Program-made: the position numbers and the translations under genes
In this document: one piece after another, positions 1-40,254 of the stretch
Layout of the letters: the number at the start of each line of letters is the position of its first letter
How positions within the stretch are numbered: position 1 is the first letter of the stretch
Notes under the pieces: generated by a model
Databases searched by the model: none
Seen by the model: the letters and a program-made list of their open reading frames with translations, nothing else
Told to the model about the DNA's origin: nothing
Virus record (IMG/VR): IMGVR_UViG_3300027819_000027
Span: 1 to 40,254 of that record
DNA length: 40,254 bases
Reading direction: 5' to 3' (one strand)
Source: a virus
Taxonomy: Duplodnaviria; Caudoviricetes

Positions 1-99
1 TCAATTTTCAGCATCTCGTTTCTCCAAGTTGTTGCATAACCCGGCAGTCCACCTGACCTGCCGCGATAAGGCCGCGTCAGTCAGGTGACTTTTGCGTTA
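1..99 (+). repeat. Exact direct repeat of 39742-39840 (contig-end overlap)
   Basis: 99 identical bases; identity stops immediately after the attC core GTTA. Confidence 0.97.
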
Positions 100-102
100 T
101 GC
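34..102 (+). repeat. attC-like recombination site (copy of site A, short allele)
   Basis: GCATAAC...CACCTGAC...GTCAGGTG...GTTATGC, 69-bp imperfect inverted repeat bounded by AAC and GTT cores. Confidence 0.88.
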
Positions 103-264
103 TCGATGTAGAGCACTCCGGCTGATGATTTCGCGCTGCCCGTTCTCGACGAACTCAACCAACGCAGAATTACATCGGCCCCTGTAAATTACCCGACAGA
201 GCCTGTTGAAAAGCGTCTGCCGCTTAATGTTGTTTTTCCAGCAGTATCGGTACAGCGTGATCAT
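97..264 (-). CDS. Small hypothetical phage protein, 55 aa (MITLYRYCWKNN...ISRSALHRA)
   Basis: Read manually; stop TAA lies inside the attC GTTA core. Confidence 0.7.
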   Translation of the reverse strand: MITLYRYCWKNNIKRQTLFNRLCRVIYRGRCNSALVEFVENGQREIISRSALHRA

Positions 265-268
265 AAAA

Positions 269-781
269 TTATCCCTTTATCTTTAGCCCGCAAGACTTGC
301 ACTGTTTATACGGGATGGGCTCAAAATCATGGTTATTGCATTGATCTGTTGCAACTTTACCTTGTAATCCCCTAATATAATTTTCAAAGTCTTTTGTGCC
401 AGGAATCCCCGCAGCAGCGTGGGCCAGTTCTTCAACATTTTCGTCCGTCGTGTATGGCAACAAACGAGTAAAGCGCGTCACATCAGTCTTTTGCAGGGCT
501 TCGTCGGTGATTAAATACTGGCCGAATTTGTCATAGACCCCTATCAAAGCAAATGCCCATGACCGTTTCATCCCGTGTTCCCGCTCAACATACTCGGCAA
601 AGCTGTCTGCCGCAGTAGCCCACAACCGCCCGGAACTGATCGCCTGGAGCGCTCGGCCTATCACAAGGCACCCCTGGATTGCCTGCCCCTTCGCGGACAT
701 TATGTCGTTTTCCCACTCATCTAATCGCCTGACTACCTGCATTTTGACCTCCTTTAATCGATAATTCCCTGCCTTTGGCAA
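269..781 (-). CDS. Hypothetical protein with C-terminal Cys/His zinc-ribbon-like tail
   Basis: 170-aa ORF in operon with helicase; CNNH...CKSC. Confidence 0.7.
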   Translation of the reverse strand: MPKAGNYRLKEVKMQVVRRLDEWENDIMSAKGQAIQGCLVIGRALQAISSGRLWATAADSFAEYVEREHGMKRSWAFALIGVYDKFGQYLITDEALQKTDVTRFTRLLPYTTDENVEELAHAAAGIPGTKDFENYIRGLQGKVATDQCNNHDFEPIPYKQCKSCGLKIKG

Positions 782-2255
782 ACTTGATGTAACGATGAGC
801 TATCCAGCGGGAAACTTCATCCGTGACCGGCAGACGCGCCCCCCAGTTCATCCCGCTAGATGGATCACAACCGAACTTTGCTTTGTAGGAATACAAGCTC
901 CATCCAAAACAACCCCCACGGCCTTGCTTCATGCCGTGATTCGCCGCATAGTGATTAAGTTGTGAAAGGAAATATTGTTTTTGCGCTACGGAGTATTCCT
1001 TCCGCGCCCTGCGCTGAACTGCCGTCAAGTCCCCTTCCGCCACTTCAATTTCTGGTTTACGCTCCGGCAACAATCCGCAGGCCGGGCAGCGATTCACACC
1101 AACAGGCTTTAGGTAAGCGCATGACGGGCATACTTTCGGTAGCTTGGGCTTGGGCGTTGATTCTGATTTTTTCTTTTTCCCGTCATCCAGAATATCAAAT
1201 TGGAAGTCATCTGGAAAGCCAAGCCTTTCTGCGTTGCCGCCAAAATCTAAAATGACCGCTTGTTCTTTCCCTGGCGATAACCTTAACGCCCTGCCGGTGG
1301 CCTGTATCCATTTCGTTGGTGACTTCGTAGAAAGGGCGAAAGCGCAAACTTCCACGCCTGGATAATCAAAACCCGCGACGAGAATTTCAACACTACATAA
1401 AACCATCGTTTCTCCATACATAAACTCTTTTATTTTTACGTCACGCTCTGAACTCTCATAGGCATTGACCTGATCGGCCTTAATCCCTGCGGCGCAGAAT
1501 TGCGCTGATAAATGCTTTCCGTGTGCAACATTGACACAAAATATAATTGTTTTCTTATTGGGGGTTAATTTTAGCCAAGTTTTAACAACATCCCCTACGA
1601 TGTCGGCCTTATCAAACGTGGAACTTAGTGATGCCTCTGTGTACTCCCCCGCCACAACTTTTAATTTAGAAAGATCGGCAATCGTTGGCCCATAAATTAT
1701 GTAAGGGCATAAATATCCTTCTGTAATTAATTGTTTCATGGGATAGGGTTGAATATGAGTTTCAAAGTGTTTCCCCAGCCCCTTAGTAAATGGGGTTGCA
1801 GACAAACCGATAATATACGAATCGGGATTATCTTTCATAATCTTTTTATGTGTTTCCGTTAATACATGGCATTCGTCTATAATTATCAAAGCGCATCCCC
1901 CCGGGCAGCCCCTTGTGCGGAGTGTTGCAACGCTACATACTTGCACTGGCTGGTCTATATTAAATCGCGGATTATTCGATTGAATCAGGCCAGCCGGTAT
2001 TCCGTAACTGTGAAATAAATCCGTTGCTTGTTCGGCGAGAATAATCCTATGAACAATAAACAAAACTTTATTATTCTTCGCCAATGCTTGCTTAACAACT
2101 TGTGCTGCCAATACTGTCTTCCCAAAAGAACAGGCCGCCTGTAAAATCACTCTTTTGTGTTTTGACATTGCCATTTTTAATTCAACAATCGCTTGAGTTT
2201 GGAATGACTTAAGCTCTAAATCTTTAACTTTCATAACCGCTGGATAATATTTCAT
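717..2255 (-). CDS. Superfamily 2 (DExH, RadD/YejH-like) helicase with zinc finger
   Basis: Q motif, ACSFGKT, IIIDECH, GLSATP, GFDYP, QATGRALR, CPSC...CPAC. Confidence 0.92.
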   Translation of the reverse strand: MKYYPAVMKVKDLELKSFQTQAIVELKMAMSKHKRVILQAACSFGKTVLAAQVVKQALAKNNKVLFIVHRIILAEQATDLFHSYGIPAGLIQSNNPRFNIDQPVQVCSVATLRTRGCPGGCALIIIDECHVLTETHKKIMKDNPDSYIIGLSATPFTKGLGKHFETHIQPYPMKQLITEGYLCPYIIYGPTIADLSKLKVVAGEYTEASLSSTFDKADIVGDVVKTWLKLTPNKKTIIFCVNVAHGKHLSAQFCAAGIKADQVNAYESSERDVKIKEFMYGETMVLCSVEILVAGFDYPGVEVCAFALSTKSPTKWIQATGRALRLSPGKEQAVILDFGGNAERLGFPDDFQFDILDDGKKKKSESTPKPKLPKVCPSCAYLKPVGVNRCPACGLLPERKPEIEVAEGDLTAVQRRARKEYSVAQKQYFLSQLNHYAANHGMKQGRGGCFGWSLYSYKAKFGCDPSSGMNWGARLPVTDEVSRWIAHRYIKFAKGRELSIKGGQNAGSQAIR

Positions 2256-2920
2256 AAGCTAAGTGACGGTTGAAATGGCATTTCTAACCGCGATCCTTTC
2301 CTTTTATTTTCGACTGCCCACATCGGTTGCAGATTTTTCAAGTTCCATGCTCTTTTGAAATCCAAATCCTCGGTAGTTTCAAAATTATGAACCGCCAAGG
2401 GGATTTTGTGGTCAATGTGCCAATCGCCATAATTGGCCCAAGACATACCTTCAGTAAATTGCTCTTCAAGATGGCTCTGTAAATCATAAAGCGTATAACC
2501 AACCAGCAATTCCCAAGTTCTATTTCTCCTATTGCCTTGAAGATATCTTCGGGTAGCATTGCGCATACAAATATTTAATTTACCCTTCGGAGTTTGATAT
2601 TTTTTTAAAAAAGCCTTTTTGTCAGTTGATTTCTTTTTTTCAGGATTTAATTTTACCCAATTTAAAATTAATTCCTTATGGTGTTCAAGATTATTCGTTC
2701 TCCATTTTTTATTGCCGAGGCTAACCTTCCCCTTGTTATTTTCCTTCCATTGCTTTGATTTTTCCATTATTCGGTTTTTATATTCTTGCGTACCATCTTG
2801 ATAATATAATCTTCTACATAGTTTACATTGCCCCCAAGTAGATATAAAACCGCTTTTTCTTTTATATTTGCCAAATTCATCAATGGGCTTTATTTCCCCG
2901 CACTTTGTGCATTTTCTCAT
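2252..2920 (-). CDS. Free-standing HNH homing endonuclease
   Basis: N-terminal CTKC...CKLC; WHIDHKIP...NLQPMWAVEN; AT-rich; inserted between primase and helicase. Confidence 0.85.
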   Translation of the reverse strand: MRKCTKCGEIKPIDEFGKYKRKSGFISTWGQCKLCRRLYYQDGTQEYKNRIMEKSKQWKENNKGKVSLGNKKWRTNNLEHHKELILNWVKLNPEKKKSTDKKAFLKKYQTPKGKLNICMRNATRRYLQGNRRNRTWELLVGYTLYDLQSHLEEQFTEGMSWANYGDWHIDHKIPLAVHNFETTEDLDFKRAWNLKNLQPMWAVENKRKGSRLEMPFQPSLSL

Positions 2921-3696
2921 AAATATCGTTTCGCTGAATTTATTAGTCTTTCAACATCCCTACCCTCAAGTGGCGGCGTACAGGAGGCAGCGCATTTTCT
3001 GATTTCTGATTCCAAATAATCAACGGGCATCTTCCGTTTAATCACGCCACCAGCTACCCGCATGACATAACTTTCTCGTTCCCCCAGGTTCGCTCCATAA
3101 CTTCCCCGCCATTCGCTCATATCAAAGGGCTTTCGTTCAAGTTTGTAGCGGGGCGCCGACCACATCGGAACTATCTGCGGCGGGAAAAGCTCTGTCAACT
3201 CCCTAAAGGTGTAAACGTAGCTGCTGCCGCTTCGGACTTTCGTCAAGAATGGCTCGCCCTTTCGATGGTAGAACCCGGGAACGCGCATCACCCTCGGTAA
3301 ATCACAGACCGCAGGATCGCCACCCACCAGCCGGGCAATGTTTTTTTGCATCGGCGTAAAACCCTCTAGGGGCAAATCCTTAACAACCCAGTAGCAATGA
3401 AACCTATTCGGCGACGTTTCGACAATCAATGTCGGGTCCTTGTCCAGTGAACTGGACAGCGGAGCACCATCGAGATCAGCAAAGCAGGCCCTTACTCGGA
3501 TGATGTTTTCCTTCTTTCGGCCCTTGCCATCGGTCTCGTTCACTGCCATGTAAATTCCCGCGCCATTTTCGTTTAACCGTTTCAGCCTATCAATCGAAGG
3601 GTCGTGGAGCACCATAGTAAGTTTTTTATTCTTGCCGGTGTCGTCAAAAGTTTGGAACGTCAATCTTCCTGTGAAAAGTTGCCAGAAATTTTCCAT
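2917..3696 (-). CDS. RepB-family (AEP) DNA primase with C-terminal helical domain
   Basis: FADLD, ETSPNRFHCYW, DLPRVMRVPGF motifs; start refined to ATG at 3696. Confidence 0.85.
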   Translation of the reverse strand: MENFWQLFTGRLTFQTFDDTGKNKKLTMVLHDPSIDRLKRLNENGAGIYMAVNETDGKGRKKENIIRVRACFADLDGAPLSSSLDKDPTLIVETSPNRFHCYWVVKDLPLEGFTPMQKNIARLVGGDPAVCDLPRVMRVPGFYHRKGEPFLTKVRSGSSYVYTFRELTELFPPQIVPMWSAPRYKLERKPFDMSEWRGSYGANLGERESYVMRVAGGVIKRKMPVDYLESEIRKCAASCTPPLEGRDVERLINSAKRYL

Positions 3697-3783
3697 TTTC
3701 CCCTCGCGCGAATTAACCACTAATTAAACTATTACTACTTCTTTTCTTGATGAATTCTTTCTTCTTATGTCTGTATCTGTATC

Positions 3784-4146
3784 TTAGGAGGAGTTTGTCC
3801 CGACACTGTCGGGATTTTGTCCCGACTTCGAAGAATACTCATCCCGTATTTTCAATAGGTTAGGGATTTCGATTATGATAATGTTTTCATAACGTTTTAC
3901 TTTTGTTTTCATTTTGTTTTCAGTTAGTTCTAAGAATGAAATGAGTTTCTTTTGCTTTAGTCCTAATAATGAGCACCAAGTTCCAATCGGATATTCGACG
4001 TGACACCGGTCTGAATTATCCATTTTTGAGGCCACGATTTCCAATAAACGGAACCATCTGCCATATCCGGCGAACCCCTCGATAGAGAGAAGATAATTTA
4101 GATTTTCCGATGATGCGCAATCCGTATGATGTTTAAACCACTTCAA
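3784..4146 (-). CDS. Phage replication-initiator-like N-terminal domain, possibly truncated
   Basis: MKWFKH...EGFAGYGRWFRLLE start typical of phage replisome organisers; TGTCCCGAC/GTCGGGA repeats at the 3' end. Confidence 0.6.
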   Translation of the reverse strand: MKWFKHHTDCASSENLNYLLSIEGFAGYGRWFRLLEIVASKMDNSDRCHVEYPIGTWCSLLGLKQKKLISFLELTENKMKTKVKRYENIIIIEIPNLLKIRDEYSSKSGQNPDSVGTNSS

Positions 4147-4296
4147 TCGCTTACCATATCAACCCAAAACAAAAGCCCCTGTGGGCAACCTGGAGCGCAA
4201 GTCTCCAGCACAGGGGGCTAATGTTTTGAGCAAAATTATAATTATTATGTGTGTTTGTCATGGAGTTGCCTTCCACCTTTCGTAGATACTATCCGC

Positions 4297-5112
4297 TCAT
4301 TTTATGGCATTGTCAAGAGAAAACTTCGGGTCATAACCTTTCACCAGGCGCCAAAGCTCCAGTGCTTTAAGAAATATCTGCCGGCCAGTTTCCATCTTCT
4401 CAAGTGTCCACTTGTGCCCCTTAACAAGGCCGGGATGTGTTCGAGAGAAGAAGATATTGGCCGCCTCAGCCTTCGGCAGGTTTAGACCCATCTGGTAAGC
4501 TGCAAGCTGGTAATGCTGATCGTAGGCCAGAGTCTTTCCGTCAGTGAAATCCCCATCCTTCCCTTTGAAATCAATCGTGCATCCAGTAGAGGGAGAATGC
4601 AAATCCACCCTCCCGCCGAACCCCAAGGGATGAGCAAAACCCGCTTCCGCAATCCAGTCTGTCACGCCAGGGAATAGACGCTTAATTTCTGCATCTACCC
4701 CCTTGCAATGCTCAGTATATTTAGCGGGATAAACTTCACCCTTAAAGTATTGCTCAAGTGCATCGTGGACGGCGGTGCCCTCCTTGGCAGCATCGCTCGC
4801 ACTCTTAAAGCCATCTTCTCTTAATCGTTTCAGAAACAACGAATCAGGTTCTTCCGGCAGACGCTCAAGCGTCAATGCTGCCAGGATCATTTGATCCTGT
4901 TTCCACTTTTCAAGTGCTGGCTTAGCAATAACTTGCAAGACGGTGGTCACTGACGGTACGAGGTTTAGTCCTCGATCCCATTGGATGTTGATGTTTCTCG
5001 GCGTTCCGTCCTTGGCCGGGACGGAATGACACGCCGAACCGTCCTGTTTGTACCAATGCCCCGATGCTTCGGGCATTTCTTTTTTTGGTGCCGAAAGAAT
5101 AAACGGATTCAT
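4297..5112 (-). CDS. PD-(D/E)xK exonuclease
   Basis: PSVTTVL, GTAVH, GRVD, IDFK, QLAAY motifs. Confidence 0.88.
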   Translation of the reverse strand: MNPFILSAPKKEMPEASGHWYKQDGSACHSVPAKDGTPRNINIQWDRGLNLVPSVTTVLQVIAKPALEKWKQDQMILAALTLERLPEEPDSLFLKRLREDGFKSASDAAKEGTAVHDALEQYFKGEVYPAKYTEHCKGVDAEIKRLFPGVTDWIAEAGFAHPLGFGGRVDLHSPSTGCTIDFKGKDGDFTDGKTLAYDQHYQLAAYQMGLNLPKAEAANIFFSRTHPGLVKGHKWTLEKMETGRQIFLKALELWRLVKGYDPKFSLDNAIK

Positions 5113-5744
5113 CAGAAGGGCACCTCGGAGTCGTCTGGATTATTTGCCAGCGAATCGGGGAATTGTTCCTGCGCCGGCGGCACGATCCCCTCGGCCGCTT
5201 TCATTTCTGCTGATTCAGAAATGATCTTCGCAATCCACTTTGGCGTTGTTTCGGGTGGCGCCCCCTGGTCCAGAGTGTAAACTATTAAAGGGTTCTCCGC
5301 TGCGAGTTTATTGATTCCTTTATATAGCGGCAAAATCGCAGAGATGTTGGCATATGTTTTGTCGCCATTTACTTTGTGGAGAACTTGCAGCATACAATTC
5401 AAACCGACGAGCTTGGAAATATCAAATCCAGAGAGTTCTTCCTGGGTGAAAGCTCTGCCACGCCAGGTCTCTAAATCTTTCCGAAGATTTGCTTTTTCCC
5501 CCAGGCTAAGGGTGTATTGTTTACTGATCGCCCTAGGTAGGGTCAATGTTTGCCCATCTTTTACGATCTCAATGCGCCTGTCGGGGAGTTCCCAGATAAT
5601 GACGCACTTCCGTGAGGACTTGTCGTAAACAGGGCTATATTGTGTGCCTAAGTCATAAATCGCATAACAAATAGCCTGATGTACTCCGGCATCAACCGGC
5701 TCAATTGCCTCCCCACCCTCTTTCGCTATCAAAGAACCAATCAT
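5112..5744 (-). CDS. Putative single-stranded DNA-binding protein
   Basis: YDLGTQ...YTLSLGEKANLRKDLETWRG core with acidic DDSEVPF C-terminus; next to exonuclease. Confidence 0.75.
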   Translation of the reverse strand: MIGSLIAKEGGEAIEPVDAGVHQAICYAIYDLGTQYSPVYDKSSRKCVIIWELPDRRIEIVKDGQTLTLPRAISKQYTLSLGEKANLRKDLETWRGRAFTQEELSGFDISKLVGLNCMLQVLHKVNGDKTYANISAILPLYKGINKLAAENPLIVYTLDQGAPPETTPKWIAKIISESAEMKAAEGIVPPAQEQFPDSLANNPDDSEVPF

Positions 5745-5783
5745 TTTACTTCCTCCTTTTGTTAGTCCAGTTAACTGGACGGG

Positions 5784-6065
5784 TTAATCTTCCTCCCGGA
5801 TTGGGATACATAGCCAATACTCATGCCGCTCGTTTTCCCGGTTACACGGGGCCTCCCGGTCGATGTCCCATGTCGTCTGCGCTTCGATCACGGGATAATC
5901 CCCTTGCTCGAAGCCGTAGCTTGTAAACATCTTGCCTTTGTCTGGATCGCCCGATCGTTCTCCGTCCGGGGCGCTGTAGCTGCCAAATACCCGCAGCTCG
6001 GGGTGCCTCGCCCGAATCACCGCCCATACTTCCGGGCTTGTTGGTATTCGCTTATAATCTCTCAC
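5784..6065 (-). CDS. Hypothetical protein
   Basis: GTG start overlapping upstream TGA, preceded by GGAGG. Confidence 0.6.
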   Translation of the reverse strand: MRDYKRIPTSPEVWAVIRARHPELRVFGSYSAPDGERSGDPDKGKMFTSYGFEQGDYPVIEAQTTWDIDREAPCNRENERHEYWLCIPIREED

Positions 6066-6235
6066 TCTGTCCTCCCCAATTCTTCCTCTCCTTCCAGCGC
6101 CTCTCGCGCAAACTCCCGTAGGCAATCGGAACAGGTAAGATTGTTCTTAACACAATTTCCCTCCAGCCCATGCGGGGGGCAACCACCACCGGCTATAAAC
6201 TCCAGGGCGGCGATTAGTTTGTCAATCCGTTCCAT
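6062..6235 (-). CDS. Small Cys-rich hypothetical protein, 57 aa (MERIDKLIAALEF...)
   Basis: Read manually; AAGGAGG RBS; stop overlaps next start. Confidence 0.6.
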   Translation of the reverse strand: MERIDKLIAALEFIAGGGCPPHGLEGNCVKNNLTCSDCLREFAREALEGEEELGRTE

Positions 6236-6245
6236 TGGTGCCTCC

Positions 6246-6452
6246 TTAAATGAGGTCAGATATTTCTATCTGATATTTTGCCACAATCTTTTTTAGGTCG
6301 TTAATGTCCCACGTGTCTGCCTTTAACCAGTTGCGTATTGTCTCGTCTGATACACCAAGCAACCCGGCCAGATCAACATCACTAACCTTACGTAATGCCT
6401 TAAATGCCTTGATTTTCTCAGAAGTATTAAGGCCCTCAAATAATCCGCTCAT
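6246..6452 (-). CDS. Cro/XRE-type helix-turn-helix regulator, 68 aa
   Basis: DVDLAGLLGVSDETIRNW HTH; AAGGAG RBS; first gene after divergent promoter. Confidence 0.82.
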   Translation of the reverse strand: MSGLFEGLNTSEKIKAFKALRKVSDVDLAGLLGVSDETIRNWLKADTWDINDLKKIVAKYQIEISDLI

Positions 6453-6477
6453 GTTCGATCTCCTTTCTTTTTGCCTC

Positions 6478-6505
6478 ATTATACGCTTAAAATATACCAA
6501 GTCAA
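6478..6505 (-). promoter_or_regulatory. Sigma70-like leftward promoter for the HTH/replication operon
   Basis: TTGACT-N16-TATAAT on the minus strand. Confidence 0.7.
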
Positions 6506-6534
6506 CTATTTTCTTTGGCCTATAGCAATAATAC

Positions 6535-6563
6535 TTGACAAACCCTTTTTCTTTTGCTAAGGT
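6535..6563 (+). promoter_or_regulatory. Sigma70-like rightward promoter reading into the cassette array
   Basis: TTGACA-N17-TAAGGT with extended -10 TG. Confidence 0.7.
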
Positions 6564-6584
6564 GCAATTAAACAAGGAGGGACT

Positions 6585-6872
6585 ATGAAGCCGAAAAACG
6601 AGTTGGTAGAAGCAATCAGGCGCCACGAACGAGACGCGCAACTTCTGCTTTACCTCAAATGTGTCCTGGCGATCGTGGGCCTTGCAGTGATTGTTCTGTT
6701 GCTTCGGGCCGCGTTCTTGGCCCCCGCGCCGATTGACCTCCCTGATCCAGATGCGGTGAAAAGGGAGGTCTTCAACCGCTTGGATGCACGGGGACTGAGC
6801 CGGAAGACAACGGTTATGATCGAGGGGGGAAGCTATAAGTTTGAATGGAAAGGGAGGTTTTATAGATTATGA
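6585..6872 (+). CDS. Hypothetical single-TM membrane protein
   Basis: AAGGAGG RBS; hydrophobic stretch. Confidence 0.7.
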   Translation: MKPKNELVEAIRRHERDAQLLLYLKCVLAIVGLAVIVLLLRAAFLAPAPIDLPDPDAVKREVFNRLDARGLSRKTTVMIEGGSYKFEWKGRFYRL

Positions 6873-7036
6873 GCCAGCAATCTGAGTGGGAAAATCTAAA
6901 AGAGCGGGAGAATCAGGCATCGATTGACCGCCAGTTCTATGACGAAGAAGAACCATACTGGCCAGATAACGAACTGCCGGGCATGTGGGAGAACGCTGAC
7001 TTTATGGGTGGGGCTGTTTCCGCTCGCCTCGATTGA
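6869..7036 (+). CDS. Acidic hypothetical protein, 55 aa; its C-terminus is encoded by the terminal attC
   Basis: ATGA overlap with upstream gene; MSQQSEWENLKE...SARLD. Confidence 0.55.
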   Translation: MSQQSEWENLKERENQASIDRQFYDEEEPYWPDNELPGMWENADFMGGAVSARLD

Positions 7037-7046
7037 CTGGTTAGAT
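6988..7046 (-). repeat. attC-like site z (last in array, degenerate)
   Basis: GGAGAAC...GTTAGAT; stem relies on G-T pairs on the + strand. Confidence 0.6.
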
Positions 7047-7059
7047 GGAGTAATTAAAA

Positions 7060-7245
7060 ATGCAAAGAATACTTGTGCCATTATACACACTAATATTTTG
7101 GAATAGATTGTTAAATGGAGATAAATCACCATACCGCCGATCCTCTATTATTAAGGTGAAAGGCTGGCGCACAATATTGGTTGGCAGTCCATTTGCGAGA
7201 GAAACAATAACACCACTGTTCAAATTATGGAAGTGGTACATCTAA
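7060..7245 (+). CDS. Cassette-borne hypothetical protein, 61 aa
   Basis: GGAG RBS; flanked by GTTAGAT/ATCTAAC; stop in core. Confidence 0.65.
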   Translation: MQRILVPLYTLIFWNRLLNGDKSPYRRSSIIKVKGWRTILVGSPFARETITPLFKLWKWYI

Positions 7246-7300
7246 CGCTAAAGGTCAGCGGCAGGCGCTTTTGCCTGTCCGCTGTAGTGACTGGTTATGG
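7240..7300 (-). repeat. attC-like site a
   Basis: ATCTAAC...CAGCGGCAGGC...GCCTGTCCGCTG...GTTATGG. Confidence 0.88.
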
Positions 7301-7366
7301 AGGTAACGCTCAAGCTAAGCGGCGTGGCGGTCGTTTGCCACGTCCGTCTTGAGCGCTTTGTTAGCA
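7301..7366 (-). repeat. attC-like site b (abuts site a)
   Basis: AGGTAAC...CGGCGTGGC...GCCACGTCCG...GTTAGCA. Confidence 0.85.
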
Positions 7367-7383
7367 GGTTTTATAGGAGGAAT

Positions 7384-7866
7384 ATGATACCGACAGAGAC
7401 ATGGGTTTTACCAAGGCCGCGTAAGAACAGATACCCAGGAGGATTTCCACTTCACTTTGAAAAGAAATTATGGAAACTTCTCGGCTGCCCCACAATGGTG
7501 TTGCATCCCTTTGGAGGAGCGGCGGAGATAGGAGACAGGGTAGATATAAACCCAGAAACGAATCCCAAGTGGATCGGAGACGCACACAAACTTGATATGA
7601 TCCCAGACCAAAGTTATGACCTTGTAATTCTCGATCCACCCTATGACAATGAACAGGCTGCCAAACTATATAAAACACCAAAGTTGCATTATGGGAAATA
7701 TGTATCTGAGGCGATGAGAGTTTGTAAGATTGGAGGCAAGGTTGCCATATATCATTGGGTATGGACTCCGAGACCGAAGAATGGAAAGTATTGTAACCGT
7801 ATCGTAATCTTGACAAGGGTATGGCACAGACCAAGGGTTTGTAATGTTTATTTACGTGAAAGCTAA
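7384..7866 (+). CDS. Cassette-borne small amino-(N6A/N4C) DNA methyltransferase-like protein
   Basis: LHPFGG motif I, DLVILDPPY motif IV; AGGAGG RBS before ATG 7384; stop in AGCTAAC core. Confidence 0.78.
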   Translation: MIPTETWVLPRPRKNRYPGGFPLHFEKKLWKLLGCPTMVLHPFGGAAEIGDRVDINPETNPKWIGDAHKLDMIPDQSYDLVILDPPYDNEQAAKLYKTPKLHYGKYVSEAMRVCKIGGKVAIYHWVWTPRPKNGKYCNRIVILTRVWHRPRVCNVYLRES

Positions 7867-7947
7867 CGTAGAGATAACCCGCCGGCCACCGACCAGGCGG
7901 TAAAGTGACAGGCGTGGTTCCGGTCGGGGTTGATTGATTTGTTATAC
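7861..7947 (-). repeat. attC-like site c
   Basis: AGCTAAC...AACCCGCCGG...CCGGTCGGGGTT...GTTATAC. Confidence 0.82.
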
Positions 7948-7973
7948 GGATTATTAGGACATGAAGGAGAAAG

Positions 7974-8129
7974 ATGCCTGACCAGCAACCCCACTGTGTA
8001 GGGGATATATACGGCCAATGTTGTACCGCTATGGTGGCGGAAGTCGGAAAGACGCTGACATTGGTGGGTCTCGATACCCTTAAAATCATGCACGGATGTC
8101 CTTTTTATTTATTGTTGTATAACGCTTGA
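7974..8129 (+). CDS. Cassette-borne Cys-containing peptide, 51 aa (MPDQQPHCVG...)
   Basis: AAGGAG RBS; read manually; cassette bounded by GTTATAC/GTATAAC. Confidence 0.55.
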   Translation: MPDQQPHCVGDIYGQCCTAMVAEVGKTLTLVGLDTLKIMHGCPFYLLLYNA

Positions 8130-8194
8130 CTTGAGCGGCGGGGGTTTTATCCCGTCCGCGCGTAGCGAGGATCGGCTGGAATGACTGGTTGGGC
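8117..8194 (-). repeat. attC-like site d (apparently chimeric)
   Basis: GTATAAC...GTTGGGC; the two arms resemble different attC types and pair poorly. Confidence 0.65.
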
Positions 8195-8208
8195 GTAACT
8201 TTTGGAGG

Positions 8209-8286
8209 AAACATTCAGCCGCCCGGCCACTGATTATGCTATTTGCACAGAGCGTGTTCCGGGTCGGCTGGATTAACAGGTTATAT
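8209..8286 (-). repeat. Truncated attC-like site e
   Basis: TCAGCCGCCCGG...CCGGGTCGGCTGGA...GTTATAT stem intact; left core and spacer shortened. Confidence 0.65.
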
Positions 8287-8307
8287 TTAATATTTAAGGA
8301 GTTTACA

Positions 8308-8463
8308 ATGGCTAAAATATTCGACATAGTGATCTGCCCCGTTTGCAAAGGTGAAAAATTAGTTGATAGTGGCCAGGTAATGAAAGATGCAAAAATCTAT
8401 ATTACTAAAAAGCAATGCCCAAAATGCAAGGGGCACGGAAGAGTCGGAGTAGAGCGAATATAA
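8308..8463 (+). CDS. Cassette-borne DnaJ-type zinc-finger peptide
   Basis: CPVCKG and CPKCKGHG; AAGGAG RBS; stop in ATATAAC core. Confidence 0.72.
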   Translation: MAKIFDIVICPVCKGEKLVDSGQVMKDAKIYITKKQCPKCKGHGRVGVERI

Positions 8464-8525
8464 CGTTTGAATTCAGCGGCTACGCGCGTTTCTTGCGCGG
8501 AGTCCGCTGGAATGATGGGTTGGCC
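8458..8525 (-). repeat. attC-like site f
   Basis: ATATAAC...TTCAGCGGCT...AGTCCGCTGGAA...GTTGGCC. Confidence 0.9.
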
Positions 8526-8568
8526 GGCACCGTGCCGCCAGCACCGACTTTTGAGACAGGAGATAGTG

Positions 8569-8772
8569 ATGACGATCAAATTCACCGAAGGCGAGATAAA
8601 GGCGCTCGAAGGCCACCCGGACGCACTGCGCGCACTGGCGGACTGGCACAGCGTGAAGGAAACGGAAGCCGACGCAATAGGCGGGCCGGAGATGGCGGAC
8701 TGCGTAAGCCACCATGCGGCGCGCTACGACGAACTGCGCGCAGAGGCCACCAAGATCGAGGCGGACTACTGA
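8569..8772 (+). CDS. Cassette-borne hypothetical protein (MTIKFTEGEIKALEGH...)
   Basis: AGGAG RBS; visibly GC-rich codon usage; bounded by GTTGGCC/GGCCAAC. Confidence 0.7.
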   Translation: MTIKFTEGEIKALEGHPDALRALADWHSVKETEADAIGGPEMADCVSHHAARYDELRAEATKIEADY

Positions 8773-8784
8773 CATGGTAGTGAC

Positions 8785-8841
8785 GGCCAACGACGAAATC
8801 AGCGGGGAGCGTAGCGAATCCGCTGTATTGATTTGTTATTT
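8785..8841 (-). repeat. attC-like site g (57 bp)
   Basis: GGCCAAC...CAGCGG...CCGCTG...GTTATTT. Confidence 0.88.
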
Positions 8842-8857
8842 TCGCCATGAGGAATAT

Positions 8858-9049
8858 ATGACAAATTACAAAATAACTCAATTAGTTAAAACTGCATACA
8901 AAAACAGATCAGAAATAATTTACGAAATTAGTAATGAGAGATATGCGCGTACTGAGTTTGAAAGATTAAAAAAAGATTTTCCCGCTGAGCACTTTGAATT
9001 GTTTAAAGCTGTGTACGATGAAGAGTGCTTAGACTGGACTGGAAAATAA
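8858..9049 (+). CDS. Cassette-borne hypothetical protein (MTNYKITQLVK...)
   Basis: GAGG RBS; AT-rich; stop in AAATAAC core. Confidence 0.7.
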   Translation: MTNYKITQLVKTAYKNRSEIIYEISNERYARTEFERLKKDFPAEHFELFKAVYDEECLDWTGK

Positions 9050-9132
9050 CGTCTGAATTGAGGCGAGCGGCGCAAAAGACTTGGTGAGGAAAGAAGCGGC
9101 TTTTACGCTTCGCCTCGAATGATTGGTTGGGC
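9044..9132 (-). repeat. attC-like site h
   Basis: AAATAAC...TTGAGGCGAGCG...CGCTTCGCCTCGAA...GTTGGGC. Confidence 0.88.
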
Positions 9133-9153
9133 GTTTGCCCGGAGAGGAACCGA

Positions 9154-9366
9154 ATGACAAAAGAACTACCCCCGCCAGTGACGCGGAAAAGCTCGAAAGA
9201 TGACCTTTGGGAAGAACTGGAGTGCGCCCGAGCCGAAATTGACCAACAGCAGCATGTGCTCAATGACTGGCGTGACCGTGTAGCGAAATCTGAGGCCGAA
9301 GTTGGTGGCCTGCGCTACCAGATCAGCGTGATTCGCGCTGTGCTGGCTGGGGATGTTCCACGGTGA
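9154..9366 (+). CDS. Cassette-borne coiled-coil hypothetical protein (MTKELPPPVTRK...)
   Basis: GAGG RBS; bounded by GTTGGGC/ACCCAAC. Confidence 0.7.
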   Translation: MTKELPPPVTRKSSKDDLWEELECARAEIDQQQHVLNDWRDRVAKSEAEVGGLRYQISVIRAVLAGDVPR

Positions 9367-9367
9367 C

Positions 9368-9407
9368 ACCCAACAGCGCAATAGATGGAATAATTCCACT
9401 TATTGAG
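9368..9407 (-). other. attI-like array-head site, copy 1
   Basis: CTCAATAAGTGGAATTATTCCATCTATTGCGCTG|TTGGGT on the minus strand; similar to 39476-39515 and 39932-39971. Confidence 0.65.
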
Positions 9408-9447
9408 ATAAGGGGGGGGATAAGGCGGAATTGTCAGCCCCCTTATC
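9407..9447. terminator. Inverted repeat between convergent operons, possible terminator
   Basis: GATAAGGGGG...CCCCCTTATC 10-bp stem. Confidence 0.4.
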
Positions 9448-9507
9448 GCTTCATCTGTAACGGATCCTGGCGCACCATTAGTTGTAAGAGAAGCGCGGGG
9501 GCTTAGA

Positions 9508-9729
9508 TTATTTGTTTGCCCGACACTCTTTCAGTGCCTTCAACAGCAGTTCATTATCCTGATAGAGCCGGTCAACCACCTGCTTGCTGATTGTCACCGT
9601 CTCCTGCCCGTCGATCACCACGTAGCGCGGACTGCACCCGGTCATGCTGTTCAGCAATAGCAGCAGCAACGCGGTCAGAATCCCCACCCTCCAGGCCGTT
9701 ACGCATCTCTTGGACATGCCTATCCACAT
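9508..9729 (-). CDS. Outer-membrane lipoprotein spanin (Rz1-like)
   Basis: LLLLLLNSMTG-C lipobox; overlaps the upstream TM gene in another frame; last gene of lysis block. Confidence 0.7.
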   Translation of the reverse strand: MWIGMSKRCVTAWRVGILTALLLLLLNSMTGCSPRYVVIDGQETVTISKQVVDRLYQDNELLLKALKECRANK

Positions 9730-9835
9730 CAGCGTCCTCCCGTCTTGCTCTACCCTCTGCGCTATTGCGGAAGGCCAGGTAGTGGGCTATCAGTGACAGG
9801 ATCGCCACAGATAGCCCGATGATTGCTTCTACCAT
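9572..9835 (-). CDS. Inner-membrane spanin (Rz-like)
   Basis: N-terminal TM plus helical domain, overlapped by lipoprotein gene. Confidence 0.65.
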   Translation of the reverse strand: MVEAIIGLSVAILSLIAHYLAFRNSAEGRARREDADVDRHVQEMRNGLEGGDSDRVAAAIAEQHDRVQSALRGDRRAGDGDNQQAGG

Positions 9836-10008
9836 ACCACAGCGTCCTTAGTGACCAATCGCATAATAACACCAAGCACCTGCGTGATTATGCCTGAGTA
9901 CAACGCCCACTGCGCGTCACCCAGAATACCCGTCCCGATGAGAACCGAGCCAACCAGACCTAAAAACTGAACCCACACACTCTTTGATGCCCAAACTTTC
10001 TTTTCCAT
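9829..10008 (-). CDS. Putative holin, 59 aa, two TM helices
   Basis: MEKKVWASKSVWVQFLGLVGSVLIG...VIMRLVTKDAVVW; AGGAGG RBS; between endolysin and spanins. Confidence 0.75.
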   Translation of the reverse strand: MEKKVWASKSVWVQFLGLVGSVLIGTGILGDAQWALYSGIITQVLGVIMRLVTKDAVVW

Positions 10009-10035
10009 TTTATTCCTCCTTATTCGGTTAGTAGT

Positions 10036-10344
10036 TTAATCACCCTCACCGTAAGAATAGTGATTCCCATCTGCTCTTTTAAAGCGTCCACCCCAGGTGC
10101 ATTTAGGATCAAGACTTTCCCAGTACTCTCCAAGGGGTTTATGTGCCTCGGTTGTTTGAAGCCACACGCCATCTTTAAAGAGATTCAAATCTATGGCCAG
10201 GCGTGAGTAATGAAAACTACCCGCGATATGTCCTGTCTTAGCCCACGCATCGCCGAAGGTTAGTTCATATCCAGATATATACGCGAACTGTATCAGTTTG
10301 CTTATGAGATTAGTGAATACTCTCTGGTCATTCCCTATTGACAT
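10036..10344 (-). CDS. Endolysin, M15-family zinc peptidase
   Basis: SFHYSRLAIDL and WGGRF...DGNH motifs. Confidence 0.9.
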   Translation of the reverse strand: MSIGNDQRVFTNLISKLIQFAYISGYELTFGDAWAKTGHIAGSFHYSRLAIDLNLFKDGVWLQTTEAHKPLGEYWESLDPKCTWGGRFKRADGNHYSYGEGD

Positions 10345-10513
10345 CTTCTACCCCCTTGTCCTTTATTCCTTTGAATCGCTCTATCCATTGGTGCTTACAG
10401 CCTTCTTCGTAGCACTCATAGGCAATGAAGTACATGCCTATGTTGTAGCCTATTTTATCACTCTGGCAGCGGCGACATTTATACTCCATCACTTCACCAT
10501 TTCCATTGACCAA
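10328..10513 (-). CDS. Small zinc-ribbon hypothetical protein
   Basis: CRRC...CYEEGC. Confidence 0.5.
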   Translation of the reverse strand: MVNGNGEVMEYKCRRCQSDKIGYNIGMYFIAYECYEEGCKHQWIERFKGIKDKGVEDVNRE

Positions 10514-10829
10514 GGTTTGTAAATAATATCTTTAATGCTCCCAGCGTTATCACTCCCAAGAGCAGACCGACTACGTACGTCTTTACCGTACCCCAGTTGA
10601 CTCGGCTCTTGAGCGCTTCGGCCTTGCTGTCTTCCTGTATCTTTAAAGCTGCTGCGGTAGCTGAGGCCATCCCCTTTCGGTTGGCTTCATCTATGTGGAT
10701 TTCCTCAAATAATTTTGCACAGGATAGCCGATGATTGTTGAATTCAACGTTAAAGGTATCTATCCTGCTATGTACCCCATGAAAGCCATCGTTCATCGCG
10801 TTTAAAAGTGTTTCGTATTCTGTCGCCAC
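10494..10829 (-). CDS. Hypothetical protein with C-terminal TM (lysis-associated position)
   Basis: GAGGAGG RBS; coiled coil plus TM. Confidence 0.65.
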   Translation of the reverse strand: MATEYETLLNAMNDGFHGVHSRIDTFNVEFNNHRLSCAKLFEEIHIDEANRKGMASATAAALKIQEDSKAEALKSRVNWGTVKTYVVGLLLGVITLGALKILFTNLGQWKW

Positions 10830-10864
10830 ATCGTCCTCCTCAAATCAAGATGTTAAATCAACTT

Positions 10865-11110
10865 TTAATTCCCAAACCTTAATGGTGTTTCTGAAGCCGC
10901 TCTTGCCTCGACTTCGTAGTCAATATTCTTATAACCCTTCGTTGCCCACTGCTCCTTGTGTTTATCCTCGTGCCATTTCCAGCGGTCGCTGACATTGGCG
11001 GCAGGACACGAGTAATATGTTGTCTGGCCTATGGTGACGGCGTAGTCCTTCCCTTTTGGAGCGAAGATGAGCTTGAATAATCTCCCTAGCCAGTGGTTAT
11101 ATTTGTTCAT
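10865..11110 (-). CDS. Small HExxH-motif protein
   Basis: AVTIG...HEDKH...YEVEAR; AAGGAG RBS. Confidence 0.55.
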   Translation of the reverse strand: MNKYNHWLGRLFKLIFAPKGKDYAVTIGQTTYYSCPAANVSDRWKWHEDKHKEQWATKGYKNIDYEVEARAASETPLRFGN

Positions 11111-11201
11111 TGTGGCTCCTTTTAGGTTTGGAACGCTGCCATGTTCTTTGTCATGTTCTCATCATGGATTTTTTGCAGCCATTCTTTCATAAATTCATTC
11201 C

Positions 11202-11774
11202 CTAATTTATGGAAACCGTAAGTGCAACCGTACTGTTATAAAAGTAGAATGAAAAAACCGTGTCTGGATCGGTTGACTGAATTGTGAACGACATAGAACC
11301 GCTACCTTTTGTAACGGATGCCCCTATCACTACGTTCCCGGAATTTGCTCTGGCTGATTCTACAACAGAATAATATGTATTTACGCCAAAATAACCACCG
11401 GCGCTGAACTTCAACACCCCAGTCCCAGTCCCAGCATTTCCATAGAAACCAAACCCTATTTCAAGATATCCGCTTGCATCGGAGGGATCAATGGTAATCG
11501 TCTTTGTTGTGTTTGCCAAGCCAGCTAACGAACCAGCACCTGAGTATCCTGAGTTTATGCTTGTCGCCGTGGCCACTCCAAGGGAAGGTGTTGTAAACAT
11601 TGGACTCGCCTTCGGTGCCTTTGAACTCATCGCCACGGCTTCGTCAAGGGAGGTGTCCTGGGTAACTGTTAGTGTCTTGCCATCAGTCCCGGTTAGTGTT
11701 ATTGATGCAAGATAGGTAAAAACCTTTCCCGCAACACTTTTTAGAGTATCGTAATATCCTATCTGCGCCGCCAC
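11202..11774 (-). CDS. Putative tail fibre / virion protein
   Basis: G/S/T-rich beta protein after tailspike; GTG start with AGGAGG. Confidence 0.6.
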   Translation of the reverse strand: MAAQIGYYDTLKSVAGKVFTYLASITLTGTDGKTLTVTQDTSLDEAVAMSSKAPKASPMFTTPSLGVATATSINSGYSGAGSLAGLANTTKTITIDPSDASGYLEIGFGFYGNAGTGTGVLKFSAGGYFGVNTYYSVVESARANSGNVVIGASVTKGSGSMSFTIQSTDPDTVFSFYFYNSTVALTVSIN

Positions 11775-11787
11775 TTCAATCCTCCTT

Positions 11788-13923
11788 TTATTTAGGTGTA
11801 ACAACCACTGATAAAGTTCCTGAAGCAAGATCAACTGCTCCGCCTGTGTTGTTGCTCAAAGTAGCCGTAACAGTATTCGTAGCCTTAACGGTGGCCGACA
11901 AGGTAAGTCCTGCAAGATCAAGGGAAAATGAACCCTTTACAAAATCTCCAAGGAGCGCACCCGTTACTGTGACATCTGTACTTTCCCTGGCCCCATTTGC
12001 GATGCTCGCCGGGTCCCAGGTAGCATAGGCTGAAATTGATGTCTTAATTATATCGTTAAGATGATTTGACTCTGCTGTTCCAGAGTAGGCGGTTGTTACA
12101 CCTGCGCCCATTATATTGTGGGCTATCGTATTATTTATTACTGCATTTGTAGGCCCCCAAGATATGCCGGTAGTTACGTTTGATATTGTATTGAGTGACA
12201 CATTGCATTTTTCTATTGAATTTGCTGCAGTATATAAATGTATCCCAGTAACGGTGTTGTCTATTTTATTCCCGACAATCACGCAGTTCTTTACAGACGC
12301 AGTCCCTGCAACAACTCTTATCCCTGCAATGGTCGCATCATCAAGCGTATTCCCGATGATAGTAAGCCCTAAAAGGTTGCCCTCTACCCTTATGCTTTCA
12401 TAATAATTCCTGATTGTGTTGCCTGTGATTGTCGTATTATCATTGCCATCAACACCTATTGTTATTCCGTATCTTGCAGATACCGGCGTTGCATGACCGA
12501 AAAGTACATTACCGGATATTGTTACATCAGTTGCTTTCCCTACGCTAATTCCGCCTTCTACACTTTTAAAGGTATTCCCTGTTATAGCAACACTGTTTAT
12601 TGTAGAGCCGCCTGTTGCATTTACAGCTAAATCGCCAGTCGCGTTACCATAGAACTGATTGCCAGATATAACAATATCCCTAATAAGCGCACCCGTCCCT
12701 GGTTCAATATCAATCCCTTGCTGTGGTGATGTCCCTGCCGTGTTTATAAAGCGGCTGTTTGTAATCTTCCACCCGATGCCACCCTGAATAGCCATGCCAT
12801 TACGATAAAAGCTGTCGAAAGTACTGTTATCAATAACACCGTTGGTTACGATTGTGGTGGCACTTGCATTCCCATCGTTAAGAATCCCCTCATACTGCTT
12901 AAACCCCGCATAAAGATATACGTCTCTGAGTGTAAAATTATAACTGTCAAGCCCTGCCACGGTTCTCCCTACTCCGATCATAGGGGCTGCACTTACTGAT
13001 GTAAGTCCGCTACTATCAAGGCGTATGTTATGTATAAACCAGTTGTTCTTATCCTCAAATGCAATAAGATTTGGCCCTACTGCTGCGCCTGCAAGGTAGA
13101 TACCGGATGTGTTGCTACCAGTTCCAACAATACCAATACCCGACTTCCCGGTAAGCTCCGCATTAGTTGCCATTACTCGGGTAATTTTTACAATACTGCC
13201 TACAGGAGTTGCATTTATTGCTGATTGGATAGCAGTTGTCCAGGTCCCTGTTCCGCTGTACCACCATTCCGGGAATACCTCTTTAACTTGACCCGACAAT
13301 GTTACAGCGCCAAGGGTTGAATCAAATATCTGGTATAGGCCATTGTCCAAGTTTGGAATGTTCAAGGTGAAAGCTCCGCTCAACTTTACCCCCGGTACGA
13401 TCTTAAACGTCACATTGGTATAGGATGACCAATCAGCGTTGGAGGAGATTACCCAGGTGCCTGGACGGAGGAGAAGCGTGACTTTATTCGTCGTGCCTAT
13501 TGCGGTAAGGGCGGCTTCGATGGTGGCTTGGGTGAAGGTGTAAGGGCTATATTGCAAAGCATCAATGTCGTCTGAAGGACTAAATTCAAAATATAGATTG
13601 TCCCTGGTATAGATGGTAGTCCCGGCAGCGTTCTTTATCAGCACCTTGTAAAGTCCACTTGCGTATATCTGCGCCGTCCCGTTAGCGTCAAGAGTATATG
13701 GGTTAGCGGCGGGTGTTGCCTGATCTCTGTCCGTCCAGATCGTCTTTAGGGTTGTTGTCCCGGCTGCGTAGAAAGTAACCGTCCCGCTTGCCAGACTTCC
13801 CGTCGAGTTCCGAACCTGTGAAAGTAGAAAGTCTACTTGTTGCGCTTTGGGGGCCGCCCAAGCAGCGGAAGAAACAAACATTAAAAACAATAACGTGAAT
13901 ACAACAATCCTTCTCTTCAACAT
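11788..13923 (-). CDS. Tailspike with right-handed beta-helix (depolymerase-like)
   Basis: N-terminal head-binding-type segment FYAAGTTT...NPYTLDANG; repeated ITGN/ISGN rungs; GIDIEP. Confidence 0.82.
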   Translation of the reverse strand: MLKRRIVVFTLLFLMFVSSAAWAAPKAQQVDFLLSQVRNSTGSLASGTVTFYAAGTTTLKTIWTDRDQATPAANPYTLDANGTAQIYASGLYKVLIKNAAGTTIYTRDNLYFEFSPSDDIDALQYSPYTFTQATIEAALTAIGTTNKVTLLLRPGTWVISSNADWSSYTNVTFKIVPGVKLSGAFTLNIPNLDNGLYQIFDSTLGAVTLSGQVKEVFPEWWYSGTGTWTTAIQSAINATPVGSIVKITRVMATNAELTGKSGIGIVGTGSNTSGIYLAGAAVGPNLIAFEDKNNWFIHNIRLDSSGLTSVSAAPMIGVGRTVAGLDSYNFTLRDVYLYAGFKQYEGILNDGNASATTIVTNGVIDNSTFDSFYRNGMAIQGGIGWKITNSRFINTAGTSPQQGIDIEPGTGALIRDIVISGNQFYGNATGDLAVNATGGSTINSVAITGNTFKSVEGGISVGKATDVTISGNVLFGHATPVSARYGITIGVDGNDNTTITGNTIRNYYESIRVEGNLLGLTIIGNTLDDATIAGIRVVAGTASVKNCVIVGNKIDNTVTGIHLYTAANSIEKCNVSLNTISNVTTGISWGPTNAVINNTIAHNIMGAGVTTAYSGTAESNHLNDIIKTSISAYATWDPASIANGARESTDVTVTGALLGDFVKGSFSLDLAGLTLSATVKATNTVTATLSNNTGGAVDLASGTLSVVVTPK

Positions 13924-13946
13924 CCCATCCTCCTTTTGTTTATTCC

Positions 13947-14294
13947 TTACCCATAAACCAATTCCAAAACTACATTCTTTGCCGACCCCAGTCGGTTTTT
14001 AATCACGCAGGGGCTGGCAACCGAAGTACCGAGGCAAAACTTTGTGTCCGTGTCCGCGTTGACAACAACGGAGGCTGTCGCGTTTATAAGCGAAACTGTA
14101 CCGTCGGAGGCGATAGTGAAGTCTGCTTCTTCTTCGTTTGCTCCAATAACAACCGACCCTCTGCCCCCGTTGGCTATGACGGGAAGGCTGAAGGTTGCAT
14201 CATCTGCGAGACTGGCGGAGTAAAAATAGACCGTTGCCCCATTTACGGATTGCACTGCGTAGGGATTGTTGGCATCATCATAAATATCACCCAT
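13947..14294 (-). CDS. Small virion-type beta protein, paralogous to the C-terminus of 20660-21382
   Basis: Shared LAD.AT..LP...E.A.F...S.G.V...VIKN.LG pattern. Confidence 0.65.
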   Translation of the reverse strand: MGDIYDDANNPYAVQSVNGATVYFYSASLADDATFSLPVIANGGRGSVVIGANEEEADFTIASDGTVSLINATASVVVNADTDTKFCLGTSVASPCVIKNRLGSAKNVVLELVYG

Positions 14295-14320
14295 TGCTTT
14301 GTCCTCCTGTTATTGCAGCT

Positions 14321-14599
14321 TTAGGACAGCCGTACCGCTGCCGTAAACAGTGCATTTCCGCGGTACCAACATCCTTCGCCGACATCTATTTTTTGCTCAA
14401 CACCCGCAGTATAGGAAATCACTGTATTCCATCCCGCGTCTGCTGATTCGGGATAGGCAGCGGGATTATCTTGAAGGATTCGTTGAATGGCGATAGTCGC
14501 GCTAAAGGTGCCCGAAAGTGAAAATGCCAATGATCTACCCCAGGGGAGGAATACTGGATCGCTTGTCTGATTTGCTCCTGTGAATGATTTAGATACCAT
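14321..14599 (-). CDS. Small virion protein, possible frameshift near the 3' end
   Basis: SLSGTFSATIAIQR motif; alternative frame ends at 14310. Confidence 0.65.
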   Translation of the reverse strand: MVSKSFTGANQTSDPVFLPWGRSLAFSLSGTFSATIAIQRILQDNPAAYPESADAGWNTVISYTAGVEQKIDVGEGCWYRGNALFTAAVRLS

Positions 14600-14600
14600 T

Positions 14601-14690
14601 TTAGCACCCCTTCTTCTTCATATTTTTGGGCATGCCCTTTTTCGGCATGTCTTTCTTGGATACTTTCTTGGTGGTTTTGGTCTTTTTCAT
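14601..14690 (-). CDS. Lys-rich 29-aa peptide
   Basis: AAGGAGG RBS; MKKTKTTKKVSKKDMPKKGMPKNMKKKGC; stop abuts next start. Confidence 0.55.
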   Translation of the reverse strand: MKKTKTTKKVSKKDMPKKGMPKNMKKKGC

Positions 14691-14714
14691 TGTGGGCCTC
14701 CTTTATTCTTCGTT

Positions 14715-17546
14715 TTATTGGATTGTGACTTCTCCCGTTGTTTTACCTTCCAGAAGCCCCATTGATATAAGTCTGGCTGTGAGTCTTTTATTCACCACGG
14801 TGGGAGATAGCCCCCGGCGAAAAAGTAACAAGTCCTTCGCTAATTCTGGATCGTACATCGCCCGTCTTAATAATGTCATTACTTCTAGCTCTGTCATGCC
14901 ATTTAGGACGGAAAGTGCTTTCTGCCCGGCCCGGACAATAAACGATCCTGCCGGCCCCATCTTTAACCCCGGCATCCCAATTACCTTCGAAAGTATGTCC
15001 GTCGCGGTTACTGCCTGCTCAGCGGTGTTACTTCCCCCCCCAAGCGGCGAAGGGATAGACCGATAAGACACCTCGATAGCTTTTTGCACATTCCTTAAAG
15101 CCATATATTCTTTAGACTTTTCGCCATAGAGAACTTTCATGGCGGGGTCATACTTATTGATAATATCTTGGATTTTCGTATTACTCATAATCTTCCCGCC
15201 AGTTAAGGCATCTGCTGTATTTTGCGAGGTTTGTTCGATGAAGTCCTTAAAGCCAATTTTTAGCCCTCGGATCGCGTCGGGGTTACCCTTCATCTGGTTA
15301 ACTAACTGCCGCATTATCTCGCCGGTGTTTTTGGCACTTACACCACCGCCCCCGCCCATTGCTGCGGAGATTGCCTTCGCTGGGTCAGCGTTAAGCATTT
15401 TGGCTGCTACTGTTTTACCAAAGGCATCTTCGGCCTGCTTTGCGGCTTCAAGTGTCGCTTGGGCTTTTGATATCGATTCATACTTCCCCGTAAGCCCGTA
15501 TTTGTCTAAAGCAATTCGATTCCTAGATAGCCACCTATTAAAAGCAGTCGGGGCTATTTCACCCGTTGTGGGGTTGACCGCCGCCGATTCCATATTATGG
15601 GCAATGAACCCATCCATGCTTTCCGCCGCTGTTTGTTTGCTTCCTAATGCCTTGATAAGCTGATCGGCATTGTCGGGTTTTAGAAACTTTTCTGCTATAA
15701 GCGCATCCGGGACGGCCCTGTTGTTTGGGCTATTTCCGCTTCTCAGAATATCCCTTACAGCCCCTCTGTCAAAGCGTCCAAATTTCTGATCTCGGCTAAA
15801 GTTCTTCGCTGTTTTAATCTGTTCAGCTACATTTCCGGGGTGTTGTGCATTGTCAAGCATGTCTTGTATTTGTTTTTTCTTCCCCTCAAGAACGGAAATC
15901 GCTTCTTGAGAAGTATTCGGTTTTAATGGGGGTTCTCCGCCCACATGTTGTTTGTATGCCCTGGCGATCTTGTCCTCAAAGCCCGCTGCGGTTTCTCCTT
16001 TTAATTGGATATAGTTATTTGATGGTACATTCTTCGCCTTTAACGCCGCCGAAGCTGCCCCAACATCAACGGGAGGGGGAGTACTTTTAATAGACGCGAT
16101 ACTGGTATCCAGGCGCGTTAGGTCATTTTGTAGTTTGGAAGGATATATGACTTCTCCGCCGTGCATCATTATATCGCCTTTGTCGGTTGCTGTCCCAAGG
16201 GACTCAATGTCGGCCCGTATTCCGTCTTTCACTTGTTTTAAAAAGTGACGTTCTGTGTTTGTTGCGCTCTGGCTATTTACGGCGCTGTCTATCTCAAGTT
16301 CTACCCTCCGTAACCCTTGAACTGTCCGAGGGGTCTTTTTGAATATCGCGTTAATCTTTTTAAGAATTGGCTCGGCGGTCGAGGGAGTCTTTAGCGCCGC
16401 GTCGAATGCTTGCACGGTATTGTCTGCCGGGATCGGAAGGTTCTCCACCTGGCTCCAAAGCCGTTTTTCTTCTTCCAAGACGGGTTGCATTGATTCCTTT
16501 ATTTTCTCAAAAACACCCTTCCCCGCTGATTGTGGCGTAGTAGATGAAAGGTTGGAAAGTTTGGTGTTGGCAACTGTTTTGGCCAGAGCTGTTGAGCTTT
16601 CAACCCCCGCCTTATTCTTGTTGATCTGTGCGATTGCGTCATCTATCGTCTGCCCACCGGGGAAGTTGTTTTTAAGATAATTTGATAATGCCTCCCTGTT
16701 GGCTTGCCTATGTGTTACTTCGACTCCCATTCCTCCCGGTTGTCTTGCAAGCCCCTGTTGTAACCTTATTAAGTCTGGATCGGCAGTCATCTCGGCATAC
16801 GAGGGTTTATACCCGGGAATGTCGGCGGCTAGTTTTTCGGCGGTCGAAGTGTTTACTGGTGCTTTACTGGTGTTGGTTTGAAGTATTTGTTTCGCCCGCA
16901 TTAGGATATCTTCACCCGAAACTACCACGCCCGTTCGTCCTAACCCCTTGGCCCACTTATATGCAAAGTTAATCGCGTTAGATGCAGCTTCGCCACCGCC
17001 TTGAAGCAAGGCGCCTATGTTAAAATCTTTTCCAGTCTGGGCTGTGCGCTCAAGAAAAGAAGGTACCTGTTTGTCCCCTGCCAGTTCATCCAGATAATCA
17101 GCGGCTAACTTTCCGGCAGCATACCCCAAACCTCCGGCTGCGATAGAGGGTGCGGGGTTGCCTGTTATAATATCAACTGGGGCTGCCAACAGCGCCCCGA
17201 CAGTCGCTCCGCCGGCTTCGAGGGCTAATCTACGGGCAGGCGACGAGGCTCGCGGGAAAGTGTCATACCTTTTATCCATTGCCGCCCATTCTGCGCTTGG
17301 AGAGACTTTAACGGAAGGCGTCGCCACTTGTGCCCCTGTATTCGGGAAAAAGCTGTTTACGGTATCTTCGGGGGAAACAGAAGCGGTTGGAGGGGCAGGA
17401 ACAAAGCCCGTACTGTCCAAGTAATAACCCCTTACCCCTTGGGGATTTGTTACCTTCTGCATTGAAGTTGCAGGGACAAACCCCGTTGTTTCATCGTAAA
17501 ACCCTTTTTCCCCGGCATCGTTAGTTACGGCTTGCATATTTACCAC
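14715..17546 (-). CDS. Large internal virion / DNA ejection protein
   Basis: 943-aa Ala/Gly-rich helical protein, third of three ejection-position genes. Confidence 0.7.
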   Translation of the reverse strand: MVNMQAVTNDAGEKGFYDETTGFVPATSMQKVTNPQGVRGYYLDSTGFVPAPPTASVSPEDTVNSFFPNTGAQVATPSVKVSPSAEWAAMDKRYDTFPRASSPARRLALEAGGATVGALLAAPVDIITGNPAPSIAAGGLGYAAGKLAADYLDELAGDKQVPSFLERTAQTGKDFNIGALLQGGGEAASNAINFAYKWAKGLGRTGVVVSGEDILMRAKQILQTNTSKAPVNTSTAEKLAADIPGYKPSYAEMTADPDLIRLQQGLARQPGGMGVEVTHRQANREALSNYLKNNFPGGQTIDDAIAQINKNKAGVESSTALAKTVANTKLSNLSSTTPQSAGKGVFEKIKESMQPVLEEEKRLWSQVENLPIPADNTVQAFDAALKTPSTAEPILKKINAIFKKTPRTVQGLRRVELEIDSAVNSQSATNTERHFLKQVKDGIRADIESLGTATDKGDIMMHGGEVIYPSKLQNDLTRLDTSIASIKSTPPPVDVGAASAALKAKNVPSNNYIQLKGETAAGFEDKIARAYKQHVGGEPPLKPNTSQEAISVLEGKKKQIQDMLDNAQHPGNVAEQIKTAKNFSRDQKFGRFDRGAVRDILRSGNSPNNRAVPDALIAEKFLKPDNADQLIKALGSKQTAAESMDGFIAHNMESAAVNPTTGEIAPTAFNRWLSRNRIALDKYGLTGKYESISKAQATLEAAKQAEDAFGKTVAAKMLNADPAKAISAAMGGGGGVSAKNTGEIMRQLVNQMKGNPDAIRGLKIGFKDFIEQTSQNTADALTGGKIMSNTKIQDIINKYDPAMKVLYGEKSKEYMALRNVQKAIEVSYRSIPSPLGGGSNTAEQAVTATDILSKVIGMPGLKMGPAGSFIVRAGQKALSVLNGMTELEVMTLLRRAMYDPELAKDLLLFRRGLSPTVVNKRLTARLISMGLLEGKTTGEVTIQ

Positions 17547-18826
17547 CCCGCCTTAAAGCCCTGTGGAAGGATAACGGCCTTCGTTGAGGGGGAGGGCGGC
17601 CCCGCCCGCCGCGCTTTCGTTTCCGCTATTTGCTCTTTGACGGAATCCATCCGCATAAGTCCGGCGTTTTTTGTCTCTTCAAGTAAGGAAATCATGTCTT
17701 TTATCGAAAGGTTCTTGTCGTGGATTTTCTCCCATTTCTGTTGAGCGCCGACGCTTAATTCAGAAATGCTTGCCGCTGATCCGGTTGCCAACTTCCCAAT
17801 CTCGTTTTCTATTTCCGTCAAATACATATCATATTTAGCCTGCTGTGCGCTCCCGGCTATCCGTCCACGGGCGAGTCGCAGCGGAATGTTTAGCAGCCTC
17901 GTATCAAAGGTTTTGAGTTCATCTGAAAGTTTCTTTACTTGGTCAATCTGCTTGCCCATATTCTTGACAAAAGACCCCATCTGCCCCATCTGCTTCTCTT
18001 GCATTGAGACGGTGGCTTGATAAGCGGCGTTTTCTGCCTTCTGCGCCCTAGGGTCTAGCCCGGCGTTTATTTCTACTGCCCGTTTAAATACCTTGGGGGC
18101 CAAACTGCCACGCTTTGTAATGTCGGCAGCGTCTATCTTGCCAGCGGCGAAGAGTTGCGCCATTGCTTCGACTTCATCCGCGCCGGGTGCCACATTAACC
18201 GTAGTTTTTCCTATACGGGCCAATCTACCGCGCTGCGCCTCTACGTCAGGCGGAAGGAGGTCGGATTTAGGGGGAGGGGTAAGTGACCATCCGCTTTCGG
18301 GGGTGTATCCGCCAGTTTTCGAGACGGGGACAGACTTGGTTGTTCCACCTGGGCCATAGACTGTAACTAAAGAATAATCGGCAGCCGTTGGTTGTGATTT
18401 CAGGGACATATTTTTTACGAAATCAGCAAAATCCGGGTCTTTGCCTATTGCGGCTTTCAGATATTCTGTTTTCGTTGCGTCATCGAATGGGGCCTTGCTT
18501 AGGTGTTCAAGTACCGCACTATAGCGAGTAATCTTTTCCGCTTGCCGCTTTTGCGTTTCTGCCTCCATCTCCGCTTTCAGTTTTACGCCCAAGGCCGATT
18601 GCAGGTCAGGCTGCCCAGTAGCTCCCATCAAGGCATTTTGTTCCGCCATAGACTTGTCAATCCCCATTTGAGAGAGGGTATTCTGCAGCCCCTGACTTTT
18701 GGCTGTCATGGCATCCTGCAACGCTTGCCGTTCCATCTGCTGGCGATATTGAAGTGCCTGCGCGAGAGTTCCGAGCCCCCTATTCATCCCCTCCGTGGGG
18801 TCAACCAGGCCATAATTTATAGGCAT
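17540..18826 (-). CDS. Internal virion / DNA ejection protein
   Basis: Q/A-rich helical; position. Confidence 0.65.
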   Translation of the reverse strand: MPINYGLVDPTEGMNRGLGTLAQALQYRQQMERQALQDAMTAKSQGLQNTLSQMGIDKSMAEQNALMGATGQPDLQSALGVKLKAEMEAETQKRQAEKITRYSAVLEHLSKAPFDDATKTEYLKAAIGKDPDFADFVKNMSLKSQPTAADYSLVTVYGPGGTTKSVPVSKTGGYTPESGWSLTPPPKSDLLPPDVEAQRGRLARIGKTTVNVAPGADEVEAMAQLFAAGKIDAADITKRGSLAPKVFKRAVEINAGLDPRAQKAENAAYQATVSMQEKQMGQMGSFVKNMGKQIDQVKKLSDELKTFDTRLLNIPLRLARGRIAGSAQQAKYDMYLTEIENEIGKLATGSAASISELSVGAQQKWEKIHDKNLSIKDMISLLEETKNAGLMRMDSVKEQIAETKARRAGPPSPSTKAVILPQGFKAGW

Positions 18827-20247
18827 TAGAATTTACCTCCACCCATCAGATAAAGGCTGGCCAGGTTTGTCGCACCCTGTCCTAGACCGGAATAAAGACT
18901 TGCCTGGTTCCTCCCGCTTGCCATTGCTGCATTGCCCAGGTTCTCCCCAGCGTTGATATTGATGTTGGCCCCCTGGTTCGCGTAGTTTTGACCGAGGCCA
19001 GTCATGGTGTTGCTTGTGCCTCTTGCCATATCTACCAGTCCCGAAAGCCTTCCGATCTGCTTATCGTAATCGTTTGCGTAAATCTCTGACGAAAGCTGCC
19101 CCATTTTATACGGAGCAAGACCGCTACCGGCCAAGCCGCGTGCCCCCAGGCCCCTCATTAAGTCCCTGCCGCCATACTCTAAGGCGTATTTGGCTACGGG
19201 AGACTCTCGGTAATCATACGAGACCCCGTTTGAAGGCTGACCAGTAACCGCTGAGGTTAAAAGGTCAGGCACCTTCCCGCCCACAACGGGATCGTAAAAG
19301 GGTTTGTTGAGGTCGATCCCCTTTTCGTACATATATTTTTGCAGTTCTAACGCCGAAGCCGAAGCCGCCGCTGAAGCCGCCGAAGCGTCCTCAATCGCAT
19401 CGGACTGCTTATTGGCTCCGTAGATTGATGCTCCTGCGTTTATTAAACCTAACGCTGGTAAGGCATATCCGCTCATGGCTCCTCCTGCTGCGGGGGCTAG
19501 TGATGCAGCCCCCATTATTCCTGCCGCTGGCAACATCGAAAGAGATGGGGTTATCCCTGGCATTGCCGATATTGGCGTGATTCCCAAGGGGCTACCTGTG
19601 GCGGCTGGTGCTAATAGGCTTGGTCCCGAAGGAGCCAAAAGGCTTTCTCCACCAGTCTGCACCGCTTGCCCCGCTGCCATATTGCCCGCTAAACTTCCCA
19701 AGCTTTCCCCGCCTGGTGCAAGGGCACTGCTTGCCGGCGGAAGAAAGCTGCTTCCCGCAGTTCCAAGGTTTGGAGATGATGCTGCTGTAACGCCACTAAA
19801 GCCATTGCCGAGAGTTCCCGCCGCACTCCCCGCTGCCATGTTTGCCAAGCCGACTCCGGGGCCATAAATTTTTGCCATGTTTATGCCGAAGTTTGTTGCA
19901 GCCTGCGATGGGGTATAGGGCCTGGTTCCATACCCTATTTCCATTCCCCCGGTATCCGGGTTGTAGGAATTTGTCTGCCACCTTGCACCAGTATCGCTGA
20001 AACTCAACGGTTCTTGTTGCATATTGCCTAGCTGAAGGGTCTGCATCTGCGTCAGGCCGCCATAGATCGGCCTATCGTCATTGTCAAGGCCCACGATCTG
20101 AGCATTCGGAGCTACCCTTTGGATTTCTTCCAAAGACAACCGCATTGGCTTTGAAAGTCTGTCAGCCTTTAGTTTGTCTGAAAGCTGCGCCCAATAGTCC
20201 TTGTTTGAAATCATTTGCTCCCAGGGAAGACTTGCATCATATCCCAT
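18826..20247 (-). CDS. DNA ejection / pilot protein (P22 gp7-like C-terminus)
   Basis: GASIYGANKQSDA...ALELQKYMY...KPFY; ARGLAGSG; Gly/Ala-rich. Confidence 0.7.
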   Translation of the reverse strand: MGYDASLPWEQMISNKDYWAQLSDKLKADRLSKPMRLSLEEIQRVAPNAQIVGLDNDDRPIYGGLTQMQTLQLGNMQQEPLSFSDTGARWQTNSYNPDTGGMEIGYGTRPYTPSQAATNFGINMAKIYGPGVGLANMAAGSAAGTLGNGFSGVTAASSPNLGTAGSSFLPPASSALAPGGESLGSLAGNMAAGQAVQTGGESLLAPSGPSLLAPAATGSPLGITPISAMPGITPSLSMLPAAGIMGAASLAPAAGGAMSGYALPALGLINAGASIYGANKQSDAIEDASAASAAASASALELQKYMYEKGIDLNKPFYDPVVGGKVPDLLTSAVTGQPSNGVSYDYRESPVAKYALEYGGRDLMRGLGARGLAGSGLAPYKMGQLSSEIYANDYDKQIGRLSGLVDMARGTSNTMTGLGQNYANQGANININAGENLGNAAMASGRNQASLYSGLGQGATNLASLYLMGGGKF

Positions 20248-20278
20248 GTTTACCCCCTAACTGTGCCATAATTCATAA

Positions 20279-20647
20279 TCAGCTTAGCCCCACTTCGCCT
20301 TCTGCCGTCAGAGTCAGAGATAACGTCGTACCAGACCCACCAACCAGAAAATCGGCCGCGTCAAGTCTTGCCTGTCCGTACCAATCAATGTAAGAATTTG
20401 CTGGTACGCTTACCGCCGTACCAATAAATTCCGTACCCGCCGCATTCCCCCCCGTAGCTCCCAACCATAAAGAGAAGGTCGCCGCCGTAGCAGTTTTGTT
20501 GGAAATTCTTATATGCCGAAGAATGATAAAACTTGCTGTCGGCGTGTAGCCAGTACCAGCCCCGGCAGCGGCCGGATTAAGAATGTTTGTGGTTAATGAG
20601 GTTGTCAGTGCCACCGGGCCTACGCGAAGTATTCTATTTTGTGCCAT
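20279..20647 (-). CDS. Small virion protein
   Basis: RHIRISNKT...VSVPANSYID beta-sandwich pattern; AAGGAG RBS. Confidence 0.65.
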   Translation of the reverse strand: MAQNRILRVGPVALTTSLTTNILNPAAAGAGTGYTPTASFIILRHIRISNKTATAATFSLWLGATGGNAAGTEFIGTAVSVPANSYIDWYGQARLDAADFLVGGSGTTLSLTLTAEGEVGLS

Positions 20648-20659
20648 TTTTATTCTCCT

Positions 20660-21382
20660 TTATCCGTAAGAAAGTATAATCATTACATTTACCGATACGC
20701 CGCCACCGAGGTTGTTCTTTATGACAACCGGGTTTGCAGATACTGCCGCCCCTAAGCTTATCTTCCCGGCGGTTGCTGCATTTACTTCGATGTTTGCCGA
20801 TCCTCTAATAATCTGCACGGCTCCCGTTGAACCATATTCAAATTCTGCACTTTCGGAGATAACTCCTGTTGATGCGTGGGCACAATGAATGAATCCATGA
20901 GCGGGGTAGTTTGCGGTGATCGTCGGGAGGGTTACTGTCGCTGTATCAGCAAGCGGCCCACGATAGCGATACCGGCTCGTGTATTTAGCAAGCACCTCTA
21001 TGTCGATACCCGGAGGAAACATAAAATCTTCCGAATAAGCATCCTCACCATCTTGGCCTGGAGCGCCCATCCTCCCGTCTGCCCCGTTGTCGCCTTTTAT
21101 GGGCGGATATGAATAACCGTCCTCACCGTCCAACCCATCAAACCCTTTTGGTCCCGATTCTCCCCTGGGACCTATCGGCCCTTGAATCGGAGGATAGGTG
21201 TATCCGTCCTCCCCATCCAACCCATCCCTGCCGGGGATAACAAAAAGGTTGCGTTCTTTAATTGTGCCGAGCATCCGGTAAACTATCTGCAACCAGCGGT
21301 CAAACTCACGCCAGTCATATCCCAACTCCGGGGATAATATCCGGGGCGGAAAGGGCAGTGAGTTGTTTAGGTTTGCAATCAT
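20660..21382 (-). CDS. Virion protein with collagen-like Gly-X-Y repeats
   Basis: GRDGLDGEDG, GPIGPRGESGPKGFDGLDGEDG, GDNGADGRMGAPGQDGED. Confidence 0.75.
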   Translation of the reverse strand: MIANLNNSLPFPPRILSPELGYDWREFDRWLQIVYRMLGTIKERNLFVIPGRDGLDGEDGYTYPPIQGPIGPRGESGPKGFDGLDGEDGYSYPPIKGDNGADGRMGAPGQDGEDAYSEDFMFPPGIDIEVLAKYTSRYRYRGPLADTATVTLPTITANYPAHGFIHCAHASTGVISESAEFEYGSTGAVQIIRGSANIEVNAATAGKISLGAAVSANPVVIKNNLGGGVSVNVMIILSYG

Positions 21383-22830
21383 CAGTTACCCAGCTTTTTC
21401 AGTTCTATGTCCAAATCTGCCAATATTAGTTTAGTGGCATCGGAAAAGACAATCGACATCTGTCTGGAACGAAACATCCCCAGCCCGTTAATTCTTCGGT
21501 AAAAGTCATATTTCCCGGTTAACCCAAGGCTGATCTGCCGTTCATTCTTCCAGACCGGAGACCCGTTGTCACGGTATTTTAGCGTTACAAGGGGCGCGGT
21601 CGTTGTCACGAGTGTCGCCGTGCCGCGTTTCATGTGCAACCTGACCATAGACATTGCCTTATTATTGGAAGTGCCACCATCTAACCACCCCGTTTGCCAT
21701 TCTGTTCTGATAAGTGACCCGTCATCGTCGGTCGCCGTCTGATCTACTTCGTATATTTTACCATCTAACCGGGACTGGCAAAGATGTTTGCCCCACGACT
21801 TCGCATAGATGAAATTCCGGCCCAAGAAAGCGTTTCTGCTTGCGCCGGTTAAATCCCAAAGACTCCAGATGTACCATTCCTTTAATTTGATATTATAGGC
21901 GTAGGTTACATTTTCCGTGGGTAAAGTAAGGACATAGAAAGACTGCCCCCATGCGCTTATCACATCGCCAATGGCGTCACTGAGGGTAGTATGAAGGTCA
22001 AGTAGTTTTTCAATGTCTAAAGATATAATTATCGGTTCGTTAGCCTGAAGTCTGACGACTGCCGGTTTCCCGTCCACGACACAAAGCGCAAAGAGGGTGT
22101 TGTCTGCTTTTCTTACCGAGTAAGGAGCAATTAGACCCGCTTCAAGTAAACCGCCTAGCCTTGGCTGTAAGGGGGGCGTCCCACCCGTTGTCTGCCATAT
22201 CTCGCGGCCCTGCTGTCCCCATACGGCCACGTCATCCCATGCCTGATATAGGCCCAATATGTTGTCTCCACGGGAGTCGGATGTTAACGGGTTCTCAGTG
22301 GCAGCCCAATAGGTGGGTGAAAACTCTCCGGTTGTTGGATCAACATCGGTAAAATAGAACCTGGCAGTATCTGTTTCATTGGCAAGAAATCGGAGGCCGT
22401 TATAAACGACATGGGTGCAGATCTGCGGTGCCGGTGAAGCCGCTTGCGTGAAGTTACCGCTGGTTGAGTAATTCAGTTTCCCGCCGTTACAAGCGTAGAG
22501 GAATGCCGAATTATCTACCTTCTGGCCATCTGCAAATACTGTAGGCGTACCGGTAAGGAAGTCCCCGCCGGTCAACTCAGTAAATGCGCCACCGGAACTG
22601 GTTATTGCAAAACAACGCCCCCCGGAGATAGCCAACACCTTGTCAAGTTTATCCCACCAGAAAAGACCGTCGCCCGGATTGTTCGTCGCTAAATCACAAA
22701 AAGGCTTTAAGCCGAATCTACTGTTAACCGAATCAAACTCATCCCGGTATCCGTCATAAATAGCGTCGGACATAATCTGCTTCGAGACAGAATCGACATT
22801 CCAGTAAGGCTTCGTAGGTTTCAAAATCAT
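21382..22830 (-). CDS. Tail hub / packaged-DNA stabilisation protein (P22 gp10-like)
   Basis: GQSFYVLTLP...TYAYN...W; DNG..W...G..G.Y...LG..RSR; size and position. Confidence 0.82.
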   Translation of the reverse strand: MILKPTKPYWNVDSVSKQIMSDAIYDGYRDEFDSVNSRFGLKPFCDLATNNPGDGLFWWDKLDKVLAISGGRCFAITSSGGAFTELTGGDFLTGTPTVFADGQKVDNSAFLYACNGGKLNYSTSGNFTQAASPAPQICTHVVYNGLRFLANETDTARFYFTDVDPTTGEFSPTYWAATENPLTSDSRGDNILGLYQAWDDVAVWGQQGREIWQTTGGTPPLQPRLGGLLEAGLIAPYSVRKADNTLFALCVVDGKPAVVRLQANEPIIISLDIEKLLDLHTTLSDAIGDVISAWGQSFYVLTLPTENVTYAYNIKLKEWYIWSLWDLTGASRNAFLGRNFIYAKSWGKHLCQSRLDGKIYEVDQTATDDDGSLIRTEWQTGWLDGGTSNNKAMSMVRLHMKRGTATLVTTTAPLVTLKYRDNGSPVWKNERQISLGLTGKYDFYRRINGLGMFRSRQMSIVFSDATKLILADLDIELKKLGN

Positions 22831-22835
22831 GACAA

Positions 22836-23525
22836 TTATCCTTCGGTAATGTTGAAATTGCTCTTATATTGCGTACCAGGCACCCCAGCGAAGGTTGCTT
22901 GCGGGACTGGTTGAGTCGTCAGGTTATTGTAGGTATCATTTGCCAGTCTGATAATGTCCGCCCTGGGCGCCACGCCATAATCAGAAGCAATGCGCATCGC
23001 TCCGTTCCACTTTATAAACTCCAGATATTCGGGAGGCAAGTCAACCGGATCATCGGTCAATGTCAGCGCCGTTAGAGGCCGCAGGCAGTCGAGTGACAAG
23101 GTGTAAGCATAATCAGGTTTAAGATCAAAATAAACAGTTCCTAATGAGTAAGCCGGGTTATAGTAAACAAGCGACGGCCTACCGCTATTTGTTTTGACGG
23201 CGATTCGATTATATGTGTCACGGTCGATTACCCGAAGAGTTCTATCAACCAACCCGCTGTCTCTCGTAAATCCGCCAATGATCTTGTTTGGCCGGGTGAC
23301 ATTGAAATTGCCGCCTGTCCCTATGGTGTAGGAATTTTGCCCGGATACCATAGTGAGACTATTTGACACGATATGGTAAATTACCAACCCCGCAGCGGCT
23401 ACCGTATCCAGCATCATATTAACTGACTCAAGGGCGTCGTCGTACTGCTCAGGCTCGGGTTCGTTACCAATATCCACGATACCGATTGCCTTCATCATTG
23501 AACGTAACAATCTCATTGAAGTCAT
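22836..23525 (-). CDS. Head-tail adaptor (P22 gp4-like)
   Basis: IGIVDIGNEP...DALESVNMMLD...LPPEY...IASDYG. Confidence 0.78.
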   Translation of the reverse strand: MTSMRLLRSMMKAIGIVDIGNEPEPEQYDDALESVNMMLDTVAAAGLVIYHIVSNSLTMVSGQNSYTIGTGGNFNVTRPNKIIGGFTRDSGLVDRTLRVIDRDTYNRIAVKTNSGRPSLVYYNPAYSLGTVYFDLKPDYAYTLSLDCLRPLTALTLTDDPVDLPPEYLEFIKWNGAMRIASDYGVAPRADIIRLANDTYNNLTTQPVPQATFAGVPGTQYKSNFNITEG

Positions 23526-23526
23526 A

Positions 23527-24360
23527 TCATACTCCCTGTGGTTGCCAGATAGGACGTGTGCCTAGTTTATACTCTCTTGTGTAAATCTCCATTTTGGAAC
23601 TCCGTTCGTGATTCTTTTTTAAATCCTCCGTAACTGCAATCGTCGCCCAATCGTCGGGATATTGGATCATTGCCTCCAATAGTCCGTCTGAAAAGTTTAA
23701 CAATATTCCCGGATGGTTTCTTATCTCTTCTGAAAGGTATTGAGTTTGCAAAACCATAGAAGCATTGGTGATATAGTCAATGCCATTGGCTCTGACAATT
23801 ATCATGTTATCAAAAGCTACTTTCTGCTCGCCGGTTACATGGGTGAAGTTAAGGAATGACCCCTCACAGCCAAAATACGCAACCGTCCCATACCCCATTT
23901 TGACGAATAAGTTAGCCGCACGGCATACCGCAGTCGGCCCCCCGCCTATCCCATTCTCTTGGTCGCATTCAAACATATTGAAAACGCGGATTTGCTCTTT
24001 CTGAAACTGGTTGAACTGCCTGCGATGCACAAACGTCGCGAATACCGCCCCCTTTACCAAATCACCAGTCTTAAACTCGCGGCGGCTGGCGTCTATTGCG
24101 TACATATAGCAAGGGATCCCATTATCGGATAAATAACCGGCGGTATCATTAACGGCATAAATATCGCCTGGCCATTTTCGGAGAATATCTAATCTCAGGG
24201 GAAGTCCGGGGCCGCCACCACAAACCGCCACAGGAGGTAGAATTTCTTCACTCCATCGGACTTTTGGATATTTCTGCGCCTTCCGGTGGTTTATAGCCAG
24301 TTGCTCAATATCGGTGTTGCACTGAGCAACCATGTTTATTCTATACGGGGTCATGCACAC
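23527..24360 (-). CDS. Maf/DUF115(MptE-like)-family transferase-like protein
   Basis: VAVCGGGPGL...IYAVN...GGGPTA...MGY...YFGCEGS pattern. Confidence 0.6.
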   Translation of the reverse strand: MCMTPYRINMVAQCNTDIEQLAINHRKAQKYPKVRWSEEILPPVAVCGGGPGLPLRLDILRKWPGDIYAVNDTAGYLSDNGIPCYMYAIDASRREFKTGDLVKGAVFATFVHRRQFNQFQKEQIRVFNMFECDQENGIGGGPTAVCRAANLFVKMGYGTVAYFGCEGSFLNFTHVTGEQKVAFDNMIIVRANGIDYITNASMVLQTQYLSEEIRNHPGILLNFSDGLLEAMIQYPDDWATIAVTEDLKKNHERSSKMEIYTREYKLGTRPIWQPQGV

Positions 24361-25889
24361 ACCGTCCTATTGACCATGCCACGCGCGACGTTGCGCCGAT
24401 TCTCTATGGCTGGCCGTTTCTTACCGGCAATAAAACTGCCGATACTCTTTTCAAGATTTGGGAAAACCTGATAGATCGCTTTCGATAACCTGCATGTGTT
24501 GATAATCGCTTTCTGCTTCAAGCCCTGGCCGGGATACATCGTTTCCAGATTGTGCCTGCCGATCTCATAAGAAACCTCAGACATCTTGGCAACAAACTCA
24601 GGGCTATACTTGAAAAAGAACTCCTCCTGAATATAGGTGTCATCGTACATATATCTTTGAGAAAGGGTGCTGACAGCGTAGGGATTCTCTGCATTCTGGT
24701 AGAGAGAGACGCCGCAGTCCTGATACCTGGGATTCAGCCAGTAATCCTTGAAACCTCCCTGAAGGACATACTGCTGATAAATCTCCGTCCCAGGGAAGGG
24801 AACAATCGAACCGGAACCGTTAAACATATGGGTCACATCCCAAAGCTCATATATCATGTTTAACGTGTTCTGAAGGCTCTCCACCGTCTCCCAGGGGAAC
24901 CCGAACATCAGGTTCACCCCAACTTGCAAACCGGCTGCGTGGGCTGTCTTACAAGCCGAGATGTTCTTTTCTACCGTCGTTCCCTTGCAGGTTCTTTTTA
25001 GAGTTTCGGGATCGCCGCTTTCAATGCCAAATATGACCATATAGCAACCGGCATCTTTCATCATCGAAGCCATTTCCTTTGTCATCATGTCGGCGCGTGT
25101 CCATGCCTGCCAGGTAACTTTCGGGGTAATTTTCTTTATCCCGTCGCAGAACTCGGCAACGTGCCTCTTGTTCATCGTGAAACAGTCGTCGGCTACAACG
25201 AACTGACGCACGCCGTAATTATCAACACGGTTTTGAATGTCTGCCATTACCTGGGGGATGGGGTTAAACGTCGTCTTTTGGCCATAGACCTGATAATCAC
25301 AGAAGGTACACTTTCCGGGGCAACCTCTACTTGTATAAATCCGGTGGATTCCCTTCAATAGTCCGTCGCCTTCAAGCCGGAACCGCTCAATATCAAACGG
25401 GCTGAAATCAGGATCGGGCAAAGTTGAAAGGTCTTTTATCCGAGGACGCGGTTCATTCCGCACGATATTCCCATCAGTTCCACGATAGGTAATGCCGAGA
25501 ATGTCCTTAAGGTCTTTGCCTTGAAGGTATTCCCTTAATGTTTCTTCGCCTTCATTTCTGACGACAATATCAACGCCATGTTCGATCGCTTCTCGATCGC
25601 AGGTCGTAACGTGCGTTCCTCCGGCGATGACAAGAATCCCCTCTTTCTTCAGTCGCTTTACAAGGTCGTAAACCTTTAATATCTGCATGGTGAGCATGGA
25701 GATACCAACGATGTCCGGTTGATATTCTCGCGCTACTTCCATGAAGTAGTCATTGCTCAGTGGCTGCTTGAACGTGCTTTCTTCGATCCTGACTTCATAG
25801 CCGTTTTCTTTGAATATCGCCGCTATCATAGCAAGCGAATGGGGCATCTCAGACATCGAACTCGGATAGAGAAGAAGTGCCTTACGCAT
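24351..25889 (-). CDS. Cobalamin-binding radical SAM protein (class B methyltransferase-like)
   Basis: PHSLAMIAA...PDIVGIS...IAGGTH B12 domain; TSRGCPGKCTFC; FGIESG; MFGFPWET. Confidence 0.92.
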   Translation of the reverse strand: MRKALLLYPSSMSEMPHSLAMIAAIFKENGYEVRIEESTFKQPLSNDYFMEVAREYQPDIVGISMLTMQILKVYDLVKRLKKEGILVIAGGTHVTTCDREAIEHGVDIVVRNEGEETLREYLQGKDLKDILGITYRGTDGNIVRNEPRPRIKDLSTLPDPDFSPFDIERFRLEGDGLLKGIHRIYTSRGCPGKCTFCDYQVYGQKTTFNPIPQVMADIQNRVDNYGVRQFVVADDCFTMNKRHVAEFCDGIKKITPKVTWQAWTRADMMTKEMASMMKDAGCYMVIFGIESGDPETLKRTCKGTTVEKNISACKTAHAAGLQVGVNLMFGFPWETVESLQNTLNMIYELWDVTHMFNGSGSIVPFPGTEIYQQYVLQGGFKDYWLNPRYQDCGVSLYQNAENPYAVSTLSQRYMYDDTYIQEEFFFKYSPEFVAKMSEVSYEIGRHNLETMYPGQGLKQKAIINTCRLSKAIYQVFPNLEKSIGSFIAGKKRPAIENRRNVARGMVNRTVCA

Positions 25890-26790
25890 GAATCTCCTCC
25901 TGATTTGAAGTGATTTGACCTACTTTGCGGGTAGGGTTGTTGGCGTAAAGCAATACTTCAGGGTTGTAGTTCGTCTGGTCACAATGTCGGCAGATGTAGT
26001 CGTTAAACATTCCGGTTTGGTGCGCCAGCCGAAGCGCCTTGTAAGCCGCCCCCTTGTAAACCTCTTCAATGGTCTGGTGGTTCAGGTCGCCCAGGACAAT
26101 CTGACGGTGAATGTCCCAACAGCAGGGGCTTACCTGTCCGCTGGCATGGACATACATCGGCCCGTTTTCTGGTCTGCCGCAGGTTGTCTGCCTTGTGCTG
26201 TCAATTTTTCGGTAATCCCTTCCCTGTACCCAATTATGAGGCTCCCAAACGAAAACCTCATCAAGTTTTGGCTCCCACATTTCTATCCAATCATTCTTTT
26301 CATGCTTGTTTAAATCAGTCTGGACGAAAAGACCGATAGTGTAGGGATGCCCATTCTTGTACTGCAAGAATCCAAGGATGTTTTTCATTGAGTCAAAGTG
26401 CTTGACTTTGCCCCGGTGAAAAGCTTCATAGGTTTTCTGAGTATGCCCGTAAATGCTTAACTTTAAAATATCAATGTACTTTATGACGTTGGCCCACTTG
26501 TCAGGCGTCATGTGAAAGGCTGTAGTCGAGACGAATATCTTCGCCTTTGGCAACTTCTCCCGGATAAAAGCAAACCGGTCAAAGAGGTTCTTGTCAAGAA
26601 AGCACTCACCAAAACCGCAGGTGTCCACGGATTCCAATTCATACTGAGCAGCGTCGTCAATAATCTTCTTGAACAAGCCCATGTCCATCGCCTGTAACTT
26701 CTGTGTGAATTTCTCACGGGGGCAGATAACACAATGAGCATCACATATGTTGGTGGTTTCTATAATGATCTGTTTATTCCGTAACTCCAT
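25882..26790 (-). CDS. Radical SAM protein with SPASM/twitch domain
   Basis: ETTNICDAHCVIC; GFGE; CGRP...GQVSPCCWD...CRHC. Confidence 0.92.
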   Translation of the reverse strand: MELRNKQIIIETTNICDAHCVICPREKFTQKLQAMDMGLFKKIIDDAAQYELESVDTCGFGECFLDKNLFDRFAFIREKLPKAKIFVSTTAFHMTPDKWANVIKYIDILKLSIYGHTQKTYEAFHRGKVKHFDSMKNILGFLQYKNGHPYTIGLFVQTDLNKHEKNDWIEMWEPKLDEVFVWEPHNWVQGRDYRKIDSTRQTTCGRPENGPMYVHASGQVSPCCWDIHRQIVLGDLNHQTIEEVYKGAAYKALRLAHQTGMFNDYICRHCDQTNYNPEVLLYANNPTRKVGQITSNQEEIHA

Positions 26791-28075
26791 TCTCCGTCCT
26801 TTCTAGTGGTGTTACCCATTCCGCTGCTATGTATTTTCGTTCTATGTATTCTTTTAGTCCCCTGGCGATGGCTTTGTACTCGCGCCAACTTTCCGTCTCC
26901 TGTGATGGGGATTCTATTACCATATGTGAACCATCCGCGTTAAAATGGCAGGTGGCTACACTGTCTTGCGTACAGGAATCAAACGAGATAAATCTTATTT
27001 GCGAGCAGCCAAGCAATTCCGCAATCATTACCGCAGTTATTGAAGACGGGGTATTCCATGCGGCATTGAAATCCAACACATTGTCGAAAACGTAGCGCGG
27101 TTTATAATCCTTGTGCCTACCCGCGACTTCTCGTTCATGCACCAGCAGCGTTGCAGAAACCGGCGGGGCGATGGGTGCATGCTCCGGCGGGTCATAATCC
27201 TTTTGCAATGAATAAATCTTATTTTCCAACCCTAATTTTTCCACCGGGATAATAGACTCGCTGATTGCGATTACCGGGCCAGGGCCAAAATCTTCTTTCT
27301 TCAAATTAACAAGACTCGGCCCCTTACCGACGATCCATGCGGTCTCGCCGTGATGTTTGTATCTTAATCTTTCAATGCAGTACGGGTAATCAGGGCCTCC
27401 GGGGCGCCTGCGAATGCTGGTATTGTAGTTTCCTTCATACCCTCTGACTCCGTAATGCGTAAGCGTGATGTCTGGACTAAGGTATATTTTCCCACCCTGC
27501 TCTATGTACTTGCGTTGAAAATATATATCTTCACCCATCCTCTGCCCATCGGGAGCTATTTCACATCTGAAAGCCTCCAAAACCGGGCCGTCCATTTCGT
27601 AGGTATTCAGGACCGGTCTGGTTCGTTCAAACGCCTTTCGACTGTAAATAATGAACCCACCCGGCAAGGACAGAACATTAAACACAATGGCCCCGCTCGA
27701 TGTATTGCCAACGTATTCAGAATCCTCCAGGACTGGCGTTACCGCGTATGTGTTCCAGTCACCCTTACAAAGATAAGCGCCACCCACCACCTCCGCACCA
27801 GCCATTGCAGCTTTTAAAAGTCTGCCGAAGCCTTCCACTTCCCAGCCAAGGTCGGAATCAATAATCATTAAATGCGTATGATGACTCTTGAGGAACTTAT
27901 TAACCAGTGCGTTTTTCGCTCTGTCAACGTAGGAATCGCCGCTGATCTCAACATATGAATATTTCACGCCCGCTTCCTGTAATACCCGTAAGGAACTCAT
28001 AAGGCTCGTAATGTAGGGGCTGTATGCCTTGACTTCATAAAAAGCGCTTGCGATAAGAATCGAAAAATCCTTCAT
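26774..28075 (-). CDS. GT-A glycosyltransferase-like domain fused to a Maf/DUF115-like domain
   Basis: VDRAKN...LMIIDSD DxD, GEDIYF; C-terminal AWIVGKGPSL...LLGC...SFD. Confidence 0.7.
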   Translation of the reverse strand: MKDFSILIASAFYEVKAYSPYITSLMSSLRVLQEAGVKYSYVEISGDSYVDRAKNALVNKFLKSHHTHLMIIDSDLGWEVEGFGRLLKAAMAGAEVVGGAYLCKGDWNTYAVTPVLEDSEYVGNTSSGAIVFNVLSLPGGFIIYSRKAFERTRPVLNTYEMDGPVLEAFRCEIAPDGQRMGEDIYFQRKYIEQGGKIYLSPDITLTHYGVRGYEGNYNTSIRRRPGGPDYPYCIERLRYKHHGETAWIVGKGPSLVNLKKEDFGPGPVIAISESIIPVEKLGLENKIYSLQKDYDPPEHAPIAPPVSATLLVHEREVAGRHKDYKPRYVFDNVLDFNAAWNTPSSITAVMIAELLGCSQIRFISFDSCTQDSVATCHFNADGSHMVIESPSQETESWREYKAIARGLKEYIERKYIAAEWVTPLERTENGVTE

Positions 28076-28130
28076 ATCAACCCTTCTGTTGTGTATGGAG
28101 GGGGTTTTAAGGCCCCCCCATACAGTTAAA

Positions 28131-28382
28131 TTACGTTGTAATCAACCCAAAGGCAACCAACTTAGCCCTGATCTCGTTCACCAGGTCTTTCATCGCTTCT
28201 GCGTTCACGCTCGATGCGAACCCCCACGGTACGGCGGTTGTCATAAGCGTTGTCGTCAGCGCCACATTGCTAAACGACGGCTTTACAATCGGAGCCGTGA
28301 GCCCATAAAACCCGATTTTCTCATCAGAACGCCCGAAATTGGTTCCGTCTTCATTCCCGTTTCCGACATAATCTACTGCCAT
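28131..28382 (-). CDS. Small capsid-associated / decoration protein
   Basis: KIGFYG..P...VNEIRAKLVAFGLI pattern directly after the capsid gene; AAGGAGG RBS. Confidence 0.65.
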   Translation of the reverse strand: MAVDYVGNGNEDGTNFGRSDEKIGFYGLTAPIVKPSFSNVALTTTLMTTAVPWGFASSVNAEAMKDLVNEIRAKLVAFGLITT

Positions 28383-28397
28383 TTTAATACCTCCTTT

Positions 28398-28425
28398 AAA
28401 AGTGGGCGGCTGTTACACCGCCCAC
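28398..28425 (-). terminator. Intrinsic terminator after the major capsid gene
   Basis: GTGGGCGG-N8-CCGCCCAC followed by TTTT. Confidence 0.6.
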
Positions 28426-28432
28426 ACTACTG

Positions 28433-30517
28433 TTAAGCAGCCGACGAAATCCTGCAAGCCCAACCCGGATAGATGGTCTTCTGGCCAAACAGAACGTCGA
28501 TACGGCAGGGGAAACGATCATTGACAATATCAAAGTTTCTGACCACCCGGAGCGAGATGCCGTCAAAAACCTCCCTGGCCGCAAAATCTACACCCTTCGG
28601 CAATTCAAGATCGGCGCTGACAAAGGTAAACGCATCTTTGTGAAAGACCAAGTTCTGCCGGAACGCGGTATTTGATGTGCCGACGCCACCCGATGTAAGG
28701 AAAACGACCGTTGCCGTCGTGGAGCTGGTGCTGACAACGCAGTTTTGCTTGGCGCCGGACTTGTAGGGAGTGGGGCTGACAGCTACTGTCCACGTTGAAG
28801 CAGCGGTTGCTACCTGGGCAGCCGTGATTGACCACTGCTTTAGATTGCCCATAGTGACTTTGGTTTCCGGGTTCACATCATAGACACCAGCAATGGTGAA
28901 GATGTCGCCGGCAGACTTCGTGTCGCTTGCGGTTACTGCTGACAGAACGATAGTCGCTGTGCCATTAGTAATAGACCCGGTATCGGTCGTTTCACCAGTA
29001 GTAATAACGCCGACAGTATGAACCGGCGTCATTTCGGATTCGTAGAACTTGAACCCATAGACCTGGCCCAAAAGCCCGGTGTCGTACTGCTTGGAAATCT
29101 CCGCGGCTGGGTTGAAGATGTTATAGCCTGCCGTAATGATGCTGTTTGCGGCCAGCGCATCAACCATTGCCATCCGGTCAGAAGCCGGAGCCAAGTTCTG
29201 CGAAAGCTTGGCACGGGCGGCAAGCAGGACAGCCAACGTCGGGGCCGTGCTGTAATCGGTCGCGCTCGTGTGGACGTGGTTAGCAACATCTGGATAGCAA
29301 GCCGCAATAACGGTCTTGTCCACTTCAGCGGCCAGCCTTGACATTGCCGGGTTGAGTATCCGGTCTGCGAAATCATCCAGGGAAAGGGTAAGTTCCGCAG
29401 AACTGAAATTGATGTCAACGCCTCTCTGGGTCGCCAGCGTCAAGGTCTGTGTCGTTTCCGTCACATCCTGGGTATCCATGATGGCTCCACTACGGACAGT
29501 GAACTGATTCGGCTCCCGAATAAGCAAGGTTCCGCCGTTCTTGGCGCCTGACCTTGCGAACCGGTCATCATACTGTTTGTTAATCATCTTGGTGAAGACA
29601 AGATTATTGTGCAAACCTTTATATTCAAATGAGTTCGTTACTCTCACCCCGCCTTTCGGCTGCTGCATATTTCTATGCAGAGTAGACTATATCACCACCC
29701 ACGAGGGGTGCGCTGCGCTTCGAGTCACTTGACTCTACTCCCATGACGGGATAGTCGTTACAGGTTACACTATGAGGGCAAACTCCGTTGTTTTTAACCT
29801 TACCCCATTGGCAGTTCCAACAAAGAACTTGAAACCCCTCTGGAAAGTTATTTTTAATTAACCATCTATAAAATCTGGTGCCGCCAGTTTTTATTCCTGT
29901 TGATCTTCTGTGTTCAGCACCATCATTATTTATATGGTCGATAGTTAAAAACATCTCTTCTGCCTCTCCACAACAAGCACACTGGTATCCATAAGCATCG
30001 TAAACAGCGTCTTTAAGTTTTTTATTCGCAATTCTGACTTTTTTAGCCATCTTAGCGTTAAACTCAACACGCTCATTCTCACTCATGGAATCTATTTTGT
30101 CATGCCAACGATTCTTCATCTTTTCCCTGTATCTGTTCCCTTCTTTGGCACGCCATTCCCTGTTGTAGATATTGTAGCAAGACCTACATCTAAACTGCAT
30201 GGATAATTTACCATTGCTTTTTATCCGATATGGCAAGTAATCGCTTAATGGTTTGGTTATCCCGCATTTAGTGCATTCCCTCACAGTGTCTTCCTTCGGT
30301 ATTACCATATAGATACATCTCCTTGCAGTGATTAGTTATTGTGTAAGTATCACTTTTATGGTTATTATGCAAGAAGTTATTTATCATATCTACTTAGGCT
30401 TCCACCGAGTTCACAGCGTTCTTCGACATACATTGCTGTATGAAGCGACCTTTATTTGATCGCCAGGGCTTTCCTGGTGATATCGCCTGAGCTTAAAGTT
30501 TTTATGGTATTAGCCAT
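28433..30517 (-). CDS. Major capsid protein (P22 coat family), spliced: exon 1 30459-30517, exon 2 28433-29615, 413 aa
   Basis: AGGAGG RBS; joined frame MANTIKTLSSGDITRKALA-I-LHNNLVFTK; NLVFHKDAF, CRIDVLFG. Confidence 0.9.
29616..30458 (-). mobile_element. Group I self-splicing intron (843 nt) in the capsid gene
   Basis: P1 GCGAU/GUCGC with U-G at the 5' splice site; P3 GCUGUG/CGCAGC; P7 GACUA/UAGUC; terminal G; P10 CAAA/UUUG; removal restores the frame. Confidence 0.9.
29673..30308 (-). CDS. Intron-encoded HNH homing endonuclease
   Basis: CTKC...CRSC; CACC...LTIDHINNDG...QVLCWNC; AGGAG RBS. Confidence 0.88.
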   Translation of the reverse strand: MVIPKEDTVRECTKCGITKPLSDYLPYRIKSNGKLSMQFRCRSCYNIYNREWRAKEGNRYREKMKNRWHDKIDSMSENERVEFNAKMAKKVRIANKKLKDAVYDAYGYQCACCGEAEEMFLTIDHINNDGAEHRRSTGIKTGGTRFYRWLIKNNFPEGFQVLCWNCQWGKVKNNGVCPHSVTCNDYPVMGVESSDSKRSAPLVGGDIVYSA

Positions 30518-30537
30518 TGTAAATTACCTCCTGAAAG

Positions 30538-31293
30538 TTAGCCAGTTCTGGCTTTGAGTTTATCTAAGGTTCTTTTTTTATCCCATGCCATCCACTCAGC
30601 GGTTGACATTTTCTCCGGGTCTACTTCAGTGGGTGCGGAGCCGCCGCCTAACTTATTCGGCAACGGTTCAGGGGCCTGGGATTCTCTTTTAATCGGGGTT
30701 GCGCCGCTTATCATGTCGTACTGTTTTTTAATCAGCTTCATGGTATTCAGGGCAGCGTTTTCGCCGACTATCCGTGGGTCGGTCATCCTTCCTAAATCTT
30801 CGTAGGTGTATCCCAACGCTTCAATTGCGAACTTTTCCAGAGCGGGTTTCACGGTTAGAAAATCAGGAATTGCGGCGGTTATTTTCCCGGCGTACTCATT
30901 CTGCCGGGCCATCGTCCTTGTCGCCGTCTTTTCTTTCAACTCGATTTTCATGTCGCGTAACTGCTCTATCTGCAATCCGTTCCCATAAGGGTCTTCGTTT
31001 TGCAGTCTCGCAATTTCGTTGTTGATGTAAGAAATTGTCCCTGCCGGGTTTTCCTCGTAGTAGTCCTCCATCGACTTAACCGGCGCTGCCCCCTGGGGCC
31101 TTGCGGCAAGTTTTGCCTCCGCTTCCTGACGTTTGCGGCGTTCATCTTCCAACGCTGCAAGCGGGACGGTCTTCGGAATGACAACTTCTTCAATTACTTC
31201 TTCAACTACTTCATCAACAACTGGCTCTACCGGCGGCGCAGATACTTCATCGCCCGTGGGTTCACCAACTACGATCTCACTGTTCTCTTCCAT
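30538..31293 (-). CDS. Capsid scaffolding protein
   Basis: Acidic N-terminus, VPLAALEDERRKRQ, MSTAEWMAW; between portal and capsid. Confidence 0.82.
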   Translation of the reverse strand: MEENSEIVVGEPTGDEVSAPPVEPVVDEVVEEVIEEVVIPKTVPLAALEDERRKRQEAEAKLAARPQGAAPVKSMEDYYEENPAGTISYINNEIARLQNEDPYGNGLQIEQLRDMKIELKEKTATRTMARQNEYAGKITAAIPDFLTVKPALEKFAIEALGYTYEDLGRMTDPRIVGENAALNTMKLIKKQYDMISGATPIKRESQAPEPLPNKLGGGSAPTEVDPEKMSTAEWMAWDKKRTLDKLKARTG

Positions 31294-31360
31294 GATTCTC
31301 CTTCTCGCCCGTAAAGTCGGCGGCACTCATTACGCGCCCGTTGTCCCCGGCGGCGGGAAG

Positions 31361-33415
31361 TTATTGCATCTGTGGCGGAACCATTCCACCCATTAATTCA
31401 GGTGGTAAGTTTCCTTCCATTTTTGGAGGGGTGCCAAGTGAAGGTGAGGGGGTGCCTTGTCCTCCACCTGGGGGTTGCCCCTGCATTTCTAGCGCCTGGC
31501 TTAGTGCTTCCATTTCTAGTCGATACTGCTCCTGCTGTTCACCCACCTCGGCGGCAGATGCTTTGGCGAGGTTCAGGAGTATCTCGCTTCCTGTTTTCGT
31601 CTTGCCGATCCGCAGGGCCTCTATTTCTTCTTCTAATTTCTGAATCTGCAACTGTTGTTCGGGATCGGGGCCGTTATCCTTTGGAGCAAGCCGCTCGGCT
31701 ATTTTCTCGGAACCCGGCCAATCCATGTTTTTGATGACTAGATCGCCTATTACACTCATAAGCTGCGGTACGGACTGAATGAGCTTCATCATGCTTTCGG
31801 CGGCCTGCATCCTCTGGGTTGTGTATGAAGGCCCAACAGTGATCGCTATGTCGTACTTCCCAGCAGTGATGTCGTTAATAAGCGTCTGTGACCCATCTGG
31901 ATTGACCACTATCTTATTGATAGGGACAATTCCGTGGCTGTCATCCTCGCCCAATGTTCTGATTGTGCGTTCTGTATCGTAAATGCGGGGAACCAGATCG
32001 ACAAGTATTTTGCCCGTGAATGTTATTGCCCTGCCGTAGTTGTCGATAAACTCAAACATCCCAACATCTGATTCGCGTTGCCGGGCAAAGATGGCCACAC
32101 CTGACCGCTCGTTTGAAGACTGCCCTAATGCCGCGTCATAAATACCGATGGTGTCCTTCATATCAGACGTGGCTTGCTGCGCCATTTGAACGAAAACCGT
32201 ATTGACCGTCGCTCCTTGTTCCCGTTGAGGAGCGCCTCCTGTGTTGGGATCGGGGTTGTAAAGCACATAGGGGAATGGATAATTATTAAGCTGATTCCAC
32301 TGTGACTCATGCCCCTTTATCTGCGCCGGGGTGACTTTATACGGAACCTTCGGCTGTAGTGCCGCCATTTCCATGTTTTGCGAAACGGTATAATTATATA
32401 CCTTTTGGGCGTCTTTGGCGTCTCTAATGAGTGATTTGTAATATGTCTTGCCCTCGATTGTCCAAGTGTCGCCATAGACCGGCACAAGGGGAATATACTT
32501 ACCAGCCCAATCCTTCGGGCCTTCTAAAATCTTGTGGCCTGTAACCAGGCACCACTTTACTTGCTTTGCCTTAACTTTCCGTTCTTTCAGTATCGGGTAC
32601 GGCTGGCCCTGAATCATTAAAGATTTGCCCTTCCCATCGGGGCTAGGGATGATGTGCTCGTTTTTGACCTTTGAGCTGTCGATAGTTGACCCATCCTGGA
32701 GCTTGTAAAGCGTCTTTTCGACAATTTCCTTGTAATAGTATTCCGCAACCCTGATTGTGTCGTCAAGGAGCCATCCGTCAAGGTTTTCACCCGTCCCCTG
32801 CTCTGTCCAGCCAGTTATTTCGTCTTTCGGGAATAACTGCTCGAACTTCGACTTACTCATGGTTTCCGTAACGAAGCACCATTCCAGCCCGCCACGATAG
32901 ACATCATGGACGGTTTCCGGGTCAGGATACACGCAAAACTGGTTCAAGATGCCTTCAATCATAATATCCTGGTCGAAAGTATCATCTTCGGCATATTTTG
33001 TTTCAACACGCCACCAGCCCGGATACCCCCCCGCCACCGCATGCTTAAATGCGTTGTCATAGGCGATTGAAGCGTAACTATTGTACTGGATGTTGCGAAT
33101 ATGACCTTCGATTATCTTGGCCATCGTTGGATCAGAGCTACTATCAACTGGCCTTACCTTAATATCGGGCCTGTTCTGGCGTTGATCGCCCGTCACCTGC
33201 CGCACGAACTTAGGCAACTTGTTAATTGTGAGTCTCGGACGGCCAGCCCTTGCGGTTATTGCCTCTTTATCCCACTGCTCGTCACCGCCGAGGACAAATT
33301 TCAGGTCTTCGATTGCCAGATTTCTATTTCCTACACTTTCGGACATCGAAATCTTGAACCGTTCCCGCAACGTTGCCAGGAAATCTTCGTCTTTTATCTT
33401 CTTGTCTTTTATCAT
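31361..33415 (-). CDS. Portal protein (P22-like)
   Basis: RPRLTINK...RQNRP; YIPLVPVYG; ERSGVAI..RQ; GPSYTTQR. Confidence 0.93.
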   Translation of the reverse strand: MIKDKKIKDEDFLATLRERFKISMSESVGNRNLAIEDLKFVLGGDEQWDKEAITARAGRPRLTINKLPKFVRQVTGDQRQNRPDIKVRPVDSSSDPTMAKIIEGHIRNIQYNSYASIAYDNAFKHAVAGGYPGWWRVETKYAEDDTFDQDIMIEGILNQFCVYPDPETVHDVYRGGLEWCFVTETMSKSKFEQLFPKDEITGWTEQGTGENLDGWLLDDTIRVAEYYYKEIVEKTLYKLQDGSTIDSSKVKNEHIIPSPDGKGKSLMIQGQPYPILKERKVKAKQVKWCLVTGHKILEGPKDWAGKYIPLVPVYGDTWTIEGKTYYKSLIRDAKDAQKVYNYTVSQNMEMAALQPKVPYKVTPAQIKGHESQWNQLNNYPFPYVLYNPDPNTGGAPQREQGATVNTVFVQMAQQATSDMKDTIGIYDAALGQSSNERSGVAIFARQRESDVGMFEFIDNYGRAITFTGKILVDLVPRIYDTERTIRTLGEDDSHGIVPINKIVVNPDGSQTLINDITAGKYDIAITVGPSYTTQRMQAAESMMKLIQSVPQLMSVIGDLVIKNMDWPGSEKIAERLAPKDNGPDPEQQLQIQKLEEEIEALRIGKTKTGSEILLNLAKASAAEVGEQQEQYRLEMEALSQALEMQGQPPGGGQGTPSPSLGTPPKMEGNLPPELMGGMVPPQMQ

Positions 33416-34800
33416 TAAGCCGCCATCCAGTTACTTGTTAAAAACTTGCTTGGGTCAAAGGGTTTAGATACCGCATGCTGCTCATAGCCTACCGCAAAAG
33501 TGATAAACGCCGTCGAAGCATGACTGCACCAGTTATGGAGGTACCGCTGTTTCAATACCTTCTTGTCTTCATCAAATTCTGCCTGAAAATACTCCAAAGC
33601 GTTTATCCCTCGTGCGCACTTTTCCTTATCAAACCAACAACTCGACAAAACATTACGCACCGCAGGGACCTGAACCTGCATGAAAACATCCATGTTCCTC
33701 ATTCGGTTCACTACCAACACCGGCCTGATTCCTATCCGTTCAGCCATCTCCTTCTTGGACATCGCCAACTCCGAATTGGTCAATTCCCGCTGGTTCGCGT
33801 CGTGCGGCATGTGATGGTTGCCGTAAATATAAGGCTTCTCTTTCAGTACCTTCGCGTAATGCTCCAGACCCATCCCAGTGTTTTCATAGTAATCAATAAA
33901 GTGATACGACTTCCCATTCTCCTGCATGAACCAAATCGTCGTAGAATCATCAACGCCCAAATCCCAAAAGGTGTGAACCTCCTGCCCGGTCTGGTGCGGT
34001 ACGTTTGTTATCCGCTTATCAGCACGAGCCTCCCTGATCTGCTTGCCAAAGTATGCCCCCATAATGGCGCCTTCAAAAGAGCACATGTACTCCTGTTGAT
34101 AAAGAGCCTCCCCCAGGTCGTCGCCCCATATTGCAACCAACTCAGTACGAATCCCAGAGAGCTGCTCCTTCGTAAATACAGGAGTCTGGTCAGCCTTCGT
34201 AACCTCCGCAAACCACTTCGGGTCTTGCATCCCATGATCCAACATCGTCTTCGCATGGTTGTTGCCACGGCTCGTCGTTATAAATAAAGCAAAACCGTTG
34301 TTCTCCTCCAAAATGGGCATAATGTACGGCCAACATAACGGATCGGCCAACGCCCACTCCGAAGCAATTATCCCTATCGGCGGCGAACCAACCAAAGCAT
34401 TGAAATTGTCACTCCCTACCAACTGCCACGAGGCGCCGTTCTTGAAACCAATAAACATGTCGTTCTCGCGGGTCTTCTCCCGTATCTCCAAAGGAAAGGC
34501 CTCATCTATCCTACGCTTCCCAGACCGAGGATTCACCGCATCCCATACCGACTTCCTACACTGTGCATACATCGGTAACATGTGCCAGTAATTCCCCACA
34601 CGCTGCACCACCTGTGTCGCTGTGAAATGTAACGCGACATCATCCTTACCTATTCAGCCCCAGCGCCTATGCGCGATTTCAATGGCGCGTTTCCCGCCGC
34701 CTTCCAGGTATAACCATAAGGGCATTTGATCTTCTCTCGGTACCCAGTTGTTTGGAATACGAATCTTGTTGTTCTTCCCTACATAGCCTTGTTTTCGCAT
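33415..34800 (-). CDS. terL: Terminase large subunit with one in-frame TGA (34654-34656) inside Walker A
   Basis: PREDQ..LW, HRRWG*IGKDD, IIASEWA, ITTSRGNNH, WDLGVDD, PHDA; the two listed ORFs are in the same frame. Confidence 0.9.
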
Positions 34801-35218
34801 AGATGCTGAGTTGACTTCACCTCCCTTTTTATTCGATTCCTTACCCTCTACAAAATCCCGCCGTATTACAGGAAACAGGTTCAACAAACCTAATTTCCGA
34901 TTTCCCACATACCCCCCACCTCTTTAGAACTGCTTGCTCTGTGGGTATGGTGGTCCCTCTTTTTACACCAACCCCGGCATCTGGTTGACCCTCATGCCCC
35001 CGGCCTCATCCCGGCAGGTGCTGGCTCGGTATCCAGGGCGTGAGAGTTGATAGAGTTATCAACAGTCTTATCAACAGCGTGTGGATTTGAGTTATCAACC
35101 GGTTTTGTGTTTGTGCTGATGACCATTCCGCCAGCCCCTCGTAACTACCCGATATTATTGCTACGTCCTATAAGTGTACATATGTAAACTTGTGGCACAA
35201 GGCATTGACATCATTGCC

Positions 35219-35656
35219 TTATTTACTTTTTGCTCCCTTTTTGATGCCTGTTGATAACTTTTTGGGCGCGAATGACACAACCTCAACGGCCATAGTGCCG
35301 GAGACACTGACGTTTTGTTCCTGTTTGTCGGTCCAGCCGGCGTTCTTGAGCCAGAATATCGGCCCTGCCACTTGGTTGCCCAGGAGCCGCTGTTCCATGT
35401 GATCGGAGAGGCGCCGCTTGGCTTTTTTTATAGTACCGCTGAACGCATCCTTGCGCTCATAATTCCAGATTGTATCGATATCGCAATCAAGCGCCAGTGC
35501 CATGCCAGAGATTGTTAGGGGTGTGTCAGATGCTTCTCGATCTGAGAAGTACCTATCTATGAGTATTTGGAGTTGTTCTGGTGATTTCCACAATGGGGGA
35601 TGTCCGGTTTTGACTTTTGGCTTGAGTTTATTTAGGGCGGCTTGGTTGATTGGCAT
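35219..35656 (-). CDS. terS: Terminase small subunit (P22 gp3-like)
   Basis: GHPP..KSPEQLQ..ID.YF...PLTISGMALAL...IFWLKN..W.DKQE. Confidence 0.85.
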   Translation of the reverse strand: MPINQAALNKLKPKVKTGHPPLWKSPEQLQILIDRYFSDREASDTPLTISGMALALDCDIDTIWNYERKDAFSGTIKKAKRRLSDHMEQRLLGNQVAGPIFWLKNAGWTDKQEQNVSVSGTMAVEVVSFAPKKLSTGIKKGAKSK

Positions 35657-35657
35657 T

Positions 35658-35990
35658 TTAGCAGCTCCTAAACGCTGGCGTCTTGTTCCCGTTTTTGGCA
35701 TGGATTAGGCGCGCTATGGCCTGGACCTGGGGTATTGTGATGTCTGGGCGGATAAATATGCCGTCGGGCGTCCAGGCTGTTATGCCTAGGTCTCGGCGCA
35801 TATCTAGATGGAGATCGGCGTCGAGGCGCACTAATCCAGTTGACTGGACTGGCACTCGGCAGGGTTGGCTGGGTGTTACATTTTGGGTGTTACATTTTGG
35901 GGGTGTTACAACTGATATTTGGCTGGGTGTTACATTTTGTCGGCGTGTCCGCTGATACTCTGCCATCTCTGTCGCGGTGCGCTGTTTCAT
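35658..35990 (-). CDS. Hypothetical protein with NVTP repeats
   Basis: AEYQRTRR start; first gene of the late operon. Confidence 0.55.
   Translation of the reverse strand: MKQRTATEMAEYQRTRRQNVTPSQISVVTPPKCNTQNVTPSQPCRVPVQSTGLVRLDADLHLDMRRDLGITAWTPDGIFIRPDITIPQVQAIARLIHAKNGNKTPAFRSC
35871..35939. repeat. Four GGGTGTTACA(TTTTG) direct repeats
   Basis: Copies at 35871, 35885, 35901 and 35925. Confidence 0.85.
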
Positions 35991-36106
35991 CGGCCGGCCC
36001 TCAGGTTATAGCTATTTATACGCCTGTTGTTTGCTGATTGCAAGTGTTTTTTTATCCAATTATCAGCCTGTGGTTTTCACGGGGCCCGTGATTTTCCCGC
36101 CAGCTA

Positions 36107-36205
36107 TAAGTTGTTGATTACATACAGGATTGTGGCCCTTTGGGTGTTTTTTGGGGCCGCGGATTTCACAGATTTGGGATTTTTCCCGACTGTAAGTGGT
36201 TGATT
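36107..36205 (-). promoter_or_regulatory. Two IHF-consensus sites
   Basis: TAAGTTGTTGATT (36107-36119) and TAAGTGGTTGATT (36193-36205) match the reverse complement of WATCAANNNNTTR. Confidence 0.45.
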
Positions 36206-36499
36206 TTATTGATGCCGGAGCTTGGCACGGATTATGCTGTATATTGGGTGAGCGCGGCGGGACATGATATATTCTACATTGATAAAACGGCTGACCATTA
36301 CGAGAGCCGCTATAGTAGCGATGCAGAATTAGCGGCCAACGCGAGATTGATCGCCGCCGCTCCCGAACTATTGGAGGCTTGCCGGGCGATTGCGGCCCTC
36401 GCCGATGGCCAGGGGAGGATGAATATGCTGGAGGTGGCCGGCATGGCACGTCAGGCCACAGCTAGGGCGGAGACGGAAAGGTGTGATGAATATGAATGA
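36140..36499 (+). CDS. Hypothetical phage protein (NARLIAAAPELL family); start uncertain
   Basis: ANARLIAAAPELLEAC motif common in phage early genes. Confidence 0.6.
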   Translation: MGVFWGRGFHRFGIFPDCKWLILLMPELGTDYAVYWVSAAGHDIFYIDKTADHYESRYSSDAELAANARLIAAAPELLEACRAIAALADGQGRMNMLEVAGMARQATARAETERCDEYE

Positions 36500-36668
36500 G
36501 CAGGAATTGGAGAAGGCGGCGGACAGCGCGGTCCCGACTGACCGGGAAACACTGGCCGCTCTCCGGGCCAGCTACGAGGAGCGCATGGAGATAATCAGGG
36601 CACTAATCGAGGAAAATAAGGCCCTGGCGGATGAGAATAGAGCATTACGGGAGGTGAGTAAATGTTAA
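36483..36668 (+). CDS. Small coiled-coil hypothetical protein
   Basis: Operon-like overlaps, AAGGTG RBS. Confidence 0.55.
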   Translation: MMNMNEQELEKAADSAVPTDRETLAALRASYEERMEIIRALIEENKALADENRALREVSKC

Positions 36669-36859
36669 TAACAATTGGACGGGAGGATGAGGACGTTAGG
36701 ATTTCTATCCACGATTGCAACCGGGCGGAGGTGGACAAAAAAATCCCCGGACTAGAGTGGCGGCCGGTGAGAAATAGTACCACGTTTGCCGTCCTTAAAA
36801 TTGCAAACGTGGACATATCTTTTTTCGAGGAGGTGCCCCATGACCAAGAAGGAGTTTGA
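36662..36859 (+). CDS. Hypothetical protein
   Basis: GGAGG RBS, overlapping neighbours. Confidence 0.55.
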   Translation: MLITIGREDEDVRISIHDCNRAEVDKKIPGLEWRPVRNSTTFAVLKIANVDISFFEEVPHDQEGV

Positions 36860-36980
36860 CGATCGAGAGCGGTACCCTTATCTGGACCCGCTGCCAAAAT
36901 ATGACTGGTGGGAGCTGGCCGGCGGAGTTTTGTTGATGCTGGGGGTTGTGGCCCTGGGGTATGCGCTGCTGTGGATGTGA
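36840..36980 (+). CDS. Small membrane protein
   Basis: GAGGAGG before ATG 36840; C-terminal TM. Confidence 0.55.
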   Translation: MTKKEFDDRERYPYLDPLPKYDWWELAGGVLLMLGVVALGYALLWM

Positions 36981-37009
36981 GGCATGCTATCAACTGGGAG
37001 GGATGAATT

Positions 37010-37159
37010 GTGGACTCATGTATTTGGACTGAGGCGGGCGATGGTATTTGGGAAACTGGTTGTGGGAAAACGTGTGACTTTTTGATGGACGGCGATCCGG
37101 AATATAACGGGATGACGTTTTGTCCCTTTTGTGGGGCGCCATTAAAGATGGACGTTTAG
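37010..37159 (+). CDS. Small zinc-ribbon protein, 49 aa
   Basis: C.W......WET.CG...FCPFCG; GGGAGG RBS; read manually. Confidence 0.6.
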   Translation: MDSCIWTEAGDGIWETGCGKTCDFLMDGDPEYNGMTFCPFCGAPLKMDV

Positions 37160-37315
37160 TCCAGTTGACTGGACTGGATTAAAAAAGTTCTTGACTTTCG
37201 GCTCCTTTATGGCACAATAAAAGTCATCAGGTTCGTCGGCGGACGACTTGCAGCCCCTGGCCTTGATCTGGGGGCTGGCCTGGTGACTTAAAATAATGCT
37301 ATCAAGGAGCATATT

Positions 37316-37762
37316 ATGGAAACATCAGTTCGTAAAGTAAAATCCCGCAACAAGAAAGCCTATCATCCCGGTTTCGTTTTGTTCCCTCATGCAATTATTG
37401 ACAGCGGAGCATTTAAGGAGCTATCTAATTCTGCAAGAGTTGTTCTGCTTTTGCTTATGCGGCAAAAGGGGAAGAACGTCGCTCAACCATCGGTAAAATT
37501 CCCATACAAGGACGCCCGTAAATATTTGAACGGTTCAACATTCTCAAAAGCAACAGACGATCTGGTAAAGTTTGGCTTTATTGATTTGGAAGTAGCGAAG
37601 CGGTTAGGCTCCGATATTAGGCAACCGAACGTATATGTTTTCTCCGACAGGTGGGTGACGGTGACCTTGCCTATGGCAGATTCTATAAGGTGTCCTAAGA
37701 ATAGGACTATGAAGGACATTAAAACAGGGCTTTACACTCCTAAGCTTAGGACGATGGGTTAG
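37316..37762 (+). CDS. Winged-HTH replication-initiator-like protein
   Basis: FVLFPHAIIDS.AFKELS..AR.VLL...L...GFI...PN.Y; AAGGAG RBS; repeats at the 3' end. Confidence 0.6.
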   Translation: METSVRKVKSRNKKAYHPGFVLFPHAIIDSGAFKELSNSARVVLLLLMRQKGKNVAQPSVKFPYKDARKYLNGSTFSKATDDLVKFGFIDLEVAKRLGSDIRQPNVYVFSDRWVTVTLPMADSIRCPKNRTMKDIKTGLYTPKLRTMG

Positions 37763-37819
37763 ATCACAGCAGGCTTCATGCTCCTAAAAGTAGGACTATA
37801 CATACTCCTAAAAGTAGGA
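37693..37819. repeat. Four TCCTA-N4-TAGGA palindromic repeats (iteron-like)
   Basis: Copies at 37693, 37738, 37782 and 37806. Confidence 0.85.
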
Positions 37820-37857
37820 TTGGGAAAGGATATGCGTAGCTGACGCGATAGCGATTC

Positions 37858-38034
37858 TCAAGGCGGCTCAATTCCATCCCTCCGTTTTATCCCCGGCAAC
37901 GTTGCAATATTCACCCGGCAGACATGGTCGGGGTCTCGCCGGCCAGGCATCAACTCGCCGGCGATTGTCCAGAGTTCCCGCCGACAGGTGATGCAGCGTC
38001 CGACATATAGCTTGCGCTTGTCTTGGTTTTTCAT
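37858..38034 (-). CDS. Small hypothetical protein (CITC...HVC)
   Basis: ATG at 38034; last gene of leftward operon. Confidence 0.5.
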   Translation of the reverse strand: MKNQDKRKLYVGRCITCRRELWTIAGELMPGRRDPDHVCRVNIATLPGIKRRDGIEPP

Positions 38035-38053
38035 TAGCTGCCTTCTTGCGCTG

Positions 38054-38245
38054 TTATGTGGACAATACAGCATGATACGATTTATCCAGCAATGCCTTAA
38101 ATTCCTCAGCCGCTTCTTTGTCGAGCCAATGAAACAATCGTGGAGATTCAAAGTTGTGGTCTCCAACTGGCCGGACTGCCCACATCCCATAAAAGGATTC
38201 GTCGCAAAAAACCTCCCATTTAACCCGTATTTTTGTATCTCTCAC
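38054..38245 (-). CDS. Cassette-borne hypothetical protein
   Basis: GGAGG then GTG; stop in GTTATGT core. Confidence 0.6.
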   Translation of the reverse strand: MRDTKIRVKWEVFCDESFYGMWAVRPVGDHNFESPRLFHWLDKEAAEEFKALLDKSYHAVLST

Positions 38246-38252
38246 AATACCT

Positions 38253-38313
38253 CCATAATCAATCACTACAGCGGACGTCTAGGAGTGCCTGCCACCGCCC
38301 CTTGGCGTTATCT
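38253..38313 (+). repeat. Degenerate attC-like site
   Basis: CCATAAT CAATCACTACAGCGGAC...GGCGTTATCT; 5' arm nearly matches the minus strand of site a. Confidence 0.6.
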
Positions 38314-38490
38314 CTTAAGATCATCAATCGCATCGTCAAGTGTATCCGCAACATCCTTTAGACTTTTGACCGTGTACGTTCCGGGATGATCAGTCAACAC
38401 GCCGCCCATCGTGATTACATCCTTAACCACTGCAACAGGCGTAAGTGCTGTCTGGATTACTACCGCCGTTAATTTCCCCAAGAATCCCAT
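38308..38490 (-). CDS. Small hypothetical protein (MGFLGKLTAVV...)
   Basis: GAGGAGG RBS; stop in GTTATCT core. Confidence 0.65.
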   Translation of the reverse strand: MGFLGKLTAVVIQTALTPVAVVKDVITMGGVLTDHPGTYTVKSLKDVADTLDDAIDDLKR

Positions 38491-38522
38491 AATCCCCTCC
38501 TCCTCAAAATTAAGGTAAAAAT

Positions 38523-38795
38523 TCACTCTATCGGAGTGCCAAAAAGAGGCGCGCGCCTCTTTTTCCCCTTTTGCCAGCCTTTTCCGCGCGGGACACAGCA
38601 CTCACACAAATCCATCCTGCCCGGAAACTTTACCCCATAATCCCTTGCCAGCCGGTCAAGGGTTTGCCGGTTGATCTCAAGCGTGGCCGCTGTCAGCCTC
38701 TTGGAATACCCCAGGCCGGCAAAGTCCCTGAGAATTTTAGACGGCGGCTCGTTGTATTCCTGCCGAAGCATTCTTTCAACGTTGTGGTATGCCAT
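38523..38795 (-). CDS. Small HTH-like protein
   Basis: GYSKRLTAATLEINRQTLDRLA. Confidence 0.6.
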   Translation of the reverse strand: MAYHNVERMLRQEYNEPPSKILRDFAGLGYSKRLTAATLEINRQTLDRLARDYGVKFPGRMDLCECCVPRGKGWQKGKKRRAPLFGTPIE

Positions 38796-39038
38796 TTAAA
38801 GCCCCTCTCTTTTCTGCCCTACGCCTACCACGTCTTTTGCAATGTGTAGCCCGAATGACCTATCACAGGGCAAGGAAACGGCACTTACCGGGGACATCTC
38901 TCGTGTGCATCCTTTGGAGTAAAACGTAAAATACTCACACCGCCGCGTAATCGATCCTGGTTTAAACCCCACACAATCGTTTTGCTCCCCCTGAGCCGTG
39001 CAGATGCTTTGTGTTACCGTTTGTCTGTAGTCGATCAT
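38796..39038 (-). CDS. Cys-rich hypothetical protein
   Basis: 80-aa ORF in operon. Confidence 0.5.
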   Translation of the reverse strand: MIDYRQTVTQSICTAQGEQNDCVGFKPGSITRRCEYFTFYSKGCTREMSPVSAVSLPCDRSFGLHIAKDVVGVGQKREGL

Positions 39039-39048
39039 AATTCCCTTT

Positions 39049-39459
39049 CTAGTTTGGCAGCTTGGCCAGGAGTTCTTTTAGCTCTATGATTTTATCTTCA
39101 TAGAAGCCCTTTGGAAGCTTACACACTTGGCGGCTCGCGTCCAGGTGTTCGTTGTACCTTTTCGCCCCGATTTCCCCAATCAATTTAGGCACAAATATTT
39201 CGTAATTGCCCCGTAACGGCCCGTTACAATAATAACACTGCGGCCTGACGACATCGTCCTGGAATAGGATGTAGTTTCCCCGCCCCCCGATCCCGTGGCC
39301 GGCTTGTAGGTTTTTCCAGAGATCAATTTTCCCGCAGGTGTAGCATTGGCAAAGTCCGTCATCGTAGGAATATTTCAGCCGGACCATTTTCGAAAACAAA
39401 TCCCAGCAATCCTTCTTCATCTGTTTAGGTGTTTTCCCTTTGGACTTTTTCTTTTCCAC
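39049..39459 (-). CDS. ninG: NinG/Rap-like recombination endonuclease
   Basis: W.LFS..VR...CYTCG...QAGH...RPQCYYCN. Confidence 0.8.
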   Translation of the reverse strand: MEKKKSKGKTPKQMKKDCWDLFSKMVRLKYSYDDGLCQCYTCGKIDLWKNLQAGHGIGGRGNYILFQDDVVRPQCYYCNGPLRGNYEIFVPKLIGEIGAKRYNEHLDASRQVCKLPKGFYEDKIIELKELLAKLPN

Positions 39460-39475
39460 TTTACCCCCTTGTTGC

Positions 39476-39515
39476 CTCAATAGGCGGAATAGTTCCGCTT
39501 ATTGCGCTGTTATGC
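39476..39515 (+). other. attI-like array-head site, copy 2
   Basis: CTCAATAGGCGGAATAGTTCCGCTTATTGCGCTG|TTATGC. Confidence 0.65.
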
Positions 39516-39755
39516 ATCAACAACACCGGTGTCCATCCGGTCATCGGCTGAAAAATGCCGCCGGTTATAGTTGCCACCGAGCGCCGATGAAAGCGCCTTT
39601 CCTTTTTCGTCATCGAACAGCTTCACAACCATGCCGTCAGGCCAAATCTGTGCGCCAATCGCTAAAACTTTCCCCGCCTTGTTTGCGTCGCGCACGGCCT
39701 GAAAAAGCGGCTCCAGCAGGGTTATTTGTTCTTCCGTCAGTTCAATTTTCAGCAT
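39510..39755 (-). CDS. Cassette A hypothetical protein, 81 aa
   Basis: GGAG RBS; bounded by GTTATGC/GCATAAC; stop in core. Confidence 0.72.
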   Translation of the reverse strand: MLKIELTEEQITLLEPLFQAVRDANKAGKVLAIGAQIWPDGMVVKLFDDEKGKALSSALGGNYNRRHFSADDRMDTGVVDA

Positions 39756-39774
39756 CTCGTTTCTCCAAGTTGTT

Positions 39775-39843
39775 GCATAACCCGGCAGTCCACCTGACCT
39801 GCCGCGATAAGGCCGCGTCAGTCAGGTGACTTTTGCGTTAGGC
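39775..39843 (+). repeat. attC-like site A (long allele)
   Basis: GCATAAC...GTTAGGC. Confidence 0.9.
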
Positions 39844-39931
39844 ACAGCCCAGTACCAAATGTCGTCGCGCAACTTGACACCCTCGGCAAACGGGTGTGAC
39901 CTTTTTCTTTTCCACTTTACCCCCTTAATAT

Positions 39932-39971
39932 ATCAATAGGCGGAACTATTCCGCTTATTGCGCTGTTATCT
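39932..39971 (+). other. attI-like array-head site, copy 3
   Basis: ATCAATAGGCGGAACTATTCCGCTTATTGCGCTG|TTATCT. Confidence 0.65.
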
Positions 39972-40151
39972 TTTAGATATTTCCTTTATTTCTTGCTCGA
40001 TAATTTTTTTACTATTTCTTCGCCGGGTAACACGAGAGAAAAACTTAGCTATTTTTCTGATCCCGATTATTTCCCACGGACTCCGGCCAGCTTTATGTCC
40101 CTGCTCCGTTTTTCGGGCATAATAATTAGCATAATAATTATTGTAACTCAC
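39966..40151 (-). CDS. Cassette B basic hypothetical protein
   Basis: GTG at 40151; AT-rich; bounded by GTTATCT/ATATAAC; stop in core. Confidence 0.55.
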   Translation of the reverse strand: MSYNNYYANYYARKTEQGHKAGRSPWEIIGIRKIAKFFSRVTRRRNSKKIIEQEIKEISKR

Positions 40152-40171
40152 GTGATCAACCCCAATTAAAA

Positions 40172-40230
40172 ATATAACCAGTTCACTCCAGCCGACCGCA
40201 GAATCGCGGCGGCTGACCTTTGCGTTATGC
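40172..40230 (+). repeat. attC-like site B
   Basis: ATATAAC...CAGCCGACCGC...GCGGCGGCTG...GTTATGC. Confidence 0.88.
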
Positions 40231-40254
40231 TCGATGTAGAGCACTCCGGCTGAT

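Follow-up and report, generated by a model that had tools for sequence, protein, structure and literature searches.

The phage genome analysed here occurs in two forms that differ by 387 bp between two integron-type attachment sites, attC-A and attC-B, and we hold with moderate confidence that the difference arose by attC × attC recombination catalyzed by a putative host integron integrase (IntI) acting in trans. The window, the 40,254-nt stretch of DNA that we analysed, is an entire virus record, which is classed as linear with a completeness of 100%. PHROGs matches among its 56 ORFs include terminases, portal, head, head closure, primase, helicase, exonuclease, and ninG, and by these gene matches the virus is a tailed phage of the short-tail type; an integrase was absent from the PHROGs matches of the 56 ORFs. 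Searches for close relatives returned one distant locus with the helicase protein, nothing but the record G002 with the proteins of two ORFs of the variable locus (ORF Y and ORF X), and no match among 50,697 GenBank phage records. G002 is 100% identical to the window over 10994-40254 (29,261 bp), has the long form of the locus, and extends to window position 183; it may stem from the same population as the window.

The two forms are visible in the ends of the window. Positions 1-99 are identical to 39742-39840 (99 nt; the next base is T versus G), as the preliminary description had claimed, and 91-126 are identical to 40219-40254 (36 nt). The latter match had been placed at 96-126 and 40224-40254, where it is indeed exact, but it begins five bases further left (91/40219). 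Both matches contain the 9-mer TTTGCGTTA, which is present in the window only at 91-99, 39832-39840, and 40219-40227 and is common to all three junction points. The window contig starts on one branch of an assembly bubble, rounds the genome, and ends on the other branch. The features of the locus that these junctions involve are as follows.

1..99, no strand: contig-start copy of 39742-39840; the point where the assembly graph branches rather than a biological repeat
91..126, no strand: stretch common to the contig end 40219-40254; opens with the common 9-mer
34..102, minus strand: attC-A, short form; 37.4 bits; R' core GTT at 96-98 on the plus strand; R boxes pair at 7/7 positions
39775..39843, minus strand: attC-A, long form; R'' arm with an unpaired G at its position 16; R boxes pair at 6/7 positions
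40172..40230, minus strand: attC-B; 34.4 bits; R' core GTT at 40224-40226 on the plus strand; R boxes pair at 5/7 positions
39838..40224, no strand: variable segment of 387 bp, long form only

The repeat spacings of 39741 and 40128 give the sizes of two circles. These sizes had been claimed before, and they agree with the contigs of two sequencing runs labelled as groundwater metagenome, X1 and X2, in which both junctions are present. The runs contain 99% of the words of 37300-40254. Their contigs are near-identical, and they are probably one data set filed twice, which is counted once here; they possibly hold the same reads that gave the window, and the support for the alleles probably represents one sample. 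In the Logan contigs (k=31) of X1 and X2, the trunk contig stops at 39840 (depth 42.6/41.2 in X1/X2) and divides into a long branch covering 39811-40248 (438 nt, 17.5/16.8) and a short branch of 51 nt corresponding to window 70-120 (11.8/11.8, 28% of trunk). The trunk restarts at 40219, which equals 91 (43.6/43.0). The coverage of 39838-40224 was lower than that of the trunk (41%), as had been predicted. A path in a de Bruijn graph with k=31 needs reads that cross the 9-nt match, so both junctions exist in the library, and a mis-join through the 9-mer is ruled out by their presence in these contigs. Two genome forms segregate in the phage population. The branch depths together amount to 69% of the trunk; as causes of the missing 31%, integration of the phage into a host site at attC-A and a third allele in X1/X2 were both rejected, because no host flank and no extra branch is listed at 39839-39840, 39965, or 39509. 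No contig of the excised circle was among those listed for X1/X2, and contigs drop rare forms. Two further runs, X3 and X4, contributed only short pieces with a depth of 2-4, none of them at the 387-bp bubble. Another assembly carries ORFs X and Y on one contig of 40,269 nt, equal to 40128 plus 141, the extra 141 nt being presumably an assembler overlap. In a contig of 40021 nt (P0001, compared with window 39966-40244), ORF X is one residue shorter, which makes it a further variant of the phage.

Integron integrases cut between the G and TT of the attC core, and attC × attC recombination excises the intervening DNA. We examined whether attC-A and attC-B are such sites and which of their ends was joined. 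RYYYAAC and GTTRRRY boxes that close a hairpin of 57-141 nt are present in attC-A (69 nt) and attC-B (59 nt), which have 42 aligned bases in common; the R box of attC-B is unpaired in unconstrained folding. The minus strand of both sites folds better than the plus strand. A covariance model scored attC-A at 39.7 bits on the minus strand versus 7.7 on the plus strand, and attC-B at 34.4 on the minus strand. The model was trained on 34 attC bottom strands from outside the window, of which 26 were picked with a pattern from the window's second array and the other 8 belong to a class 1 integron and to Tetrasphaera phage TJE1. In the accessible text of the respective papers, an attC site's bottom strand is recognizable from a G left unpaired at position 16 of the R'' arm (PMC2727003, PMC5027507) and from the T-6bp-G signature, a T six pairs beyond the unpaired G on the R'' arm (PMC5027507, Nivina 2016). 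Both attC-A and attC-B have this unpaired-base signature (G in L'', T six pairs on, R'' arm) on the minus strand. The signature detector found five sites in the class 1 integron region and 0-1 matches in 10 shuffles of the window. On TJE1 it found three sites, opposite their genes, plus two weak matches, and two of the detected sites are bottom strands of Table S3 in the accessible part of PMC9892861.

Signature and model hence agree with the preliminary description that both sites are attC-like, and with its assumption that R' is the right-hand GTT on the plus strand. With the minus strand as the bottom strand, this right-hand GTT is R', the end that IntI cuts. A break at R'', which was our first idea as the genes run on the minus strand, is ruled out by the same signature and model. 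The short form keeps the body of attC-A, as expected of an excision product of attC-A and attC-B, and this means an R' crossover, since an R'' crossover would keep attC-B. The break had been described as lying exactly between G and TT; the GTT is within the 9-mer, but the sequence alone fits a break at any position of the 9-mer. It is very improbable that the short junction is a library chimera that arose when templates were switched from one hairpin to another. X1 and X2 are perhaps a single data set and all other assemblies that can be assigned to a form carry the long one, but the depth of the short branch is 11.8, the sequence of the junction is just what an R' crossover predicts, and no such joint was found at other hairpin pairs among the matches listed.

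We next considered which enzyme could act on these sites. Six-frame searches with PF00589 and TIGR02249, which were positive in 14/14 control genomes, gave no tyrosine recombinase match in the window (G000), in G002, or in G001 and G003, two unrelated phages with attC rows. With a phage that lacks a recombinase, we infer that a host IntI is the simplest source. Following established integron chemistry, the minus strand of attC-A and attC-B would fold when single-stranded, IntI would cut both sites within the R' AAC, and the exchange of one strand, with replication after it, would join attC-A to ORF Z and release a 387-bp circle. On this reading the segment probably left, or entered, the genome through site-specific recombination of the integron type, for which the phage probably borrowed the IntI of its host. 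Loss is slightly favored over gain, because the R boxes pair at 6/7 and 5/7 positions in the long form versus 4/7 in the circle needed for insertion. IntI1 recombines 5 of 6 tested phage attC sites (PMC9892861, Qi 2023). It is rather improbable that some other recombinase, be it of the Xer type or supplied by a co-infecting phage, acts on these sites in place of host IntI. Recombinases are present near other viral arrays in 4/34 and 1/13 records, the former being PF00589 matches in records with the signature, but the other 30 of the 34 records, many of them fragments, are without a match. The partial matches in L189 and L190 belong to short ORFs (78 and 149 aa) that show nothing array-specific and look like ordinary partial phage integrases, and attC-A and attC-B bear the unpaired-base signature that IntI reads.

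The junction could also have formed without any integrase, if a polymerase stalled at the hairpin base of attC-B and slipped to the 9-mer of attC-A, or through a phage annealing protein. The 9-mer holds the GTT and is the longest exact match between attC-A and attC-B, with both copies at the hairpin base, and the junction alone therefore cannot separate IntI from slippage. Among the genes of the phage are ninG and one for an exonuclease, and integrase-free loss of 60- and 400-bp cassettes is described in the accessible text of PMC5371416 (Loot 2017). In the 400-bp case there, however, the sites were 83% identical, as opposed to the 42 aligned bases common to attC-A and attC-B. Moreover, the 9-mer is only one of 28 repeats of at least 9 nt in the two accessory regions. 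A 69-nt repeat with 88% identity in the same locus has no branch among the contigs listed, and neither this repeat nor any of five others, 9-13 nt long and located at R'' ends, has a joint among the matches listed; that the better 69-nt repeat was left unused favors a site-specific cut over slippage. Three comparisons with other sequences favor a site-specific cut as well. First, a 455-nt contig of run X5, from another study, equals 1-98 exactly and continues with 226 different letters after the same GTT, so that a third partner breaks at the same GTT. Second, attC-A is 95-97% identical in the otherwise unrelated phages G001 and G003, and the match stops at 98 and 99. Third, 7 of 8 informative block ends (≥97%) in the related viral contigs L038, L047, and L051 are at an AAC core and 1 is at R'', as judged by eye and with the L026/L045 pair (81% identity) left out of the count. 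A wider breakpoint screen of 58 viral sequences with 34 ends placed 2 at R', 2 at R'', and 30 elsewhere. Considering all this evidence, we regard integrase-free deletion as unlikely and retain recombination by IntI as the preferred reading. As separate observations, L038, L047, and L051 contain units of 250-370 bp shuffled between AAC cores (for example L047 1043-1293) and a second family of short sites that was missed by the attC profile.

The variable segment belongs to a small array of minus-strand genes that lies directly next to ninG; the features of this region are as follows.

97..264, minus strand: ORF Z, 55 aa; no Pfam match; stop codon in the R' core rejoined by both forms
39049..39459, minus strand: ninG/Rap endonuclease; PF05766, E 5.7e-10; likely start GTG 39459; longest ORF from 39480
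39478..39511, minus strand: armless site 1; an AAC with a conserved arm of 16 nt, lacking an R'' box; G and TT meet at 39509/39510
39510..39837, minus strand: cassette Y; attC-A heads the ORF 39510-39755 (81 aa); in both forms
39838..39915, minus strand: 25-codon ORF; stop in the R' core of attC-A; first five codons as in ninG
39934..39967, minus strand: armless site 2; inside the segment; G and TT meet at 39965/39966
39966..40224, minus strand: cassette X, 259 bp; attC-B heads an AT-rich ORF of about 61 aa (GTG 40151)

The segment, which had been taken as one cassette, contains two ORFs, one attC, and one armless site and is composite. It consists of a 128-bp piece with a copy of the armless site (39838-39965) followed by cassette X (39966-40224), and only the latter fits the canonical cassette rule of one ORF and one attC per unit. 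Armless site 2 lies in the 69-nt repeat, whose other copy is 39445-39513 (exact runs of 26, 13, and 21). The 25-codon ORF is not a fragment of ninG, as only the first five codons are common to both. ORF Y has 17 matches including itself and no Pfam match, and ORF X has no relative but itself. Weak sigma70-like matches (9/12) at 40159-40131 and 40147-40119 point from cassette X towards cassette Y and ninG; nine such matches were found in the region versus 3.5 expected, which is only a lead. Under the CALIN rule of at least two close attC sites without intI, the window contains two sites 330 bp apart and, elsewhere, seven within 1.9 kb. Three observations were made near the first array: 38248-38310 is a decayed attC-like site with a 78% inverted match to 7243-7305, a short site at about 38054 resembles the armless one, both being missed by the model, and 38302-38339 is present in a depth-2.6 contig with other flanks.

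The window has a second array on the opposite strand.

6994..9410, plus strand: second array; seven clear attC sites, two weak ones, and small plus-strand genes; inverted layout like the first array
7240, 7301, 7861, 8117, 8458, 8785, and 9044: clear attC sites of the second array, from the covariance model
7384..7866, plus strand: DNA methyltransferase gene of the second array
9372: armless site at the far end of the second array

On the whole window the covariance model gave 10 clear matches (attC-A twice, attC-B, and seven in 7240-9132) and 2 weak ones, and all attC matches are on the strand of the neighbouring genes. A canonical cassette is a top-strand ORF followed by its attC. In both arrays of the phage the ORFs are instead on the bottom strand, and the controls L024 and L014 showed the canonical orientation. 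G001 and G003 have rows of 7 and 10 attC sites, on one strand each, and the genes around attC-A are on the attC bottom strand there too. We surveyed the orientation of sites with one fixed signature in a viral and a bacterial collection, which yielded 34 viral and at least 137 bacterial sites; 48 of the 128 bacterial loci had 300-nt flanks only. By a simple ORF rule, the viral sites were 23 inverted, 2 canonical, and 9 unclear (n = 34), and the bacterial sites among the matches listed were 9 inverted, 83 canonical, and 45 unclear (n = 137). The excess of inverted sites in viruses corresponds to a Fisher p of 5e-15 for the sites called by this simple rule, which are not all independent. In the inverted layout, attC heads its gene and a TAA in the R' core often ends the preceding gene. 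Genes on the bottom strand would thus travel with the attC at their head while the crossover core supplies the stop codon of the previous gene, so that cassettes could be gained or lost without breaking reading frames.

Several observations concern individual sites of this type. In 7240-7366, one attC site follows directly on another without an intervening gene, which amounts to an empty cassette. The attC at 7301-7366 recurs in contigs whose depth greatly exceeds that of the phage (a sum of 312 at 7331 for X1 and 131 for X3). The flanks of such contigs in X1-X3 read like the start and end of a canonical cassette, which makes them a candidate host integron and counts in favor of IntI from a host. 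A 265-nt contig of X5 corresponds to 8788-9051, nearly exactly one AAC-to-AAC unit, with one difference, and X5 is without most of the phage despite this unit. One of the two viral sites called canonical adjoins a 328-aa tyrosine recombinase (L188, in G012), and this record is perhaps a true integron fragment.

Read in top-strand sense, each array is headed by an armless site, the one at 39478-39511 beside ninG and the one at 9372. The motif was present in 18 viral stretches, 17 of them in other records, and 8 of these 17 have an attC within 1.2 kb. Five other phages have 25-69 nt in common beyond the armless AAC and 0-6 nt before it, the motif pattern itself fixing most of the first 19 nt. 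Neither the bacterial loci L060-L187 nor G001 and G003 contained the motif. From its position, armless site 1 may be attI-like, or it may be half an attC, and the distribution of the motif suggests that it may behave like a docking site.

Recombination by IntI could have happened now or long ago. The preliminary description had cassette gain or loss segregating and concluded from it that the system is, or was until recently, active. The co-occurrence of both alleles bears out the first part, but activity is not established: the phage is without an integrase, no excised circle was seen, and the genome has a second bubble away from any attC. In X1/X2, a contig with a depth of 14.9 joins 10889 to 10994, compared with 33.4 for the window form. 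The bubble (10890-10993) is inside the ORF 10865-11110, between tail and lysis genes, and G002 ends exactly at its node. A weaker joint connects 10862 to 11128 (depth 3.2). A real possibility, if short of an even chance, is that the sample contains two long-separated genotypes with no recombination now, which is compatible with an origin by IntI. Two co-existing genotypes would account for both bubbles, which have a similar split; the shorter ORF X of the 40021-nt contig is in line with this, and SNP bubbles are hidden in contigs. On the other hand, no variant letters were found for X1/X2 over the 16 kb compared, among the matches listed, the trunk contigs are continuous for 28.8 and 7.2 kb, and G002 is 100% identical over its entire 29,261-bp match.

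Clusters of attC sites in phages are already published. Phage CALINs such as that of TJE1 (PMC9892861) likewise have attC clusters between small ORFs and no integrase, and they have a methyltransferase cargo and the unpaired-base signature, as here. The genes of TJE1 are opposite the bottom strand (canonical), whereas those described here are on the bottom strand; the figures or the Dryad annotation of PMC9892861 may show how genes are oriented in its other CALINs. The main text of that paper mentions neither a naturally occurring presence/absence polymorphism nor an attI-like site in the CALINs of virulent phages. Classical excision by IntI, according to the accessible parts of PMC2727003, PMC5027507, and PMC5371416, also uses a bottom-strand hairpin with a G at position 16 and a crossover in the R' core, with a product that keeps the upstream attC. 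Unlike in classical integrons, the phage has no intI in cis, its genes run antisense to the top strand, the unit that varies is composite, and two arrays run in opposite directions within the phage genome. IntI can place cassettes away from the integron at short GWT-type sites, and such attG secondary-site insertions and SALINs, as far as the accessible text describes them (10.1101/2022.09.11.507474), could seed arrays like these; SALINs use random sites there, whereas the arrays here end at a conserved armless site common to other phages. A literature search with subscription journals mostly outside its scope found no paper on inverted phage attC arrays or on attC sites that are naturally polymorphic in a phage. 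Within that search, an integrase-free array with inverted genes and a natural allele pair, segment present or absent, at the R' core had no published counterpart.

A broader model, in which integrase-free phages run a mirror-image integron with attI-like docking sites, inverted cassettes, a host IntI borrowed during infection, and a shuffling of accessory genes so fast that gain and loss segregate in one wild population, is speculative, and we put it forward tentatively. If it is true, the 387-bp bubble would be cassette shuffling caught in the act. The inversion would then leave host defence cassettes silent once a phage has captured them, and likewise those of the phage once they are in a host; it would also place the strand that recombines on the lagging-strand template for co-oriented genes. 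Phage attC clusters have so far consisted of static annotations plus an E. coli assay only. The natural two-allele locus shows R', the end that IntI uses, as the crossover of an inverted site, and attC-A and attC-B offer themselves as a pair of substrates with which the remodelling of phage genomes by host integrases can be tested. Integron cassettes include anti-phage defences, according to the accessible text of 10.1101/2024.07.02.601719. If host integrases remodel phages, integrons would serve the phage side too, which bears on phage mosaicism and on the origins of cassettes.

Three minor features lie outside the attC sites. A 22-nt palindrome-like, operator-like repeat is present in four copies (5762, 35831, 37156, and 3439). 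A short tandem-like repeat of about 14 nt occupies 35870-35957, just upstream of the small terminase gene. Finally, 39074-39103 (30 nt within ninG) is matched by a 1329-nt contig of X2 that continues with a CRISPR-type repeat, which we take to be of type I-C, and the match looks like a host spacer against the phage.

Follow-up and report, generated by a model that had tools for sequence, protein, structure and literature searches.

Two probable integron-type cassette arrays with shortened attI sites and inverted genes in an integrase-less phage genome

The window analysed here (the whole 40,254-nucleotide stretch of phage DNA) represents a circularly closing genome, and it probably carries two integron-type arrays with shortened attI sites, inverted cassettes and no integrase, for which a host IntI, likely of Desulfobacterota, is predicted to act in trans. 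Such action on the phage cassettes is likely, as judged from sequence, and the borrowing of a host IntI is the better supported because the phage attI matches sites lying beside bacterial intI genes and because an allele pair differs between R' boxes. The absence of a tyrosine recombinase claimed in the first-pass annotation agrees with a negative PF00589 search of the genome, and the IntI profile TIGR02249 was likewise negative there. No resolvase (PF00239) was found in the genome, and none of the 63 ORFs matched an integrase PHROG. A blastn comparison with cultured phages returned one 51-bp match only, outside the cassettes. No RNA data set was listed as containing the sequence, which has no bearing on its expression. 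GC skew tracks the coding strand and does not indicate an origin, so that an explanation of the cassette polarity by replication would be speculative.

Main array: attC sites and cassette footprint

Nine hairpin-type elements of 57–89 bp at 6987–9132 (Table 1) had been put forward as attC-like. Both their presence and their attC identity were borne out when an attC covariance model (CM), trained on 24 sites from outside the window (23 from bacterial genomes and one from the Shewanella phage M16-3 integron), was run: seven of the nine (b, c, d, e, g, h and i) are full-length at 28–52 bits, as are X and Y of the second array, with f giving a partial match and a none. Each of the 12 CM matches at E≤5 across the 40 kb falls inside the two loci, and with a simpler structural scan the window yielded 6 sites, compared with 0.1 on average over 20 shuffles. 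The R'' and R' boxes (RYYYAAC ... GTTRRRY), with spacers to the L boxes of 5 and 5–6 nt, are present except in a and f. IntI recombines attC as a folded bottom strand, and extrahelical bases set which strand is recombinogenic; read on the minus strand, the first bulge position has C in 7/9 sites and the second has A in 7/9. With at least two attC sites within a few kb and no intI, the array is by definition a CALIN (our own CM was used for this assignment). Since site g also resembles proteobacterial attC (82–84%), attC does not point to a single host. Two parts of the earlier description did not hold. Strict alternation of sites and ORFs fails at b-c and e-f, where empty remnants of 9 and 20 bp are found, and the element at 9368–9407, placed in the attC-like series, is actually attI-like. 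Damage is seen at a, b-c, e and f; g, h and i, beside attI, are intact.

Table 1. Features of the two arrays (CM, attC covariance model; heptamers, matches between the complementary heptamers of a cassette)
Feature	Position	Strand	Basis
Site a, attC half site, R''/L'' arm alone intact	6987..7046	-	arm pattern; no CM match
Cassette ORF, 61 aa, no family	7060..7245	+	heptamers 7/7; TAA inside R' of b
attC b	7240..7300	-	CM 39.3 bits
attC c, adjoins b, empty remnant between	7301..7366	-	CM 37.7 bits
Cassette ORF, 160 aa, predicted DNA methyltransferase	7384..7866	+	phrog_3816 E 6.8e-15; heptamers 6/7
attC d	7861..7947	-	CM 31.8 bits
Cassette ORF, 51 aa, no family	7974..8129	+	heptamers 7/7
attC e, arms apparently from two different sites	8117..8194	-	CM 35.4 bits; fold = two hairpins
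Site f, damaged attC without L'-R' spacer	8206..8286	-	CM partial, model 13-53, 16.3 bits
Cassette ORF, 51 aa, CxxC zinc-ribbon-like	8308..8463	+	heptamers 7/7
attC g	8458..8525	-	CM 51.7 bits
Cassette ORF, 67 aa, no family, cassette GC 0.63	8569..8772	+	heptamers 7/7
attC h	8785..8841	-	CM 28.1 bits
Cassette ORF, 63 aa, cassette GC 0.32	8858..9049	+	heptamers 7/7
attC i	9044..9132	-	CM 46.7 bits
Cassette ORF, 70 aa, adjoins attI	9154..9366	+	heptamers 6/7
Site j, shortened attI	9368..9407	-	predicted cut G|TT at 9374|9373; bacterial attI alignment
attC X, short allele	34..102	+	CM 42.4 bits
Decayed third unit	38044..38313	+	attI-like stub near 38055; 70-aa ORF on minus
Degenerate attC W of third unit	38253-38313	+	CM 10.7 bits, E 1.3, weak
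Z1, second shortened attI, opens second array	39467..39515	+	alignment, motif
Cassette X ORF, 81 aa, inverted	39510..39755	-	cassette start/R'' of X 7/7 complementary
attC X, long allele	39775..39843	+	CM 44.1 bits
387-bp segment: gene remnant, attI copy Z2, cassette Y	39838..40224	+	long allele only
Z2, third shortened attI	39923..39971	+	alignment, motif
attC Y	40172..40230	+	CM 28.9 bits; heptamers 6/7 with Z2 junction

The offset complementarity of the heptamers flanking each cassette stands as originally quoted, with 7, 6, 7, 7, 7, 7 and 6 matches over the seven pairs. This sum (47 of 49) compares with a permutation mean of 33.9 and is reached by 1 of 5,040 orderings. As had also been stated, the two ends of a single hairpin do not match (3–5 of 7; seven sites tested). 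In 4/7 ORFs the stop codon TAA falls within the reversed R' box, and cassette GC ranges from 0.32 to 0.63 (against 0.48). The predicted methyltransferase has 384 homologs; three viral homologs without attC flanks bear on how genes turn into cassettes. For the zinc-ribbon-like product, PF00684 matches at E 8e-6, under the Pfam cut-off. The 63-aa ORF has 6 database matches counting itself, the others being 50–77% identical, and the 67-aa ORF has no relative among the viral contigs searched.

Alternatively, the hairpins could owe their likeness to attC to chance and work as RNA signals, either RNase III sites or terminators. Their positions between early genes on one transcript would suit such a role, as would the strong folding of b, c and g (z -3.7 to -4.6). 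However, d, e, h and i, folded as DNA, behave like shuffles (z -0.4 to -1.3) and nonetheless retain the attC boxes and bulge positions, terminator-like sites occur at chance (4 against 4.2), and the sole Rfam match at E≤1, an irrelevant one (E 0.56), lies outside both arrays. We consider this explanation very improbable; a secondary RNA role for the hairpins is possible.

Shortened attI copies and the second array

A second array, unnoticed in the first-pass annotation, lies at the contig ends and contains two further attI copies (Z1 and Z2). Alignment of the phage copies with bacterial attI leaves a clean 35-column gap, corresponding to a 35-nt internal deletion that may weaken the phage sites. 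The attI motif occurs three times in the window against 0.10 expected. In the Desulfobacterota genomes G501 and G818 it also lies ~0.2–0.4 kb upstream of a full IntI gene (420 and 440 bits; cut-off 265), and intI fragments follow it in G501 and G460. Complementarity of 7/7 with this attI site is seen in the first bacterial cassette of G501 and of G837, and in 11/18 other viral and metagenome loci the short site shows 7/7 complementarity with the attC that follows. Only the 23 Z-motif loci with a CM match entered this last analysis; a set of 65 sources had been chosen by eye. About a third to half of the metagenome matches to the attI 19-mer seem to be fortuitous ones within genes. By sequence and by position at the top-strand start of the array, the copies are predicted to function as attI. 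An interpretation of j, Z1 and Z2 as broken attC was rejected, because none of 108 distinct contexts held an intact attC (own scan) and the motif adjoins intI. Loci L317-L454 have no IntI beside the motif; their sole tyrosine recombinase match (L358) reads like a phage integrase. The motif is present in only 5/301 genomes of the order searched, and portal homologs, found in 4/301 genomes of the order of G501 at 28–43% identity, are too distant to fix the host. A search for the integron promoter Pc gave 9 matches against 4.7 expected, among them a weak one on the minus strand at 9534-9507, which would read antisense to the cassette genes.

The second array exists in a long and a short allele, the difference being a 387-bp stretch between the R' boxes of two attC sites: attC X of the short allele joins directly to the sequence 3' of Y in the long allele (repeats 1-99 = 39742-39840 and 91-126 = 40219-40254). 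The long allele is continuous in record G001, and the short one is known from the first 126 bases of the window alone. Because the crossover lies within 9 bp common to X and Y, G|TT included, the join could also arise by slippage or phage annealing. This bears on an explanation in which the sites are integron-derived and the cassettes are now moved by phage exonuclease and annealing between similar site ends, in the manner of the PeSL elements of T4-like phages, which reportedly act by homologous exchange. The crossover in 9 bp of identity, the apparently chimeric site e, the 69-bp repeat in which Z1 and Z2 sit, and the exonuclease and NinG encoded by the phage are all consistent with it, whereas the offset heptamer complementarity of each cassette is not expected from homology exchange, which would not need an attI either. 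We judge this explanation to be quite unlikely.

Inverted polarity of the cassette genes

In the main array every CM match is on the minus strand, in the second every one is on the plus strand, and in both the ORFs run opposite to them. The attC top strand of the main array is thus the minus strand, which the earlier annotation had missed. By integron convention the ORF lies on the attC top strand; here the ORFs that have an RBS and ATG are found on the bottom strand. Their coding score is clear in 6/7 cases and ambiguous in a-b, where the strand call for 7060..7245 is weak (the score slightly favours a minus-strand frame). As a control of strand calling, attC lay opposite intI in 11/13 bacterial genome loci, these being the fetched loci with an IntI match, some of them overlapping. 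A single search pattern gave 9 inverted and 0 canonical viral loci against 2 inverted and 32 canonical bacterial ones. Bacterial cassettes behind a matching attI comprised 8 canonical, 1 inverted, 1 unclear and 1 near a contig end. Inversion is not general among phages, TJE1 and the relative G004 being canonical. A first polarity caller had returned 21 inverted among 141 classified bacterial cassettes, mostly antisense miscalls on inspection; a stricter caller returned 4, leaving 17/38, 39/86 and 75/141 cassettes unclear in the three sets, from which 3, 16 and 16, respectively, had first been removed for heptamers below 6/7.

Arrays are sporadic among relatives (1/71 related viral loci). A prophage-like region with an inverted array occurs in genome G030, which encodes IntI elsewhere. 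No close relative with different main-array content was found among 5 records, of which G001 alone matched, without that region. The contigs of the likely source run contain no skipped cassette in the main array; joints 6880-7874 and 7346-7864 (run X5) were discounted, their sides being 27 and 26 letters at 85% likeness.

The lack of skip joints would also fit arrays that were built by a past IntI, or copied from a host integron, and are now immobile. The damaged sites a, e, f and W, the empty b-c and e-f and the loss of 35 nt from attI point the same way, and capture by illegitimate recombination has been suggested by Qi et al. (2023; PMC9892861). On the other hand, bacterial cassettes behind the matching attI are canonical, so that inversion would not be expected of an array copied from a host; 5/7 heptamer pairs still match perfectly, there are two alleles, and the short attI recurs ahead of inverted genes in 10/15 viral contexts. 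Overall, immobility appears unlikely.

Known systems and a proposed mechanism

Integrase-less attC clusters in phage have been published by Qi, Rajabal, Ghaly, Tetu and Gillings (2023; PMC9892861), who reported that IntI1 recombined 5/6 phage attC sites tested. The present arrays resemble those phage CALINs in their attC clusters without intI and their methyltransferase cassettes. The 14 phages of their supplement have 2–4 predicted sites and TJE1 has three; attI is reported there for nothing but a cryptic Shewanella prophage, which carries a complete integron as well. In contrast, this genome has two arrays, three shortened host-type attI copies, an allele pair and inverted genes, the TJE1 cassettes being canonical by our own check. 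Neither reversed phage cassettes nor host attI in integrase-less phages were found in the literature searched, with most subscription journals outside it. Sedentary chromosomal integrons of Desulfobacterota (G501, G818, G460, G837) are alike in attI core, neighbouring inverted box and attC architecture. Unlike them, the phage has no intI, its attI is without the 35 nt and further repeats, its genes face towards attI and its cargo is phage-type. In SALINs and attG insertions, IntI likewise places cassettes at distant sites in trans, as described by Loot et al. (bioRxiv 10.1101/2022.09.11.507474), using a short GWT consensus rather than, as here, a dedicated attI-derived site in three copies. 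Small stem-loop elements (PeSL) likewise bound variable genes of T4-like phages, though by the titles of the reports (PMC2839356, PMC4122927) these are promoter-terminator motifs and not integron sites.

Under the preferred reading of host IntI acting in trans, circular cassettes would be inserted by IntI at G|TT of a phage attI or attC during infection, so that new genes would arrive at the promoter-distal end of the early transcript and would be read by phage transcription running towards attI, with old cassettes decaying at the end far from attI. The reversed polarity would silence host cassettes, anti-phage genes included, that enter the phage site, and therefore two gene pools could share one enzyme. 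The fuller version of this model, on which we are evenly divided, is a mirror-image integron, in which a minimal host attI lets a stress-induced host IntI trade phage-specific reversed cassettes, the reversal silences host defence cassettes, and attI names the host. Methyltransferases are counted among the phage-specific reversed pool in this model.

Six sites of this genome (j, Z1, g, i, X, Y) are candidate substrates, for which G818 and G501 have the matching integrases. Because attI is integrase-specific, being reportedly recognised by its cognate integrase alone (PMC2095811), the host of an uncultured phage might be predictable from its attI. If phages use this enzyme with reversed cassettes of their own, site-specific recombination would become a further source of phage mosaicism beside the homologous and illegitimate routes. 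Integrons have been described as bacterial devices and stores of anti-phage genes (bioRxiv 10.1101/2024.07.02.601686,.601719); if the proposed model is true, a host defence engine would serve counter-defence too.

A podophage genome with attC sites and no integrase

The annotated gene set of the window is that of a P22-like podophage, with terminase, portal, major head protein, Ad3/Hc3 connectors and a DNA ejection protein for virion and packaging, along with holin, endolysin, helicase, primase, exonuclease and NinG. The first-pass annotation had called the genome apparently complete, and it is: because the first 99 nucleotides recur near the end, it closes at 39,741 bp, and the CheckV completeness listed for the record is 100. 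Groundwater metagenome runs contain nearly all words of the window and may be the source of the phage. The claimed absence of a tyrosine recombinase was upheld by six-frame profile searches of the window, which also revealed no IntI and no resolvase. Several features outside the arrays are listed in the table.

Coordinates of features in the window and in other fetched loci
Feature	Location	Position	Remark
Terminal repeat	window	1-99 = 39742-39840	
attC site c	window	7301-7366	
Element j	window	9368-9407	start of main array (top strand)
19-base attI motif	window	9372; 39493; 39949	three copies
Identity to record G001	window	10994-40254	
22-bp near-palindromic motif	window	3439; 5762; 35831; 37156	four copies, 77-91% alike; possibly an operator (candidate) for the 68-aa HTH protein
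68-aa HTH protein	window	6249-6452	
B12-binding radical SAM, radical SAM/SPASM, weak MptE-like gene	window	23530-26790	amid virion genes; possibly a modification pathway
Short tandem repeats	window	35870-35957	in small ORF upstream of terminase small subunit; possible packaging signal
Endonuclease VII/HNH-like genes	window	2252-2920; 29673-30308	one separates primase/helicase, other between scaffold and capsid genes
Gene with a homolog in L145	window	5115-5744	
Nine attC matches around its homolog	L145	6639-14163	opposite to genes
Inverted array	L182 (G030)	2780-6179	
Canonical array	L311 (G004)	5741-7142	
Long attI-type regions	L376; L344	4001; 483	repeated boxes

All nine attC-like elements and seven heptamer pairs described earlier were confirmed in the sequence. 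The offset pairing of the heptamers comprises 47 of 49 bases, a value reached by only 1 of 5,040 orderings, and the two ends of any one site indeed mismatch, with 3-5 of 7 positions agreeing per site. A covariance model was trained on 24 attC sites, all from outside the window, and their alignment shows covariation in the named structure, with two-sided changes numbering 74 (27.6 in shuffles). This model matched seven sites over their full length (b-e and g-i, at 28-52 bits) and f in part, but missed a. The nine elements thus resolve into seven full-length sites, among them the apparently chimeric e, plus a damaged site and a half site. All 12 matches at E≤5 are confined to two loci of the window, and the model also recovered the three attC sites of phage TJE1, two of which were assayed previously (PMC9892861). 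The alternation of sites with single ORFs breaks down in intervals b-c and e-f, which hold no gene. In run X1 site c occurs with other flanks at a summed contig depth of 315, compared with ~40 for the phage itself, and attC sites similar to c are therefore abundant in that sample.

Phage CALINs (attC clusters without intI), their methyltransferase cargo and the activity of IntI1 on phage attC sites are already published (PMC9892861). The phage array is a CALIN by definition and not a complete integron, since the latter has intI and the window arrays do not; judged from its sequence, it would work like an integron short of intI alone. Our literature search retrieved no description of a phage lacking an integrase in which reversed cassettes follow a host-type attI.

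Shortened attI copies and the second array

Element j, the last of the main array, is not an attC site; its 19-base motif adjoins intI in bacterial genomes. The window has three copies of the motif (0.10 expected), and j and Z1, a second shortened attI copy, each stand at the top-strand start of their own array. Among 401 genomes of the Desulfobacterota (the phylum of Desulfuromusa kysingii, which defined the search), it was found with at most one mismatch in 4, two by chance, with 3 in controls; among 301 genomes of the order of G501, an exact motif variant was present in 5 and control matches numbered 0. In G501 and G818 the motif precedes full, divergently oriented IntI genes by ~0.2-0.4 kb, and it stands in the same relation to intI fragments in G501 and G460. 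In 8 of 11 contexts the bacterial genes that follow it are canonical (on the attC top strand). The window copies equal the bacterial site minus 35 nt. Where this short form occurs elsewhere, an inverted gene ends at the motif in 10/15 viral contexts, and of 18 loci with an attC site upstream, 11 show 7/7 complementarity at the junction (two of these 11 look like one sequence). According to one account, attI is recognised solely by its cognate integrase (PMC2095811); given this specificity, the attI copies suggest a Desulfobacterota host, although site g is also similar to proteobacterial attC. Two further loci, L376 and L344, have long attI-type regions, with no intI in the fetched flanks. In G501, attI is present in several copies, and IntI matches above cut-off number at least four.

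At the window ends, Z1, cassette X and attC X lie on the plus strand and the X gene on the minus. In the short allele, at the window start, X is joined straight to the downstream sequence; in the long allele, at the window end, 387 bp (a gene remnant, the attI copy Z2 and cassette Y) precede that same sequence. The long allele is continuous in record G001; the short, putative allele is read from the contig start. The alleles cross over inside 9 common bases including G|TT. The 387-bp difference is what attC x attC excision would be expected to leave, and is equally consistent with slippage, which between the 9 bases common to both sides would give an identical product. Contigs from the probable source run cross the main array without a break at ~40x and contained no skipped cassette (contigs drop rare variants).

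Gene polarity in viral and bacterial arrays

All covariance-model matches in the main array are on the minus strand, and the ORFs, with RBS and ATG, on the plus. The attC strand call is sound: in a control on 13 genome loci that had an IntI match (some overlapping), attC was opposite to intI at 11. The ORFs begin 20-50 nt from the R'' end, and in four of them the TAA stop falls within the reversed R' box; the ORF between a and b is ambiguous in strand.

A single attC pattern was applied to viral contigs (21 loci) and to genomes (the first 80 of the 130 loci that had complete flanks). By locus majority, genes were inverted (opposite to the attC top strand) at 9 viral loci, canonical at 0 and unclear at 4, vs 2, 32 and 10 bacterial loci, respectively (Fisher p 1e-7, the loci being only partly independent). 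A looser pattern, covering 122 of ~410 viral stretches, gave 21 inverted, 6 canonical and 14 unclear. IntI above cut-off was found in 0 of the first 21 viral records, and a terminase profile matched in 8 of 21. L182, which is one of the two bacterial loci with inverted genes, has six attC sites and a methyltransferase; located between Erf/Gam and lysis genes, this array is thus prophage-like, and its genome carries a separate IntI integron elsewhere. Inverted polarity is not universal in phages: the TJE1 array is canonical, and so are the small genes arrayed in G004, a related complete phage whose capsid identity is 60%; both polarities thus occur among related phages. An array was present in only 1 of 71 related viral loci.

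A proposed supply of cassettes by the host integrase

We consider it quite likely that host IntI inserts and excises the phage cassettes in trans. Incoming cassettes would enter beside attI, promoter-distal on the rightward early transcript; cassette decay is located at the far end of the main array. The spread of cassette GC (0.32-0.63) suggests different donors. The cassettes carry phage-type genes, and attC flanks are missing from three viral homologs of the cassette methyltransferase. The reversal may have either of two explanations. It may silence host cassettes that enter the phage site, which would then be antisense to phage transcription. Alternatively, it may keep genes co-directional with the fork and place the attC bottom strand on the lagging template, an arrangement described in one study as favouring folding and excision (PMC5371416).

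Follow-up and report, generated by a model that had tools for sequence, protein, structure and literature searches.

Cassette arrays with attI-like heads and cargo antisense to attC in an integrase-free P22-like phage genome

Introduction

Ordinary integron cassettes are mostly co-oriented and are read from Pc beside attI. The sedentary chromosomal integrons found in the class of Desulfobacterales bacterium HSG16, the Desulfobacteria, have their attC family and the end of their attI in common with the phage arrays reported here, whereas the phage lacks intI, has no Pc beside attI and carries its genes antisense. CALINs of phages have been described as well (Qi et al., 2023, PMC9892861), and like our locus they hold several same-strand attC sites, no intI and methyltransferase cargo; there, the bottom strands of the attC sites proved to be substrates for IntI1. 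TJE1 and PH101 were called typical, and antisense cargo goes unmentioned in the available portion of that paper. In comparison, the present locus adds a head resembling attI and a naturally occurring excision variant.

Reversed arrangements are known from the 'reverse' integrons of Treponema and Spirochaetota, whose integrase gene has the reverse orientation with respect to attC (PMC4889954, PMC9668308); both these and the phage arrays are reversed with respect to the standard, but the phage reverses its cargo and has no integrase. In the delta-attI-type cassettes of class 1 integrons, attI pieces within the array serve as cassette boundaries (PMC12901181), and a phage unit at 39838-39967 and a truncated head at 38046 are similar in form, whereas the cargo of the delta-attI-type cassettes is resistance genes on the sense strand, within mobile integrons that encode IntI1 in cis. 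The available portions of PMC13323075, PMC11551772 and PMC8876359 contain no data on antisense cargo. We found no description of inverted, antisense-cargo phage cassette arrays in the literature, although our orientation test of published arrays showed MW202573 to be inverted as well, TJE1 being canonical.

Results

The window, i.e., the whole stretch of 40,254 nt analysed here, is the genome of a P22-like phage of about 40 kb. A TIGR02249 profile search gave no candidate for an integrase gene in it, and no tyrosine recombinase candidate was found among 60 ORFs searched. For a covariance model of attC we used the top strands of 44 bacterial sites, with the strand set by their own co-oriented ORFs. 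In the region of 7-9 kb the model matched the minus strand, and between 38 and 40 kb it matched the plus strand. At E<=5, 12 of its 13 matches are cassette sites, the remaining one (17421-17455, 9.5 bits) being noise; ten matches at 22-52 bits, including a left-end duplicate, possess the R''/R' cores, L boxes and one-arm bulges of attC. The model misses other attC types (one weak match in eight loci), and the sites of the loci L190 and L266 were therefore judged by eye and fold.

In array 1, attC sites with their top strand on the minus strand lie at 7239-7300 (52.2 bits), 7301-7366 (31.7 bits, model 7304-7363), 7860-7947 (26.3 bits), 8116-8286, where an attC (8116-8194, 21.8 bits) is joined by a second, truncated one (8213-8274, weak at 12.7 bits), 8457-8525 (44.8 bits, with bulged T and G bases in the coding strand), 8784-8841 (40.3 bits) and 9043-9132 (36.7 bits). 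The site at 7301-7366 closes a near-empty cassette (7297-7303) whose sole content is a ribosome-binding site, and the oldest end of the array is a degenerate attC-like site of repeat families D2/D4 at 6990-7048 (minus strand), unmatched by the model. On the plus strand we located attC a (39775-39844, a model match with its crossover point between 39837 and 39838), attC b (40172-40231, 34.6 bits, crossover point between 40224 and 40225), a model-matched hybrid attC at 34-103 that belongs to a short form of the genome and combines the body of attC a with the right flank of attC b, and a decayed attC at 38248-38314 that is 78% like the site at 7243 (model 38253-38314, weak at 9.6 bits).

All ten cassette ORFs lie on the bottom strand and are led by ribosome-binding sites, the tenth (39966-40151) starting at GTG 40151. 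Those of array 1 are on the plus strand: 7060-7245 (61 aa, with a 75% relative, P0001), 7384-7866 (DNA methyltransferase-like; phrog_3816, E 6.8e-15; relatives L265-L267), 7974-8129 (51 aa, its stop just within the next site), 8308-8463 (51 aa, CXXCXGXG zinc-finger-like; PF00684 at E 8e-6, under its cut-off), 8569-8772 (67 aa), 8858-9049 (63 aa) and the newest, 9154-9366 (70 aa); the tail gene of this array, 6869-7036 (plus), reads through the degenerate first site. On the minus strand are the ORFs 38054-38245 (63 aa) and 39510-39755 (81 aa, 16 relatives at 68-90%), the tail gene 38308-38490 (phrog_33676), which has no attC of its own, and the tail gene of the right-hand array, 97-264. Protein relatives on the antisense strand were found for three ORFs (7384-7866, 7060-7245 and 39510-39755), and apart from the methyltransferase and the zinc finger, searches of Pfam, NCBIfam and PADLOC gave no name to any cassette protein.

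The model strands are thus opposite to every ORF, and the claim of the preliminary description that the ORFs of all ten cassettes run antisense to canonical attC polarity holds. Polarity follows local transcription in both oppositely oriented regions, the bottom strand being the coding strand. In folds of the coding strand, the 3' arm leaves the bases at 8462, 39779, 7244 and 40176 unpaired, and the bottom strands tested in Table S3 of PMC9892861 show the same unpaired-base layout. These extrahelical bases, which had been proposed as a check on polarity, and a natural junction (see below) both give the canonical polarity, and not the opposite one under which the ORFs would be co-oriented.

A putative sigma-70 promoter for the rightward operon lies at 6535-6563 on the plus strand (TTGACA, 17-nt spacer, TAAGGT, TG ahead of the -10); it is absent from the consensus-scan listing. 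The ORF 6246-6452 has HTH profile matches and is a repressor-like gene divergent from this candidate promoter. None of the 59 candidate loci related via the 6585-6872 protein was confirmed, array 1 had no blastn match among phage records, and a plasmid search returned three short attC-like matches that are uninformative.

A further earlier observation, that TAA stop codons coincide with the recombination core, is real in all seven cases given (7245, 7866, 8463, 9049, 38054, 39510, where the core is that of attI, and 39966), and we add two more at 38308 and 97/40225. Of the 13 genes that end at a site, nine have their stop in the core, as against 4 of 46 other genes with a TAAC end, and among the 11 sites offering TAAC it is used as a stop at nine (p=0.0014 against one third). 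The tail genes end in TAAC without attC of their own. Of the methyltransferase relatives, L265 (83%) ends in TAAC with no attC seen, and in L266 (70%) the gene is followed by a hairpin that is attC-like but of a different type.

The attI-like head of array 1 (9368-9408, minus strand) lies at the operon end, faces the convergent lysis genes and aligns with bacterial and viral attI. Another (39478-39513, plus) directly precedes a ninG-like gene, with an identical head but a different first cassette in the related phage L197; a second such head at 39934-39969 lies inside a 387-bp unit, and a truncated attI-like core at 38046-38057 (plus) consists of the 12 nt common to the heads, in a block missing from L197. 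The phage heads resemble the attI of Desulfobacteria-class integrons, which end in TTCCAYYTATT..CTG/TT. In the bacterial contig L202 the head pattern stands just upstream of a divergent IntI gene (426 bits) and the first cassette is canonical. In 24 of the 27 Desulfobacteria-class loci examined, a related motif ending in CTG/TT was located at a distance of 130-200 nt from intI. Against a bacterial attI profile the phage heads score 7.7, 3.0 and 2.9 bits, which is non-significant alone, as 7.7 bits was reached in 6 of 20 shuffled windows; the head of array 1 is nevertheless the top match in the window of this profile, which is one of Desulfobacteria-class bacteria. With an ungapped matrix, two heads rank 6th and 8th of 80,438 positions, the third falling outside the best 16.

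The phage-derived head pattern occurred in none of 401 genomes of the phylum. In metagenomes it gave 24 matches, of which two are the window's own contig and five have credible context, including L189, L190, L197 and L202, with L198 uncertain; the rest looked like chance. L197 diverges in sequence right after the head core, where the first cassette is swapped, and the same cassette end that adjoins the head in L189 sits one place further in within L190. These variants bear out the proposal that the head is at the promoter-distal side and that new cassettes enter there. The related proposal that cassettes are appended at the operon end fits the head position of array 1 and fails for the arrays at 38-40 kb, whose heads are mid-operon before the ninG-like gene. 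Five more viral groups have attI matches of 19-28 bits with antisense genes behind and no IntI over the cut-off; of 19 viral pattern matches, 12 that scored below 12 bits on the pattern strand were left out. In a separate search with 11 viral matches, L257 is the same phage, L258 is model-positive and L261 lies on the same contig as L279; the model gave no support to the remainder.

The 387-bp unit (39838-40224) is present in one population form and missing in the other. It contains a cassette remnant, a duplicated ninG start, the second attI-like head, the ORF 39966-40151 and the body of attC b. The two forms were read from the window ends, the long form also occurring in L157, and both exist as unitigs with depths of 17.5 and 11.8, which sum to 29 versus 43 in the flanks, a point against our main reading. 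The short form joins the body of attC a to the flank of attC b, with the crossover within TTTGCGTTA. This natural junction is confined to 9 nt spanning the canonical G/TT of the R' box, the box in which crossover takes place (PMC2727003), and the 9-nt identity also permits a microhomology deletion. Among 28 loci with ninG relatives L158 is the sole close one, and the attC model found no match in the other 27.

A survey of ORF versus attC orientation, as had been suggested, found inversion predominant in viral cassettes and canonical orientation in bacterial ones. With a common motif, 141 of 185 bacterial cassettes are canonical and seven inverted, as opposed to four canonical and 31 inverted among 43 other viral cassettes (Fisher p 5e-24, with rows non-independent). 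This contrast covers 75 of 127 bacterial loci; those excluded were 47 loci whose flanks were mostly short and five that overlapped. An earlier, noisy site-level call gave 18 inverted, seven canonical and one without assignment among 26 viral sites, and 101 canonical, 14 inverted and 18 without assignment among 133 bacterial sites. Inversion is hence neither exclusive to phages (7/185 bacterial cassettes) nor universal in them (4/43 canonical, and TJE1). As for the distinct phage-adapted class postulated in the preliminary description, a phage-enriched inverted class is upheld by the matched contrast and by the same layout in other viral contigs, while adaptation is not; the inverted layout may instead be a by-product of TAA-C stops serving as insertion targets.

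Discussion

With at least two same-strand attC sites within 4 kb, the clustering rule taken from PMC4889954, and no neighbouring intI, the array is a CALIN. Complete integrons have intI in cis, genes on the attC top strand and Pc beside attI; the phage arrays have no intI in cis, and 10 of 10 ORFs are on the bottom strand. Inverted-integrase integrons have intI on the attC strand, and the phage is without intI. The phage arrays are a variant of integron arrays in which the cargo is inverted relative to attC.

Judging from the sequence, the phage probably carries an integrase-free integron platform, with attI-like heads and attC-bounded cassettes that carry bottom-strand genes and are likely run by host IntI. 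Such borrowing, by which the phage would exchange small genes of its own, is suggested by the lack of an integrase of its own beside cassettes, attI-like entry sites and a deletion across the crossover point. In the usual reaction, IntI of a Desulfobacteria-type host would act on folded bottom strands, so that cassettes come in at the head and are removed by recombination between attC sites. As the genes are antisense, each cassette has its attC in front of its gene, the TTA of the core, which belongs to the cassette, supplies the TAA stop, and the cassette would be read from an upstream phage promoter through older cassettes, newest last; expression from the far end of the array would place the newest cassette farthest from the promoter.

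We consider it unlikely that the arrays are inert relics, namely host-integron fragments captured once and since altered solely through inter-phage recombination, homologous or at microhomology. Decayed sites (6990, 8213 and 38253), the 9-nt identity at the junction and the lack of integrase in cis would agree with such a history; captured host arrays, however, would be canonical like 141 of the 185 bacterial cassettes, L197 and L189/L190 have their breakpoints at the core, and viral contigs whose cargo is different show the layout again. Recombination of the sites by an enzyme other than IntI, for instance a Xer-like recombinase supplied by a co-infecting element, appears quite improbable: one related viral record does contain a weak 14-bit tyrosine-recombinase match, but the phage genome has no such candidate, its attC sites closely match those of bacterial integrons, and its head matches attI beside true IntI genes. 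There is very little probability that the hairpins are RNA-level regulatory elements (terminators or processing sites) between accessory genes with incidental recombination, for although the coding strand is slightly more stable in 8 of 12 folded attC-type stretches and one site overlaps a terminator-like match, the conserved AAC/GTT cores, bulges, attI-like head and core-exact breakpoints are features of DNA recombination. We give almost no credence to a misread polarity, under which the recombining strand, or that of the real genes, would be the opposite one and the cassettes ordinary, because, despite shadow ORFs on the canonical strand (7041-7241 and 7361-8089), one of which misled the automatic orientation caller into misassigning a window cassette, the model, bulges and natural junction are concordant, the antisense ORFs have protein relatives and none were found for the tested shadow ORF 7041-7241, and this reading is already contradicted.

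Returning to the integrase-free platform, the layout bears on the open question of cassette genesis. We think it likely that units which bear attC and are often empty enter at GTTA sites, which on the other strand are nothing more than the TAA-C stops between packed phage genes, and that two insertions of this kind would make an inverted cassette out of a gene already resident in the phage. The core-coinciding stops, empty cassettes and attC-free cargo relatives suggest this testable route from ordinary gene to cassette. It is possible, rather than probable, that phages maintain a mirror-image cassette pool, in which host IntI is hijacked via a stolen attI, the two pools are mutually antisense and silent, and resident genes are made into cassettes at TAA-C stops. 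On this view transcription might expose the recombining strand, which is the non-template one, for folding, and shuffling would then be tied to expression.

Tools that assume co-orientation would put such genes in the wrong cassette. Integrons are regarded as bacterial devices, and recent work presents them as anti-phage gene stores (PMC12614218, 10.64898/2026.03.17.712381). If the mirror-image pool is real, host cassettes, anti-phage defence ones included, would be silent in the phage and phage cassettes silent in the host, and phages with attI and reversed cassettes would turn the same machine to the other side.

Antisense genes in the phage cassette arrays

The preliminary description held that the cassette ORFs run antisense to canonical attC polarity, often with stop codons in the recombination core. 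Bacterial genomes, sampled in 15 of the 64 parts of the collection, supplied 127 loci with a single attC motif. A covariance model was built on 44 bacterial sites, each with its strand set by a co-oriented ORF no shorter than 300 nt. At 7-9 kb the model matched the minus strand, with seven clear sites and a weak one, while on the plus strand it matched 34-103, 39775-39844 (attC a), 40172-40231 (attC b) and, weakly, 38253-38314. In every case the ORFs, all with ribosome-binding sites, lie opposite to the matched strand, which bears out the claimed polarity. The same holds for the extrahelical bases, as on DNA folding it is the coding strand's 3' arm that carries them. The bottom strands listed as experimentally tested in Table S3 of PMC9892861 have this layout too. 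Shadow ORFs are present on the canonical strand of the window; in one shadow pair, 7060-7245(+) has a 75% relative, and no protein relatives were found for its partner 7041-7241(-). The coding strand was also fixed for the methyltransferase ORF and for 39510-39755 (16 relatives). A replication-strand cause is argued against by the opposite genome direction of the two regions, each array following local transcription. The seven stop/core coincidences described previously are real, and two more were found at 38308 and 97/40225, so that the stop lies in the core in 9 of 13 site-adjacent genes; of 46 other genes, 4 end in TAAC.

Taking the interval between consecutive sites as a cassette, we scored 185 cassettes in bacterial loci with the same motif as canonical (ORF on the attC top strand, 141), inverted (7), ambiguous (20) or without ORF (17). 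Of the 43 cassettes of viral loci other than the window, including L029, L190 and L258, which were added by hand, 31 were inverted and 4 canonical; 3 were ambiguous and 5 had no ORF. Fisher's test returned p = 5e-24 for this contrast, whose rows are not independent where they share a locus or come from related phages; the orientation caller also got one of the window's four cassettes wrong. The inverted layout in the window is real and well beyond chance.

Phage genome and a natural recombination junction

The window covers almost all of a P22-like phage genome, with portal, coat, terminase, ejection, lysis, helicase and primase genes among the 60 ORFs scanned, and yielded no candidate integron integrase or other tyrosine recombinase. 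Its ends overlap (1-102 with 39742-39843; 86-126 with 40214-40254), and L157, a second assembly of the same phage (100% over 4777 nt), continues beyond the right end with the sequence found at 126-183; the map thus closes into a circle. It also contains two HNH/endonuclease VII-like genes (2252-2920 and 29673-30308), one of them between the scaffold and coat genes, a 22-nt palindrome, TCCAGT.NACTGGA, present in four intergenic copies (3439, 5762, 35831 and 37156), possibly operators, and short direct repeats (GGGTGTTACA) at 35870-35957 upstream of the small terminase gene, possibly packaging or origin signals. The 30 nt at 39074-39103 recur in a 1329-nt unitig of the public run X2, followed by CRISPR-repeat-like sequence; this is probably a host spacer targeting the ninG-like gene, and could name the host.

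At the left end of the window the attC a body (39775-39837) is fused directly to the attC b flank, and 39838-40224 (387 bp) are absent. The two sites have only TTTGCGTTA in common, within which the canonical G|TT point lies. Unitigs from two public runs gave depths of 17.5 and 16.8 for the long form, 11.8 for the junction and 42-44 for the flanks; the two runs could be a single data set and the source of the window itself, so they place both forms in the reads and are not replication. The junction is a natural test of polarity: the attC a body was kept, as a canonical-core crossover predicts, whereas with the other core as crossover point the attC b body would have been retained instead. No form retaining the latter was among the contigs listed, which cannot prove absence. 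Recombination of attC is known to be confined to the R' box (PMC2727003). The segment 39838-39967 is itself chimeric, joining the 3' end of a lost cassette gene to a second ninG start and attI-like head, 88% like 39445-39513, which suggests recombination of two related phages.

Putative attI sites at the array heads

A short palindrome that ends in GCTG|TT is common to three attI-like heads (9368-9408, 39478-39513 and 39934-39969) and to a truncated fourth (38046-38057). Their placement at the operon end, as first proposed, applies to array 1 at 7-9 kb but not to 38-40 kb, where the heads are mid-operon. A head-derived pattern matched L202, a bacterial contig in which the match precedes a canonical first cassette and lies immediately upstream of a divergently oriented integron integrase (426 bits; cut-off 265). 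Among 251 genomes of the class that includes Desulfobacterales bacterium HSG16, 43 have matches to this integrase at E ≤ 1e-110, and a related motif stands 130-200 nt from intI in 24 of the 27 HSG16-class loci with enough upstream DNA. The profile of these 24 loci speaks against an attI identity, scoring the window heads at only 7.7, 3.0 and 2.9 bits, with 6 of 20 shuffles reaching 7.7, though it gave the heads of the phage-like contigs L189 and L190 16.4 and 13.8 bits. In the related phage L197, head and ninG start are identical to those of the window and the first cassette is swapped, with divergence right after the core; moreover, one cassette end (50 nt identical) adjoins the head in L189 and in L190 lies one place further in, ahead of an attC-like hairpin. 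This cassette behaviour, read from sequence comparison, supports the putative attI assignment.

The mini-array with the truncated head (38054-38490) is missing in L197, where only 39 nt separate the genes on either side. Related-phage contigs of run X4 carry other sequence behind the head (window 39441-39516) and, in front of the shared tail gene (window 40223), a different attC-like arm. An inverted repeat directly after the array 1 head (9407-9447), where the cassette and lysis operons converge, is a possible two-way terminator, absent from the scan listing.

A bacterial-type attI pattern was found at 19 viral loci, seven of which (five groups) scored 19-28 bits, values that are partly circular because pattern and profile come from one source. 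All seven have ribosome-site-led antisense genes behind the site, several with the stop in the core, and the site of L279 faces convergent lysis-like genes, as in array 1. IntI did not exceed the cut-off in any of 10 viral records tested, three of them at least 90% complete. In L270, two complete attI sites of bacterial type (1966-2003 and 3491-3528) lie 1.5 kb from each other, each closing antisense genes. Other inverted viral arrays (L013 near 3135, L023 near 3990, L010 near 5510) terminate in TAAC-led non-attC sites, possibly the attI sites of different host groups.

Relation to known integrons and proposed mechanism

By definition, the arrays are CALINs (attC clusters lacking an integrase), not a complete integron. 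Qi et al. (2023; PMC9892861) reported 17 phage CALINs, with antisense cargo unmentioned in the accessible text. TJE1 from that work is canonical, unlike the window, whereas the published CALIN at 2068-3890 of MW202573 (L029), a P22-like phage that also has a ninG-like gene, gives three model matches opposite to its annotated genes and is inverted; the layout thus already occurs in a published array, on which the same text makes no remark. So-called 'reverse' integrons differ in that, as described in the accessible parts of PMC4889954 and PMC9668308, the integrase is inverted and not the cargo. Antisense phage cassettes, or a host-type attI heading them, were not found described in the literature searched, subscription papers aside.

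As to origin, it seems likeliest that attC units were inserted at sites formed by TAA-C stop codons on their reverse strand. The tail genes end in TAAC with no attC of their own, a near-empty cassette lies at 7297-7303, and one methyltransferase relative (L265) is attC-free and ends in TAAC, while another (L266) is followed by a different attC-like hairpin; these are single cases, which attC loss could explain equally. A host IntI would act in its usual manner on the folded bottom strands, and cassettes would enter at the head. Because the genes are antisense, each attC would travel ahead of its own gene, the cassette would own the part of the core that forms the stop codon, and an upstream phage promoter would drive expression; the candidate at 6535 is plausible, albeit missed by a promoter scan of the window. 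The inversion might also be under selection as a firewall that keeps host cassettes out. The arrays probably work like an integron platform with reversed cargo and a borrowed integrase.

Follow-up and report, generated by a model that had tools for sequence, protein, structure and literature searches.

The attI1 site of integrons is made up of L and R boxes together with DR1 and DR2, which are direct repeats. Cassette arrays that lack an integrase are usually explained by loss of intI or by off-target insertion. The L box of attI1 reads CCCTAAA (PMC4792948), and 30 environmental attI families have been reported from sediments in which Deltaproteobacteria abound (Elsaied et al., 2011; PMC3146285). 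In phages, Qi et al. (2023; PMC9892861) reported 17 CALINs and active phage attCs. The Shewanella prophage M16-3, which is cryptic and has its own intI, carries a CALIN headed by a host-type attI (PMC9892861). In the available part of the same paper, no attI is described for the CALINs of virulent phages, and mention is made neither of multiple solo attI copies nor of arrays that vary from one sister phage to another, nor of an attI within a segment that can be excised (PMC9892861).

This study addresses the origin of integrase-free cassette arrays and whether such arrays go on changing, using a 40,254-nucleotide stretch of phage DNA (IMG/VR record IMGVR_UViG_3300027819_000027), the whole of which is referred to below as the window. 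The original prediction, made from the letters of the window, held that a conserved hairpin followed by a core ending in G/TT (the slash marks the crossover) heads every cassette array and is a candidate phage attI. We consider it probable that the motif is a phage-borne attI of a bacterial integron clade, and that the phage, which has no integrase of its own, relies on a host IntI.

Results

The phage, its attI-type sites and its cassettes

The window is a complete virus record (100% by CheckV) of a groundwater phage encoding a P22-like portal, coat and packaging proteins, a helicase, a primase, NinG and lysis proteins (44 proteins scanned); its best portal matches among GenBank phages share about 40% identity. 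The holin-like ORF of the lysis locus has a profile match below the cut-off, and ninG and one lysis ORF, used as queries, returned no useful relatives. No IntI was found in the window by tblastn, so that the intI in cis of a complete integron is missing, and neither a tyrosine recombinase (PF00589) nor a resolvase (PF00239) was matched anywhere in this 100%-complete record. Elsewhere in the window, the region between the coat and tail genes includes another large ORF and a pair of radical SAM genes, one of which has a B12-binding domain (24351-28075), possibly with a role in the virion or in DNA modification, and a 22-base palindrome of the AGTCCAGTT-ACTGGACT type, a possible operator, is repeated at 5762-5783, 35831-35852 and 37156-37177 and is present in the sister phage described below.

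The full 35-base pattern was found at all three predicted places (9372-9406 on the minus strand, 39477-39511 and 39933-39967 on the plus strand), with no match in 100 shuffles even at 3 mismatches, and the predicted core-only copy was confirmed (Table 1). The core is shared by all four array heads of the window; in the core-only copy the L box is degenerate and the upstream arm absent, and a profile built from intI-linked sites misses it. The far core of the first attC complements the bases after G at 6/7, 7/7 and 6/7 positions for copies 1-3, the figures of the original prediction being reproduced on our hand-curated map, and at 5/7 for the core-only copy. The loop, predicted at three or four bases, has three in all three window copies and four only in the sister phage, and the conserved element reaches about 22-25 bases further upstream than had been proposed, to the TTCC box. 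Each copy does stand at the start of a first cassette, as predicted, but copy 3 does so inside the ninG array and heads no separate array. Copy 1 heads array 1 directly beyond the lysis genes.

Copy 1 is followed by nine attC-like sites, and the core-only copy, copy 2 and copy 3 by a single one each; array 1, with its nine sites, and the ninG array, with two, correspond to CALINs (at least two attCs, no intI nearby). The attCs were called with our own heuristic and hand curation, based on far-core matches and folding energies, and not with IntegronFinder; the attC behind copy 3, overlooked by the automatic finder, and the core-only copy, which it paired wrongly, were placed by hand. Array 1 includes two gene-less units of 76 and 61 bp, and its last site folds poorly. 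The cassette ORFs of the window face the attI-type site. A promoter scan of 6300-9700 gave no site defining a Pc; a strong predicted promoter site lies on the minus strand (6505-6478), and none clearly drives array 1. Rfam gave no match at the motif and one chance-level match elsewhere in the window.

Some of the cassettes have features of their own. A small ORF (6869-7046) overlaps at its 3' end with the final attC-like site of array 1, and its homologue in the sister phage ends differently, which suggests recombination at a secondary site inside the gene. The cassette ORF at 7297-7866 has no Pfam match and contains a DPPY motif, which we take to be typical of amino-methyltransferases. An attC-like inverted repeat lies in the 3' half of the 81-aa cassette ORF (39515-39575), as if an old site were read into protein.

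Table 1. Positions of attI-type sites, cassette arrays and flanking genes in the window.
Feature	Position	Strand	Details
attI-type module, copy 1	9372..9430	minus	crossover G/TT between 9374 and 9373; 21.2 bits
attI-type module, copy 2	39454..39511	plus	crossover 39509/39510; best-strand 17.5 bits
attI-type module, copy 3	39910..39967	plus	crossover 39965/39966; 19.8 bits; inside excisable segment B
Core-only copy TTGCGCTGTT	38046..38055	plus	crossover 38053/38054; spacer and G/TT
Array 1	6988..9373	minus	nine attC-like sites in minus polarity; ORFs plus, pointing to attI
Array 1 attC-like sites, first five	9044-9132, 8785-8841, 8458-8525, 8193-8286, 8117-8194	minus	far-core match and folding energy
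Array 1 attC-like sites, last four	7861-7947, 7301-7366, 7240-7300, 6988-7046	minus	far-core match and folding energy
First cassette after copy 2	39510..39837	plus	81-aa ORF on minus; attC 39775-39843
Cassette after core-only copy	38054..38313	plus	70-aa ORF on minus; attC-like 38253-38313, AAT far core
Segment B, 387 bp	39838..40224	plus	attI copy 3, one cassette, attC 40172-40230
B-less allele	1..126	plus	attC 34-102 joined at G/TT to fixed right flank
ninG	39049..39459	minus	left flank of copy 2; PF05766, E 5.7e-10
Lysis genes: peptidase M15, holin-like ORF, two small ORFs	9508..10344	minus	flank of copy 1

Relatives of the motif beside bacterial integrase genes

A scan of metagenome and viral contigs for the palindrome only, with GTT not required, gave 122 sites, or 85 non-redundant ones once window copies, duplicates and contig-end sites had been removed. 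GTT follows one arm at 5-6 bases in 53 of these 85 and flanks both sides in none, and each of the distances +3, +4, +7 and +8 accounts for 0-1 site; the remaining 32 palindromes, without GTT at +5/+6, count against reliance on a host IntI. One site without GTT (L041) was dropped from the set.

At 13 of the 60 non-redundant GTT sites, which include the three window copies and one sister-type site, an IntI reading frame starts 9-120 bases upstream on the opposite strand, facing away, and at seven further GTT sites the DNA resembles an intI leader. Only three of the 13 IntI matches are near full length, the rest being cut by contig ends, frameshifted or deleted, which again weighs against the preferred reading. 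The IntI of locus L098 scores 444 bits against TIGR02249 (cut-off 265). About 23 of its best 120 relatives are named just "integron integrase"; those with a taxon label are mostly Desulfobacterales or Deltaproteobacteria, with single labels of FCB, KSB1, Neomarinimicrobiota and Pseudomonadota. The attCs of the GTT sites lie downstream and rarely upstream. Among sites with at least 1 kb downstream, the first attC complements the heptamer of its own site in 24 of 33 cases, compared with 40 of 156 when heptamers were swapped; one locus (L080), with G followed by a T run, is probably spurious and was excluded from this test and from the covariation test.

A profile built from only the 13 intI-linked sites gave 17.5-21.2 bits for the window copies, where the highest score obtained from 50 resampled windows was 8.9, and the nearest relative of copy 3 is an intI-linked site (L132). 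The spacer is 5 bases in all three window copies and 6 in 12 of the 13 intI-linked sites, which counts against the host-IntI reading; the attCs of the window resemble those of intI-linked loci only weakly and over short stretches. The family thus has homologues adjacent to intI, an inverted L box with a short spacer and G/TT, and variable bases after G. Since its members lie between intI and the first cassette and contain a simple site with G/TT, which is the usual definition of attI, the motif, judged by its sequence, is a bacterial attI family and not a phage invention. The search for relatives suggested by the original prediction therefore bore out its dedicated insertion site without intI (variable cassettes follow the site, the phage has no intI, and bacterial contigs have intI directly upstream), while the attribution to phage had to be changed, the site being a copy of a bacterial attI family and not phage-specific.

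Solo sites in other phages

Of the 35 stretches that strict patterns derived from the window picked out of viral contigs, 34 proved to have no palindrome, and what was left was a second assembly of the same phage; in GenBank phages and plasmids, matches to the attI-type site stayed at chance level. A second viral scan that required GTT gave 60 stretches, among which the profile retained sites in six records besides this phage. Solo sites accompanied by phage genes and downstream attCs are present in five of them, namely G002 (two sites), G003, G004, G006 and G007. No intI was found in these records, which are 28-94% complete, so that an intI could lie off the fragment. The sixth record, G005, also has a site, but those of its proteins that were tested resemble a bacterial cluster for sugar modification, and it was not counted as a phage. 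Another record, G009, has the palindrome without GTT. G002 also has a third, core-only copy resembling that at 38046 of the window (L224, 12285-12309), behind which no attC was found. G003 (L225, near 9894-9955) and G004 (L227, 36333-36394) carry a nearly identical site and attC, and their portals belong to different families.

At least 7 of the 23 scanned metagenome loci without a nearby intI carry phage replication, recombination or tail genes (L059, L073, L076, L077, L082, L092 and L093). Methyltransferases recur as cargo in phage records and metagenome loci alike. The ORF of the first cassette is forward at 9 of 10 intI-linked or remnant sites and reversed at 8 of 9 phage-record sites, in both cases counted over sites that are not independent; solo metagenome sites are split into 5 forward and 5 reversed, which speaks against a strict orientation rule. 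Co-orientation with the phage operon appears to be the likelier rule.

Variation between sister phages and within the population

A sister phage, on a contig binned in a bacterial genome (G001:C5), is 90-99% identical over most structural genes. Its lysis locus has an attI-type site followed by cassettes other than those of the window, and its ninG locus has a variant site, two other cassettes and the right flank of the window. The arrays of the two phages diverge from G/TT onwards between flanks that are 96-98% alike. The lysis-locus site of the sister is identical to copy 2 of the window and not to copy 1, which suggests exchange between copies. The sister has no array at the position of the window's core-only copy. 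One cassette at its ninG locus is methyltransferase-like by eye. In another contig (L084), the sister-type ninG is joined to the site and first cassette of the sister lysis locus; either the arrays of inverted copies have been swapped or the assembly is chimeric.

Within the population, segment B, which includes a 25-codon ORF on the minus strand (39838-39915), is missing in part of the molecules. Positions 1-102 of the window repeat 39742-39843 and positions 86-126 repeat 40214-40254, and the form with segment B is present in another assembly. In runs X1 and X2, which may be the source of the record and a single data set, depth was about 17.5 over segment B and about 43 over its flanks, values that do not translate into shares of molecules, and a 51-base B-less junction contig had a depth of 11.8. 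At the joint, the two attCs have only nine bases in common, too few for an assembly slip. Segment B has been cut out attC-to-attC in some molecules and is present in others, and since it carries copy 3, an attI can travel inside an attC-bounded segment. In the runs searched, whose contigs drop rare variants, neither an empty site nor an alternative first cassette was seen at copies 1, 2 or 3, and no joints or alternative allele were seen over array 1. The sole live polymorphism observed is attC x attC, which counts against insertion by a host IntI.

These data bear on the reading that the sites are passive relics, that is, attI-plus-cassette blocks acquired whole from bacterial integrons, changed only by ordinary phage recombination and no longer taking up cassettes. 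The constancy of the first cassettes in the runs would agree with it, as would the decayed look of the core-only copy and of the GTT-less G009 site and a spacer shorter than in most intI-linked sites. Arrays that part at G/TT between near-identical flanks argue against it; so does the orientation of the first cassettes, which differs from that at intI-linked sites, so that the blocks do not look like pieces of host arrays. As the attC x attC polymorphism moreover implies recent IntI action, we regard relics as improbable.

Anatomy of the site

The family consensus consists of TTCCA, about 10 bases, TAAT, 5 bases, AATARRYGGAA, 3-5 bases, TTCCRYYTATT, 5-6 bases and G/TT. RYYTATT occupies the position of the L box of attI1, and the upstream arm reads in the direction of an R box, at what we take to be roughly the distance of DR1 in attI1. 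On the other strand the TTCCA box, followed by T or C, is a start codon (ATG or GTG GAA). It opens IntI in frame in locus L088; in phages it opens ninG in the window (the TTCCAC box of copy 2, read as GTG GAA), an endolysin in G007 and a RusA-like protein elsewhere, and three different ORFs starting with VEKKK begin at this box in the present phage family. Such a double use fits a module copied from the 5' region of an integron, start included. Start-codon overlaps lie at 39454-39459 and 39910-39915 of the window, at the ninG locus of L044, and in L158, L059 and L088.

The hairpin of the original prediction is probably the wrong picture, because the arms show no consistent compensatory change. 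Over 54 sites, with relatedness not corrected, arm position 5 pairs in 38 (30 when shuffled) and position 7 in 43 (38), whereas position 6 pairs less often than shuffled (24 versus 32); mismatches show no preference for either strand. Three of the five outer arm positions likewise pair less often than shuffled, and both kinds of mismatch occur. The inverted repeat may be better understood as a pair of boxes bound in duplex DNA than as a folded substrate.

The pairing data also bear on the reading of the motif as a degenerate attC that would fold as a single strand, have TAAT for its far core, carry no extra-helical base and close the unit upstream as any cassette end does. The four-box layout (TAAT, 5 bases, arm, loop, arm, 5-6 bases, GTT) does recall an attC, copy 3 was picked up by the attC heuristic, the folding energy of copies 2 and 3 is about -9 kcal/mol, and one attC of the sister phage has a similar right half. 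The predicted lack of an AAC end nevertheless holds: the RYYYAAC far core of an attC, five bases before L'', is absent from copies 1 and 2, and copy 3 has AAT within a TAAT box that precedes the upstream arm by 5 bases, is shared by most family members and is missing in copies 1 and 2. The arms align without a bulge, several of their positions pair below shuffled levels, and the site occupies the attI position beside intI, with attCs on its downstream side. A degenerate attC is accordingly very unlikely.

A dimeric operator is poorly suited by a loop that varies between 3 and 5 bases. With this variation, a GTT fixed at +5/+6 from one arm only and the same core at all four array heads of the window, it is hard to credit that the motif is a host-derived repressor operator or promoter element beside which cassettes landed at an attG-like secondary site, even though half-sites are repeated through the intI upstream region, GTT is missing at some palindrome sites, LexA motifs of delta-Proteobacteria are divergent (PMC3108266) and an attG requires only GWT (10.1101/2022.09.11.507474).

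Discussion

Our preferred reading remains that of a bacterial attI carried by a phage. Most probably, a host IntI recombines the bottom strand of an attC with the double-stranded phage G/TT during infection and excises cassettes attC-to-attC; insertion at the phage site by a host IntI is what we infer, and the excision accords with the segment B alleles. The right arm (RYYTATT), the 5-6 base spacer and G/TT would form an L-R simple site recombined as double-stranded DNA, and the upstream arm as well as the TAAT and TTCCA boxes would serve as extra protein-binding boxes, like the direct repeats of attI1. A Desulfobacterota-type host would supply the IntI during infection. Cassette genes would be read from phage early operons, in which case no Pc should be needed. 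Excisable segments such as B may spread copies of the site by carrying them as cargo, and recombination may homogenise these copies.

A broader proposal, which we put forward tentatively and which is possible rather than established, is that many phages of sulfate reducers have domesticated a host attI, keeping several copies in early operons and a co-oriented cassette pool of their own, often with DNA methyltransferases, that host IntI would reshuffle while the site spreads in attC-bounded segments; such phages would carry integrase-free, multi-site, self-propagating integrons. The arrays begin at a host-type attI, vary from one sister phage to the other and show polymorphism within one population, and these features point to the host integrase serving phages as a generator of diversity. 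The claim is directly testable, the materials now available being the site, a cognate integrase and natural attC partners, and with the attI profile further sites of the clade can be sought and hosts proposed for uncultured phages.

Phages are known to carry parts of integrons; what appears to be new is a host attI family present in several copies and apparently used without an integrase. Multiple solo attI copies in integrase-free phages were not described in the literature that we searched, which included few subscription journals. The attI family of the window may be among those reported from Deltaproteobacteria-rich sediments (PMC3146285). A record from the phage CALIN study (PMC9892861), MW202573 (L236, 2100-3900), has reversed early-operon cassettes facing the lysis genes, placed like array 1, and gave no match to either attI profile.

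The sites resemble integron attI in lying between a divergent intI and the first cassette, in the G/TT crossover and in an inverted L-like box 5-6 bases upstream. They differ from attI1 in an 11-base inverted repeat and in the TAAT and TTCCA boxes, which produce an attC-like four-box layout, and from integron attI in that the phage copies are detached from intI and occur several per phage. With attCs (59-base elements) they share two inverted simple sites with 5-base and 5-6-base spacers; unlike attCs, they have no AAC, no extra-helical base and no consistent covariation, their sequence is conserved and they are always first in the array. The arrays are like the phage CALINs described so far in their intI-less attC arrays and methyltransferase cargo, and unlike M16-3 in that the phage has no intI and carries multiple solo attI copies (PMC9892861, as far as its available part describes them). 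Finally, as with attG and SALINs, cassettes lie off the integron platform, where an IntI working from afar would have inserted them; an attG remains compatible with the core-only copy at 38046, but the full copies match the profile of intI-linked attI, and in place of the GWT of attG, described in the available text as distinct from attI and attC (10.1101/2022.09.11.507474), they present a conserved element of 55-60 bases homologous to intI-linked attI.

What the first reader, a model, noticed from the sequence alone, without database searches (positions are those of the whole stretch)
34639..34671. Terminase Walker A carries a 9-nt insert with a stop flanked by two Gly codons: possible ribosomal hop
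Seen (minus strand): CAT AGG CGC TGG GGC TGA ATA GGT AAG GAT GAT = HRRW-G-stop-I-G-KDD. Removing exactly 9 nt restores HRRWGKDD, and the rest of terL is intact and in frame. Established: translational bypassing (T4 gene 60) uses a take-off codon followed by a stop and a matching landing codon; GGC and GGU are read by the same tRNA-Gly; a short bypass has been proposed in a Streptomyces phage terminase. Simple readthrough would leave three extra residues in the P-loop. Inference: programmed stop-hopping that limits terminase. Alternatives are an intron/intein scar, a defective phage or an assembly error.
Basis: partly seen in the sequence, partly recalled or inferred. Interest (0 to 1): 0.75.

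Follow-up and report, generated by a model that had tools for sequence, protein, structure and literature searches.

The report
Nine-base ribosome stop-hop in terminase
The only DNA-packaging motor gene on this groundwater phage contig is cut inside its ATP-binding loop by nine bases holding a stop codon; related phages carry 4- to 12-base cuts in the same loop flanked by matching codons, so ribosomes likely hop over the stop, a way of reading genes known from very few natural cases.

Summary
Confirmed. terL (33415-34800, minus strand) reads TGG GGC [TGA ATA GGT] AAG in its Walker A loop; a second assembly and a public-run contig (depth 43, possibly the same sample) agree. Variable-gap scans found 7 more stop-led 4-12 nt inserts at this Gly|Lys junction in terL genes 45-65% identical, each GGY...RGY, and 4 distinct inserts two codons upstream where an Arg take-off codon goes with an Arg landing codon that the pattern did not impose. 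Intact copies number about 1,300; a +1/+2 indel control over the next 48 nt gave 1 hit. Phage phiHau3 has GGC [TTA CTC CGGT] AAG at the same junction, and a published UAA variant of it bypasses in E. coli. Near-twin phages (about 90% DNA identity) lack the insert and differ in a 208-bp block ending exactly at it, which keeps the protein but is synonymously saturated, like the T4 gene 60/MobA cassette; no endonuclease gene is adjacent here. Best reading: peptidyl-tRNA-Gly stop-hop (about 0.72), untested for this gene. Regulation is not shown and no stimulatory signal was found. This scan noted the same class earlier on other DNA.

The parts
33415..34800 (-). terL, large terminase; 461 codons including the internal TGA and the 9-nt gap; only copy on the contig
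   Evidence: tblastn of the genome: one hit; phrog_2
34657..34659 (-). Gly48 codon GGC, inferred take-off codon
   Evidence: sequence; GGY in 8 of 8 stop-led Gly-type inserts (GGY is also 80% of intact copies, so not enriched)
34648..34656 (-). 9-nt coding gap TGA ATA GGT: in-frame stop, one codon, inferred landing codon GGT
   Evidence: absent from 91 of 95 related loci
34645..34647 (-). AAG, Walker A lysine, inferred resume codon
   Evidence: K49 invariant in 85 intact homologues; aligned to the P74-26 Walker A Lys
34651..34858 (-). 208-bp exchanged block (leader, first 48 codons of terL, TGA ATA), replacing 167 bp in near-twin phages; synonymously saturated, protein conserved, third-position bias unlike the rest of terL
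   Evidence: (joint 34650-34859 in runs X5, X8)
34859..35218 (.). terS-terL spacer shared with the insert-free twins; no nuclease ORF or remnant detected
35219..35701 (-). terS, small terminase
   Evidence: PF16677, phrog_606
31361..33415 (-). P22-like portal, intact, directly downstream
   Evidence: PF16510
29673..30308 (-). free-standing HNH endonuclease 4.3 kb downstream; same PHROG family (2255) as the nuclease directly upstream of terL in insert-bearing locus L105; link to the insert not shown
   Evidence: (36% over 92 aa, E 1e-13)

Best explanation
The terL gene carries a 9-nt gap with an in-frame TGA between the Gly and Lys codons of Walker A, and ribosomes likely make full-length terminase by a stop-hop: with the stop in the A site, peptidyl-tRNA-Gly would leave GGC, slide 9 nt, re-pair at GGU and resume at AAG, so that the loop reads HRRWGKDD. 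Most ribosomes would terminate and release a 48-residue peptide. The gap likely arrived with a recoded copy of the first 48 codons as one imported block, probably the footprint of a homing-endonuclease cassette whose nuclease gene is no longer adjacent; its first use would be to break the nuclease's DNA target without changing the protein. Shown: the gap, the block exchange, recurrence and codon covariation in relatives. Inferred: the hop, its efficiency, the nuclease origin.
For: (1) Recurrence at the Gly|Lys junction: L097 GGT[TGAGGC]AAA, L099 GGC[TGAGT]AAG, L100 GGC[TGACTGGT]AAA, L102 GGT[TAGC]AAA, L103 GGC[TGACTAAGC]AAA, L105 GGC[TGACTGAAAGGC]AAA, L108 GGC[TGACTTGGC]AAA; proteins 45-65% identical to the window's. 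With the window, 8 of 8 begin with an in-frame stop and end in GGY (5) or AGY (3); the pattern asked for neither. (2) Covariation: inserts placed after the second Arg of HRR end in an Arg codon: L372 CGC[TGACCGA], L378 CGA[TAGA], L376 CGA[TTATTCGG], L381=L382 CGA[TTACCGG]. (3) Lengths 4-12 nt, in and out of frame, so one shared mechanism must be blind to frame; 5 of 5 short in-frame inserts carry a stop and no short sense-only insert was found. (4) Site specificity: about 1,300 intact stretches, 0 of 120 read had a stop or off-frame spacer; +1/+2 indels in the next 48 nt: 1 hit, error-like. (5) Selection on broken genes: L104/L106, both shifted +1 at this junction, dN 0.08, dS 0.98; L246/L248, same 43-nt insert, dN 0.008, dS 0.30; L103/L105 both keep 399-codon downstream frames at pN 0.17, pS 0.77. 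(6) phiHau3 g6/g7 is TGG GGC [TTACTCCGGT] AAG GAC, same junction and same GGC/GGT pair; its UAA variant gave a recoded product in E. coli and the bypass junction peptide by MS (PMC10732093 sections 3.5, 3.6). (7) Block: window versus L018, synonymous differences 29 of 37 in codons 1-47 against 99 of 361 downstream (Fisher 1.6e-9), 41 of 47 residues kept; third-position A/C 14 of 21 against 53 of 188 downstream (8e-4); 8 of 8 control pairs of like closeness show no such saturation. T4-family HomR shows the same pattern, 67-81% DNA identity (10.1101/2022.08.31.505936 Results); here 70%.
Against: No protein, ribosome or RNA data for this gene. This exact insert is known from one haplotype, possibly one sample, so persistence under selection in this lineage is not shown; the low dN/dS against L018 (0.022/0.53) may predate the insert. 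No stimulatory signal: junction fold z 0.22; anti-SD pairing and local structure not enriched over 179 intact controls (p 0.08-0.9), so the hop may be only the low unstimulated kind. No nuclease next to terL in the window; adjacency in relatives is weak, 2 of 8 stop-led Gly loci against 2 of 112 (p 0.02) or 5 of 115 (p 0.07) controls. Three landings mismatch at position 1 (AGY), as does L378 (AGA), and L106 (GGT[TGTC]AAA) has no stop and no good landing codon. Several inserts share TGACT and may not be independent. Genome completeness is not shown (no terminal repeat).
Confidence: 0.72

Rival explanations
1. Dead allele: the block came in by recombination or nuclease-driven conversion and inactivated terL; this phage is defective or is packaged by a co-infecting relative's terminase.
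For: One haplotype only; insert-free twins exist (L018, L019, runs X5, X8); no stimulatory signal; contig not shown to be complete.
Against: Both sides of the gap and the portal, scaffold and coat genes are intact; only terL copy; inserts in relatives sit in the same loop with matched flanking codons, and pairs of broken genes show dN far below dS, which random inactivation does not predict.
Confidence: 0.13
2. UGA readthrough (Trp, Sec or a host that reads UGA as sense) gives an active terminase with three extra residues in the P-loop.
For: The gap is in frame here and in L097, L103, L105, L108; no stop-led insert has U at +4 (0 of 10), the strongest termination context (recalled, no call). 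One 39-nt in-frame hairpin insert has no stop (L247).
Against: TGA ends 13 of 35 long ORFs of this phage, so the code is standard; H, R, R, G, K, D are invariant in 85 homologues and no short sense-only insert was found; out-of-frame relatives (4, 5, 7, 8 nt) cannot be read through; readthrough does not explain matched landing codons.
Confidence: 0.08
3. The gap is removed from the RNA (micro-intron cut by a protein nuclease and ligase), or the gene is made as two polypeptides with re-initiation before the lysine.
For: Inserts can be drawn as GG|Y...G|Y; ATA (window) and CTG (L105) sit in frame after the stop.
Against: 4-12 nt cannot hold a self-splicing intron; no Rfam match near gathering score; the ends follow the identity of the last codon (Gly or Arg), not a fixed splice motif; most inserts have no in-frame start codon; a split would cut the P-loop in two.
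Confidence: 0.05
4. Assembly or sequencing error.
For: No raw reads seen; the supporting contigs may come from one sample.
Against: Two assemblies and a Logan contig at depth 42.6 agree; same-geometry inserts recur in other phages.
Confidence: 0.02

Closest known systems
Streptomyces phage phiHau3 terminase g6/g7 bypass (with StrepC.1 and S. catenulae prophages); PMC10732093, Smith et al. 2013 as cited there
   Same: Same junction (Walker A WG|KD), same take-off GGC, landing GGT and resume AAG; short gap (10 versus 9 nt); an engineered UAA version bypasses in E. coli.
   Different: Natural trigger is a stop (UGA), not the rare UUA; gap is in frame; a different TerL family (HRRxGKD, P22-like head genes, 48% GC phage); one gap, not two; no internal Shine-Dalgarno or stem-loop found; no link to a host developmental tRNA.
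Phage T4 gene 60 bypass and the MobA cassette family (10.1101/2022.08.31.505936)
   Same: Gly take-off, stop in the A site, wobble-matched landing (GGU/GGC occurs there); gap at the end of an imported block that recodes the target region (67-81% there, 70% here); near-identical phages without the insert; take-off can shift to a neighbouring codon with the landing codon following; nuclease lost in some members.
   Different: Target is terminase, not topoisomerase; 9 nt, not 20-50; no take-off stem-loop or other enriched signal; no adjacent nuclease in this genome. The 39-43 nt hairpin inserts of L246-L251 at the same terL junction are closer to T4 in anatomy.
Synthetic 'stop-hop' in E. coli (Weiss et al. 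1987 as described in PMC5009743 and 10.1101/2024.12.09.627546)
   Same: [quoted passage not shown]
   Different: Here natural and in an essential gene; 12 nt give one Gly (GGC TGA ATA GGT) where the synthetic case used 9 nt (the 6-nt gap of L097 is the exact counterpart). The 2016 review states that no natural in-frame stop hopping was known.

Membership tests
Programmed translational bypassing (T4 gene 60 / phiHau3 type) | Non-coding gap inside an otherwise intact essential gene, at an invariant position | tested here: met
Programmed translational bypassing (T4 gene 60 / phiHau3 type) | Stop or hungry codon directly after the take-off codon | tested here: met
   TGA in the window; stop in 8 of 8 Gly-type and 2 of 4 Arg-type inserts, TTA in the other 2; L106 and L104 do not fit
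Programmed translational bypassing (T4 gene 60 / phiHau3 type) | Landing codon readable by the take-off tRNA, directly before the resume codon | tested here: met
   GGC/GGT in the window; covaries Gly versus Arg in relatives; 4 of 12 mismatch at position 1. Which tRNA reads which codon is recalled knowledge
Programmed translational bypassing (T4 gene 60 / phiHau3 type) | Stimulatory RNA signals (take-off stem-loop, 5' stem-loop, Shine-Dalgarno-like pairing) | tested here: not met
   fold z 0.22; no enrichment over intact controls; a GGG ends 7 nt before the landing codon but comes from the ordinary Trp-Gly codons
Programmed translational bypassing (T4 gene 60 / phiHau3 type) | Nascent-peptide stimulator | not testable with these tools
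   WG precedes the gap as in Hau3 KGWG (PMC5009743), but L097 and L102 have AG
Programmed translational bypassing (T4 gene 60 / phiHau3 type) | Single protein that lacks the gap's residues, from unspliced mRNA | not testable with these tools
   no protein or RNA data
MobA-type homing-endonuclease bypass cassette | Recoded homologous block ending at the gap, with insert-free near-twins | tested here: met
MobA-type homing-endonuclease bypass cassette | Homing endonuclease gene inside the cassette | tested here: not met
   none in 34801-35218; present upstream of terL in L097 and L105, and in some intact controls
MobA-type homing-endonuclease bypass cassette | Insert protects the DNA from the nuclease | not testable with these tools
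   needs a nicking assay
Alternative genetic code (UGA as sense) | TGA inside many genes and not used as a terminator | tested here: not met
   TGA ends 13 of 35 long ORFs; no tRNA gene on the contig
Self-splicing intron or intein | Catalytic RNA core, or in-frame intein before Cys/Ser/Thr | tested here: not met
   9 nt; next residue is Lys; no Rfam match near threshold
Large terminase (TerL) | N-terminal packaging ATPase with Walker A and C-terminal RNase H-like nuclease, between terS and portal | tested here: met

The most novel reading that the evidence does not exclude
Short stop-hops are a natural, recurrent way of expressing an essential phage gene: the TerL Walker A loop is a hot spot where mobile cassettes leave 4-12 nt gaps that ribosomes cross with no RNA structure, helped perhaps only by the basic HRR(W/A)G nascent peptide. 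This would give the first natural in-frame stop-hops and a graded series (4, 5, 6, 7, 8, 9, 12 nt, then 39-43 nt hairpins; Gly or Arg take-off; stop or UUA trigger) that joins phiHau3 and T4 gene 60 into one continuum, with hop efficiency tying packaging to the host's release-factor state.
Probability: 0.5. Interest if true: 0.85.

Novelty: new variant of a known kind. Interest (0 to 1): 0.7.

Why it matters
Natural bypassing is described for T4 gene 60 and its homologues, Magnusiomyces mitochondria and, as a candidate, three Streptomyces terminases (10.1101/2024.12.09.627546 passage; PMC10732093). The 2016 review says no natural in-frame stop hop was known. This site is such a candidate in an essential gene, and it comes with a natural insert-free twin (L018) and a dozen natural variants that differ in gap length, take-off codon and trigger, so the minimal requirements for short bypassing can be tested directly in a reporter. 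It also means gene callers truncate these terminases past their Walker A lysine. The class has already been noted by this scan in other genomes; what this window adds is the in-frame 9-nt case, the block boundary mapped against a twin, and the Gly-to-Arg covariation.

Tried and rejected
Exact 9-nt stop pattern scan found only this phage. Homologue scans by protein gave no other insert (only the best 80 of 283 metagenome hits were kept). A relaxed stop-led pattern (119 loci read of about 160) gave 60 intact terL, 50 non-terL and 9 already known inserts, nothing new. Rows dropped before counting: L101 (=L379) and L375 are intact genes with a spurious upstream motif match; 16 of 18 genome hits were not terL; L113 (1 nt in a G run, downstream frame only 160 codons) is treated as degraded; L104 (1 nt, possible +1 slip at AAA AGA) and L106 are kept apart as not fitting. 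My intended positional control (gap after HRR) was not empty: it showed a second take-off position, so the claim is 'this loop', not 'one junction'. Shine-Dalgarno and hairpin stimulators: not enriched. The window's 5' block is not clearly closer to other insert-bearing blocks than to intact ones, so a single donor lineage is not shown. No nuclease remnant in the spacer. No RNA holder listed; run X3 does not cover the site; only 4 of 21 listed runs were laid. No cultured close relative: best 49%; those records were not read at the junction. Pfam and a single-sequence PDB search did not recognise the family. Smith et al. 2013 was not available and is cited only through PMC10732093 and PMC5009743.

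Full report
OBSERVATION. The window is one 40,254-bp phage contig with P22-like head genes on the minus strand: terS 35219-35701, terL 33415-34800, portal 31361-33415, coat 28433-29668. terL has one internal stop, TGA at 34656-34654, in TGG GGC TGA ATA GGT AAG GAT GAT, and is the only terL on the contig. A profile of 85 intact homologues, in which H, R, R, G, K and D of this motif are invariant, aligns it to the Walker A of P74-26 TerL; the model of the insert-free twin (mean pLDDT 92) has G48 at the end of the strand-loop-helix P-loop and matches large terminase structures. A second assembly (L001) and a Logan contig at depth 42.6 (X1) carry the same letters; they may be one sample and raw reads were not seen. 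TGA is an ordinary terminator in this genome (13 of 35 long ORFs).

RELATIVES WITHOUT THE GAP. Of 95 loci fetched by protein similarity (the metagenome scan kept the best 80 of 283), 91 read straight through G-K, 2 are this phage and 2 do not reach the site. L018 and L019 are near twins (88-90% DNA over the region). They, and contigs in runs X5 and X8, differ from the window in one block, 34651-34858, 208 bp against 167 bp, whose edge is the first base of the GGT codon. Within the block 41 of 47 residues are kept but 29 of 37 synonymous codons differ, against 99 of 361 downstream (Fisher p 1.6e-9); third positions are A/C in 14 of 21 codons against 53 of 188 downstream (p 8e-4), whereas the L018 block has the downstream bias (5 of 22). 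Eight intact control pairs with downstream identity of 0.89 or more show 4-10 synonymous differences in 23-27 upstream codons; window/L018 shows 20 of 26. So the gap and a recoded 5' end came in as one unit (inference from these counts).

RELATIVES WITH A GAP. A pattern that allowed any 1-30 nt between the Gly and Lys codons gave 10 viral hits: this phage, one spurious match, six stop-led inserts (L097 6 nt, L099 5, L100 8, L102 4, L103 9, L105 12), L106 (TGTC, no stop) and L104 (1 nt). The same pattern on 185,579 genomes gave 18 hits, 2 of them terL: L108 (GGC[TGACTTGGC]AAA, on a contig of a Holophagaceae MAG) and the degraded L113. All 8 stop-led inserts start with TGA or TAG in frame and end in GGY (5) or AGY (3); neither was asked for. 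A 31-60 nt scan gave 6 of 6 true terL genes with 39-43 nt hairpin inserts at the same junction, 5 distinct, ending GGC, GGA or GGT. A scan meant as a positional control, with the gap after HRR, gave 11 hits: 4 of the above, 2 spurious, and 5 new loci with 4 distinct inserts: CGC[TGACCGA]GCT, CGA[TAGA]GCC, CGA[TTATTCGG]GCA, CGA[TTACCGG]GCA twice. When the last codon before the gap is Arg, the last triplet of the gap is an Arg codon. This covariation is what re-pairing of a peptidyl-tRNA predicts; splicing, readthrough and decay do not predict it. A target-site duplication could also give matched ends, but the ends are mostly not identical and vary at codon positions 3 and 1 while position 2 is fixed. 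Background: about 1,300 stored stretches have the intact motif, 0 of the 120 read had a stop or off-frame spacer, and +1/+2 indels anywhere in the next 48 nt gave 1 hit, with several extra-base errors. On a FastTree of 145 downstream proteins, insert-bearing genes are interleaved with intact ones, L018 being 0.02 from the window. Pairs in which both genes are broken stay under purifying selection: L104/L106 dN 0.08, dS 0.98; L246/L248 dN 0.008, dS 0.30; L103/L105 pN 0.17, pS 0.77.

MECHANISM. Shown: gap, block exchange, recurrence, covariation. Inferred: ribosomes stall with UGA in the A site, peptidyl-tRNA-Gly leaves GGC, re-pairs at GGU nine bases on and resumes at the catalytic Lys codon. 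The closest test is phiHau3, whose g6/g7 junction reads TGG GGC [TTACTCCGGT] AAG GAC; with UUA changed to UAA it gave a faint recoded product in E. coli and a junction peptide without the gap residues (PMC10732093, sections 3.4-3.6 read; supplements not opened, and the MS figure is there). Against a strongly programmed event: the junction folds no better than shuffles (z 0.22), and neither anti-SD pairing nor structure is enriched in 8 stop-led loci over 179 intact ones (p 0.08-0.9). None of 10 stop-led inserts has U after the stop; that U strengthens termination is recalled knowledge. Low efficiency might suffice because few TerL molecules are needed per motor (recalled).

ORIGIN. In the T4 family the gap ends a mobile element that replaces the target region by a recoded homologue of 67-81% identity, protects against the MobA nuclease, and persists after nuclease loss (10.1101/2022.08.31.505936; abstract, passages and part 1 of 2 of Results read; its supplements are closed, and the main text does not contain 'terminase'). 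The window block is 70% identical to the twin's and ends at the gap. HNH genes lie directly upstream of terL in L097 and L105, but also in intact genes: 2 of 8 stop-led Gly loci against 2 of 112 scanned controls (p 0.02), or 5 of 115 when three more found by tblastn are added (p 0.07). The window has no nuclease between terS and terL; its HNH at 29673-30308 is of the same family as L105's.

RIVALS. Dead allele (0.13): cannot be excluded for this lineage, which is known from one haplotype. Readthrough with three extra residues (0.08): possible only for in-frame members; no short sense-only insert was found at this junction, though one 39-nt hairpin (L247) is open in frame. RNA excision or split protein (0.05): no intron core, ends follow codon identity. 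Error (0.02).

WHAT IS KNOWN. Six literature searches found no paper on stop-led gaps in terminases outside the Streptomyces UUA cases; the library lacks most subscription journals, and Smith et al. 2013 was seen only as cited. PMC5009743 (passages) says no natural in-frame stop hopping was known and notes the KGWG peptide before the Hau3 site; 10.1101/2024.12.09.627546 (passages) lists gene 60, one phage terminase and Magnusiomyces mitochondria as the cases. Earlier notes of this scan report the same class (1-51 nt gaps in TerL Walker A) in other genomes; none matched this sequence or genome. They are unchecked notes and are not counted as support.

VERDICT. A real, non-random feature that works like phiHau3/T4-type bypassing; it meets the gap, stop and landing criteria, fails the stimulatory-RNA and adjacent-nuclease criteria, and the product is untested. 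New variant of a known kind; interest 0.70.

Noticed in passing
L246-L251 (e.g. L246 minus strand, motif at 2501 of the reversed locus): 39-43 nt strong hairpin inserts (-26 to -39 kcal/mol) at the same Gly|Lys junction in the HRRSGKDE branch of this terL family; L247's is in frame with no stop.
   Followed up: partly
L372, L376, L378, L381, L382 (motif at about 801): Inserts two codons upstream with Arg take-off and Arg landing codons; two distinct ones start with TTA, the phiHau3 trigger, in 53-63% GC loci.
   Followed up: partly
L104 and L106: Close relatives (93% aa) both shifted +1 at the junction by different sequences: GGC A AAA GAT (possible +1 slip at AAA AGA) and GGT TGTC AAA.
   Followed up: partly
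window 34779-34847, minus strand: The imported leader holds a strong Shine-Dalgarno-like AGGGAGGTG about 17 nt before the terL ATG and a short out-of-frame open stretch overlapping the terL start by 22 nt; could be the tail of a lost upstream gene.
   Followed up: no
window 29673-30308 and 2252-2920, minus strand: Two free-standing HNH/endonuclease VII-like genes, one between scaffold and coat, one directly upstream of the helicase.
   Followed up: partly
window 23527-26790, minus strand: Radical SAM/SPASM, B12-binding radical SAM and MptE-like genes inside the structural gene block, between coat and tail accessory genes.
   Followed up: no
window 33415-34650: terL downstream of the gap has G/T-rich third positions unlike terS and portal of the same genome, so terL itself may be a foreign module.
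   Followed up: no
window 35097-35157, minus strand: Weak Rfam hit to Chlorobi-1 RNA (17.6 bits, gathering 50, E 0.22) in the terS-terL spacer; probably chance.
   Followed up: no
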